Shown here: positions 1 through 64,000 of the stretch, piece by piece
Position numbering within the stretch: the stretch's first letter is position 1
Layout of the letters: each line of letters starts with the position of its first letter
DNA from: Malacoraja senta
Taxonomy: Eukaryota
Assembly (NCBI GenBank): GCA_038087875.1
Contig: CM075995.1
Location: 5,024,001-5,088,000, forward strand
Reading direction: 5' to 3'
DNA: 64,000 nucleotides
The notes under the pieces: model-generated
Database searches by the model: none
What the model was told of the DNA's origin: nothing
Seen by the model: the letters and a program-made list of their open reading frames with translations, nothing else
Made by a program: the position numbers and the translations under genes

Positions 1-566
1 AACCAGGGCACATAGGTTTATGATGAGAGGAGCAAGTTTTTCTGCTCGGGTGTGGTGGTTATATGGAACAAGCTGCCATGGGTGATAGTTGAGGCAGGTA
101 CTATAACAGCATTTGAAAGACACTTAGACAGATACAGGGATAGGAAAGGTTTTGAGCGATATGGGCCAAATGCAGGCAAATGAGACTAACTTAGATGGGG
201 CATCTTGGTTGACATGGACAAGTTGGGCCAAAGGGTCTGTTCCTTAACTACAAGACACTATAGTTGTCCCTTTTGCTGTTTGGACCAGGGAAATGAAGTC
301 GGGGCTGTGATTTTGTGGCCAATTATATGTGATGGATGGTAGGATGATGGCTGCTGCAACTTTGACCTATACTGAGCAGAAATAATTGTAACACAATGTT
401 CAGCACAGGAGGAAGAACTCAGGCCAATCCTCCCTGCCTCTGGGTCGACGGTCATTAAAACCAGCTATCAGTATTACCGCTCCCAGCTGAGCCTTTCACT
501 CAGGCTAGAGATCATACTTGGGAACTTCCTGATCTGTCGGCCAGGTCTACTCCTCAGAGAAACTTA

Positions 567-1106
567 AGGGGCTGTCCCACTGCGGCGACCTAATCCGCGA
601 GTTCTGACGAGTTTGCCCTCGACTCATACTCGCAGCATGGTCGACATGAGGTCCTAGGAGGTCTTTGTAACTCTCCTTCATGCTCGAGAGTAGCCCCCGC
701 GTACTCGAGGCCTCAGCTAGGTCGCGGCGTATTTTTCAACATGTTGAAAAATGCCTGCGAGTAAAAAAAGGTCGCCATGAAAAAAATCAATACCATTTTT
801 ACACATTGGTTTAGTCGAAGTAGGTCGTAGTAGGTCGGCATGTTATTTGTAGGTAATCGAGGGTAGTCAAAGGTAATCGAAGGTAGTCGTAGATAATCTT
901 CAACATAGTCGAAGGGAGATCGAAGGAGGTCGAAGGAGATCGAAGGAGGTCGTCTTCACTCTCCACTATTCGGTGTCAAATTTTCCCGAAGCTAGTCGAA
1001 GCTAGTCTTCAACATAGTCGAAGGAGGTCGAAAGAGGTCTTCAACATGACACTTTTTCAAACTCTCCTAAACTTGCCAATTAGGTCGCCGCAGTGGGACA
1101 GCCCCT
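567..1106. mobile_element. PIF/Harbinger-type MITE
   Basis: 28-bp TIR AGGGGCTGTCCCACTGCGGCGACCTAAT; TTA TSD. Confidence 0.88.
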
Positions 1107-1402
1107 TTACTCCTCCAGTGCAGTCACCCCCACTTCTCCCCTCTCCCGTCAGGCAAGAGGTACAGAAGAATTAAAACACATGCCTCCAGATTCAGGGAGA
1201 GTTTCTTCCCAGCTGTTATCGGGAAACCGAACCATCCTATCCACAACTAGAGAGCCGTCCTGAAATACTGTCTATCTCATTGGAGACTCTCGGACTATCT
1301 TTAATCGGACTTTACCTTGCACTAAATGTCATTCACTTAATGTATCTGTACACTGCGGGTGGCTCGATTGTAATCGTGCATAGTCTTTCTGCTGACTGGT
1401 TA

Positions 1403-2916
1403 AACCCGTCTCACGGTGCAAGTCCACCCACAAGTGATCCCGAGTTTAAAACAAATCAAACTCGTGGTAATCACATAGAAGCGGGAACGTCGGAACTCGT
1501 GGACGTAACTTAGCGACTCGTAACGCTAACGGCAGGTACTCGGGAAACTTGTTAACTCGTGAAAATCTTTCAACATGATGAAAGATTTCCACGAGTCAAA
1601 TTTACTCTTGAAGTAAACACTTTAAACTTTTAAACTCGTAAGAACGTAGTAGCCCGTGAGTTTACCGTAGTGACTCGTGAGTCTACCGTGGGCACTCTTT
1701 AACTCAGCGGGACAGGCAGCATCTCTGGAGAGAAGGAATGGGTGACGGGATGACGTTTCCAAAATTCTGCTGCGTCTTTGTGTTACTCCAGCACTGTGTG
1801 TTCACTTTTTGTCAACCAGCATCTGCCCTTTCTTGTGTATGACATTATTTGTATCCGTGGCAGTTGATTGTCACTCCCTTCAGTTTCCAGCGGGTCGGGA
1901 CGTGACTGGAGTTGGGAGGGAAAGGTGGGGGGGGGGGAGGGGAGTGGGGGGAGGGGAGTGGGGGGAGGGGGGGGTTGGGGTGACTTAGTACGGGAGACAA
2001 GTGTACGAGAGGTGTACTGACTGTGTGGGCAGACACTTTGGTAGTGATTGCCCATGGGGTTCACAGTCGAGGACTTCATAATGCAGAGAGCATTATAAAC
2101 AGTGGAGCGATTAACCCTGGAAAGGGGGGGGAGACTTGTCTCTAAGTTGGACCCAGGAAACTGAAGCAGGCTCACGTAGACTTAATATTTTCTTGAGGTT
2201 ATTAACGACAGATAAATGGATGGGAAGGGTTTAGAGGGCTATGGGCCACATGCAGGCAAATAGGACTACCCCAAGACGCCAACTTGGACGGCACTGCCAA
2301 GCTGGGCCGAAGGACCTGTTTCTGTCTTGTACAGCACCATGACTAAGCCTATCCAGTGGGATTGACATGTTTTGTATTTTTCCTTTCTAAAGATGCAGTG
2401 TATTTTGGTGACTATTGCACATTGCAGACCAGAAGCGCCTTCAATACCCAGATATACCAGATCCACACAAAATCTTATTTTGCGGCAACTGTTTATAATG
2501 CTCTCTGCATTATGAAGTCCTCGACAGTGAACCCCATAGGCAATCACTACCAAAGTGTCAGCCCACACAGTCAGAGATCCTGCCTAGTTTTTTTAAGTTC
2601 TGAAATTGAATAACTTTCAATACTGAATCAGAATATACTTACTGTATGAGATGCTGTCCAGCTCCTCTATTTGATACTTAAAACAGACCTTCATTCACGG
2701 TTGGCTCAAGAGTAACTCGGAAGAGGAACTTGGTAACTCGGGAGAGGAACTTGGTACATCGCAGAAATGAGAAGTAAACGGCAAACTGAGACATACACCT
2801 GGGAACTCGTTTAAACTCGTGAACATAAACTTGGAATCTCGTAGACAACCACGAGTGTGATTTTTTCTTTCACTCGGGATCACTCATGAGTGGACTCACA
2901 CCGTGAGACAAGCCCA
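1403..2916. mobile_element. Harbinger-type non-autonomous element inserted in a LINE 3' tail
   Basis: Imperfect TIRs (GTCTCACGGTG...CACCGTGAGAC) and a TTA TSD. The host reads through as CTGGTTAGCACGC (compare 48714). Internal sequence is shared with 20966-21270. Confidence 0.75.
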
Positions 2917-3221
2917 TTAGCACGCAATAAAACACTTTTCACTGCACATCGGTACACGTGACAATAAACTAAACTAAGGTAAATGTAAGAGGGAGAATGG
3001 ATAGGCTGATAGAGATAAAGTCAGATGGAAAGAGGCAAGTGCAGAACACGAATACAATCACAAACCAACTAATAGCACATTTCAATCATATATATGCGTG
3101 TGAACAATAACATTGCATCTTCTTACGAGGGAAGAATATAACCTTTTGCAAGCCGTCTGGAGATTGTATTGCACAATTATGAACACCTACTGTGCAGGAA
3201 CAAATGAGAACAAATTTCTAC

Positions 3222-3527
3222 CTGGCTGAGACGTGTCAGTCTGCCCACGTTTGGCCCGCACGCAGTAATCCCACCGCGTATTTGGGTTTTCCACGAATTT
3301 CCCAATGTCGAGGAAGAGCTCGCTGAAGGACATGTGGCTGGCCTGGTACACCGTGTAGTAGAGCAGAGCTGCTCTCCAGAGGAAGGGATCCTTGCGGAAC
3401 AGCACACTGTGGATACTGGCGAGTCCTTCTTCAGTTGGGTTGATCGGTTTAAGCCCGTGTTTCCTGCGGCCACTCCAGTTATTCCAGGGCTGTAGGTTGT
3501 TGTTCAAACCCCGTATGTAATGGGTAC
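3222..3527 (-). CDS. MATCAP2: MATCAP2 coding exon 5 (THYIRGLNNNLQPW...NPTEEGLASIHSVLFRKDPFLWRAALLYY...CVRAKRGQTDTSQP-G)
   Basis: Acceptor TTTGCAG|GT, donor CCA G|GTAGA; 306 nt; ORF 3187..3507. Residues (SIHS, KDPF, YTVYQAS, PNTRWDY) fit recalled MATCAP2 better than MATCAP1/KIAA0895L. Confidence 0.95.
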
Positions 3528-3734
3528 CTGCAAAGAATTCTACATTAATTCCACTGTGGTTGCTGAAGGGGATATGCCCAATGGTTCAATGGTACTTTAA
3601 ACGTCTCATGTAACGAGGGACAATGAAATTCGTTTTTCTATACAGTTCAATATAAGCATCACTGTACATAAGCACTTGGATAAATCTTAGATAAGCATCT
3701 CAGATACTGTACAAGTGTATAATAGCAGTATGTG

Positions 3735-4720
3735 TAGGAAGGAATTGCAGATAGACACAAAATGCTGGAGTAACTCAGCGGGTCAGGCAGCCTCTCTGGA
3801 GAAGGAATGGGCGACGTTTCTGGTCGAGATCCTTCTTCAGTGATGTCAGGGGAGGGGGCGGGACAAAGATAGAATGTAGTCGGAGACAGTAAGACTAGTG
3901 GGAGAACTGGGAAGGGGAAGGGGATGGAGAGAGAAAGCAAGAGCTATCTGAAGTTAGAGAAGTCAATGTTCATACTGTTGTGGTGTTGTGGTAGTGAAAT
4001 ATGAGGTGCTGTTCCTCCAATTTACGCTGGGCCTCAATTTGACACTGGAGGAGGCCCACGACAGAAAGGACAGATTGGGAATGGGAGGGGGAGTTGAAGT
4101 GCTGAAATTGACACCTGGAACAGCGGATACAGTAGATGAGGTTGGAGGAGGTGCAAGTGAACCTCTGCTTCACCTGGAAAGATTGTTTGGGTCCTTGGAT
4201 GGAGTCGAGGGGGGAGGTAAAGGGACAGGTGTTGCATCTCCTGCGGTTGCAGGGGAAAGTACCTGAGGAGGGGGTGGTTTGGGTGGGAAGGAGCGAGTTG
4301 ACCAGGGAGTTTCGGAGGGAACGGTCATTGCGGAAAGCAGAGAGGGGTGGAGATGGGAAGCTGTGGCCAGTAGTGGGATCCCGTTGGAGGTGGCGAAAAT
4401 GTTGCAGGATTATATGCTGTATGCGACGGCTGATGGGGTGGAAGGTGAGGACAAGGGGGACTCTGTCCTTGTTGCGAATGGGGGGAGGGGGAGTAATAGT
4501 GGAGCTGTGGGATATCGAAGAGAGACAGAGGAATTTGTAGTAGGGGGTAGAGTCTTTACAGGAAGCAGGGTGGGAAGAAGTGTAGTCAAGATAGCTATGG
4601 GAGTCAGTAGGTTTGCAGTAGATGTCGGTCAAGTCTGTTTCCTGTGATGTCTAGAAACGGTAGGGAGATGTCGGAGAATGAATTTGTCCAAGTGAATTTG
4701 AATGCAGGATGGAAATTAGT
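3735..4720 (-). mobile_element. Degenerate Penelope-like element fragment
   Basis: ORF 3970..4632 is homologous to 28677..29654 with internal deletions; a pLTR lies at ~3735-3850. Confidence 0.88.
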
Positions 4721-6479
4721 GGTGAAGTTGATGAAGTCAGTGAGTTCTGCAGATGCTGGTTTAATTCGAAGACAGACACAAAATGCTGGAGTAATTCAGC
4801 GGGACAAGCAGTATCTCTGGAGAGAAGGAATGGGTGAGACGTTTTGGGTCGAGACCCTTCCTCCGAGTAATAATAGTAATAATAATAGTACACTGAGATG
4901 GTATACAGAGTCGCCAGATTTGGTGCTATTTTCAAGTCCCAGTTGTTATAGGTGTGGCGTTCTTAACCTGGCCATGAAGGCCCGTTGTCCTTACCGCATT
5001 GCGGGGTCAGCTTGCCCAAGTGTAGTCGTGGTGTGCTGCATCGCTACTCCACTGCTTCATGCAGGCAGCATCCAGTCCACGTTTTAGATCTGTCGGTGCG
5101 GCGCCCAGACCAGCCGAGCCCCAGGCTACTGCAGGGCCTCCAGCGGCCCACTACACAGTTGAGGCACTGCATTGCCTCCCGCAGCAGGCCTGCTTACCAG
5201 TCAAGTAAGTGCACGGTGGCACAGCTGTAGAGTTGCTGCCTTACAGCGCCATGGATCCAGGAGATTGTACGTTCTGCCCGTGACCTGCGTGGGTTTTCTC
5301 TGAGATCTCCGGTTTCCTCCCACACTCCAAAGACGTGCAGGTTTATAGGCTAATTGCTTTGGTATGAATGTAAAGTTGTCCCTAGTGTGTGTAGTGTTAA
5401 GTGTGTGGGGATCGGTGGTCGGCGCGCACTCGGTGGGATGAAGGGCCTGTTTCCGCGCTGTATCTCTAAACTGAACTATATGCAGCTTCCTCTGCAGAAA
5501 AGGCTGCTGAAGAGGCGAGGTTCAGCTGCCTGAGGCAGTGGATCATGGTGGAGTCTTTTTTAGATGGGATTCAAGGCAAGGGTGGATGCAAGCCCACTTT
5601 AACTTTCACTCCTCCTTTTACCTCCTTATCTGACACCACCTCGGGATGTTTTACCCACCCTTGGACTCAACTGACCAGCATCAGAGTCTATCTTCCTTCA
5701 AATATCAAGCATATATGTGCCAATATTTTCAACTCTTGACGTTTTTCACAACTGTTGTAGATCGTATTTCTGCTTACTTCTGTGGAATTGTCTACCACAG
5801 CAGGCAGTGGAGGCCAATTCACTGGATGTTTTCAAGAGAGAGTTAGATTTAGCTCTTTGGGCAAACGGAATCAAGGGATATGGGGGAAAAGCAGGAACGG
5901 GGTACTGATTCTGGATGATCAGCCATGAAGGCCCAAATGACCTACTCCTGCACCTATTTTCTATGTTTCTACGTTTCTATTTACTCACACTGGTAAAAAA
6001 AAGTCCAATCAGCCAGGACTTTAACTCACAGCTCAAAACATCTGCCCTGAATTTGTATTGCTTGAAAAATGTGTCTGGTCTCATCCATTTGTCCTTCTCC
6101 TGTGGAGGTTTTTACCTGGAAGCGGGAGTGAGGTTAAAAATAACAAGATACTTACATGGTACCTACCACTTCAGTTCAGTTACAGTTTAGATTATTATTG
6201 TCATGTGTACTGAGGTACAATGAAAAGCTTTTGTAGCGTGCAAAGTAATATTAAAATTATAATAATCTCAGTAATATTCTGAAAACACTCGTGCAGAAGA
6301 AATCATTTTGAAATGCATTGTTTGCCCTTAAAAAGCAGTGAATTGTAATGACTAGTTTTTCTTTATTTGTTGGGCTTGGTTGAAGACAAATTTCTCTTCC
6401 TATTTTTCTGCAATTACTGACAAAGGCCTCAGTGAACAGGTACACGGGTTTTGATTTAACGCCCAATTCAAAGGATAGT

Positions 6480-8045
6480 TTAGAAACATAGAAAATAGGT
6501 GCAGGAGTAGGCCATTCGGCCCTTCGAGCCATTCAATATGATCATGGCTGATCATCCAACTCAGTATCCCGTACCTGCCTTCTCTCCATATCCCCTGATC
6601 CCTTTAGACACAAGGGCCACATCTAACTCCCTCTTAAATATAGCCAATGAACTGGCCTCAACTACCTTCTGTGGCAGAAAATTCCAGAGATTCACCACTC
6701 TCTGTGTGAAAATTGTTTTTCTCATCTCGGTCCTAAAAGACTTCCCCCTTATCCTTAAACTGTGACCCCTTGTTCTGGACTTCCCCATCATCGGGAACAA
6801 TCTTCCTGCATCTAGCCTGTCCAACCCTTTAAGAATTTTGTAAGTTTCTATAAGATCCCCCCTCAATCTTCTAAATTCTAGCGAGTATAAGCCGAGTCTA
6901 TCCAGTCTTTCTTCATATGAAAGTCATGACATCCCAGGAATCAGTCTGGTGAACCTTCTCTGTACTCCCTCTATGGCAAGAATGTCTTTCCCCAGATTAG
7001 GAGACCAAAACTGTACGCAATAGTCCAGGTGTGGTCTCATCAAGACCCTGTACATCTGCAGTAGAACCTCCCTGCTCCTATACTCAAATCCTTTTGCTAT
7101 GAATGCTAACATACCATTCACTTTCTTCACTGCCTGCTGCACCTGCATGCCTACTTTCAATGTGTACCATGACACCCAGGTCTCGTTGCATCTCCCCTTT
7201 TCCTAATCTGCCACCATTCAGATAATAGTCTACTTTCCTGTTTTTGCCACCAAAGTGGATAACCTCACATTTATCCACATTATACTGCATCTGCCATGCA
7301 TTTGCCCACTCAACCCAACCTATCCAAGTCACCTTGCAGCCTCCTAGCATCCTCCTCACAGCTAACACTGCCCCCATCTTCGTGTCATCTGCAAACTTGG
7401 AGATGTTGCATTCAATTCCCTCGTCCAAATCATTAATATATATTGTAAATAGCTGGGGTCCCAGCACCGAGCCTTGCGGTACCCCACTAGTTACTGCCTG
7501 CCATTCTGAAAAGGACCCGTTTACTCCTACTCTTTGCTTCCTGTCTGCCAGCCAGTTCTCTATCCACATCAATACTGAACCCCCAATAACGTGTGCTTTA
7601 AGTTTGCATACTAATCTCTTGTGGGACCTTGTCGAAAGCCTTCTGAGAGTCCAGATATAACACATCCACTGGTTCTCCCTTATCCACTCTACTAGTTACA
7701 TCCTCGAAAAATTCTATAAGATTCGTCAGACATGATTTACCTTTCATAAATCTATGCTGACTTTGTCCAATGATTTCACCACTTTTAAAATGTGCTGCTA
7801 TCCCATTTTTAATAACTGACTCTAGCAGTTTCCCCACTACCGATGTTAGACTAACTGGTCTGTAATTCCCCGTTTTCTCTCTCCCTCCCTTTATAAAAAG
7901 TGGGGTTACATTAGCTACCCTACAATCCTCAGGAACTACTCCAGAATCTAAAGAGTTTTGAAAAATTATCACTAATGCATCAACTATTTCTGGGGCTACT
8001 TCCTTAAGTACTCTGGGATGCAGCCTATCTGGCCCTGGGGATTTG
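6480..8045 (-). mobile_element. 5'-truncated CR1/HER1-type LINE (RT)
   Basis: ORFs 7598..8188, 7084..7665 (GVPQGSVLGP, FADD), 6924..7175 and 6561..6866; same family as 35545-39643. Confidence 0.93.
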
Positions 8046-8879
8046 GGAGATTTGGGGGACAAGTTTTTTTTTTTAAAGGAGTTTAAAGGAGATTTGGGGA
8101 CAAGTTTTTTTTTAAAGGAGTTTAAAGGAGATTTGGGGGACAAGTTTAAAAAAAATGTTACACAGAGGGTGGAGGGTGCCTGGAACATGCTGCCGGGGGT
8201 GGTGGTTGAAAGTTACGTTAGTGGTATTCAAAAGACTTTAAGACAGGCATATGGATATGCAGGGAATGGAAATATATGGATTATGTATAGCAAGATAAGC
8301 AATGGTCTTGGCATCATGTTTGGCACAAACATTGTGGGCCAGAGGGCCTGTTCTTGTGCTGTACTGTTCTATGTTCTACACATGACACCTTTTTTTTCCC
8401 CAAGTACTTATCAGTTAATGCAAACTGTGACAAGGCTTGAGGGGAATATATTTAAGGATTTTGTTTTAGTTTTGGAACATTCATGGACTGCCACTTTATT
8501 TAGTTCAGTTTTAGTCTAGTTTAGCGATACAGCGCAGAAACAGGCCTTTCGGCCCACCGAGTCCACACCGACCAGTGATCCCCGCACGTTAACACCATTC
8601 TGCACACACAAGGGACAATTTACACTTAGACCAAGCCAATTAACCTACAAACCTGTAAGTTTTTGGAGTGTGAGAGGAAACCCGTGTCTCCGGCGCTGTA
8701 AGGCAGCAACTCTACCGCTGTACTGTACTGGCCCGTACTGCCACTTTATTGTTGGATCAAATGTTCTGGTTAACACCCAATATATATTTGTTGTCCGAGT
8801 TTAATACAGATTCCTTTCCCCGCGACCCCCGCCCACCTATCAAATTACAGCCACTAAGCTTGAAAGATGGTTCTTATAC

Positions 8880-9012
8880 CTATCTCATGTCTCAGCATTC
8901 CCTCCAGCCAGTGCTCACGGGCGGTAGAAACGTTGATGGTCAGCGTTGGACGTCCATTCACTATCGTCATAGACGCACGAGAAAGCAAATCATCTGTTAA
9001 GTGGACGGCAAT
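8880..9012 (-). CDS. MATCAP2: MATCAP2 coding exon 4 (IAVHLTDDLLSRASMTIVNGRPTLTINVSTAREHWLEGMLRHEI-G)
   Basis: Translated by hand (not in the ORF track). Acceptor TTTTACAG|ATT, donor ATA G|GTATAAG; 133 nt; carries the HE of the HExxxH motif. Confidence 0.95.
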
Positions 9013-9634
9013 CTGTAAAATTTTACAAGGACGTGCAATTTAGAAGCCTTTTCAAAAAAATATATATTAACAACCTGAAATAACTAATCAGAAAATATAC
9101 TAAGTAGATATAAGGAACTGCAGATGCTGAGATTCCCGTATGGAACATAAAGTGCTGAAGTAACACAATGGGTCAGGCAGAATCTCAGGAGGACAACGCC
9201 AGGGACCCAGGTTTGATCCTGACTATGGATGCTGTCTGCGCGGAGTTTATACGTTCTCCCTGTGACTGCGTGGATTTCCTCCAGGTGCTCCGGTTTTCTC
9301 CCACATTCCAAAGACGTGCAGGTTTGTAGGTTAATTGCCTTCTGTAAATTGTCCCTGATGTGTAGAATAGAAGCAGCATACGGGTAATTGTGGTCAGCGT
9401 GGACACGGCGGGCCAATGGGCTCATTTCCACACTGTATTTCTATAACTAAAACATATTTCACATGACACACATGACACTAATAGTGTGGACACAGTGGGC
9501 CCAAAGGTCCAGTGGCCTTTTAATAGGTGGAGATTCTATTCAGATACAAACATTTGCAGTAGGTTCTGAAATCTTCAAAGTGCCTTAAAGAAATTATTAG
9601 CAATGTGGAATCACATTTGAAAGTAATAGATTTA

Positions 9635-10167
9635 ATTTAGTTTGGTTTAGAGATACAGTGCGGAAACGGCCCTTCGACCCACCGAGTCCGCGCCGACCAG
9701 CGATCCCTGCACACTTAAGGGCCTGTCCCACTTGGGCATCATTTGCGCGTCACGCAGGTGGCGCGCAAAGATTTTGTGAATCCTGGGGCGCTGCGCGCGA
9801 CTGCGCGTCACTGCCTATGTCACCACGCACCATGCGCGCGTAATGCACGCCATGCACGTGTCGTGCATCGTGACGCATAAATGATGTCGCGTAAATGACG
9901 TGCAAATGACGTCCAAGTGGGACAGGCCCTTAACACTATCCTATAAGCACTATGGCCAACTTAAAAAAAAAAAATTATACCAATCCAATTAACCTACAAA
10001 CCTGTACGTCTTTGGAGTGTGGGAGGAAACCACAGCTCCCGGAGAAAACACGCAGGTCATGGGGAGAGCGTACAAACTCCGTGCAGACAGCACCCGTAGT
10101 CAGGATCGAACCCGGGTCTCTGGCGTTGTAAGGCAGTAACTCTACCATTGTGCCACCGTGCCGCCCC
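9635..10167 (-). mobile_element. HE1-type SINE interrupted by a MITE
   Basis: Reverse complement of the same consensus. Confidence 0.85.
9718..9930. mobile_element. Harbinger-type MITE inserted in an HE1 SINE
   Basis: TIR AGGGCCTGTCCCACTTGG; TTA/TAA flanks. A solo end of the same family lies at ~42716-42746. Confidence 0.8.
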
Positions 10168-10203
10168 TAAATACGAGGTACGAGACTTTCTACTTTGGCT
10201 TAC

Positions 10204-10347
10204 GTCACCAAGACAATTCTCTTTCTCCATGTATTTCTTCACGTAGAACCAAATGCGACTCTTGGTGAGGAGATTCCCGCCAGTTGCTTGCTCAAACTTC
10301 TCATAGCTGCCGTATTTCTGAAGGGCCATTTTCATTATCTTGATAGC
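10204..10347 (-). CDS. MATCAP2: MATCAP2 coding exon 3 (AIKIMKMALQKYGSYEKFEQATGG...ENCLGD)
   Basis: Acceptor TTCTCTGGCAG|GCT, donor GAC|GTAAGC; 144 nt, phase 0/0; in the frame of ORF 10057..10335. Confidence 0.95.
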
Positions 10348-13300
10348 CTGCCAGAGAACGAAAAATATTGAAGCACATTATAAGAGGCATTATAGATTTT
10401 TCCAAATAATTTCTTATCAACTATTTCTGAAGAAAGATACGTCAATGTGCTTATTGTTGAGGTGGAAGTAAAACATGAAAAACTAAGCTGCAATCAGTAT
10501 GATTCTAGATATTTTTTTGTATTGATTTTTTAAAATATTACGTATATATATATAACAATGTAGGTAAAAATTGAACCGCTGATTCTAAGAAAGCTGATGC
10601 TTAAAAGCTTCCTGGAATAGGGGCCATTAGCTTCAAGAGGAGGTTGGACAGACTTGTATTGTTTTCTCTAGAACACTGGAGGTTGAGGGAAAACCTATTA
10701 GAAGCATATACAACTACGAGAGACATAGACAAGGGTGGACAGTCTGACTCCCCTCCACCCCCAGTGAGGCAATTTATTTATCTGTCTATTTATTTATTCT
10801 CACACACATGATGGTGGGTGCCTGGAACAATAGACAATAGGCAATAGGTGCAGGAGTAGGCCATTCGGCCCTTCGAGCCATTCAATGTGATCATGGCTGA
10901 TCATCCCCAATCATGCTGCCAGGGGTGATGGAGTAGGAAGATATGATAGTGGCGTTTAAGAGGCTTTTTAGATAGGCACATGGCTTTGCAGGGAATGAAG
11001 GGATATGGATTGTGTGCAGGCAGATGTTGTTAGTTTTATCTTCATATGGGATGATTAGTAAAAGATGCTTTGTTTTTCTCTAGCAAAGATAAATAGCTCC
11101 CGATCTTAAAACAAAAAGCTGCTAATAGACAAAGAATTGGCTTCCTCTTGCGCCTCAGGATATGTTCAATACTTGGAAACAGAGATTCATGGAAATTGAG
11201 TGGGAGAGATGGGTCTTCAAAAAGGGATACAGTTGACTGTAATTGCCTGCTGATACCAATCATTAGGTATCATGTTTGGCACAGACATTGTGGGCAGAAG
11301 GGCCTGTTCCAGAGCTGCATTATTATTCAATGTTCTAACTAACCCATAACATAATAGAGTTCTCAACACAGATGACGACAGGGTTAAACCAAAGTGCAAC
11401 AAATCATAACCTTAAAGCAGCTAAGCTGCAGGATGCTCTATATTCTCTCCCGATATGTGGAAAATATTAAAGTATTTATCAAGCAGTGAGTCATCCACTA
11501 ATTATGTGTTCCTTTTTAAGTCTTATCCATCACATCCTGGGAGGCGTTCATAGTGAGAAGGATTTAAAAAGAACGAGGAATTTGCTTTTTGCATTAAATT
11601 AATTTATAAAAGAGCCCATATCACATGCAATTAAGGTTAAATATCAAACATCGCCTATGTGTTTCCCATTGCAACCTTCATAGTGCAAATTCCCAATCTC
11701 ATTTTAGTACAGTACCGCGGTAATCTGAGCTAATGAACTCTATGTCCAGTCTGTATCTAATCATGACCATGAACACATTCACTTCTACATAACATGACGC
11801 GATACCAAAGACTGTCGGTATTCACACACAATGCAACCTCCTGCTTATAAGAGGACCCTTCAAAACATTGTACTCTTTAAAAAAAAGTTGTGAAAAAATT
11901 GATCACTAGATTCCAGTGCACAGGATAAACAAGATCTTTTCTAAGTTTGAAAAGCATTTAGACAGGTACATGGATAGGGCAGGTTTAGAGGGATTTGGGC
12001 CAAACGCAGGCAGATGGAACTAGTGTAGATGGGACATGTAGGTCGGTGTGGGCAAGTTGGGCTGAGGGGCTGTTTCCATGCTATAAGACTCTATGAGCTG
12101 TTGTAATAAATAGTGACATTGAAGTCTCTAACTTGAAGTTTCTAACTTCAAAGTAACAATTAGAGTCAGACAGCAACAAAATGGCACATTAGCCCAACCC
12201 ATCCACGTTCAACATGTTGCCTAACCAAGCTAGTCCCATTTGCCTGCGCAGACTCATATCCCTCCAAACCTTTCCTATCCATTATAATATACTCCTGGTC
12301 AGACCGATAAGTGAGCTAAGGAATGGTTAATGGCATTTAATGCAAATAAGTGCAAGGCATTGTATTTGGGGATTTTAAACCAGGGCAGAACCTTTACAGT
12401 GAATGGCAGAGATCTAGGGAGTGCTGTCGAGCAGCAGGATCGAGAGTGCAGGTGCGTAGCTCATTGAAAGTAGCATCACGGATGAATACGATGGTCAAGA
12501 AGTCTGTAGGTCTATTGGCCTTCATCAATTAGGGTATTGAGTTTACAGTTTGGGACTCCATGTTACAGTTGTACAAGATGTTGATGCGACCACACTGAGT
12601 ATTGTGTTCAGTTTGGTCGTCCTGCCATAGGAAGGATGTCGTTAGGCTAGAAAGAGTGCAGAGAGGATATACCAGGATAGTGCCAGGACTTGAACAGCTG
12701 AGCTATAGAGAGAGCTCCAGGCAAGTTATGACTTAATTCTTTGGAGCGCAAGAGGTGGAGGGGTGATCTTCTAGAGGAGTATAAAATCAAGAGGTGAATA
12801 GAAAGAGAGAATGCACAGAGTCTTTTACCCGTTTCGGGTCGGGACCCTTCTTCAGACAAGCAATGTTGTCACAGCCCACATCTTAAACATTATGAAAACA
12901 GAAAAAAAAATTAAATTCAAAGGCGCTTTAAGGGGAGGTGGATTGGTGAACCAAGATCAATCAAGACCTTGAGACACAACCATAGGGTTCTCACATATTA
13001 ATCAGTAATGTGAGGAGGAGATAATGGAGTCTAGAGCAAAACACAAAGTGCTGGAGAAACTCAGCAGGTCAGGCAGCAACTGGGGAGAGAATGAGCAGGT
13101 GCCGTTTCGGGTCGAGACCCTTCTTCAGAAATAGAAACATAGAAAAATAGGTGCAGTAGGCCATTCGGCCCATCGAGCCAGCACCGCCCTTCAATATGAT
13201 CAGTACCCCTTTCCTGCTTTTTCCCCATATCCCTTGATTCCTTTAGCCCTAAGAGCTAAATCTAACTCTCTCTTGAAAACATCCAGTGAATTGGCCTCCA

Positions 13301-13951
13301 CAGCCTTCTGTGGCAGAGAATTCCACAGATTCACAACTCTCTGGGTGAAAACGTTTTTCCTCATCAGTCCTAAACGGCCTACCCCTTATTCTTAAAATCT
13401 ATCCTTATTCTTAAGTGGAATCGATCCTTTTCATGGATTACTGGATTTTGAATAAAAATAAATAAATGGTGTATCCCTGGCAGTGGAATCAACATATTGC
13501 GTGTTGTTTCCATCTCTGGAAGCTCACGATTTGCTCTCTGCAGCAGTGATTCACGACCTTTCACAAACTATTTCACATGCTGTATTTTGTCTGTTGGGGC
13601 CTGTACTCCAGGCCCGACAGGCAATTACTTTTTGAAGAGGTCAGCAGATGGTGCACTTTGAAAATGCTCATGGAAAATTAAAAGAATTACGTAATACTGG
13701 AGAGATTTGTCTCCTTGGCATTATTCAAAAATTATACTAAATCAGAGGTGGACAACCACGGTATTAACCTCACACAGTATGCTCCTTGTTTTTTTAGCTG
13801 CAGCAGAGGTCATCTTTAAGCTTTAAACTTGATTCTTTAGAGTTACAGTACGGAAACAGGCCCTTTGGCCCATCGAGTCCGCGCTGACCAGCGATCACCC
13901 TTACACTAGCACTATCCTGCACACTCGGGACAATTTATAAAAAGGAGCCAA

Positions 13952-14121
13952 TGAATAATATTAATATAATATCAGGGGGGGGGGTGGTTAGTGTGTGTGT
14001 GGGGGGCTGGTTAGTTTGTGTGTGTTGGGGGGTGGTTAGTGTGTGTGTGACGCCACAGACCGCCTCACCCCCCCCCCCCCCCGCAACGGGGACGGGACCC
14101 AACGGGTCCCACTTGGTCTAG
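13952..14121 (+). mobile_element. Helitron 3'-end fragment inside an HE1 SINE
   Basis: GGGACCC-AAC-GGGTCCC hairpin followed by ACTTGGTCTAG|T, the same terminus type as at 23412. Confidence 0.65.
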
Positions 14122-14525
14122 TTTAACCTAAAAACCTGTAGGCCTTTGGAGTGTGGGAAGATACCAGAGCACTCAGAGAAATCCCATGCAGGCACAGGGA
14201 GAACATACAAACTCCGTACAGACAGCACCCATAGTCAGGATCGAAGCCGGGTCTCTGGTGCTGTAAGATCCATTCACCTTCAGATTTAACTGTTTCACAA
14301 TGTGTGTCCATGCTTTCATAGGATATAGAGCAGTATAGCACAAGAAAAGACTCTTCAACCCAAATACCAAATATAATGCCAAGTTAAACTAACTCCTTCT
14401 CCCAAGTGTGTGTCACCACCTGCGGCAAATTAACATTCAACTTGCTACACAACATAAAGCTACAAGTTGCGGAAGTGGTATCTGTAGACACCATAGTTAC
14501 TAAGTTTTTCATTTTTTAAATTTAT

Positions 14526-14830
14526 GGCAGCACGGTGGCATGGCAGTAGTGTTGATGCCTAACAGCGCCAGCGAACTGGGTTCGATCCTAACTACGGGTG
14601 CTGTCTGTACGGAATTTGTACTTTCTCCCCATGACCTGCGTGGGTTTTCTCCGAGATGTTCGGTTTCCTCCCACACTTCAAAGATGTACAGGTTTGTAGG
14701 TAAATTGGCTTGGTATAAGTGTAAATTGTCCCTAGTGTGTGTAGGATAGTGTTAATGTACAGGGATCACTGGTCGGCGTGGACTGGGTGGGCCGAAGGGC
14801 CTGTTTCCACATTGTATCTCTAAACTAAAT
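14526..14830 (+). mobile_element. HE1-type tRNA-derived V-SINE (full length)
   Basis: tRNA-like head with A/B boxes (GTGGC...; GGTTCGATCC), central GGTTTCCTCCCACA.TCCAAAGA domain, CR1-like tail ending (CTAAA)n. Confidence 0.85.
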
Positions 14831-16008
14831 CTGTCCCTAAAAAGCTACCAGTGTCTTCACAGTGTTCACTCCATGGAACCAGGTCAGCAATTCTTTACCA
14901 ATCATCCCATAGTAATGTTTTAAGTATTAATTGAAAAGTTCAATTTGTTTCACAACATAAAGCTACAAGTTTTTATAAATTATCGGATAAATTTTCCCGA
15001 TGTTGGGGGAGTCCAGAACCAGGGGTCACAGTTTAAGAATAAGGGGTAGGCCATTTAGGGTTGAGATGAGGAAAAACTTTTTCACCCAGAGAGTTGTGAA
15101 TCTGTGGAATTCTCTGCCACAGAAGGCAGTGGAGGCCAATTCACTGGATATTTTCAAGAGGTAGTTTTAGCTCTTAGGGCTAGCGGAATGAAGGGATATG
15201 TGGAAAAAGCAGGAACAGGATCATTTTAGATGATCAGCCATGATCATATTGAATGACGGTGCTGGCTCGTAGGGCCGAATGGCCTACTCCTGCACCTATT
15301 TTTTTATGTTTCTATGCATCTAAGTTGCAGAAGTGATATCTGTAGATACCATAGTTACTAAGTTTTTATTTTTTTTAGTTAGTAATGATGGCGGAGTTAG
15401 ATAAAGCTGAAATAAGTTGCTGGCAAAGATCATAGAGCCAGGGCTCGAAATTAGCGGTTGCCCGGGTGCCACTGACCACTCAAAGCGCCGCAGGGCAACC
15501 TAAACACCGAGTCATTTTGCCCGGCTTGGCAACCAGAGACTGGTTTGTACCGAAGATAGACACAAAAAACTGGAGTAACTCCGCGGGTCAGGCAGCATCT
15601 CTGGAGAAAAGGAACGCAACGTTTCGTGTCAGCGGCGGCTGTGCGGGGCAAAGATACTAGATGCGGGGTGAGGAAGGGTCGGAGCGAATGACGGGCCCCG
15701 AACAGCGGCAGCAGCGGCCGCGAACAACAGCTCCATCTCCTCTTCCTCCCGCCCCCCGCCCCCCTGATAAGGGCCTCTGCTTGCAAACCCACTAACGGCG
15801 CTTTCAAAACAAACTCCTCCCGCACTCCGAGGCCGGGAGGAAGGAGGGAGGGGGAGGCCTCGGAGTTTGTTTTAAAAGCGCCGTTACCGGATTTACAAGC
15901 AGAGGCCCTGATCAGGGCGGGCGGGGTGCGGGAGGAGGAGGCGGTGGAGCCGCTGCTGCCGCTGTTCGGGGCCCGTCATTCGCTCCGACCCTTCTGAAGC
16001 AGCTGCAC

Positions 16009-16036
16009 CAAAGATCCTATAGCTGGAGGATCTTTG
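16009..16036. mobile_element. 28-bp TIR-only micro-element
   Basis: CAAAGATCCT-ATAGCTGG-AGGATCTTTG flanked by AGCTGCAC / AGCTGCAT. Confidence 0.65.
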
Positions 16037-17150
16037 AGCTGCATCGCTCGGCCCCGCACCTTGCTGTTGGCTGGCGGACGAGGGAGGTGGTGGCGAGGAG
16101 TTCCCAACGGCCAAGGCAGCGGGGCGATGTTGTCCGAGGAGCGCTGACCTTCCTTCCTCCCCACCTCGCTCCCTCTCTCTCTCTCTCTCTCTTGTACGCC
16201 CCCTTCACCCCCTTATCCTGGAACCCCTCCACTCCATCCCGCACTGATCCCCATTCCCGCCTCTATTCAGTCCTCACTGACATCCCCTGTGCTCCCCCCC
16301 CCCATCTATTCATCCAGCGATTACCCTATCCACCTCGCATTGATTCTCCTGCCCCCCCCCCATCCATCCTACACTGGTTCCCCAATTCACCCTGTACTTA
16401 CCCCTTTCCCATCCATCCTGCACTTCTCCATCCATCCTGTACTAATCCACGCATTCATCCCGTACTGACCCATCCTCCATTTACCCTGCACCTTCCCCCT
16501 TCCCCTCATTCATCCTGTAGTGATCCCCCATTCATCCTGCACAGACCCTCCGATCCACGCTGTACTGACCCCCCCATTCATCCTGCGCTGATCTCCCCCC
16601 CCCATCCATCCTGTACTGATCCTCCCATTCAAGAAGAATGGGGGGAACAGTCTGAAGAAGGGTCTCGACCCGAAATGTTGCCTATTTCCTTCGCTCCATA
16701 GATGCTGCCTCACCCGCTGAGTTTCTCCAGCACTTTTGTCTAACCCCATCCATCCCGTACTGAACCCCCCCATTCAACACCACTGACATCCCCGGTGCTC
16801 TCCCCTCACAATTTTACCTACTCCAACCATCACGTACTAATTCACCTGCCTCAATCCATCCATTCTGCACCGACTGCCTTCTAACCACCCCCCCCACCCC
16901 CGCCATCTATCCACCCTGCACTGATTCACACACACCCCCCTCCCTGACCCTATTGTGCTGAAAATGTCTTCAGAGCGAACATTAACTATGTTTGATAACG
17001 GAATGCAATCAAATGTGTTTTAATTCCCAATGTTATTATTTGTTTTAATCCATAAAGATGGATTAATTAAATTGTGAACACGTGAAACATTAAAACCGCA
17101 GTGTTCGATTGTCACTGCTGCCGTTGACACGTTTTTACAGAATTCATTTT

Positions 17151-19566
17151 TTAAATTTTTTTTTAAATATTTTTATTTTATTAGAAGTAAGTACAATTGT
17201 ATACAATCATATTTTCATAATACCTTTTATGTACAGCTTCTTATTTTTAAATTTTTTTGAAATAAAGAAGAAAAAGAAAAAAGTTAGATAATGAAAAATA
17301 GAAAAATGTGAGATATATAGTGTGTGAAAAAGAAAAATAAAGAATGAAATAAGAAAGTTGAGACATAGAAAATAGAAGAAAGAGAATAAATGAAAAGAAG
17401 AGAAGAAAAGAAAATAGAAGGAGATCATTTATAATCTTGACCATCCGCAGTCACGGATTAGCTTTTACACCTGTTTTGCACCATACGTTTCCAAAAAGAC
17501 GACAAATGGAGACCAACTCGTTATGAATTGGTCAAATTTATCTATTAGGAGGAATCGCATTTCCTCAAGATGTGCGGTATCCAACATACTTGCAATCCAC
17601 ATTTTGAGCGTTGGTATTGGTGTATTTTTCCAAAATTTCAATATTAATTTTTTTGCTATTATTAAACCATAATTAAAAATTGACTTTTGAGATGAGCTCA
17701 ATTTGTTTCCGTCTTCCATTACCCCAAATATAATCAATTCATTATTGGGTTCCATTTTTGTCTTAAATAATTTTGTAAATATTTCGAAAATATCACTCCA
17801 AAATCCATGAAGTTTTATACAAGAAACAAAAGAGTGTGTTATAGTTGCTTCTTGGATTAAACATTTATCGCAAATGGGCGATATATTTGGATAAAATTTA
17901 TTTAATCTTGTTTTTGAGTAATATAATCTATGTAAAATTTTAAATTGGATTAGATTATGTCTTGCGTTAATCGAACACTTGTGAATGTATGTCAAATACT
18001 TTTCCCATGTAGCCTTCGTAATTTTTATCAATAATTCCCGTTCCCACTCTTCTCTAATTACCTCGGTCACAGGTAAATCTATATTTAAGATACTATTATA
18101 TAAATATGCTATTAATTTTTGTGTATCAGCTTTTATATTCATTACTTCTTCTAGTAAATCAGGAGTTATTTTTTGATATCCCTGTATGTATGTCTTCAAA
18201 AAATTACAAATCTGAAAATATTTAAAATAATGAGTGTTTTTCAGTTTAAATTTTAATTGTAATTGTTGAAATGATAATAAATCTCCCATTTCATACATAT
18301 CCCCGATCCTTTTAATTCCTAAACTTTCCCATTGATTATATATTTTATCCATCATAGATGGTTTAAATAAAGGATTATTCGCTATCGGTGTTAACAATGA
18401 TAGGTTTCTTAATTTTAAGGATAGTTTTATTTGTTTCCATATTCTTATTGTATCTTGTATAATTGGGCTTTTCTTATATATTGTATTGTTCATTTTTTTC
18501 GGGGAGAAGAGGATTGTTCCTATATTACAAGGATAACAATCCTCTTTCTCCATTTTTATCCATTCTGTCTGTTGAGTTGAACTATCCAACCAGTAAATTA
18601 TATTCTTAATATGTATTGCCCAATAGTAATACAAAAAATTAGGGAGTGAAAGTCCCCCGACATCTTTTGGTTTACATAAGTGTTCTTTTTTAATTCTATG
18701 TGATTTGTAATCCCAAACAAAATTAGTAATATTAGCATTCAGTTTAGAGAAGAAATATGTTGGTACATATACTGGTATAGATTGAAATAAGTATAATAAC
18801 TGTGGTAAGAAGCTCATTTTAATAGCATTTATTCTGCCTATTAATGATAAAGGGAGTGTTTTCCAAAATTTTATCATTATATTAAGTTTATTTATTAAGG
18901 GTATAAAATTAGCATTGAATAAAGCTTTATGTTTTCTAGTAATCTGTATACCCAGATATTTGAATTTTTCTGTTGCTATTTTAAAGGGGAATTTCAATGT
19001 GTGTGGATTCTTGAGGTTTTAACGTCATAATTTCACTTTTGTTCCAATTTATTCTATATCCTGAAAAGGACCCAAATTCCTCTATTAAATTTAATAAATT
19101 TGGTATACTCGTTTGTGAATTTGTTATATATAACAAAATATCGTCTGCATACAATGAAATTTTATTATTTGAGTCCCTAGTATTATAACCCTGAATATTC
19201 GGATGGCTTCTTATACTTTCAGCCAGAGGTTCTATCATAAGGGCAAATAGCAGGGGTGATAAAGCACATCCCTGCCTATTACCCCTTGATAATTGAAATT
19301 TTTGAGATAACATGCTGTTAGTTAATATTCTTGCCATCGGTTTATCATATAATAATTTCACCCATGCAATAAAATTCTCTCCCATATTAAATTTTTGTAA
19401 TACTATGTATAAATACTGCCATTCTACCTGATCAAATGCTTTCTCTGCGTCCAAAGAAATAATTGCTAAGTCTTTTTCTTCCTTTTTATGTGAGTACATT
19501 ATATTAAACAGGCGTCTCAAATTATTAAATGAATATCTTTTGGGTATAAACCCCGTTTGATCAGGG
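17151..19566 (-). mobile_element. 5'-truncated L1-clade LINE (ORF2 RT and C-terminal CCHC, one frameshift)
   Basis: ORFs 18981..19520 (LDAEKAFD, RQGCALSPLLF, YADD) and 17465..18997 (CDKC...H....C). A-rich tail; 15-bp TSD TACAGAATTCATTTT; TTTT/AA target. Confidence 0.95.
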
Positions 19567-20965
19567 TACAGAATTCATTTTAACGGCAAATCAATGCTCT
19601 TAATATGGAGTATCAGTACTGTAGTTATTTAATGAGCAACATTCACAACTATATGTACACATATATGTTACCATGGTCCAGGATTTATTGACACAGGTTG
19701 ATCATACGATGAATAATCCAACCCCATTTTTGTTTGGAAGTGGAAAGAACTAATACAAATTGCATTAATTGCCATGTGTAAATAGAGTTGAGATACTGAC
19801 TTATAATTTTGCTGCATGTGGGATATATCATGTCTTGATTGGTGAATATGTTTAGTTTGTGATTTTATTTGAAGCAGAACTAATATGTGAATGCTTCATT
19901 GAGTATAATTCCGACTGGTAACTACGCACTTCGTCCGAGCACATTATCGCACGCATCATGCAAGCCATCTTAAATGACCACCTAAACTGTCATTTGGCAA
20001 CCTAAAAAGCTGCCAAGATTGCCCGGCTGGCAACAGGGAAAAAAAGTTAAGCGAGAGCCCTGAGAGCGCTCTATGATCTTTGGTTGCTGGCTTGGAACGA
20101 GTCAGGCAATTACAGTCAATTGTATCCTTATCTGAAGACCTGGATCGCCAATTCTTTGGCATTCCTCAGTTTCCATGAATCTCTGTTTCCAAGTATAGAA
20201 CATATCATGAGGGGCAAGAGGAAGTCAATCTATGAGCAGTTTTTTTTAAGATCGGGAGCTATTTATCTTTGTTAGAGAAAAACAAATCACAGTGGGGAAA
20301 GTGTTATTCGCTTTTCTTTCACAGATATTCATTTGCAATATAAAGTGTGACTTCTGAAATCAATGTAGATTTCAGGAAAATAGTACAATCTTGTTAATTT
20401 TCATGGTTCTGCTGTCAATGATAATCTCCCTAAGATCTTCCTGGGCTCTTGACTGCTGCTGGAAATATCAACAGCGCCATCTAGTGACCGTTTAAGAAAA
20501 CACAGAAATTGAGTTGCTTGCAACTTGAAATCTCGCTGATCACCGTACAAAGGATAAGGCACCAAAAGTTCACCTAATTTTCTGCCTATCCTACCAGTTG
20601 ATATATGATATGGTAATTGTTGCCTTATCTTTGCAATCATTTAGTTGTAACAAAGAAACTGCAGATGCTGGTTTACAAACCCCCCCCACCACAAAATGCT
20701 CGACTAACTCAGCAGATCAGGCAACATCCCTGGAGAACATGGATAGGTGATGTTTCAGATAAGGACCCTTCCTCAGACTACATTAAAAAAAACAAAGTGC
20801 TGGAATAACTCAGCGGGTCAGGCAGCATATTTGAAGGCCATAAAAAGGCACAAAGTGCTGGAGTAACTCAGCAAGTCAGGCAGCATCCCTTATCTGAAGA
20901 AGGATCCTGACCCGAAACGTCACCTATCCATGTTCTCCAGGGATGCTACCTGACCCGTTGAGTTA

Positions 20966-21270
20966 AGGGGCTGTCCCACTGTAGGAGCTCTCCCGAGTTA
21001 AAAAAAAAAAATCAAACTCGTGGTAAGCACGTAGAATGTACGTAGCGGGTACGTCGGAGCTCGGGACGTCTCTTAGCGGCTCGTAACGCTAACGGCAGGT
21101 ACTCGGGAAACGCGGTAAGCTCGTGAAGACTCGTGAAGATTTTTCAACATTGAAAAATGTCCACGAGAGCCCCGAGTACCTACGAGCGGCTATTACCGTA
21201 ATTCTCCGAGTTCGAATCAGGGGAAACTCGGGAGAACTCTTGAATTAGCTCGTACAGTGGGACAGCCCCT
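20966..21270. mobile_element. Harbinger-type MITE inserted in a Penelope pLTR
   Basis: TIR AGGGGCTGTCCCACTGTA; TTA TSD. Removing it restores the pLTR sequence GAGTTACTCCAGC. Confidence 0.9.
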
Positions 21271-23411
21271 TTACTCCAGCATTTTGTGTCTCTCTTTGCA
21301 ATCACTTGGTCTACATCAGACTCAGATTCAAGGCAAAGAAATTCTCAATTGCGATTAACTTGATTATGTAGATTCAAATCCATCAGCTCAAGAATGCTTC
21401 TCCTATGAAAACTGCACTTTCTGATATCACAAAACATTACATTCCAAAAGAAAGCTGTCTAATTAAATCTACTACAATTATTGAATAATAAGATACCAAT
21501 GACCCCTATCAATAAAAACTGATTGGATAATTGAGGGATCCCAAACTGTGGCCATGCATTCTCAGCATAATATTTCCTTGGAGAAAGGACAAATTATCTG
21601 CAAAAGAATCGTAGAAATTAGTTTGCTGGCCAGGAGATCAAGTGTAGAATCAGGAAGAAAGGTAAAAGAGGTTGTAAAATACAAGTTTGTGTCCATCAGT
21701 GTCAATATTTATTTATTCCATCACAGACACAGCCCTCCTCTCCATCAAAAGCATCTAGAGGTGGTGCTGCCTCAAGGAGGCAGTGTCTATCATCAAGGAT
21801 CCTCCATTATCTGGGCCATCAGACAGGAGGCCTTAAGTCCCACACTACTAGGTTCAGGAACAACTAGTTTATTTTAGTTTATTGTCACGTGTATCAAGGT
21901 ACAGTGAAAAGCTTTTGTTGCATGCTAACCCGTCAAAGGAAAGACAATACATTATTATCATCGAGCCATCTACAGTGTACAGATACATGACAAAGGGAAT
22001 AATATCCAATTAAAGATGGTTCGAGGGTCTCCAATGAGGTAGATTGTAGTTCAGGATTGTTCTCCAGTTGTTGGTAGGATGATTCGGTTGCCTGATAACA
22101 GCTGGGAAGAAACTGTCCCTGATTCTGGACATGTGCATTTCAAACTTTATACTTTTTGCCCGATGGGAGAGGGAGTAGCCAGGGTGTTAGCTACTTTCCT
22201 ACAACGATCAAATTCTTGACCCAACTTCCATAACCCTAATCCTACCTTGAGAACAAACTATCATTGTTTTTTCTCTATTTCTGGGTTGCACTCTTTTGTT
22301 TTGTTGCAGTCTTCTTTCATTTAAAAATGTTATGTATAATTTGTGTATAATTTGTTTTTAGTGGTGTGTCTGTGCCTATGATGCTGCTACAATTTTCCAT
22401 TGTATCTGCATTTCACCATACTTGTGCGTACAAAAATAAACCCAATTTGACTTTCTTCATACTTTATGTTTTATTCTAATCCCACACATTTTCTGTCTCT
22501 TTTTCTTTAGGGTGTTCACAAAAACTGTCTCTTCTTTCAGGTTATCCATCAACCATCTTAATTTCTCTCAATATGGATCAGTGCTAAGTTTCTTTTGATA
22601 AGTCAAGAAGGGCCTGGGATATTTCAGTAGTAGAGTCATACAGCATGGAAACAGGCCCTTCAGCCCAACTTGCCGACGCTGATCAAGATGCCCATATCCT
22701 TCTAACTCTCTCCTATCCATGTACTGTACCTATCCAAATGTCTTTTAAATGTTGTTATAGTACCTGCCTCAACTACCTCCTCTGGCAGCTCATTCCATAT
22801 ACCCACCACCCTTTGAATCTGTGGAATTTGCCACAGAAGACTGTGGAGGCCATGTCAGTGGATATTTTTAATCAGAGATAGATAAATTAATGATTAGTAC
22901 AGGTATCAGAGGTTATGGGGAGAAGGCAGGAGAATGGGGTTAGGCGGGAGAGATAGATCAGCCATGAATGAATGGCGGAGTAGGCTTGATGGGCCGAATG
23001 GCCTAATTCTACTCATATCACTTATGACCTTATGTCCCTTGTGTGAAAAGGTTGCCCCTCAGGTTCCTATTAAATCTCTCCCCTCTCACCTTAAACCCAT
23101 GTCCTCTGGTTCTTGATTCCCCTACTGTGGGTAAAAGACCCCATCTATTCCCCTCTATTGGATCACCCATCATCCTCCTGCTCTCCAGGGAATAAAGTCC
23201 AGGCCTGCTCAACTCTCCTTATAGCTCAGACTCTCAAGCTCTCGTAAATCTTTTCTGCACCCAGGGTGAACATAATACTCTAAATGTGGCCTCAATGCCT
23301 TGTACATCTGTAACATAACCTCCCAACTTCCATACTCATTATTATGACTGATGAAGCCAAATGTGCCAAACGTTTTCTTGACCTCCCTATGATGCTACTT
23401 TTAAGGGCCTA

Positions 23412-25214
23412 CTAGACTAAGTGGGACCCAGTCACAAGGGAGGCCTGGTCCCCCAACACAACCCATTCCCCAACGCAATATTCCACCACTCACCCGCTCC
23501 CCCAACGCAATATTCCACCACTCAACCGCTCCCCCAATGCAATATTCCACCACTCTCCCATAGCCTGTAACTGAGCAGGCATGACTCATTTCCCCTCATC
23601 CCCGAGCACTTCCTCCCCCTCCTCTTCATGTGTGGGAGGGGAGGGGGAGGGAAGTGGGGTGTGTGGCGGGGGGTGTGGGGGAGGTGTGTGTGGGCTGGAG
23701 GGGTGTGGGAGGGGGGGAGGAGAGATGTGGGAGGGGGGTATGTGGGAGGGTTTGTGTTTGGGAGGGGGTGTGTGTGTGGGGGGGGGTATGTGTGGAGGGG
23801 AGGGGTGTACAGGCAGAGGGGTTATGGGGGGAAGGGGTGTGTGAGCCGGGGGAGGGGTTGTGGGGGGGAGGGGTGTGTGGGGGCAGGGGGGAGTTGTGGG
23901 GGCAGGCATTGTGAGGGCGGGGGGGTTTGTGGGGGGAGAGGGGTGTGTGGGCGGTGGAGGGGGTTGTGTCGGCGGGGGGGGGGTGTGTGGGGGGGGTGTG
24001 TGTGGGGGGGATGTGGTGTGTGGGTGGAGAGGGGGTTGTAGGGGTGGGAGGTGTGGGCGGCGGAGTGTGTGGGGGGGAGGGGTGTGTTGTGTGTGGGCGG
24101 GTGGGTGTGTGGGCAGGGGGGCTTGTGGTGGGGAGGGGTGTGTGGGTGGGAGGGGTGTGTGGGGGGAGAGGGGTGTGTGGGCGGGGGGTGTTCTGGCGGG
24201 AGAGGGGTGTGAAGGCGGGTGGGGAGTGAGCTCGGAGAAAAGACGGGGAAGAGGTATGGGGGAGAGGGGGGCAGTGAAGAGGACCAGGGGGTAGTGGCTG
24301 GAATTGGCGGTCCGATGGGGACTCACAGCGGGCGCTGGTCGTTCTCCTCCACCGGGATCAGAGTCTACGCTTTTCGTTTGGCGACATCGGCGACATCTCC
24401 GACTCCGGGCCGGTCTGGGCTGGGTCTCCGACTCTGGGCTGGGCTGGGTCTCCGACTCTGGGCTGGGCTGGGTCTCCCACGTTGGGCTGGGCTGGGTCGG
24501 GTCTTCGACGCTGGGCTGCTGCTTGGGGCTGGGCTGCTGCTGCTTGGGGCTGGGCTGCTGCTGCTTGGGGCTGGGCTGCTGCTGCTTGGGGCTGGGGTGC
24601 TGCTGCTTGGGGCTGGGGTGCTGTTGCTTGGGGCTGGGGTGCTGCTGCTTGGGGCTGGGGTGCTGCTGCTTGGGGCTGGGGTGCTGCTGCTTGGGGCTGG
24701 GGTGCTGCTGCTTGGGGCGGGGTTGCTTGGGGCGGGGCTGCTTGGGGCGGGGCTGCTTGGGGCGGGGCTGCTTGGGGCGGGGCTGCTTGGGGCAGGGCTG
24801 CTTGGGGCAGGGCTGCTTGGGGCAGGGCTGCTTGGGGCTGGGCTGCTTGGGGCTGGGCTGCTTCGGGTCCCTCCGAAAGTCCGGTTGGAAAGCTCCTCCG
24901 GCTTTCCTCAGCTCCAGTAAAGAAGCGATGGTGCAGGAAGGGGCAGACCGTCCCGGGGAGTGACAGGGGAAGAGACTAATCCGCGCGGCGCTGACTGGTA
25001 GGAGAAGAGATCGATTTGCGCACGTGCGGATTTTAAAGTTTTTAATGACATTCAACCGATCGGAACGAACCTTGGTGGACTCAGAGCATAGGAGAACGGT
25101 GAGTGAACTGGCAAAAAATCGTGGCCCTATCGCAAACCGTTTTTGCGTAAATAGAAAGACCGCCAAACCGGAAGATAACAAGATCAGAGTTTTAGTTATG
25201 CATAGATAGATAGA
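23412..25214 (-). mobile_element. Non-autonomous Helitron carrying minisatellites
   Basis: Minus strand: A|TCTATCTATC 5' end, GGGACC...GGTCCC hairpin then CTAG|T 3' end. No TSD; the host CR1 rejoins at A|T. Confidence 0.82.
24515..24862. repeat. 18-bp and 15-bp GC-rich minisatellite arrays
   Basis: (GCTGCTTGGGGCTGGGST)n followed by (GCTGCTTGGGGCDGG)n. Confidence 0.95.
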
Positions 25215-25867
25215 TGTACCTACACTCCTAGATTCCTCTCCTCTACAACACTCCTAGAGCCCTGCCATTCTTGGGAAGCTCCTGCCCTGATTTGGCTTCC
25301 AAAAATGCTACACCTCACACTTATCTGCATTAAACTCCATTAACCATTCGTAAGAGATAGGAGCAGAATTAGGCCGTTCGGCCCATCAAGTCTACTCCTC
25401 CATTCAATCATGGCTGATCTATCTCTCCCTCTGAAACCCATTCTCTTGCCTTCTCCCCATTATCCCCGACACCCGTACTAATCATTTGTACCTCCTCAGC
25501 CCATCTTCCCAACTGAGCAAGATCCTGCTGCAATTTTGAAAACCAACTTCGCTATCAATGATGCCACCCACTTTAGTGTCATCTGCAATCTTACTAATGA
25601 TGCCTTGTACATTCTCACCCAAATCGTTGATATAAACCACAAACAGCAAAGGGACCAGCACCGATCACTGAGGCACACCACTAGTCACGGACCTCCAGTC
25701 CAAAAAACAACCTTCCACCATCATCCTCTGCTTTCTTTCATGGCCGATTCTCTATCCAGTCGGCTAGCTCTCCCTGCATCCCATACAATCTAACGTTCCA
25801 CAGCAGCCTACCATGTGGAACCGTATCAAATGCCTTGCTGAAGTCCATGTAGACAACAAGAGCTTTG

Positions 25868-26165
25868 GTGGCACGGTGGCACAGCAGTAGAGTTGCTGCC
25901 GTACCAGAGACACAGGTTTAATCCTGACTACGGGTGCTGTCTGTACGGAGTTTGTATGTTCTCTCCATGACGGCATGGGTTTTCTCTGAGATCTTCGGTT
26001 TCCTCCCACGCTCCAAAGACGTACAGGTTTGTATGTTCATTGGCTTGGTATGTGTAAATTGTCCCTAGTGTGTGTAGGATAGTGTTAATGTGTGGGGATC
26101 GCTGGTCTGTGCGGACTCGTTAGGCCGAGGGGCCTGTTTCGGCGCTGTATCTCTAAACTAAACTG
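25868..26165 (+). mobile_element. HE1-type SINE
   Basis: Same consensus as 14526-14830. Confidence 0.85.
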
Positions 26166-27526
26166 AGAGCTGTGGACTGGCTTCAACAGGATCAGGCTCT
26201 ACGATTTCTATATTTGTTTCCCACCGAGCATTCTTGACCTCCTAGCACATGAAAAATATGGATTAACGCAGTGGATCAGACAGCTTCTCTGGAGAAAAGG
26301 AATAGATGATGTTTCGGGTCGAGACCCTTCCTCAGACACGAAACGTCACCTATTCCTTTTCTCCATAGATGCTGTCTAACCAGCTGAGTTACTCCAGCTT
26401 TTTGTGTCTATCCTCGGTTTAAACCAGCATCTGCAGTTCCTTCCTACACAAAGAGATATGTATTAACCTGGTCAGTGGATCGTGGAAACGTGTTTGTTAT
26501 CTTTCCCTCCAAAACAAAATGGATATTGTTACTTTTGGCTGGTGGGCAAAAGTGAACGAGTTTCCACGAGTAGCAATAGATTGTGTGATTTAAATTTAAA
26601 CAACCAGTGTTTCTTGTTGCACAATGCAGCACAAAGAATTCCTTCTAAAATTACCAAGTATCCCAAGCACTCAAATAATTGTGTCCTGTGAACTCTTCAG
26701 CCTTTCAAGTTTCAACTATGGGAAAATGGATACCAACAAGCCACAAACAAAATAAGGGTTATCCAATTTCCTCTCTAATGAAAAGTAATGTTTCCTTGCA
26801 TAGTTCGGACATAGAGAGGCAGAATTAATTCTATCCTCTGGGATACTTATTCAATGTCTATGTTGTTAATTAATTATTTACTATTACATTGCACCACTGC
26901 TCTTAAGGAAGAGTATATCCTGCCAGTTAACCTACTAATACCATGGTATCTATTTCCCTTTACATTGTACTTTATTCTTCGGCACTGTCACAGATGGCAT
27001 AGTTCATCAATGGGTACTCTTCCTTTTGATGAATGACGAAGCAAGGTCTTCCGGTCGCTTCGCTTCTCTTTGCTTGTACTTGATCAGAGATTACAAAGTC
27101 ATGTTAAACATAGAAACATAGAAAACAGGTGCAGGAGTAAGCCATTCGGCCCTTCGAGCCAGCACCGCCATTCAATATGATCATCGCAGATCATCCAAAA
27201 TCAGTACCCTGCTCCTACTTTCTCCCCATATCCCCTGATTCCATTAACCCTAAGAGCAAAATCTAACTCTCTCTTGAAAATATCCAGTGAATTGGCCTCC
27301 ACTGCCTTCTGTGGCAGAGAATTCTACAGATTCACAACTCTGAGTGAATACGTTTTTCCTCATCTCAGTGCTAAATGGCCTACGCCTTATTCTTAAACTG
27401 TTACCCCTGATTCTGGACTCCCCCAACATTGGTAACAGTTTTCCTGCATCTAGCCTGTCCAATCCCTTAAGAATGTTATATGTTTCTATAAGATTCCCTC
27501 TCATCCTTCTAAATTCCAGTGAATAT

Positions 27527-27613
27527 AAGCCTAGACGATCCATTCTTTAATATACAGTAAGCCTAGACGATCCATTCTTTAATATACAGTAAGCCTAGAC
27601 GATCCATTCTTTA
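27527..27613. repeat. 32-bp tandem repeat (~2.7 copies) at the truncated end of a CR1 fragment (27105-27550, minus)
   Basis: Unit AAGCCTAGACGATCCATTCTTTAATATACAGT. Confidence 0.9.
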
Positions 27614-27743
27614 CCGTTTATGTTTATGTTTAACCGAGTTAATGTGTGAATTTTGTATAAAAGCAGTAAAATAGTAAGATTAAACGAGAACTTACCAGTT
27701 TGAGGTTTGATCTTTATTTTATGAGGAGTTACGTTGAGGGATT

Positions 27744-27992
27744 GCTGTGTGGAATGAGCTTCCAGTGGAAGTGGTGGAGGCAGGTTCGATGTTATCCTTT
27801 AAAAATAGATTGGATGGGTATATGGACGGGAAAGGAATGGAGGGTTATGGTCTGAGTGCAGGTAGATGGGACTAGGGGGAAGTATTTATTTTTAATTTAA
27901 AAAAAAAAAATTAAAAAATGTTCGGCACGGACTTGAAGGGCCGAGATGGCCTGTTTCCGTGCTGTTATGGTTATATGGTTATATGGTTATAT
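27744..27992 (+). mobile_element. CR1-type 3' tail inserted in the DIRS right terminus
   Basis: (TTATATGG)n tail and GGATT duplication; the ICR preserves the uninterrupted sequence. Confidence 0.8.
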
Positions 27993-28714
27993 GGATTACG
28001 TGAAGAAGAAGAGTCCATCCAGCCGCACACGCGTCAATCTTCAAGGCAGCGGAGTGAAATCACAGACGACAATTACTGAAGTATGATAGTAAGATAAATA
28101 AAGACTAGAACTACCAGCTCGATCTTTTATGAGGGTGGGAGCGGAGGGCACGTAATCCCTCAACGTAACTCCTCATAAAATAAAGATCAAACCTCAAACT
28201 GGTAAGTTCTCGTTTAATCTTACTATTTTACTTCGGAGTCACGTGAGTGACTACGTGAAGATTTCAAAGCTCTGTGATTTCAGGCCGTAGATTCAATCCA
28301 GGCGCTCACTGCATTGATTGACTCTAAATAAGTAAAATAATCAACAATGCACAACCACAACATGGATGCAACCAGTTAATGGTTAATTTATCACCAGAAT
28401 AGTAACCCCTTTATCACAAGAGGAATATTTAATACTAAATCCCAAAATAACACCACCAAATAACTACAGGTATTATAATCTCCTTATGGTAATAGGTGAA
28501 TTCTTTCACTTATGCCTGCAGCCACGAGGATATGTTTTATTAGAACATCCAATTCCTTGGCCGTCAAACTTGATGGTGCCCTGGTGAAATAAGATTAAAA
28601 TTTGTCAGTATCCATACCTGCATCAAGAAACACATGCTTTAGCCATTTTTAAAATAGTCTAAACCGACACTTTCCTATGCAGCTATTTATGGCTAATAAA
28701 ATACTCGTACTGAA

Positions 28715-29864
28715 CCTCCTTGACCTCACTATCTCCATCGCAGGTGATAGACTCCTTACCGACATCCACTACAAACCTACCGACTCCCATGGCTATCTGG
28801 ACTACACTTCTTCCCACCCTGCTTCCTGTAAGGACTCCATCCCCCACTCCCAATTCCTCCGTCTATGCCGCATCTGCTCCCAGGATGAGGCGTTCCACAC
28901 CAGGGCATCTGAAATGTCCTCATTCTTCAGGGAACGGGGGTCCCCCTCCTCCACCATAGATGAGGCTCGCACCAGGGTCTCTGCCATACCCCGCAACACT
29001 GCTCTCTCTCCCCATCCCCCCACTCACAACAAGGGCAGAGTCTCCCTAGTCCTCACCTTTCACCCCACCAGCCATCACATACAACAAGTGATCCACCGTC
29101 AGTTTCGCCACCTCCAACGTGACCCCACCACTCGCCACATCTTCCCATCTCCCCCCATGTCTGCCTTCCGCAAAGACCGCTCCCTCCGTAACTCCCTTGT
29201 CAATTCTTCCCTTCCCTCCCATACCACCCCCTCCCCTGGTACTTTCCCTTGCAACCGCAAGAGATGCAACACTTGTCCCTTCACCTCCCCCCTCTACTCC
29301 ATTCAAGGACCCAAGCAGTCGTTCCAGGTGCGACAGAGGTTCACCTGCATCTCCTCCAACCTCATCTATTGCATTCGCTGCTCTAGATGCCAGCTGATCT
29401 ACATCGGTGAGACCAAGCGGAGGCTTGGCGATCGTTTCGCCGAACACCTCCGGTCGGTCCGCAATAACCAACCTGAACTCCCGGTGGCTCAGCATTTGAA
29501 CTCCCCCTCCCATTCCGTATCTGACCTCTCTGTCCTGGGTCTCCTCCATGGCCACAGCGAGCAACACCGTAAATTGGAGGAAATGCACCTCATATTCCGC
29601 TTGGGCAGTCTACATCCTGGGGGCTTGAACATTGAATTCTCCCAATTCTGCTAGCCCTTGCTGTCCCCTCCCCTTCATCAGCCACCTGGTTGTCTCCTCC
29701 CCTCCCCCAGCCCTCGGGCTCCTCCTCCGCCTTTTTCCTTTTTTCCTTTCTTCTCCCCACCCCCTATCAGTCTGAAGAAGGGTTTCGGCCCGAAACGTTA
29801 CCTATTTCCTTCGCTCCATAGATGCTGCTGCACCCGCTGAGTTTCTCCAGCATTTTTGTGTACC
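28715..29864 (+). mobile_element. 5'-truncated Penelope-like element (RT thumb, Cys linker, GIY-YIG endonuclease, pLTR), inserted in the DIRS YR
   Basis: ORF 28677..29654 has KPTD..YLDYTSSHP, CNRKRCNTC and IYCIRCSRCQLIYIGET...RFAEH...GLN, followed by a pLTR with a hammerhead-like core. Confidence 0.92.
29772..29800 (+). ncRNA. Minimal hammerhead-like core in a Penelope pLTR (representative copy)
   Basis: CUGAAGA-A-GGGU(UUCG)GCCC-GAAA-CGUUA. Confidence 0.55.
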
Positions 29865-32800
29865 CTCTTTAAGGTTCTGATAGCTTCAATCTAACATTGT
29901 AAATGTGATACCACACATAGACGTGGATCCGTAGGATATACTGAAACCCCAACTTACATCCTGTGATTCCACATCTACTCTGTTTAAGCAATTCATAGAC
30001 ATAGAACACAATAGTAACTGTTTGTCTCTTTCCATCATGTCTATTCTTACTTTCTGCAATAGTTGCACTCTCTGTGCATAAACCAGTCCCCTGAACTTGA
30101 CTTCCTTAATGATAATTCAAGCCAAGGACAGCACTGTAATAGAAGTCCATAAACAAACAATATAGCATATCTCTTACATTCCAGATTATTGTATACTTGT
30201 GTCTAAGAGGTTTTAGAATTAAAATCCTTTCATAAATTTGCAGACCAAAGGGTGTAACCCCACCACATTTTGTTCTGATTCCTCCATAGATATGCAGTAA
30301 CGGCACTCCTTGCAGTATTCATAGCATTATAGCTTAACTGCTAATAAAATAAAGAGTTTACAGAACTCGAACACTACTGATATGTCTATAGTGTGATATG
30401 TAATAGTTTGCTTAAACAAAACATATCCCATTTCTTTATGTAAGAAATGTACTACTTCTGGGTACATCCCTCCAGATTGCAATAATATCCACAGTACAAT
30501 CTGATAGTCCTCTTCCGATAAATGTCACACCTTAAAATCTGTAAATCAACAACCAATATGATTATGTAAAGGATGTGAATCATCAGTTATTGAGTGCACA
30601 AACAGATTAATTCTGTTTGGAAATCATAAGAGGCTTTTGTGATCATTTTAAACACCTCAGGGTACCATGGTTTTGTAGATCCAATCTAGTACCACCAATA
30701 CTCCCGAAACGGAATCCTGTTTGCTCTTCTGTATATACTGTTAAATGAGAAAAATGGAAAATGTATACAAACATTTTACCCCAATGCAGCAAAAAACATT
30801 CACCACTACTGCCCCAGTATCAGACTTTATAACATATATTTAGGTAATTGGTGGTTAAATCTGGATACAAACAAGTCATCAATCGTACTATAATATTGTT
30901 AAATTTCCTCACGATCCAACATACATTCTATATTATCATTGATTTACATGACTTTTGAGTCTTCAACTATATTGAATCTACCTCATAGGTAGATTGTCAA
31001 TCAAATATTTCTGGTAAATACCAGATCAAGATCACATTAACCAGTCTATTACAAGATACTGACTTAAACCACTCGAATGATTGACATACGTTCTATTCCG
31101 TAGTCTCAAACTATGTCTAAACATGCAACTTTGCATATAAGAGCAAATAAGCTTTAGGTCATAAATGTTCCTAAAACTTACATAATGATCCCTTGTTATT
31201 TGATCAAAAGGTACTTTCTCCATATTCCATGTACCTCCACAGCTGAAAATACTTATAAGTATGACCTCAACCTACAGCACCACCATTAGTGTGTAGCATA
31301 ATGGAAGGTGTTTAGCCAGAATCTCTCTGGAGGCATTTGAGACACTCCTGATTCATTAATATTCCAGTAATAACTATAACTGGCAAATACATGGCCTGGC
31401 AAACTTACCATAAATTGTATTATCCATTCCTCTATCCATGCTTACTATAAACTTTGATAATGCCGCAATCTAAATTCGACAGCTGAAAATAAGCAAAATT
31501 TGTAACATAGGCTTGTTTCCTGCCTAATTGAAGGTTGGTGCTCTATAATGAGCTTAATACCACTTCCAATTAAATGCCTAATTAAGGATTAGTGCTCTAT
31601 ATTGACCTTTATACTATGGTTGATGCTCTATAATGAGCTACGTACAACTTCCACTTAAATGCAGCCTTAATCCTGCAATCGGATCATGAACACGTGTTCT
31701 CATTTAATAATGGAACCCAAATAATAAATAACTGTGTTTGGAAACTGTTTTAGATTTATCTCGATGATTAACAAATCTCCAAAGTGAGCTTTATTCTAAC
31801 ACTCATGGTTCTGTTGTAGTCCGAATGTTTCCTACAATCAGAATATGGCAATAGACCATTACCAAATGGCCCTGAGTTCTTAGTAAAGCTAATATTAAAT
31901 CCAACAACCTGTCAAATAGTCTCAAGGCTGAGACTAAACATTAATACAATGCTTTAAATTGCCATCATTGGCTTATCCAGTTAAAATAGAAAATCTATTA
32001 TACCATACACAGTCACATAGTAAAATGCTTATTTGTGAAATTGGCTGCATAACATTAACAAATAAACATACGGTACAAAATAGAGTTAAAATTTGTCAGA
32101 ACTAGAATAAATCTACACCCACCATCCTTATTTGCTCTCATAACATATTTGGCATTAATTGATGATAATGGTGAACTGACTTCTTAATCATCTCTTTTCC
32201 ACAATATTTCATGTTTTGTCTGAATCTACATATTCTCTTATTTTGTGAAAATATGTGTCTGGTTTCAAATACCTTAGTAAGAGAAACTAAATATGGGTAG
32301 AACTACATTCTAACCCCACAATACTGTACAGTATAATATCAATTTGCCATTTTTTTGCAAGAAATGTAATCTTCCCCAACTTGTAAGTGTAAAACATTTA
32401 ATATGTTTCTTACAAAACCAGACCTCCTCCTCAGGGTTTGCTTATGGCAATTGTTATCCCCTGATCTTAGTGGAATATTATAACTTCCACATAACTCAGG
32501 AGGAGTGCGCCTATAACGCACATATGGGAAAGACAGAATTGATACTTTATTATCCCCAGTCACCACATATTGGTAGGGAAAACTGCCTTAATTTTATCTG
32601 TTAATCACACAGGATCATACCTTTTTAGGCTAGATCTTTCTAAAAACAGATTAATAGACAATTTAAATATTAGATGGTGTACAGAGTCCCCAAACTTAGG
32701 GTATATATTAGGTTTTATAACACTTTTATAAAACAATTATTTGAAAGTGCGCACTACACATGAGTGCTAATTCAACCTTGTTGTGATATAAACACATGCT

Positions 32801-33133
32801 CTCCATCCAACCTTTGGTCAAAAAAGCATTAATGCCTGACCAGTAATTTCAATACCCTCTCCCCCGCTGAGACTTGCTTATCATGCTCAATACTGCGGGT
32901 TTATTTTTGTAGACAGCTCATACCTGGTTAGAACCTGGAGCTGCTGGGAGAGTAAGTATTTTATTGACATAGTTTATTTATCTCCCAATGGTTCCCTCAT
33001 TTTTTTGGAACCACAACATAAATATATTGTGCCAACTCTGGTCCTTTGGCTCTGTATTGGGCTCTAGGCCTCATATAATCCGTTTACTTGAATCTTTGTA
33101 TAAACTAAACCTCCTCATGGAGGGGCGAATTTA

Positions 33134-33904
33134 AGGCTCTGTCTCACGGGTTGGCGGTCATTGGCGGTGAAGCACGGCGTCGCCGGAACAGGGGACCGCA
33201 CGGCAACCGCGAGAGCGCCGCACGGATGCTGCACGGGGGCCGAGTGATCTCCGTACGGCCGGTCCCACGAACTTGCGGTAAGTAAAAAAAAATTAAACCT
33301 TAACGGAAGCTGGTGCTGCGCGTATGCCGGGTGACCACAAGCATGCGATCGCGGACTTTTACCGGAAGCGGGGGGGGTGCGCGGACGTCCATTTTGAGCG
33401 GAGTCTAGAAGGTCGAGCCTGACGCCATTTGTTGCAGGTAATCCTTAAATTTGTTAAATCCTTAAATTTGTCGGGTGATGACGACATCGCACAACGCGAC
33501 GCGTTACACGATGATGTCATTTCGGTTTGCGGGGCTGTGGCGGTGCTGGTGGTGATCGTGGCACTGTGGCGGCGGCTGTGGCGGTGCCCGTGCCGCACAC
33601 GTGCCTCACTGGCGGCGGCTGTGGCGGTGAAAGTTGGACTCACGGCGCTCGTGCTGCACTGGCGGCGGCTGTGGCGGTGCCCATGCCGCACTCATGCCTC
33701 ACTGGCGGCGGCTGTGCGGTAGGAAAAGTTTTTTCGACATTGTCGCTTTTTTGTGAGCACCGTGCGGTGTTGGGACCAACACCGCACGGCCCCGGCGATG
33801 TGCGTTGGACCGACCCCGCGGTCTCTGGCGGTCCACGAGCGGTAGAAACTTCCTGTTTCACCGCCAGTAACCGCCAGTAACCGCATACCCGTGAGACAGG
33901 CCTT
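33134..33904. mobile_element. GC-rich Harbinger-type MITE nested in the DIRS element
   Basis: TIR AGGC(T)CTGTCTCACGGG at both ends; TTA flanks. Confidence 0.75.
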
Positions 33905-35544
33905 TTACATCCTGCTTCAGGTATCTCTAGTGCTGACTCTCCCATAGGCCTACGCATAACAACCCTTCCAGTTGCTCTCCATGCGGGCACTCCTGTAGGC
34001 CCATCATAGGCAGCCCTCTTTCAGGTGCTGCTGGCGCTGGCTCACCTGTAGGCCAACGCTAACTTCCAGATATAGTTGGCGCTGGCTCTCTTGTAGACCA
34101 ACGTACCTTAACCAACCATTTGCTCACACTGGCTCACCTGTAGGCCAGCGCTGAACCGGACTTTCTCAAATATTTCCTATGCTGGCTCTCCCTTTAGGCC
34201 AACATTGAGCCGGCCCTTATAAAGCACTCCATGCGTTGGCTCTCCTCTAGGCCAATGCTAAACCTGGACCTCCACCAGGCACCCCTGCACTGGCCCTGTA
34301 GGGACAATGTTAAAACAGACCTTCCCCAGGCACTTCATACACTGGCCTTCTCTAGCCCAACACAAAGCCAGGACCTTCTCTAGGCACTTCATATGCTGGC
34401 TCTAATTTAGACCAAATAGTTAACCTGGACATTCCCCAGACATTCCCTGCATTGCCCTGCAACTAGGTTTTTAAAATATAACAAACTAGTTACCTGACTC
34501 CCTGCATTGCCTTGTAACTAGATTTTAAATATAACCAACTAGTTACCTGAAACGGGGATCTCCGGTCTGACTTCTTTAACGGCAACCTCTTATCTATGCG
34601 ATCTAAATAGCGCTAAACGGCAGCCGTTTAAAATTTGTTTTTAAAAGGGCGCCCGCTACTCACAGACCCGCAGTCTGTCTGAGTACTCTGCGGTACACTT
34701 CCACAATTTTCTTCATTATGACTTGTATTTTATTACTACAAGTCTTTTAAATCGCCTGAAAACCGTAAGTAAAAACTTACCTTCAGGTTTTTTACTTACC
34801 GGTTTGGAGGAGCTCTGCTCGCTCCAAACATCGGCACTTCACTATGCGTCTGTACGTTATGACGCGTGTGCGGCTCGACGGGCTCTTCTTCACGTAGTCA
34901 CTCACGTGACTCCGAAGTAAAATTGATGTTGCACAAAAAGTGGCATATTTTTAAGCAGCAGCAGTCCACTTTCTATTACAAGTCAGGGTAGAGCACAGGC
35001 ACTGGTCAATGGGCTGAGTGAAGTCTTTTATGATTGGGTTGACAGCCACGAGAACATTGAGGATCTCATCTTTAGTTTAGTTTCGAGATACAATGGGGAA
35101 ACAATACGGGTATGTGGAAAAGGCAGAAGAATGGGGTTAAGGGGGAAAGATAGATCAGCCATGATTAAATGGCGGAGTAGACTTGATGGGCTGAATGGCC
35201 TGATTCTGCTCCTATCACTTTAGAACTTATGAGCCAACGAGTCCGCGATGACCAACGATCCCCGGAAACTGGAGCTCCCGTAGTAAACCCAGGCAGGTCA
35301 CGGAGAGAACATACAAAGTCCGTTCAGACAGCATCCATAGTTGGGATCGAACCCGTGTCTCTGCTTCTGTCAGGCAGCAACTCTACACCACCGTGCTCCA
35401 TTATGTATTGTGTGCAGTTTTAGTCTAATGTGTGCAATTTTGGTCCGCTAATTTGAGGAAGGACATTCTTGCTATTGAGGGAGTGCAGCGTAGGTTTACA
35501 AGGTTGATTCCCGGGATGGCGGGACTGTCATATGCTGAGAGAAT

Positions 35545-38500
35545 AGAAACATAGAAACATAGAAAATAGGTGCAGGAGTAGGCCATTCGGCCCTTCGAGC
35601 CTGCACCGCCATTCAATATGATCATGGCTGATCATCCAACTCAGTATCCTGTACCTGCCTTCTCTCCATACCCCCTGATTTGCACTTTTCTATATTGCAC
35701 CTTTTATTATTGCACCTTAATAACATACCTCAAAATTTTACTACACTCTGGCACACTGTGAATATTTTATATAATGTTTATGTCCATTGTCTATCTTTAT
35801 TGGTATATTGTCTGTCTGTTATAAATATTACTTGCACATTGGAGTATGGGGAAACGCAATTTCAATCCTCTGTGTAACTACTTGTTGCATTATTTGAATT
35901 CACAATAAAGTTTACTTTGACTTTGACTTTGATCCCTTTAGCCACAAGGGTCACATCTAACTCCCTCTTAAATATAGCCAATGAACTGGCCTCAACTACC
36001 TTCTGTGGCAGAGAGTTCCAGAGATTCACCACTCTCTGTGTGAAAAATGTTTTTCTCATCTCGGTCCTAAAGGATTTCCCCTTAATCCTTAAACTGTGAC
36101 CCCTTGTCCTGGACTTCCCCAACATCGGGAACAATCTTCCTGCATCTAGCCTGTCCAACCCCTTAAGAATTTTGTAAGTTTCTATAAGATCCCCCCTCAA
36201 TCTTCTAAATTCTAGCGAGTACAAGCCGAGTCTATCCAGTCTTTCTTCATATGAAAGTCCTGACATCCCAGGAATCAATCTGGTGAACCTTCTCTGTACT
36301 CCCTCTATGGCAAGAATGTCTTTCCTCAGATCTCTCTCTCTTTCTCTTTCTCTTTCTCTCTCTCTCTCTCTCTTTTTCTCTTTCTTTCTCTCTCTCCAAA
36401 ACTGTACGCAATACTCCAGGTGTGGTCTCACCAAGACTGCAGTAGAACCTCCCTGCTCCTATACTCAAATCCTTTTGCTATGAATGCTAACATACCATTC
36501 GCTTTCTTCACTGCCTGCTGCACCTGCATGCCTACTTTCAAGTAGGCATGAAGAAGGGTTTCTGCCCGAAACGTTGCCTATTTCCTTCGCTCCAAAGATG
36601 CTGCTGCACCCGCTGAGTTTCTCCAGCATTTCTGTGTACCTGCCTACTTTCAATGACTGGTGTACCATGACACCCAGGTCTCGTTGTATCTCCCCTTTTC
36701 CTAATCGGCCACCATTTAGATAATAGTCTACTTTCCTGTTTTTGCCACCAAAGTGGATAACCTCACATGTATCCACATTATACTGCATCTGCCATGCATT
36801 TGCCCACTCACCCAGCCTATCCAAGTCACCTTGCAGCATCCTAGCATCCTCCTCACAGCTAACACTGCCCCCCAGCTTCGTGTCATCTGCAAACTTGGAG
36901 ATGTTGTATTCAATTCCCTCGTCCAAATCATTAATATATATTGTAAATAGCTGGGGTCCCAGCACTGAGCCTTGCAGTACCCCACTAGTCACTGCCTGCC
37001 ATTCTGAAAAGTACCCATTTACTCCTACTCTTTGCTTCCTGTTTGCCAGCCAGTTCTCTATCCACATCAATACTGAACCCCCAATACCGTGTGCTTCAAG
37101 TTTGTATACTAATCTCTTATGTGGGACCTTCTCGAAAGCCTTCTGATAGTCCAGATATAACACATCCACTGGTTCTCCCTTATCCACTCTACTAGTTACA
37201 TCCTCAAAAAATTCTATAAGATTCGTCAGACATGATTTACATTTCGTAAATCCATGCTGACTTTGTCCAATGATTTCACCACTTTCCAAATGTGCTGCTA
37301 TCCCATCTTTAATAACTGACTCTAGCAGTTTGCCCACTACCGATGTTAGACTAACTGGTCTGTAATTCCCCTTTTCTCTCTCCCTCCCTTTTTAAAAAGG
37401 GGGTTACATTAGCTACCCTCCAATCCTCAGGAACTACTCCAGAATCTAAGGAGTTTTGAAAAATTATCACTAATGCATCCACTATTTCTGGGGCTACTTC
37501 CTTAAGTACTCTGGGATGCAGCCTATCTGGCCCTGGGGATTTATCGGCCTTTAATCCATTCAATTTACATAACACCACTTCCCGGCTCACCTGGATTTCA
37601 CTCAGTTCCTCTATCTCATTTGACCCGCGGTCCCCTGCTATTTCCGGCAGATTATTTATGTCTTCCTTAGTGAAGACAGAATCAAAGTACTTATTCAATT
37701 GGTCTGCCATGTCCTTGTTCCCCATGATCAATTCACCTGTTTCTGACTGCAAGGGACGTACATTTGTTTTAACTAATCTCTTTCTCTTCACATATCTATA
37801 AAAACGTTTGCAGTCAGTTTTTATGTTCCCTGCCAGTTTTCTTTCATAATCTAATCCATAATCCTCTGCTGGTCTCTGAATTTCTCCCAGTCCTCTGGTA
37901 GGCTGCTTTTTCTGGCTAATTTGTACGCTTCATCTTTTGTTTTGATACTATCCCTGATTTCCCTTGTTATACACGGATGCACTACCTTCCCTGATTTAAT
38001 CTTTTGCCAAACTGGGATGAACATTTTTTGTAGTTCATCCATGCAGTCTTTAAATGCCTTCCATTGCATATCCACCGTCAACCCTTTAAGAATCAATTGC
38101 CAGTCAATCTTAGCCAATTCACGTTTCATACCCTCAATGTTACCTTTCTTTAAGTTCAGAACCCTTGTTTCTGAATTAACAATGTCACTCTCCATCCTAA
38201 TGAAGAACTCAACCATATTATGATCACTCTTGCCCAAGGGGCCACGCACAACAAGACTGCTAACTAACCCTTCCTCATTACTCAATACCCAGTCTAGAAT
38301 AGCCTGCTCTCTCGTTGGTTCCTCTACATGTTGGTTTAGAAAACTATCCCGCATACATTCCAAGAAATCCTCTTCCATAGCACCCCTGCCAACTTGATTC
38401 ACCCAATCTATATGTAGATTGAAGTCACCCATTATAACTGTTTTACCTTTGTTGTACGCATTTCTAATTTCCTGTTTGATGCCATCCCCAACTCCACTAC

Positions 38501-39643
38501 TACTGTTAGGTGGCCTGTACACAACACCCACTAGCGTTTTCTGCCCCTTAGTGTTTCGTAGCTCTACCCATATCGATTCCACATCCTCCAAGCTAATATC
38601 CTTCCTTTCCATTGCGTTAATCTCCTCTCTAACCAGCAACGCTACCCCACCTCCTTTTCCTTTCTGTCTATCCCTCCTGAATATTGAATATCCCTGGATG
38701 TTCAGCTCCCAGCCTTGGTCACCCTGGAGCCATGTCTCCGTGATCCCAACTATATCATAATCATTAATAGCCATCTGCACATTCAACTCATCCACCTTAT
38801 TACGAATGCTCCTTGCATTGAGACACAAAGCCTTCTGGCTTGTTTTTACAACGCTCTTACCCCTTATACAATTATGTTGAAAAGTGGTCCTTTTTGATTT
38901 TTGCCCAGGATTTGTCTGCCTGCCACGTTTACTTTTCACCTTGTTACCTATTGCTTCTACCCTCATTTTATACCCCTCTGTCTCTCTGCTCACACATTTA
39001 AGAAACCCACTTATTCTCAGTTTATTATTTTTTTCTTCTTTCCCCCCTACCTGTTGGGTCTGAGTGCTTCCCTTCTCTGCCTCCTGCCTCCCACACTGTC
39101 TACAAGCTTTCTCTATTTGAGTCCCTCCCCCTAACCGTTCTAGTTTAAAGTCTCCCCTGTAGCCTTTGCAAATCTCCCCGCCAGGATATTGGTCCCCCTC
39201 GGGTTCAAGTGCAACCCATCCTTTTTGTACAGGTCACACCTTCCCCAAAAGAGGTCCCAATGATCCAGAAACTTGAATCCCTGCCCCCTGCACCAGTCCT
39301 TCAGCCACGCATTTATCCTCCACCTCGCTTCATTCCTACTCTCACTGTCGCGTGGCACAGGCAGTAATCCCGAGATTGTTACCTTTGCGGTCATTCTCCT
39401 TAACTCTCCTCCTAACTCCCTAAATTCTCCTTTCAGGACCTCTTCCCTTTTTCTACTTATGTCATTGATACCTTTCTGTACCACGACCTCAGGCTCCTCT
39501 CCCTCCCATTTCAGGATATCTTGGACACGTTCAGACACATCCCGGACCCTGGCACCAGGGAGGCAAACTACCATCCGGGTCTCCTGACTGCATCCACAGA
39601 ATCGCCTATCTGACCCCCTAACTATAGAAGGGGGTCCAACTAT
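35545..39643 (-). mobile_element. Near-complete CR1/HER1-type LINE: partial ORF1 SGNH esterase plus ORF2 APE endonuclease and RT, frameshifted
   Basis: ORFs 39140..39574 (CLPGARV...DGLHLN), 37851..38993 (NARS, ITETW, MGDFN, SDH), 37351..37791, 36465..37337 (QGSVLGP, FADD) and 35862..36434; (TTTCTATG)n tail. It splits a plus-strand CR1 at AGAAT. Confidence 0.93.
36542..36640 (+). mobile_element. Solo Penelope pLTR fragment in the CR1 RT
   Basis: 13-bp TSD TGCCTACTTTCAA; sequence nearly identical to 29773-29864. Confidence 0.85.
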
Positions 39644-40514
39644 AGAATGGAGCAGCTGGGCTTGTACACTCTGGAGTTTAGAAGGATGAGAGGGAATCTC
39701 ATTGAAACATATAAGATTGTTAAGGGCTTGGACACGCTAGAGGCAGGAAACATGTTCCTGATGTTGTGGGAGTCCAGAACCAGGGGCCAGTTTAAGAATA
39801 AGGAGTAAGCCATTTAGAACGGAGACGAGGAAACACTTTTTCTCACAGAGAGTGGTGGGTCTGTGGAATTCTCTGCTCATAGGGCGGTGGAGGCAGGTTC
39901 TCTGAATGCTTTCAAGAGAGAGCTGGGTAGGGCTCTTAAAAATAGTGGAGTCAGGGGATATGGGGAGAAGGCAGGAACGGGTTACTGATTTTGGATGATC
40001 AGCCATGATCACATTGAATGGCGGTGCTGGCTCGAAGGGCCAAATGGCCTACTCCTGCACCTATTTTCTATTGTTTATTGTCTATTGTCCAGCGCTGAAG
40101 TAGCAGTGGCAGAGAGAGGGATTTTCTACATGAACACATTAACCATTGGATATAGATCCTCCTCCCCAGGTTACAACGAGGTTCTGTTCCTGAGAACGGT
40201 TCATAACATTAGCTGGAATTTTCCCACATTGAAGCCAAGTAGTATACAGAAACATGGAACTGCAGATGCCGGTTTACAAAAAAAGACACAAAGTGCTGGA
40301 GTAACTCAGCTGGTCAGGCAGCCTCCCTGGAGAACATGCACAGGTGACGTTTCGTGTTGGGACTGAAGAAGGGTCCAGACCCAAAATGTCACCTGTCCGT
40401 GTTCCCCAGAGATGCTGCCTAACCCGCTGAGTTACTCCAGCACTTTGTGTCTTCCCCACCCCCCCAAAGAATAATACATTCTAGTTGATGACAATTTTGC
40501 AAATTTCCTATAGT

Positions 40515-40820
40515 TCTTAGTTTAGAGATATAGCGCGGAAACAGGCCCTTCAGCCCACCAAGTCTGAGCCGACCAGCGATCCCCGCACACTAGCACTATC
40601 CTACACGCACTAGTGATAATTTACAATTTTACCAAGCCAATTAGCCTTCAAACCTATACGTCTTTGGAGTGTGGGAGGAAACCAGAGCTCCCGGAAAAAC
40701 CCCATAGAGGTCACGGGGAGATGGTACAAACTCCAAACAGACAGCACCCGTAGTCAGGAACGAATGATGGTCTCTGGCGTTGTAAGGCAGCAACTCTACC
40801 GCTGCACCGCCGTGCCGCCC
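40515..40820 (-). mobile_element. HE1-type SINE
   Basis: Same consensus, reverse strand. Confidence 0.85.
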
Positions 40821-43679
40821 CATTTTCTTGGTTCTCATCGTTCACCGCCTGCAGCATATAGTAACACTTGAAGGATTTGGATTTCTGAAGTGTCTATAGG
40901 AACAATATTATAAGTTCAGTTGCTAATCCGCTGCACTAATACATCCTCACACTTACTGAGCTAATATAATCATCTCCTCCCACCAATCTGTTGCTGGCAT
41001 GCCTGCTCAACTAACCTTACAAAACTTCGCTGGCTGCAAAAAAAAAGAGCGCAGTTGATAAGAGCTGCTGCCCCACAGCGTCAGAGACTCAAATTCGATG
41101 CTGACCTCGGTCCTGTCTATGTGGAGTTTGCACACTCTCCCTGTGACTGGGTGGGTTTCCTCCGGGTGCTCCATTTTCTTCCCACATTTCAAAGACATGC
41201 GGGTTTTAGGTTAAGTTACCTCTATAAATTGCCTCTGTTATGTAGGGAGTGGATGCAAAAGTGGGATAACATAGAACTAATATGATCGGGTAATGGTTGG
41301 TCGTTGTGGACTCGGTGGGCTGAAGGGCCTGTTTCATGCCGCATCTGTAAACTGAACTAAATGGAATAGACTTGGGATTGTGCCTCATGTTCATTTGTCT
41401 TTGTGAAAGAGGCATACAAAATTTCTACAACATTTATCCAATGGTTGCTACCCATGCTTTCCCCCTCCAAAAAAACCTCCCAGAAGAGAGGGATGAGGGG
41501 TGGGTGGGGCAGGAGGATGACGGTGATCTTAAGGTGTAAAAAATCATGAGAGGAACAGATCGAGCAGACGTACAGTGTCTCTTGCCCAGAGTAGGGGATT
41601 CAAGAACGAGAGGACATAGGTTTAAGGTCAGGGGGGAAAGATTTAATAGGAACCAGAGGGGTAACTTTTTCACACAAAGAGTGGTGAATGTATGGAATGA
41701 GATGGCAGAGGAGGTTGTTGAGGAAGGTACTGTCGCAACATTTCAGAGACATTTAGACAGGTGCATGGATAGGGCAGGTTTAGAGGGATATGAGCTAAAC
41801 ACAGGCAGGTTGGACTAGTATAGATGGGACATATTGGCCGATGTGGGCAAGTTGGGCCGAAGGGCTGGTTTCCACGCTGTATTACTCTAAGACCTCAGGA
41901 TGAACTTTTTTCACTTATTTTATATCGCTCAGACATAATGTTGGATTGTATAATTCAGGTGTTATCCCCTGTACAAATATGCTCAGTTTAAAGTGAGGTG
42001 ATTTTTAAGACCTGTAACCTATTATATCCTTCTTTATTAATGCAGCAAGATTGGCAGCTGTGAAGTAGCACTCTTTTGGGCCAGTCTCTTCTATCCCCAG
42101 GGTACTTAAGGCAGCAGGTACACAAAAATGCTGGAGAAACTCAGCGGGTGCAGCAGCATCTATGGAGCGAAGGAAACAGGCAACGTTTCGGGCCGAAACA
42201 CCTCTTCGTGGGTTTTTTTCCAGGTGCTCAGGTTTCCTCCCACATTCGAAAGACGTGCAGGTTTGTAGGTTAATTGTCTTCGGTAAAATTGTTAAAAAAA
42301 TTGTCCCTAGTGTGTAGGATAGTGCTGGTGTATGGGGTGATCGCTGGTCCGCGCGGACACGGTGGGCCGAAAGGCTTGTCTCCGTGTTGTATCTCTAAAC
42401 TAAACTTCCATATCCTGAAAGTCCACTATCATCACATATTATTTCATTACCAATGTTTAACTTTATGTTCATTCCTCTCTGACTCTCCCATCTGACAGGA
42501 GAGTCACCACCATTCCAAGGCTTCAGGGTTTCAGCTCAGTGGGTGATCTGAGCACTGGTAATATTAGCTCTCGATTCTTTGCACAAATACTGGATTTGAT
42601 TCAAACAAAAACCTATTGTTTGCATAGTGTTGAAAAGTACACAGCCATTAATTCAAGTTCAAAAACAAACCGAGGCACTGCTTAAGGCATTAGAGGGCAA
42701 ATAAATAACCACTTAAGGGCCTGTCCCACTTGGGCGTCATTTGCGTAGATAGGATGGTGAAGAAGGGTTTTGGCATGCTAGCCTTCGTCAGTCAGGGCAT
42801 TGAGTATAGAAGTTGGGATGTTATGTTACACTTGGAATATTGTGTTCAGTTTTGGCCGCACTGCTATTAGAAAGATGCCACTAAGCCGGAAAGAGTACAG
42901 AGAAGATCTACTAAGATGTTGCCAGGACTCGAGGGCCTGAGCTTTAATGAGAGGTTGGGGAGGCTCGGACTTTATTCCTTTGAGTGCAGGAGGCTGAGGA
43001 ATAATCTTACAGAAGTGTATAAAATCATGAAGGGAACAGATAGGGTCAATGTTGAATCTTTTACCCAGAGAAGGTGAGTCAAGATCTAGAGGTTATAGGT
43101 TTAAGGTGAGAGGGGAAAGATATATATATATATATATATATGGAATATGTGGGTATATGGAATGAACTGCCAGAGGAATTTGTTGAGGCAGATATAATAA
43201 CAACAACATCTAAAATATAACTGGACTGGTACATGGATAGGGAAGGTTTATAGGGATAAGGGCCATGCACAGGCAAATGGGACTAGCTTAGATGGGGCAT
43301 CTTGTTCGGCATGCATGATTTTGTCCGAAAGGCCAGCTTATATGTGGTATGACTATGAATGCAGAAGAAGAATGGAAAGAATGGAATGTGAGCAATTTTG
43401 AGCACCGTGAGGAAGGATGTGCTGGCTCTGGTGAGGGTCCAGAGGAGGTTTACAAGAATGATCCCAGGAATGAGTAGGTTAACATATGATGAGCGTTTGA
43501 CGGCACTGGGCCTGTACTCACTGCAGTTTAGAAGAATGAGAGGGGACCTCATTGAAACGTACAGAATAGTGAAAGGCTTAGCTAAAGTGGATGTGGAGAG
43601 GATGTTTCCACAGGTGGGAAAGTCTAGGACTAGAGGTCATAGCCTCAGAAATAAATTACGTTATTTTAGGAAGGGGACC

Positions 43680-46582
43680 GATGCGGACGCCGACGTGGCA
43701 CATAACACGATGTGTTATATCGGCATCATAGTCCCGGACGCGGCCATTCAGCTAGCCGGGGTTAGCCTCACACCGAGCCGACAGAGACCCATCACTGTGC
43801 GGTAAGACTCGAGGTGGTGGCCTGTGTGTTTACATCAACACTGACTGGTGCAACAACTCTGTCTTAGTCTCCAAGTTCTGTTCATCGCTGGTGGAGTACG
43901 TGATTGTGAGATGTATTTGCCACGGGAGTTTACCACCGTGCTGATTGTAGCTGTTTACATCCCCCCAGTGCTAATGCTAAGGAAGCACTAGCTGTACGGA
44001 GCTATATGCAATCTACTAAACACACACCCAGAAGGACTGTTTATCGTCGCAGGAGATTTCAACCATGCGAATCTCAAAACTGTGCTTCCTAAATTTTACC
44101 AACATGTGGACTTTGCGACGAGACGGGAGAACTTACTAGATCTTGTTTACACCAATATGCCCGGCGCGTACAGGGCGGAGCCCCGCCCCCACCTCGGATA
44201 TTCAGACCACATCTCTGTCATGCTGATCCCAGCATACAGACTGCTTGTGAGACGCTCCAGACCAGCTAAGAAACAGGTGAAGAACTGGCCAGCAGGAGCC
44301 ATCTCTGCTCTCCAGGACTGTTTTGAGTGCACTGACAGGCACATGTTTAGGGAGGCAGCAACCACTGGCGGCACCACTGACTTGGAGGAGTACACGGCAT
44401 CAGTGACTGGTTACATCAGTAAGTGCATTGATGACGTCACCAAGCTCATCACCACATGCCCCAACCGTAAGCCATGGATGACTGCAGAGGTACGTGCGCT
44501 GCTGAGAGCCCGACACATGGCCTTCAGAGCAGGCGATAAGGAGGCCCTGAGAACAGCGAGGGCCAAACTGTCCTGGGCCATCAGAGAAGCAAAGCGAGCG
44601 CATGCCTGGAAAATCCACGGCCACTTCAGTGACAGCGGGGACACACGGCAGCTGTGGCAAGGCATCCAAGCCATCACCAACTACAGGACATCAACACCAG
44701 CCTGTGACAGCGATGCCTCTCTGCCTGATGCGCTGAACGTGTTCTACACCCGGTTTGAAGCACAGAACGACTTGGTGGCGAGGAAGACCACCTACCCTCC
44801 CGACGACCAGGTGCTATGTCTGACCACAGCTGATGTGAAAAAATCACTGCGCAGAGTCAACCCGTGTAAGGCTGTTGGCCCAGACAATATCCCCGGTAGA
44901 GTGCTCAAAGGGTGTGCAGACCAGCTGGCAGATGTTCTCACAGACATCTTCAATATCTCCCTGAGCAGCGCCACCGTCCCAACGTGCTTCAAAACCACCA
45001 CCATTGTTCCTGTGCCCAAGAAGTCACCTGTGTCCTGCCTCAATGACTACTGCCCCGTCGCACTCACCCCCACCATCATGAAGTGCTTCGAGAGGCTGGT
45101 CTTGAGGCACATAAAGACCCTCCTGTCCCCCGCCCTTGACCCCCTGCAGTTTGCGTATCGATCCAACCGCTCCACCGATGACGCCATCACCACCGCCACC
45201 TAGCACTCACCCACCTGGACAAAAAGGACACATACGCCCGAATGCTGTTCATAGACTTCAGTTCAGCATTCAATACTATCATCCCCCAGCACCTGACCAG
45301 GAAGCTGAGCCTGCTGGGCCTGAATACCTCCCTCTGCAACTGGATCCTGGACGTCCTGACGGGGAGACCCCAGACCGTCCGGATCTGGAGCAACAAACAC
45401 CTCCAGCACCACCACACTGAGCACAGGCCCCCCCCCCCCCCCCAGGGCTGTGTGCTCAGTCCATTGCTGTTCACACTGTTGACTCACGACTGCACAGCGC
45501 TGCACAGCTCGAATCACATCATCAAGTTCGCCAATGACACGACCCTGGTGGGTCCCATCTACAAGAACGACGAGTCAGCATACAGAGAGGAGGTGAAACA
45601 ACTGACAACTTGGTGCAAAGTCAACAACCTGTCTCTGAACGTAGACAAAACCAAAGAGATGGTTGTTGACCTTAGGAGAGCACAGAGGGACCATGCGCCA
45701 CTGGACATCGACAGCTCCCCAGTGGAGATTGTGAAGAACACTAAATTCCTTGCTGTCCACCTGGCGGAGAAGTTAACCTGGTCCCTCCACACCGGCTCCA
45801 CTGTGATGAAAGCCCAGCAGCGTCTCCACTTCCTGAGGAAGCTGAGGAAGGCCCACCTCCCGCCCACCTCCCGCCCCCCATCCTCACCACATTCTACAGA
45901 GGGACTAGAGCGAGCATCATGAGTAGCTGCATCACTGCCTGGTTTGGAAACTGCACCAGCTTGGACTGCAAGAACCTGCAGCGAGTAATGAGGACAGCCG
46001 AAAAGATAATCGGAGTCTCTCTCCCCCCCCCCCCCCCCCCCCCCCCCCCATCTCAGACATCTACACCACACACTGCATCCGCAAAGCAACCAGCATTGCG
46101 GAGGACCCCACCCACCCCTCATATAAATTTTTCTCCCCCCTCCCATCTGGCAGAAGGTACCAAAGCATACGGTCCCTCACATCCAGATTATGCAACAGCT
46201 TCTTCCCCCAGGCCATCCGACTCCGGGACAGATCTGAATACACACACACCCCCGACCGCCCCCACCCCCCCCCCCCATCTCTGCTGCTACATAAACTCTG
46301 CACTGCCCCCTTGGCACACTTGGTTTGTGTACATTGCACTCTGTTGCACTGTTGTCTACTGTCCTGCGTTGCTGTTTTGTACATTTTCTACTTACTTTGT
46401 TGCACTTTAGTAAGGAAGCTTTTGCACCATGTGTATAGCGTAGTTTATCTATATATGTAGCATGTTGTCCAATTGTGTTCTATGTAGCACCAAGGTTCCA
46501 GGGAAACGCTATCTCATTGCACTGTGTACTGTGTATACGGCTGTAATGACAATAAACCCTCTTGAATCTTGAATCTTGAATC
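43680..46582 (+). mobile_element. Rex1/Babar-type LINE, frameshifted ORF2 (EN-RT)
   Basis: ORFs 44082..45203 ([21 protein letters not shown]) and 45242..45922 ([20 protein letters not shown]); AATAAA plus (CTTGAAT)n tail. Confidence 0.85.
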
Positions 46583-47370
46583 AGAACAAGAACCCTGATG
46601 CGGCTATGGTGGTGGCTATGGATTTTAATAAGGCAAATCTCAAAAAGGTTATGCCTAACTTTAAATAGAAGGCAGAGATTGATAGATTCTTGATTAGTAC
46701 GGGTATCAGAGGTCATTGGGAGAAGGCAGGAGAATGGGGTTAGGAGGGAGAGATAGATCAGCCATAATTGAATGGCAGAGTAGACTAAATGGGCCACATG
46801 GCCTAATTCTGCTCCCATCACGTGATCTTATGAACTTGAATGTGACAGATAAGAAACAATCTCTGTCCCGCCCACTCCCCTGACATCAGTCTGAAGAAGG
46901 GCCCCGACCAGAAACGTCACCCATTCATTCTCTCCAGAGATGCTGCCTGTCCCGTTGAGTTACTCCAGCATTTTACCTTCGATTTAAACCAGCATCTGCA
47001 GTTCTTTCCTACACAATCATTTTAACTTCTGTTTTAACTGCTAATTAACGGTTTGATAGCCATGATGTAAAAATAAGAAATCAGCGATGTTTAAACTACA
47101 GAAGAAAACAGGTGTTATTACTTCTGGGTCAATGAATATTGAAGTAAACCAACCTGCATACATTCTGAACCCTGGCTACCCCAGGTACTTCTCATGGAAC
47201 GGCGGCTGCTCTGTAAAAGTACATCACTGCTGTGATAAACACTTTAGGGCACTTTAATACCTATATAAGTTGCTACATGGATTTACAATTCTTGTTTATA
47301 AACAATGAGCATGTTTCCTTAGAAGGCTTAGGAAGTTCGGCATGTCCCCTACAACTGTCACCAACTTGCT

Positions 47371-48238
47371 ATGAGAATGCAGAGTGACTTGGACAGGTTG
47401 GGAGAGTGGGCAGATGCATGGCAGATTAAGTTTAATGCAGATAGATGTGAGGTTATCCACTTTGGTAGCAAAAACAGGAAGGCAGATTACTATCTAAATG
47501 GCGTCAAGTTGGGAAAAGGGGAAGTACAATGGGATCTGGGGGTTCTTGTTCATCAGTCTATGAAAGTAAGCATGCAGGTACAGCAGGCAGGGAAGAAAGC
47601 GAATGGCATGTTGGGCTTTATAACAAGAGGAATCGAATATAGGAGCAAAGAGGTCCTTCTGCAGTTGTACAGAGCCCTAGTGAGACCACACCTGGAGTAT
47701 TGTGTGCAGTTTTGGTCCCCTAATTTGAGGAAGGACATTCGTGCTATTGAGGGAGTGCAGCGTAGGTTAACAAGGTTAATTCCCGGGATGGCGGGACTGT
47801 CATATGCTGAGAGAATGGAGCAGCTGGGCTTGTACACTCTGGAGTTTAGAAGGATGAGAGGGTATCTCATTGAAACATATATGATTGTTAAGGGCTTGAA
47901 CACGCTAGAGGCAGGAAACATGTTCCCGATGTTGGGGGAGTCCAGAACCAGGGGCCACAGTTTAAGAATAAGGAGTAAGCCATTTAGAAAGGAGACGAGT
48001 AAACACTTTTTCTCATATAGAGTGGTGAGTCTGTGGAATTCTCTGTGGAGGCAGGTTCTCTGGATGCTTTCAAGAGAGAGCTAGATAGGGCTCTTAAAAA
48101 TAGCGGAGTCAGGGGATATGGGGAGAAGGCAGGAACGGGGTACTGATTGGGGATGATCAGCCATGATCACATTGAATGGCGGTGCTGGTTCAAAGGGCCG
48201 AATGGCCTACTCCTGCACCTATTGTCTATTGTCTATTG
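47371..48238 (+). mobile_element. CR1 3' fragment
   Basis: ORF 47371..48084 (LVRPHLEYCVQFWSP, RTRGH); (CTATTGT)n tail. Confidence 0.9.
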
Positions 48239-48780
48239 TACAGGTGCACTATAGAAAGCATTTTGTCAGGTTGCATCACAGCTTGGTTTGGGAACAGCTC
48301 AACCCAAGACCGCAAGAAATTACAGCGAATTGTGGATGCAGCCCTGGCCATCAAACAAACCAACCTACCTCCCGTTGTCTCCATTTATACCTCACGCCGC
48401 CTCAGCAAGGCCAGCAGCATAATCAAGGATGAGTCGCACCCTGGCCACTCCCTCTTCTCCCCTCTCCCATCAAGCAAAAGGTATAGAAGTGTGATAACAC
48501 ACACCTCCAGATTCAGGGACAGTTTCTTCCCAGCTGTTATCATCCCACCACAACCAGAGAGCAGTGCTGAACTACAACCTACCTCATTGGTGACCCTTGG
48601 ACTATCCTTGATCGAACTTTGTTGGCTTTACCTTGCACTAAACGTTATTCCCTTATCATGTCTATGTGCACTGTAAATGGATGAATTGTAATCATGTATT
48701 GTCTTTCTGCTGTCTGGTTAGCATGCACAAAGGCATTTCACTGTACCTCGGTACATGTGACAATAAGCTGAACTAAACTA
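48239..48780 (+). mobile_element. Rex/Babar-type LINE 3' fragment
   Basis: YRCTIESILSGCITAWFG...RFRDSFFP in ORF 48176..48676. A related tail lies at ~1130-1402 and 2917-2975. Confidence 0.75.
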
Positions 48781-49019
48781 CATTCAGAAAAGTAGACACC
48801 ATTTTCTTCAAATCCTTTCCCTATGTGCTGCTTTCTCGGAACAACACCAAATCATAAATGACAATTATAAACAGGGGTGCATCGATTCAAATCACCAATT
48901 TAATAAAATGTTTATTTTACTAAAAATTTCCTTGGAAAAGAGACAGGTAAATAGTTTAGAGATAAAATCTATTTAACTCTTGTCAAACACTGGAACAATT
49001 ACAAGAGACATGACCATAC

Positions 49020-49672
49020 CTGCAGAAGGAATTTCTCGGAGGCAACGCTGTGTCTTGCTAGCATGTTGGGCAGGGCTGGATTCGTGTATTCAAACTGCGG
49101 GTTGTAGGTGAACTCAGACTTGAAGAACTTGACCTTCTCCCTCTCCACGTTTGACGGCTTAACGGCGGTCAGGATGCAGAGTCTACGAGTGGTAACCTCA
49201 CCGTCTTTCCCGGTTCCGATCGGCAACCGCGATCTCTGCAGGCTGGAGAAGTAAAGCCTTTTTACCTTCCCTTTCGGCCTTTGCGACAGGCCAATGCCAC
49301 TTCCCACCACAGATATGCCGAGGGGGAACTTTGAACTGCTGGCAACCAGGTTGCCCACAAGCAGTTGCGTGTGCCTGTTTCCAAGGCACCATGCCTCGTC
49401 CACCAGCGGGAGAGAGGCACTAGGGTTCCGGCGTTCCTTGTACCGCAACACCGTGGACGGTTTGGCCGACTTCCGGTGCTTCTTGTGATGGCTGGAGGAT
49501 GTGCGCTTCTTCTCCCCCTTCGATGGCAGTAGGACGTTGTAGCCATTGCTTCCCGTGAATATTTCCTTCAGAATGCTGGTGGATACTTCCTGGAAGCTGC
49601 TGCCATTTTTCTCGGTGGGATTCAACAGCACCGATTTTTTGGTCAACTCCAACCCTGGCCACCGGAGCTTTT
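49020..49672 (-). CDS. MATCAP2: MATCAP2 coding exon 2 (KLRWPGLELTKKS...CILTAVKPSNVEREKVKFFKSEFTYNPQFEY...EKFLLQ)
   Basis: Acceptor CCTTGCAG|AA at 49672 and donor CAG|GTATG at 49020. Lies in the frame of ORF 48999..49652; the YNPQFEY motif is typical of the family. Confidence 0.93.
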
Positions 49673-49696
49673 CTGCAAGGATGGACCACAGGAAGC

Positions 49697-49996
49697 TTAG
49701 TTTAGTTTAGTTTAGTTTAGAGATACAGCACAGAAACAGGCCCTTCAGTCCATCAAGCCCGCGCCATCCAGCGATCCTACACACGAGGGACTATTTTTAA
49801 AAACAATTTTACCAAGCCAATTGTCCTACAAACCCATACATCTTTGGAGTGTGGAAGAAAACCGGAACTACCGGAGAAATTCCACGCAGGTCACACGGAG
49901 AACGTACAAACTCCGTGGAGACAAGCACATGTAGTCAGGATCGAACCAGGGTCTCTGGCGCTGTAAAGGCATCAACTCTAAAGCTGCACCACCGTG
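49697..49996 (-). mobile_element. HE1-type SINE abutting the MATCAP2 exon-2 acceptor
   Basis: Its (CTAAA)n tail ends ~24 nt before the AG. Confidence 0.85.
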
Positions 49997-51972
49997 CTGG
50001 AAGGTTCTGATTAAACCCAGGTTCGATCCTGACCTCTGGTGCTGTTGGTGTGGTTTATAGGTTCTCCCTGTGACCGCATGGGTTTCTACACGGTGCTCCG
50101 GTTTCCCCCCACATCTCAAAGATGTACGGGTTTGTAGGTCAATTGGCCCTCTGTAAATTGCTCCTCGTGTGTAGGGAGTGGATGAGAAAGTGGGACAACA
50201 TAGACCTTATATGAACAGGCAAACGATGGTCTGTGTGGGCTTGGAGGGCCAAAGGGCCTGCTACCATGCTGTACTACTGAAACAAAACTAAACTCCCATT
50301 AACCACAGCACCAAATGAGCTAACATGGTCAAAATGAAATAGAGACCTTTGCTCATTCTCTTGCTCATCTAAATCTGACCTCTGGTTTACTGATGCTTCC
50401 ATTTTAAAATTGTTGTATCATTCACCATGTTGGGCATCATTTGGCATGGAGCATCTATCAGAAGTTATGCGGTGGGGATAGCCAGTTATAGAGTCATAGA
50501 GTTATGCAGCATGGAAACAGGCCCTTTGGTTCAACTTGCTGATGCTGACCAAGATGCCCCATCCAGACTGGTCCCACCTGCCCGCCTTGGCCCATATCCT
50601 TCGAAACTTCCTATCCATGTACCTGACCAAATGTCTTCTAAATGTTGCTATAAAACCTGCCTCAACCACCTCCTGTCAACTTGTTCCTTATACCCACCAC
50701 CCTTTGTGTGAAAAAGTTGCCCCTCAGGATCCTAGATAATTTTTTCCCCTCTCACCTTAAAACCTACGACCGCCGTTTCTTTATTCCCCTACTCTTGGTA
50801 AGTGTGCATTCACCCTAACTATTCCTCTCATGATCTGATACACCTCTCTAAGATCACCCATCACCCTCCTGTGCTCCGAGGAATAAAGTCCTAGCCTGGC
50901 CAACCTCGCCCTATAACTCAGGCCCTCAAGTCTGGGCAACATCCTCATCAGGTTAATTCCAATGAGAACCCCTAAGACAAGGATAGCTGCATTGTCGGCA
51001 GTCATCTTTTAATGCAGCGGTAATACAGATTGATAGATTCTTGATTAGTACGGTAGTCAGGGATTATGTGGAGAAGGCAGGAGAATGGGGTTAGGAGTGA
51101 GAGATAGATCAGCCATGATTGAATGGCGGACTAGACTTGATGGGCCGAATGGCCTAATTCTGCTCCTATCACTTATCTAAAAGCTTGTCATGTGCTTGGT
51201 ACTTTATCTGTCTATCTGCTTTCTTGATAGAGATAAATATTTCTTAGTTTTTCCATGAATCCATGCTCTTTTTGAAGATTTTCTTTTACAGTTCAGTTGG
51301 AATCAAAGTAACATTACTTTGGCCCTTTGCTATGATTGCAGGAGGGAGAGATAGATCAGCCATGATTGAATGGTGGAGTAGACTTGATGTGCCAAATGGC
51401 CTAATTCTGCTCCTATCACTGATTAACTTATGAAGCTTCCAGTCACGTGTACATGCTCCTTTCTACATAGCCTCATGGCACTTTGTCTGATAATGTTCTA
51501 CTGAATCTCCTTGCAGCTTTAAAATTGTATTGAACATGCTCTATTATTACAAATTGTTTTTAAACTGTCTTTTGTAGGGCAATCCTAAACACTGTATGAT
51601 ACTAGAGGGGACTTTATTAGGGATAGTTGAGTCAATGAGTCAATATTGCATTTGATCATATCAATAACTGGAGACAGTGCAATATCTGGAGACAGTTCAA
51701 GTCCTACCAAAGCAACCAAAAAAATCATAACAGACAACTAATTGGTATAAATTTGCATACCAAATTATTTTAAAGTGTCTATATATTAAAAACTTGTCAT
51801 CAGCTATTCTCAAAATAGCAAAGTAAACACATAAATACACAGAGTTCTGTGCATTTATGGTGGTGGATCTAAATTTCCCTCTGAACCCCATTCTCCTGCC
51901 TTCTCCCCATAATCCCTGACACAGCGGGCCAAAGGGCCTGCTGTATCTCTAAAACTAAACTAAACTCCCATT

Positions 51973-52026
51973 AATGAATGAATGAAAGAATGAATGAATG
52001 AATGAATGAATGAATGAATGAATGAA
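51973..52026. repeat. (GAAT)n microsatellite
   Basis: Read directly from the sequence. Confidence 0.95.
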
Positions 52027-54044
52027 GACCCAGCATGGGGGGGACCGTCACGAAGGAGGGGGGAAGAACAATGTAGGACCTGGTGTGGGATACTTTGTAA
52101 CTTTGTTGGTGCCCTTTACATGGCAACTCTTTGCATACCTTGGGTATGCAAAACAAAGAATTTCACCGTGACTTGTCACATGTGACAACAAAGTATTAAT
52201 TCATTCGATTTAAAAAGATCACGGGAACATGACTAAAGAACATGGATTGGCCTGCTCAGTTGGTCTGCAATCCAATTATTTAGTGGGTTGGCAGTGCTGT
52301 TCACACTGTCTGTCATATGAGCGATTCCTCTGATAACTGAGATTGCCACTGCCTCACATAATCTATCTATTTTGGTCTGTACACCTGTAAAATAGTTTCA
52401 CAATTCCTGCTATACCAGGCATGACCCTCTAATTAATTTGTACTCCTCCAGCTTTGAGGTTTCTATTCAATTATTCTTGAAACCATGGACTGCAGGTTCA
52501 AGATTAGCTTCTTCCCAACTACCATTAGGTTCTTGAACACAACACAACACTAACATCAACTATGAACTGATCTGGACTGTCTTTGGTTGCACGAAGGACT
52601 TTGGGTTGTTTTTTGCACTAATATTGTGGTTATTAATTTATTGATTTTTTGTTTGTTTATTATGCATTATCTATGTGTATTGGGCTTACAGGCCTGTTCT
52701 GCTGTTGCGTCAGAATTTCATTGTCGGTGCAGATGATAATTAAACACAAATTAAATCCTGTAGATTCCTTTTATTAATCTGAATTTTTAATGTTTAAACA
52801 CCTCCTTCTGAAGAGCTGGCTTCAATTTCAGGAGCTGGAATTTAGTTTAGCTTAGAAATACACCGTGGAAACAGGCCCTCCCGCCCACCAAGTCCACGCC
52901 GACCACGACCACCCATACACTAGTTCTATCCTACACATTAGGGACAATTTACAGAAGCCAATTAACCTTCAAACCTGCACGTCTTTGGGACATGGGATGA
53001 AACCAGAGAAACCCCATGCGGTCAGAGGGAGCACACACAAACTCCGTACAGACAGCACCTGTAGTCAGGATTGATTCCTGGTCTCTGGTTCTGTAAGGTA
53101 GCAACTCTACCACTGTGACTTTCATATCTCGCCCTGAGAGAGTCATTGGGTGCACTGAAAAAATACTGGGCCATCCTTCCACTTGTCACCTCGGTTACAT
53201 CTACAGTTCTGAGGCACCAAGTTTCCCATTTACTGATGAAGGCACACCATTTGTGCAGATGCACTTGATAGGTGTTTGATCAAATTTCTGGTGATGCCCC
53301 AAAAAAGTTGACAATGTTGGACCCAGTGACGGCCATTGATGGGAAGATGAAAGGAAACCATCAAGTTGCAGCTGGCCACTACCTGGTGGTTTACATTTGT
53401 GCGACACAACCAACCATGCTTGAACGCAGTCAAGGCTTTGCTACGTGCAGGCATGGATTGTTCAATCATCTGATCAAGTCCCATTTAAAGTGAACATCGG
53501 CCACTTGCTGATAAACATCCTTAATTTGGAAGGGATGATCAAGGAGCCTAAAATGCTTGGGTGAATACATTCAGTAATTTCCCCTTTCCCCTTCTCAACT
53601 TATAGTAATCCTCTAGTGTTGGACATTTCCACCCTGGGAGAAAGATTCCGACTGTCTATCCTATCTGTGCCTCTCATAATTTTATGATAAAGGAAAACAG
53701 AACTTATTTTCCAGCATAATTCCACGTGTATTGCTCTTTTCATGGCTATCCAAGTGTTGCTTGCTCAACTGCAGGACACCTCTTCCAATTCAAGTAAAAT
53801 CCCCTAATAATTGTGAAGATGACTTTGGGTGTATTGTCTGTCATTTCCAGATCCAGTATCAAGGTTGATTCCGCACTGTTCATCCAATTTTACTCTTGTA
53901 ATGTTTTTTATGCAGTGATTTGATACAATTGAGTGGCTTGCTGGTTAATTTATGAACTGCAGTGTTTACATCCGGATTCACTAACTAGATTGGCTAGGTT
54001 TAGGACAACAAATGTTCTTTGTGGGAATGAAATGCATCATTTAA

Positions 54045-54325
54045 GGCAGCACAGTGGCATAGCGATGGAGTTGCTGCCTTACAGCGAATGCAGCGCCGGA
54101 GACCCGGGTTCGATCCCGACTACGGGTGCTGCCTGTAAGGAGTTCTCCCTGTGACCTGCGTGGGTTTTCTCCGAGATCTTCGGTTTCCTCCCACACTGAA
54201 AGACGTACAGGTTTGTAGGTTAATTGGCTTGGTAAATGTAAAAATTGTTTCTAGTGGGTGTAGGATAGTGTTAATATGCACGGATCGCTGGCCGGCTGTA
54301 TCTCTAAACTAAACTAAACTAAAAT
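54045..54325 (+). mobile_element. HE1-type SINE (further copies near 5210, 8510, 9200, 13835, 35070, 41060, 42205, 50015, 52840 and 55660)
   Basis: Same consensus. Confidence 0.85.
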
Positions 54326-57300
54326 CTCTGAAAGATTAGTCAATGCCACAACAAAGAAATAGATATTTGGCCCATCAAGTCAATGCAACTCGAGCTACCT
54401 AGTCTAATTCTACTTCTGCTGCCCCCTCAGAAGCCTTTTTTTTTTTTTAAATTGACCTTTTTCAAACAAAGATCCAAATTTATTTATTTCCCTAAAATGT
54501 TGGCCTCACTTCGAAAACCTTGTTAGCTTAAATGTCAAAACATTAACATGTTTCTTTATTGTAATTCCCTATCATCAACTCAAAATCTCAACTCTATTTC
54601 ACCCTCCACAGATACTGCTTGATCAGCGGAGTATTTCCAGCATTTTCTGTTTTATTTCAGATGGCCAGAATAAAGAGTACTTTGCTTTTGTGTGCCATCT
54701 GTATTATGTTGGAAACCCCTTAATTTTGAACAATGAATGCCAATGAAAGGATGTCTCGACCATTTTATATATTCTTTATTCATAAGCCAAATGAACTACA
54801 GGGGTATTTCAGGAATTGTTCCAGTTTATCTTCTCTGAACTGCTTCCGATGCATTTACATGATTTCTTAAATAAGGATTGGTGCTGGGGCATGTGGAAAA
54901 AAATGTGGGTGGTCTGTTTAGCAAATTTATGGATAGCACAAAAATTGGGTGGAAATGCAGACAGTGAGAAAGGTTGTTAAGGATACAGATATAGGATATA
55001 GATTAGTTGGAATTTTGATTGTGAAATGGCCCATGGAGTCGATTGGGATGAGTGTAATGTATTGCACTTTGGGAGGTGAAATGCAAGGGGAAGTATACAG
55101 TTAATGACATGACCCTTACCAGAAAGATACACACAAAATGCTGGAGTAACTCAGCGGGCGGGACAGGCAGCATCTCTGGATAGAAGGAATGGGTGACCTT
55201 TCGGGGCGAGACCCTTCTTAACAACATTGATGTACAGAGGGATCTTGGGGTGTAAGTCCATAATTCCCTGAAAGTGGCAACACAAGTAACTAGAATGGTA
55301 AAGAAGAGGAATCAATGGTATGCTTGCCTTCATCGGCCAGGGCATTGAGTTTCAGAGTCAGGAAGTCACATTGCACCTTTGTAAAATTTTGATAAGGCTG
55401 CATGCATTTGGTGTATTGTGCTCAGTTCTGTTTGTCCCATTATGAGAAGTTATTAGCTATAAGGAGAAGGGACAAACTTGGATTGTTTCCTTTGAAGCAT
55501 AGAAGGCTGAGGGGAGACCTGATAGAAGAATATAAAATGATCAGTCATAGATAGGGTAGACATTTTTTCAAAGGTGGAAATGTCAAATACTGAAGAAGAT
55601 AGGTCTAAGGCAAGAGGGGGAAAGTTTAAGGGGATTTATGAGGCAAGTTGATTTTCAACATAGTTTAGTTTAGAGATATAGCGCGGAAACAGGCCCTCCG
55701 GCCCACCGGGTCCGCGCCGACCAACGATCCCTGTACATTAACACCATTCTACATATAAGCTAACAAGGTTTTTTACATTTGCCAAGCCAATTAACCTACA
55801 AACCTGTACGTCTTTGGAGTGTGGGAGGAAACCAAAGATCTCGGAGAAAACCCACGCAGGTCAAAGGGAGAATGTACAAACTCTGTACAGACAGCACCCG
55901 TAGTCGGGATCGAACCCGTGTCTCCGGCACTGCATTCGCTGTAAGGCAGCAACTCTACTGCTTGCTTCTACCTGCCTGGAACAGCCAGGTGGAAGCAAAT
56001 ATGACAGCAACGTTGAAGAAGCTTTTAGATAGATACATGAATAAGCAGAGAGGAGAGGAAAAGGTGTGGTTGGTATAGATTTGTATCATGTTCAATGTAG
56101 ACACCATGGGCTGAAGGACCAGTTCCTGCACTGTCTTACTCAGTACACGTGACAATATAAACGAAGCTATATATTATGAATATATTAGTTATATTTTTTC
56201 ATTAAAATGTTGCAATCTATAATCCAATATTATATAAATTATCTGATAAATTTGCACAGAAAGTATGATGGTGGCTTTTGGAAGCTTTCAGTCCAGATGG
56301 GTAAAACTTTCTTGCTATTGGAAGTGGAATTCATTGCCACAGACGGCTGTCATAAGGTCATAAGTGATAGGAGCAGAATTGGGCCATTTGGCCCATCAAG
56401 TCTACTCCGCCATTCAATCATGGCTGATCTATCTCTCCCTCCTAACCAAACTCACCAGCCTTCACCCCATAACCCCTGACACACGTACTAATGAAGAATC
56501 TATTGATGTGTAGGAAAGAACTGCAGATACTGGTTTAAATCGAAGGGAGGCACAAAATGCTGGAGTAACCCAGTGGGACAGGCAGCATCACTGCAGAGAA
56601 GGAATGGGAATATATCTATCTCTGTCTAGAAAATATCCATTGACTTGGCCTCCACAGCCTTCTGTGGCAAAGAATTTCACAGATTCACCACCCTCTGACT
56701 AAAGAAAGTCCTCCTCATCTCCTTCCTAAAGGACCGTCTTTTAATTCTGAGACAATGACCTCTAGCCCTAGACTCTCCCACTGAAGGCTGTGGAGGCGGT
56801 CAATGGATATTTTTAAGGCAGAGATTGATAGATTGATTAGTACGGTGTCAGGAGCTATGGGAAGAAGGCAGGAAAATGAGGTTGAGAGGGAAAGACAGAT
56901 CAACCATGATCGAATCGCGTCGTAGACTTGATGGGCCGAATGGCCTAATTCTTCTCCTATAACTTACGAACTCTTGCTTTTCTTTCAAAAACAAACCTGA
57001 TACATATCATTATATATGAAAACAATACACCGGTGCATGGTACAGATGAGGAGCACAGCAAATGATGCAAACGAATGAAATATATCTGCCTAGTGCCAAG
57101 TCCTTTAAATCACCATGTTTATCAGTGAACCACGATTTTACGTGACTCACACTCTAACTGACCATTGCGGGTAAATCGGTCCGCATTGTAACTGGCAGCG
57201 ATCTCGCAGCGGAAAGCGTCTAAAGGCGCTTGTAACATATGCACCGTAACACAATTTTTAAAAACAGATGACCGAAACGTGAGGCTGATGGAAAAACGCA

Positions 57301-57548
57301 GTCTGTGAGAAAGGCTTCTGCAAAGTCAATCGGTTATTTTTTTTAAAATCCCTTTTAAAATTGAATGGTTGAAATCAACTGTAAAATTTTGACCCATCAC
57401 AACACTTATAACTGCAATGCGACTGATGCTATTACAGAATTCCTCCTTCTTTAAATTTTCCAAATTAGCGAAAAATCTCACGACCCCTCTCAAGATTGTT
57501 ACCTCGAGATTTAGCTCGGCTTCCCCGAATGCAGGAAGTGACACGTAC

Positions 57549-57573
57549 CGGTTACTCGGATTGATTCCAGCAT
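57549..57573 (-). CDS. MATCAP2: MATCAP2/KIAA0895 first coding exon (MLESIRVT + first base of E)
   Basis: Minus strand reads ATG CTG GAA TCA ATC CGA GTA ACC G|GTACGT. MLESIRVTE matches the recalled vertebrate KIAA0895 N-terminus, and the phase-1 donor joins exon 2 in frame. Confidence 0.88.
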
Positions 57574-57867
57574 GCCTGGCGACCTCCTGTGTGACTGGCA
57601 AGAAGGATTCGAGCAGAGAAAGCAAGCAGCAGACCAGACTGTTCGGGGTTATTTGCTTCCACTGGCAGAGAAAGATACATTAAAGAAAATATCAACAGTA
57701 CACACACACAGAGACTATACAGACACAGACAGACGCACTGTTTAAAAAAAAAAAGGACTAACAGAGTCCCCGACTGGGTCAACTGCCGTCAAATAAATAC
57801 ATGGTGCGGGTTTGTAATTTGCACGCATATCTCTCGGAGGCTGGAGTTTGAGAGCTCGGCGCCGTAC

Positions 57868-57990
57868 CTGGGTGGTCTGTTGTGGTCCTTATCTCTGCAG
57901 GATTGCCGCAGTTTCCAGCTGCCCCATAACGCGCGCCCCCGACACCCCGCCTGTCATTCTCACGTTCCTCTCGCTACTGTCCCGCCGCCG
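57868..57990 (-). other. MATCAP2: Putative non-coding first exon of MATCAP2 (5' end uncertain)
   Basis: Donor CCCAG|GTACGG at 57868. A good acceptor (TATCTTTCTCTGCCAG|T) at 57661 lies upstream of the ATG exon. The exon sits in CpG-rich sequence just downstream of an X-box. Confidence 0.5.
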
Positions 57991-58003
57991 TTCCCTAGGC
58001 AAC
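57990..58003. promoter_or_regulatory. RFX X-box motif GTTCCCTAGGCAAC
   Basis: 14-bp near-palindrome matching the RFX consensus GTNRCC-N(0-3)-RGYAAC when read on the minus strand (GTTGCC TA GGGAAC, one deviation), at the inferred TSS. Confidence 0.65.
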
Positions 58004-58751
58004 CTCATTGTGCCGTCACAATTCCACCCTCTGTGACGCCGTGGACGTGAACGCGCCTTGTGCGTTTCTCTTTGAAACACCATTCCAGCACAGATTTGCA
58101 AAAAAAATGTGTTGAATGGGGATATATGCCTGCAATCACTCGCTCCTCAGATTGGTACGGGTGCTAAGGGTCATGGGAGGAAGGCAAGAGAATGGGGTTA
58201 ATAAGAGATAGATCAGGACTGGTTTGGAGGGATATGGACCAAATGCTGGCAGGTGGGAGTAGTGTAGCTGGGCCATGTTGGCCGGTGTGGACCAAAGGGC
58301 CCGTTTCCACACTGTATCGCTCTATGATTCTATCAGCCATGATTGAATGGCTGAGTGGAGTTGATGGGCCGAATGGTCTAATTCTGTTCCTATCACTTAT
58401 GACCTTATGAGCCTTGGAAACAATTCAGTCATAGAGTGTTGCAGCGTTGAGTAATTGCAGGATGTGCTTTCTGCAGGATACACTGCAGTGACTTGTCAAG
58501 GGTTCTTCAACAGCATCCTCCAAGTAGGACACAAAGTGCTGGAGTAACACAGCACATCAGGTAGCATCTCTGGAGATGATGGGTAGGTGATGTTTCGGAT
58601 TGAGATCCTTCTTCCTTGTGTCCACATAGTCTTACAGTGTGGAAGCAGGCCCTTCGGCCCAATTTTCCCACACTAGCCATCATGTCCCATGTACACTAGT
58701 CCCACCTGCTTGCATTTGCACATATCCCTCTAAACCTGTCCTATCCATATA

Positions 58752-59603
58752 CCGGATTGGACTGATCCAGGATGGGGAGGAATCTGCCTACAGACAGGAA
58801 GTGTCACAGCTGGCGTCCTGGTGCCGTCGCAACAACCTAGAGCTCAATGCTCTTAAGACAGTGGAATTGATTGTAGACTTTAGGAGAGCTCCCCCTCCCC
58901 TCACCATCAACAACACCACAGTCACATCTGTGGAGATTTTTAAGTTCCTGGGAACCATCATCTCCAAGGACCTTAAGTGGGGGGCTACCATCGACTCCAC
59001 AGTCAAAAAGGCACAACAGAGGATGTATTTCCTACGGCAGCTGAGGAAGCACAATCTGCCACAGGCAATGATGGTCCAATTCTACACGGCCATCGTAGAG
59101 TCTGTTCTCACCTTCTCCATCATGGTCTGGTTTGGCTCAGCCACCAAGCACGACACCTGGAAGCTGCAGCGAATCGTCCGATCAGCAGAGTAGGTTATTG
59201 GCTGCAACCTTCCCTCCATTGATGAACTGTACACTGCAAGGGCCAGGAAGCGAGCGGGCAAGATCATCTCCGACCCCTCTCACCCTGGCCACAAACTCTT
59301 TGAATCACTTCCCTCTGGAAGGCGACTCCGGATTGTCAAAGCTGCCACAGCCAGACATAAAAACAGTTTTTATCCACGGGTAGCTGCTCTACTCAACAGC
59401 CAAAAATCTGTAGCCTCCCTTTGATTTGGTATTTTGTTGGTTCACATGCTTGATCAATGGTGTTTTATCATTAATGTTTTATTATTATTAATGTTTAGTG
59501 TTTTCTGAGTCATTTGTAACTGTCACTGTATGTCAAGTTGTTACTTGTGGGCGGAGCACCAAGGCAAATTCCTTGTATGTGAATACTTGGCCAATAAACT
59601 TAC
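58752..59603 (+). mobile_element. Rex/Babar-type LINE 3' fragment
   Basis: ORF 58639..59193 (NNLELNALKTVELIVDFR, KKAQQRMYFLRQL). Confidence 0.8.
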
Positions 59604-59743
59604 CTGTCTAAATGTTTCTTGTCTAAATGCGATACTACCTGCCTCAACTACCTTCCCTAGCAGCTCATTTCACTCAGAGGAATAACCATATAGACACTGT
59701 AAATCCAGACATTTTTAGTAGAATAAAGATCATTGCAATAGGT

Positions 59744-59880
59744 CTTCTTCTTGCGTATGGCGTGCACAGCCTAAAGTTGTAGGACACCTGTTCTATTTGA
59801 TCTTATTTGATTGTGCACTCCGGGATGATTGCATTCGTTGAAACAGGGCGGACCACGTGAAGGTTGCAATCTCCCACCCC
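59744..59880 (-). mobile_element. ~137-nt short retroposon with a 5' HDV-like ribozyme head and (AAG)n tail, copy 1
   Basis: TSD ATTGCAATA (59732-59740 / 59881-59889). Near-identical to 63082-63216, with the same 5' end. Confidence 0.8.
59827..59880 (-). ncRNA. Putative minimal HDV-like (CPEB3-type) self-cleaving ribozyme
   Basis: GGGGUGG-GA-GAUUGCA-ACC-UUCACGU-GGU-CCGCCCU-GU-UUCAA-CGAA-UGCAAUC. P1 is 7 bp with G1.U, P2 7 bp, P3 3 bp, L3 7 nt, J4/2 CGAA. Confidence 0.8.
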
Positions 59881-60084
59881 ATTGCAATAAGTGAAGTTTA
59901 TTTAGTTTATTGTCAAGTGAACCGAGGTACAGTGAAAAGCTTTTACTGCATGGTAACTAGTCAGCGGAAAGACAATACATGATTATAATCGAAGCATTCA
60001 CAGTGCACAGATACATGATAAAGGGAATAACGTAAATAACATTTAGTGCAAGATAAAGCTAGTAAGTTGTCTGATAACAGCTGG

Positions 60085-61135
60085 TCAAGACCCTTCTTCT
60101 TTATTGTGGGGGGGGGGGAGAAGAAAGCTGGAAAAGGGGAAAGGCAGGACAAAGTGTGGCAGGTAACAGAGGCACAGGTCAACATAGGCAAAGGGATTTT
60201 GATAGGCAAATAGATGGAGCAAAGACCAGAGGTAAGAACAAAATCTGTGAGACAAGTTTGAGGAATTGCAGATTGTGAAACCAGATGGAGGAAAGTAGCG
60301 GAGCGGTGGGAGGGGGGGAGAGGGGGGGAGGGTTGGGAGAGTGGTGTTGGGAATTGGAAGGGAGAAATAGGTGGCAGCCCAGATGGAGCATAGGGAAAGG
60401 GCGAATGGGAGGTGAGATGGAAAAAGGGGTTGTGGTGGGTTAGTTAAAATTACAGAATTAATGTTCATAACCATGGGTTGTAAGCTACCCAAGTGGAATT
60501 TGAGGTGCTGTTCCTCCAGTTGCATGTGGCCTCACTCTGGCAATGAAAGAGGCCCAGTACAGACAGGTCAATGTGCGACTGGGAAGGGGAGTTAAAATGG
60601 TTAGCAACTGGGAGATCCAGTAGGCCTTGACGGACCGAGCGCAAGTGTTCAGCGAAATGGTTGACAAGTCTACACTTGGTCTTGTGATGTACAGGAGGCC
60701 ACATCAGGAATACCAAATGCAGTAGATGAGGTGAACGTGAACCTCTGTCTCTCCTGGAAGGACTGCTGTGCTGAGGTCCCTGGATGGAGGCGATGGAGGA
60801 GGTATAGGGACAGATGTTACATTTCCTGTTGGTACACAAAAATGCTGGAGAAACTCAGCGGGTGCAGCAGCATCTATGAAGCGAAGGAAATAGGTAACGT
60901 TTCGGGCCGAAACCCTTCTTCAGACGTTTCGGCCCGAAACGTTACCTATTTCCTTCGCTCCATAGATGCTGCTGCACCCGCTGAGTTTCTCCAGCATTTT
61001 TGTGTACCTTCGATTTTCCAGCATCTGCAGTTCCTTCTTTTACATTTCCTGTTGTTGCAAGGGAAAGTAACTGGGGAGAGGGTGGTTTGGGTGGGAAGGG
61101 ATGAGTGAACTACAGAGTTGCAGAGGGTGTGGTCT
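60085..61135 (-). mobile_element. Old degenerate Penelope-like GIY-YIG fragment
   Basis: ORFs 60465..60839 (FAEHLRSV...PVANHFNSPS) and 60085..60525 (LEEQHLKFHLGSLQP); interrupted at 60831-61039. Confidence 0.8.
60831..61039. mobile_element. Inverted pair of Penelope pLTR fragments (mini-insertion)
   Basis: Arms 60831-60913 and 60926-61008 are near-perfect reverse complements; 14-bp TSD TTACATTTCCTGTT. Confidence 0.85.
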
Positions 61136-63081
61136 TTTAGTGTATGCCTTAAGGTACCAGGGGAAAATAAAGAATGATTTCAAGTGTATATTATCACCTC
61201 AGTTTTGAAGTTAACCATTTAAGCTGCTTAAACTTTATTCTCAGTGAGATTCCTTTGATGATTGCACTTGAGAAGTGTCGGTTGAAAACTAAGAGTAAAA
61301 TAGTTTAAAAATATGAAGCTGTATTTATTTTCATGCACATTGTCCTGAGTGTAGGTGGGTGGCAGGAGAACTGGAGGTGGGAGGTGTTGATGGATGCGTG
61401 AAGGAGATTTAATTACAGGGAAATAAATAGGAGAATAGGCTGATGGAAAACACTCTAAGATTCAACATAGACTCAATAGTGTCTTTCTATATTGTCTGAA
61501 AATATGATTACAAAAATTGAAAAATTGAGTAATATCAAAAGAGTGAACAGATACAGCCGCAAACATTCTGCAGTTAAAAACTGAGGATGAATATTTAAAT
61601 GAACTGGTTTAAAGGTTATAAAATAGAAAAAAATAGAATTATACTTCAAAGTTTAAGCTTCTGCATTGAACACATTGTACAGTTTCGCCTCTGGGATTAT
61701 CAACAGTGTGAATACTGTTTGATGTGGGGTTTTTTTGGTAAGTACTTGTGTGATTGAAGCTGGGATGTGATGCAAAGAGTGGGCCTTTGATGTGGGCTCA
61801 GTAATTAAATGTATTCATTTGTGGTTAACAGGGATTGGTGGAGAAACTTGAAAAGGATGAAATAGAAAAACATATTGACATCTGGAATATAACAGCAAAG
61901 AAATGAATCACATTGAATGCGAACAGGCTACAGAGAGCAATTATAACAGAAGGAGGAAAATTATTAAAATGAAAGTCCATTTTTAAATAAGGTCATCAGA
62001 TTCACCACCATGTGTAGGATGAACGAAAGAACTGGGGAGAATGATTGAAATTGTATGTGGATTAACAGCCACATTGGAAAATTGTTGGAATAGCACAGGA
62101 ACTCATCCTAAACGTTAAAGATAACAGAGGGGTTTGTAACATTCAATGAAATGCAATCATTGCAATACATACGCCTTCTGTACCTATTATTGTTTAGGTA
62201 ACTTTGGGTGGTTATGTTTTGCACAAAATGCAGCACCATAAATATTATTTTGAAATTGCAACTCTTCACAGATTTTGCAAACAACAATTTATTTAGGATA
62301 CCTTGGCGTTGACTCTTCTAATTATATAAATGTTGGAAATAATTATGTGGGCTTAAGTAATTCAATTGAACTGAATCCATGGTCACCTGTTGTACAATTG
62401 TTCAATTTGGGCAGATTTCCAAACATGATTGCTTTAGACTCTTACAAGATAGAAGAGCGCTATTTAGCTCATTGCACCTGCTTTAGTTTACAAAGGGCTT
62501 AGTTATTGGTCCCACAATCCATGTCTTTAAATTTTGTTTTCAAATATCAATTCACCTCTTTTGGATGGTATTATCAATTCAGCATCTAATATTGTAGGCA
62601 ATTGATCTAACAACCATCCATAATAAAAAAAATCTTAACCTTACCCTTCATAATTCTTAAATTTAAGCCCTACCATTTGAGCTACAACAATCAATTAAAA
62701 AAAATTTTTTTTTTAGTTTTATTCTTATCATTTTAAACAGCTAAATTAGTTATTTTAATAATCTTCTTAACCGATAAAATGAGATCAAATTGTTCAATTC
62801 TCTTCTCATAACTGAAATCTATTCATCCCATGTATTGTTTCAATGAACATCTATGACACTCTATCCGTAGCCTAGACCTCTTTTCTGATGGACAAAGCTA
62901 AAAATTTGACGCAACATGCTAACAGCTGCCAAATCCTGGGTTGACTTTCTAAATGCTTACTCTTTAAAAGAAAAAAAGGGAAGACCACATAATTCTTTTA
63001 ATAAAGCTTCATTGACTAGTCCGATCACTTTTGAAGATTTGAATTTCAAATTCTCACCATGCCTCTATTGTCCCTGGAGTT

Positions 63082-63216
63082 CTTCTTGCATATGGAGTGC
63101 ACAGCCTAAAGTTGTAGGACAATTTGTTCTATTTGATCTTATTTGATTGTGCACGCCAGGTTGATTGCATTAGTTGAAACAGGGCGGACCACGTGAAGGT
63201 TGCAATCTCCCACCCC
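63082..63216 (-). mobile_element. ~135-nt short retroposon with a 5' HDV-like ribozyme head, copy 2
   Basis: TSD TCCCTGGAGTT / TCCCTTGAGTT (63071-63081 / 63217-63227, one mismatch). Same 5' G as copy 1. Confidence 0.8.
63163..63216 (-). ncRNA. Putative minimal HDV-like ribozyme, copy 2
   Basis: Identical 54-nt fold to 59827-59880 except that J4/2 is CUAA. Confidence 0.8.
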
Positions 63217-64000
63217 TCCCTTGAGTTATAAGGTCATTAGGCTTTCTTTGTAATTAACCAGAGAACATACACAGAACATAGAATTATACAACAAATGACA
63301 CAAATTGCTGGAGTAACTCAGCAGGTCAGGCAGCATCCCTGGAGAACATGGATATGTGATGTTTCTGGTTGAGACCTTTCTTCAGCTTGAAATGTCATCT
63401 ATCCATGTTCTCCAGGGATGATGCCTGACCTGCTGAGTTACTTCAGCACTTTGTGTCCATTTGTGTATTAACCAGCATCTGCAGTCCTTTGTTTCTACAT
63501 AAAATTATACGGCACAAGAACAGGTCCTTTGGCTCACCATGTCTCTGCCGGACAGGATGCCAATTTAAACTGCACATCAGCCTGTACATTATTGATATCC
63601 CTCTATTTCCTGTCTGTTAATGTGTCTAAATACCTCAAAAGTTACTCAGTCTGTTTCCCTGGCAACAGTTTCAAAGTACCTATCACTCATTGTGTAAAAT
63701 AAATTGCCTTGTAAACTCCTTTAAGACTTCCCCCATCTCACTTGAAACATATGACCTCTAGAATTTAACATTTTCACCCTAGGAAAAAGACTCAGACTAT
63801 CTACCATATCTAAACCTCACAAATTTTATATTCTTCGATCAGATCTCTTCAGCCTCCGATGTCCCAGAGAAAACAATCCAAATGTGTCTAGTACCTCATA
63901 CTCTCTAATCCAGGGAACATCCTGGTGAAGCATTCTTATACTTTCTCCAATGTCTCCACATCCTTCCAATAATGTGGCAACCGGAACTGCACACAAAATA

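What the first reader, a model, noticed from the sequence alone, without database searches (positions are those of the whole stretch)
59827..59880. Minimal 54-nt HDV/CPEB3-like self-cleaving ribozyme forming the exact 5' end of a short retroposon
Seen: the minus strand reads GGGGUGG GA GAUUGCA ACC UUCACGU GGU CCGCCCU GU UUCAA CGAA UGCAAUC. This gives a 7-bp P1 opening with a G1.U wobble, a perfect 7-bp P2, a 3-bp P3 with a 7-nt L3, a single C-G P1.1 next to U.U, no real P4 (5-nt linker), and a J4/2 CGAA containing the catalytic-C position. G1 is exactly the first base inside the target-site duplication. Known: this is the HDV nested double pseudoknot. As I recall it, the mammalian CPEB3 ribozyme has the same L3 (UUCACGU), the same GU after P1 and the same CGAA. 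HDV-like ribozymes process the 5' ends of R2, ingi/L1Tc and RTE-type retroelements. Inference: this is a ribozyme-headed SINE that cuts itself out of read-through transcripts instead of using a tRNA-type Pol III promoter. I do not recall one described from cartilaginous fish.
Basis: partly seen in the sequence, partly recalled or inferred. Interest (0 to 1): 0.88.

Follow-up and report, generated by a model that had tools for sequence, protein, structure and literature searches.

The report
Ribozyme-headed mini-retroposon, CPEB3 kin
A 137-base jumping element with thousands of copies starts with a probable self-cutting RNA inherited from its parent retrotransposon, and sister retrotransposons in the same genome start with close matches to the mammalian CPEB3 ribozyme, which points to where that brain-gene ribozyme came from.

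Summary
The fold is real as described. It heads a 137-nt element with an (AAG)n tail and target-site duplications; 4,944 places match its 19-nt core exactly. It is not a Pol III SINE. Its first 81 and last 39 nt are the two ends of a ~3-kb single-ORF APE-RT LINE without RNase H (Vingi-like) in the same genome, so it is a SIDE/NARTc-type internal-deletion derivative. In 40 unselected copies, 37 start at nt 1-2, and 25 of 29 duplications end exactly before G1. Heads of six other families align without gaps through P1-P3 and show compensatory changes. Cleavage is untested. The head lacks P4, and an AUG overlapping J4/2-P2 is in frame with the parent ORF. The larger lead: the Rfam mammalian CPEB3 model passes its cut-off at 39 of 60 listed places here, many being exact 5' ends of a second Vingi-like LINE. 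A crocodilian Vingi 5' end printed in a paper supplement matches the CPEB3 consensus at 38 of 40 positions. The CPEB3 ribozyme is probably an exapted Vingi 5' end; I found no paper saying so.

The parts
59744..59880 (-). Short non-autonomous element, 137 nt including the (AAG)3 tail
59827..59880 (-). P4-less HDV-like ribozyme fold; predicted cut 5' of G1 = 59880
   Evidence: activity not tested
59874..59880 (-). P1 5' strand, pairs with 59851-59845
59865..59871 (-). P2 5' strand, pairs with 59833-59827
59852..59864 (-). P3 and L3; C22 (59859) forms P1.1 with G37 (59844)
   Evidence: P1.1 C-G in 16 of 16 aligned heads
59834..59837 (-). J4/2; C44 = 59837 at the catalytic-cytosine position
   Evidence: role from HDV-like literature (PMC10879173, PMC9901934 passages)
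59832..59834 (-). AUG overlapping J4/2 and P2; in frame with the APE domain in the parent LINE, 13 codons then a stop in the short element
   Evidence: use as start codon not tested
59800..59880 (-). nt 1-81: derived from the 5' end of the Vingi-like LINE A
   Evidence: L113, L107, L124
59783..59799 (-). nt 82-98: junction filler, partly a repeat of the preceding sequence
   Evidence: origin inferred
59744..59782 (-). nt 99-137: identical to the 3' end of LINE A (end of ORF, 3' UTR, AAG tail)
   Evidence: 39 of 39 with L110
59881..59892 (-). Target-site duplication, upstream copy (12 bp, 1 mismatch)
59732..59743 (-). Target-site duplication, downstream copy
63080..63216 (-). Second full copy of the family, 93% identical, J4/2 variant with U at nt 45, 11-bp duplication with 1 mismatch

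Best explanation
The element is a short internally deleted derivative of a Vingi-like LINE. The LINE's 5' end folds co-transcriptionally into a P4-less HDV-like ribozyme that cuts 5' of G1 (C44 as the catalytic cytosine, Mg2+-dependent), trimming upstream host RNA to a unit-length transcript with a 5'-OH. The LINE protein (APE + RT) recognises the shared 39-nt 3' end and copies the RNA into new sites by target-primed reverse transcription, giving 8-13-bp duplications that end at G1. The short element kept only these two cis parts and far outnumbers its parent. Shown: anatomy, shared ends, 5' end clustering, compensatory pairing. Inferred: cleavage, dependence on read-through transcription, mobilisation by LINE A, use of the embedded AUG.
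For: Parent found: a 3'-motif search gave L093, an RT LINE with the same tail; of 30 LINE loci fetched, L107, L113 and L124 carry the head in sense at their 5' end and run on into APE; L113 is flanked by a duplication; L122 is a separate internal deletion that breaks after the same nt ~81. Unselected copies (first 40 of 4,944 core matches): start at nt 1 in 31, nt 2 in 6, nt 3, 5, 6 in one each; 38 of 40 have the tail; 29 of 38 a duplication (mismatched-pair control 12 of 1,406); 25 of 29 end exactly before G1. Copies chosen on the 3' end only: 25 of 30 have the whole head from nt 1-3, 5 lack it, one being the LINE. In DNA runs of three other organisms the commonest loose 5' end lies at the head's start (379, 390, 377 contigs against at most 51 at other listed 5' places; 325 rows not shown). 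16 heads of 7 families: 92.4% of cells paired (shuffles 72.5 +/- 1.6; slid controls 36-50%), 60 double-change cells (17.2 +/- 3.3), 6 of 7 P2 pairs and 2 of 3 P3 pairs with double changes, P1.1 invariant. The frequent variants among the 40 copies (nt 8, 32, 42, 45) keep all pairs and C44. Precedent: SIDE ribozymes self-cleave (PMC3414825 passages), NARTc head cleaves before +1 (PMC3383444 passages), P4-less HDV-like ribozymes are active (PMC10879173 passages).
Against: No cleavage assay and no informative RNA data: the one RNA run laid gave a single contig. The head is far below every Rfam cut-off. Two of five whole-structure measures did not beat shuffles (pairs with a double change 11 vs 9.4; pair types 25 vs 25.8), the rows are related, and G1.U was unpaired in 7 of 16 rows. 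The nested MFE extends P2 at the expense of P1 in both copies folded, so a misfold may slow cleavage. The LINE A frames printed for 7 copies are all broken, copies are 86-92% alike and their head is the A32/U45 variant, so present mobility is doubtful. The C44T deficit (243 vs 460 for G45A, p 2e-16) is weak support: by eye in the first 100 rows C44T (4) is near the rate at the L3 CpG (8 and 6), and one G45A subfamily could explain the gap.
Confidence: 0.8

Rival explanations
1. Dual element as in L1Tc/NARTc: the same first ~80 nt are an internal Pol II promoter that starts at G1, and the ribozyme is a back-up that trims read-through RNA. G1 clustering would then partly reflect transcription start.
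For: Pr77/L1TcRz has both functions in the sister Ingi clade (PMC3383444, abstract and passages). The short element keeps 27 nt of LINE sequence beyond the fold. Copies are dispersed on both strands.
Against: No promoter evidence was obtained; compensatory pairing needs an RNA function. Not exclusive with the best explanation.
Confidence: 0.3
2. The P4-less head is a poorly cleaving or dead ribozyme whose fold is kept for other work: shielding the 5' end, presenting the embedded AUG for cap-independent translation, or binding the LINE protein for second-strand synthesis.
For: AUG in J4/2-P2 in frame in 3 of 3 LINE A 5' ends and in the unrelated element L141; competing fold; in sister family F position 1 comes from the flank or P1 is 6 bp; protective and IRES-like roles are described for R2 and L1Tc heads (PMC6765202, PMC13708176 passages).
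Against: The catalytic-position C is in 15 of 16 aligned heads and 38 of 40 copies; the short element has no ORF to translate yet keeps the core; G1 coincides with the 5' end.
Confidence: 0.13
3. A conventional Pol III SINE whose head only resembles a ribozyme.
For: Short, high copy, LINE-derived tail; nt 37-45 loosely recall a B box (my recall of the motif, no call).
Against: No tRNA gene found, no Rfam small-RNA match; the head is the LINE's own 5' end; covariation fits the HDV fold.
Confidence: 0.04

Closest known systems
R2 SIDEs and R2/R1 hybrid SIDEs of Drosophila (Eickbush and Eickbush 2012, PMC3414825; abstract and passages read)
   Same: 5' HDV-like ribozyme plus 3' end of the parent LINE, no ORF, not Pol III
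   Different: APE-type Vingi-like parent, dispersed insertion with thousands of copies, 54-nt P4-less head instead of a large ribozyme, only 137 nt
NARTc/L1Tc and RIME/ingi of trypanosomes (PMC3383444 abstract and passages; PMC4035085 two passages)
   Same: Bipartite short partner sharing about 77 nt of 5' end and 30 nt of 3' end with an APE-RT LINE; cut before +1; sister clade
   Different: Parent has no RNase H; animal host; no P4; AUG inside the ribozyme; promoter function untested here
Vingi non-autonomous derivatives and Vingi-derived SINE parts (Kojima 2018, PMC5786205; passages and one supplement passage read)
   Same: Vingi is one of four clades named there as producing bipartite derivatives
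   Different: [quoted passage not shown]
Minimal HDV-like and theta ribozymes (Kienbeck 2024, PMC10879173; passages read)
   Same: P4 absent, catalytic C first in J4/2
   Different: Those are nearly all from bacteriophages, next to tRNAs; this one heads an animal retroelement and has a single C-G P1.1
Mammalian CPEB3 ribozyme, Rfam RF00622 (consensus as printed; PMC8233481 and PMC9901934 passages)
   Same: Ungapped register through P1-P3, same L3, single C-G P1.1 with U.U, same J4/2
   Different: The window head has different P1, P2, P3 letters and no P4 and does not score on the model; its sister families do

Membership tests
HDV-like ribozymes | Nested double pseudoknot P1, P2, P3, P1.1 | tested here: met
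HDV-like ribozymes | 7-bp P1 opening with G1.U at the cut site | tested here: met
   G at nt 1 in 33 of 40 copies by fixed-offset count
HDV-like ribozymes | Cytosine at the first position of J4/2 | tested here: met
   C44; 38 of 40 copies, 15 of 16 heads
HDV-like ribozymes | Pairings supported by compensatory change | tested here: met
   three of five measures beat all 500 shuffles, two did not; rows related
HDV-like ribozymes | Reaches the cut-off of an Rfam HDV-type model | tested here: not met
   14.4 bits against 44 for RF02682; none at gathering; the models contain P4
HDV-like ribozymes | Mg2+-dependent self-cleavage lost on C-to-U change | not testable with these tools
   needs an in vitro assay
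SIDE / bipartite non-autonomous LINE | 5' end shared with an autonomous LINE | tested here: met
   nt 2-81 align to L113 with 7 differences
SIDE / bipartite non-autonomous LINE | 3' end shared with the same LINE | tested here: met
   39 of 39 nt with L110
SIDE / bipartite non-autonomous LINE | No ORF; TPRT marks (tail, target-site duplications) | tested here: met
SIDE / bipartite non-autonomous LINE | Mobilised in trans by the LINE protein | not testable with these tools
   inferred from the shared 3' end
Pol III SINE | Head derived from tRNA, 7SL or 5S RNA | tested here: not met
   head is the LINE 5' end
Vingi clade (parent LINE A) | Compact single ORF with APE and RT | tested here: met
   closest intact relative P0001, 1,019 aa, 71%
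Vingi clade (parent LINE A) | No RNase H domain (PMC13708176 passage) | tested here: met
   no RNase H hit in LINE A pieces, P0001 or LINE B
Vingi clade (parent LINE A) | RT groups with labelled Vingi references | tested here: inconclusive
   No labelled Vingi protein was available. A and B fall in one group apart from the window's CR1/L2- and L1-like RTs; B sits with a multicopy Anolis protein (P0179, unlabelled); long outgroup branches, one misplaced
RF00622 CPEB3 ribozyme | Score above 35 bits: window head | tested here: not met
   no RF00622 match at E <= 10
RF00622 CPEB3 ribozyme | Score above 35 bits: heads of sister families | tested here: met
   39 of 60 listed places, best 64.2 bits, 0 of 14 control genomes over cut-off; L159 55.6 bits

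The most novel reading that the evidence does not exclude
HDV-like ribozymes are the standard 5' end of one large branch of Vingi retrotransposons. The mammalian CPEB3 intronic ribozyme is an exapted 5' end of such an element, fixed before the marsupial-placental split, and the families here supply the missing outgroups. The window element is a P4-less member of the same lineage, an animal counterpart of the phage minimal ribozymes, whose catalytic strand also carries the start codon of the parent ORF.
Probability: 0.7. Interest if true: 0.88.

Novelty: new variant of a known kind. Interest (0 to 1): 0.78.

Why it matters
The design (ribozyme head plus LINE tail) is known. Three things go beyond it. 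[quoted passage not shown] Here dozens of loci pass its Rfam cut-off as 5' ends of Vingi-like elements, one old family shares even its P4 stem, and a crocodilian Vingi matches it nearly letter for letter. This makes its origin directly testable. (2) Minimal P4-less HDV-like ribozymes were reported almost only from phages (PMC10879173); two such families occur here, one with thousands of natural variants for activity mapping. (3) Vingi-1 from Anolis is used as a gene-writing tool with its native 5' UTR (PMC13708176); a self-cleaving head would bear on template design. Whether that element has such a head I did not test.

Tried and rejected
Rfam at gathering on the window: nothing. Thermodynamic folding: uninformative for a pseudoknot, favours another hairpin. 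tRNA head: none. Window LINE fragments as partner: 18 of 56 long frames scanned; they are L1/Tx1-, Penelope-, CR1/L2- and Rex1-like by domain content (labels are my recall), none shares the element's ends. A pattern for a different continuation after nt 74 found 8 places, all short-element variants. Rfam e-value scan of 15 Vingi-like loci found no ribozyme family, including L141, L113 and L107 where the fold is present, so Rfam misses ACC/GGU-type heads. The descriptor hit 6 of 80 metagenome loci: 4 upstream of the ORF (L141, L159, L160, L162; the last three one element), 2 judged chance (L176, L202); L130, L131 and L132, which reach the ORF start, had no hit, so the head is not shown to be universal. 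Family D search found 5 places and no LINE continuation. Expression: no raw RNA reads offered; X20 gave one contig. CpG asymmetry kept only as weak support. Literature: 10 searches; CPEB3 + Vingi gave one false hit (Tvingi); one search was swamped by fish papers and says little. Not held: Kojima 2011 (Vingi), Ruminski 2011, Webb 2009; these, Repbase/Dfam, patents and subscription papers may already contain Vingi heads under other names. bioRxiv supplements were not seen. PMC6326823 gave no passage. L141 could not be placed in the tree (no single frame recovered).

Full report
Observation. The 54 nt at 59880-59827 (minus strand) form the stated P1, P2, P3, L3, P1.1 and J4/2. They open a 137-nt element ending in (AAG)3, flanked by a 12-bp duplication with one mismatch. 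A second copy lies at 63216-63080. A descriptor search finds only these two sites in the window, against 0 of 60 (strict) and 1 of 60 (loose) shuffles. Rfam does not recognise the head: nothing at gathering, and 14.4 bits on the F. prausnitzii HDV model over exactly these coordinates. The nested MFE is another hairpin, z 0.58.

The family. A DNA search gave 2,546 candidates, the best 40 about 96% identical; a 19-nt core matches exactly at 4,944 places, control 0. To avoid selecting on the 5' end I took the first 40 core matches: the head aligns from nt 1 in 31, nt 2 in 6, and nt 3, 5, 6 in one each; 38 have the tail; 29 of those 38 have a duplication of 8-13 bp (control 12 of 1,406 mismatched pairs), and 25 of the 29 end exactly before G1. 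Among the 30 fetched of 67 copies selected on the 3' end only, 25 have the whole head; 5 lack it, one of them a LINE. DNA runs of three other organisms show their commonest loose 5' end at the start of the head; the element is held by runs of seven coded organisms.

The parent. L093 carries the same tail behind an RT frame and a C-terminal cysteine-histidine motif. Searching with it gave 126 candidates; 30 loci were fetched. L107, L113 and L124 begin with the same head and run into an APE domain; most copies end in the same 39 nt. The short element is LINE nt 1-81, a 17-nt filler and the LINE's last 39 nt. The LINE is about 3 kb with one frame, APE + RT and no RNase H hit; its closest intact relative is 1,019 aa and 71% identical. 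PMC13708176 (passages) defines Vingi as compact, single-ORF, APE-type and lacking RNase H, and PMC5786205 (passages) names Vingi among four clades that make bipartite derivatives. A tree without labelled references is only compatible with this, so I write Vingi-like. The frames printed for 7 copies are all broken. The AUG at nt 47-49, made by the last A of J4/2 and the first two bases of P2, is in frame with APE in 3 of 3 LINE 5' ends and in L141, an element from a metagenome with 39% identity to P0001, the same P3 and a full P4. In LINE B the AUG lies downstream of the ribozyme, and 2 of 3 LINE A copies have a second Met 20 codons on, so use of this AUG is open.

Structure across families. 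The supplement of PMC5786205 prints nt 2-74 of crocodilian Vingi-2_Gav, which by eye had the CPEB3 layout. Searching this genome with Rfam RF00622 gave 39 of 60 listed places over the cut-off, best 64.2 bits; only 59 of 102,231 candidates were scored, and none of 14 control genomes passed. Of the 20 best loci, 12 are the 5' end of a second, young LINE (B; about 97% alike; 10 of 12 continue into the ORF), 3 family C, 3 family D, 2 family E. B copies are about 3.15 kb with one APE-RT frame, an AAG tail and duplications, no RNase H, and relatives in lancelet, sea urchin, insects, teleosts and Anolis. Of 20 further loci (15 over the cut-off, 5 under), 12 are a ~170-nt family F with tail and duplications that is P4-less with the same 5-nt linker layout as the window head but a CPEB3-type P3; one family C copy continues into an APE-RT frame. 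Sixteen heads from seven families align without gaps through P1-P3. 92.4% of cells pair (shuffles 72.5; slid 36-50), with 60 double-change cells (shuffles 17.2) and covariation 0.60 (0.21); P1.1 is invariant. Two measures did not exceed shuffles, the rows are related, and G1.U is unpaired in 7 of 16. Within the family the common variants fall at nt 8, 32, 42 and 45 and spare the pairs and C44. C44T is rarer than G45A genome-wide (243 vs 460), but this is weak support, as set out under evidence against.

Mechanism. Shown: a conserved HDV-type fold whose G1 is the 5' end of both LINE and short element. Inferred from tested relatives (SIDEs, PMC3414825; L1Tc/NARTc, PMC3383444; minimal ribozymes, PMC10879173; all read as passages): cleavage before G1 releases a unit RNA from longer transcripts, and the LINE protein copies it through the shared 3' end. 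A promoter in the same stretch is not excluded. No RNA evidence was obtained.

CPEB3. By eye, Vingi-2_Gav equals the Rfam consensus at 38 of 40 positions from nt 2 and at the last 14. The alligator SINE part printed beside it and family D here share the 7-bp P4 stem of CPEB3 in their majority sequence; P4 letters differ freely among families B, C, E and L159, so shared P4 letters favour descent over convergence. L159, from a metagenome, scores 55.6 bits about 200 nt upstream of the start of its protein match and groups with LINE B. [quoted passage not shown] PMC7761336 (passages) suggests domestication of such ribozymes in general without naming a donor. Not shown: any element remnant at the mammalian locus, which I could not search; family D has no LINE continuation in 5 copies. 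The window head itself is a more distant cousin and does not score on RF00622.

Novelty. New as far as ten searches of the held library show: a ribozyme at Vingi 5' ends, P4-less heads on an animal retroelement, and the Vingi-CPEB3 link. Webb 2009, Ruminski 2011 and Kojima 2011 were not held and may cover some of these heads under other names; Repbase, Dfam and patents were not searchable. Verdict: real feature, new variant of a known kind, interest 0.78, carried mostly by the CPEB3 lead.

Noticed in passing
L210-L249 (G000), e.g. L251 201-3330 +, L238 418-590 +, L221 1501-1568 -: At least five more families (B-F) and one single copy (L246) of CPEB3-model-matching heads; B is a young full-length Vingi-like LINE with long open frames.
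   Followed up: partly
L230-L248 family F: Copies begin with four G, so the first P1 position comes from the insertion site, and 4 of 12 have one C fewer in the P1 3' strand (6-bp P1); effect on cleavage unknown.
   Followed up: no
L054 about 1940-2260 -: A ~320-nt element with a short duplication and (AAGT)n tail begins with an HDV-like P1/P3/L3 in which position 1 is C and the P1.1 pair is reversed; its sequence recalls an RTE 5' UTR (my recall). P2 is not convincing.
   Followed up: partly
L099 4071-4161, L103, L106, L114, L121, L126, L127: Many LINE A copies carry the head inverted at their 5' junction, as twin priming would give.
   Followed up: no
L131 420-500 +: A Vingi-like element without a descriptor hit has a G-rich 5' stretch that may be a longer HDV-like variant.
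   Followed up: no
L051, L052: Two paralogous loci where the head is followed by unrelated sequence after nt 59.
   Followed up: no
window 17465-19574 -, 28653-29654 +, 35862-39736 -, 45182-45922 +, 58630-59193 +, 7084-8212 -: Fragments of other retroelements: RT with zf-RVT, GIY-YIG, GDSL esterase + APE + RT, RT with ALKBH8_N.
   Followed up: no
window 24452-24882 and 23739-24199: 21-nt and 15-nt tandem arrays and a G-rich low-complexity tract.
   Followed up: no
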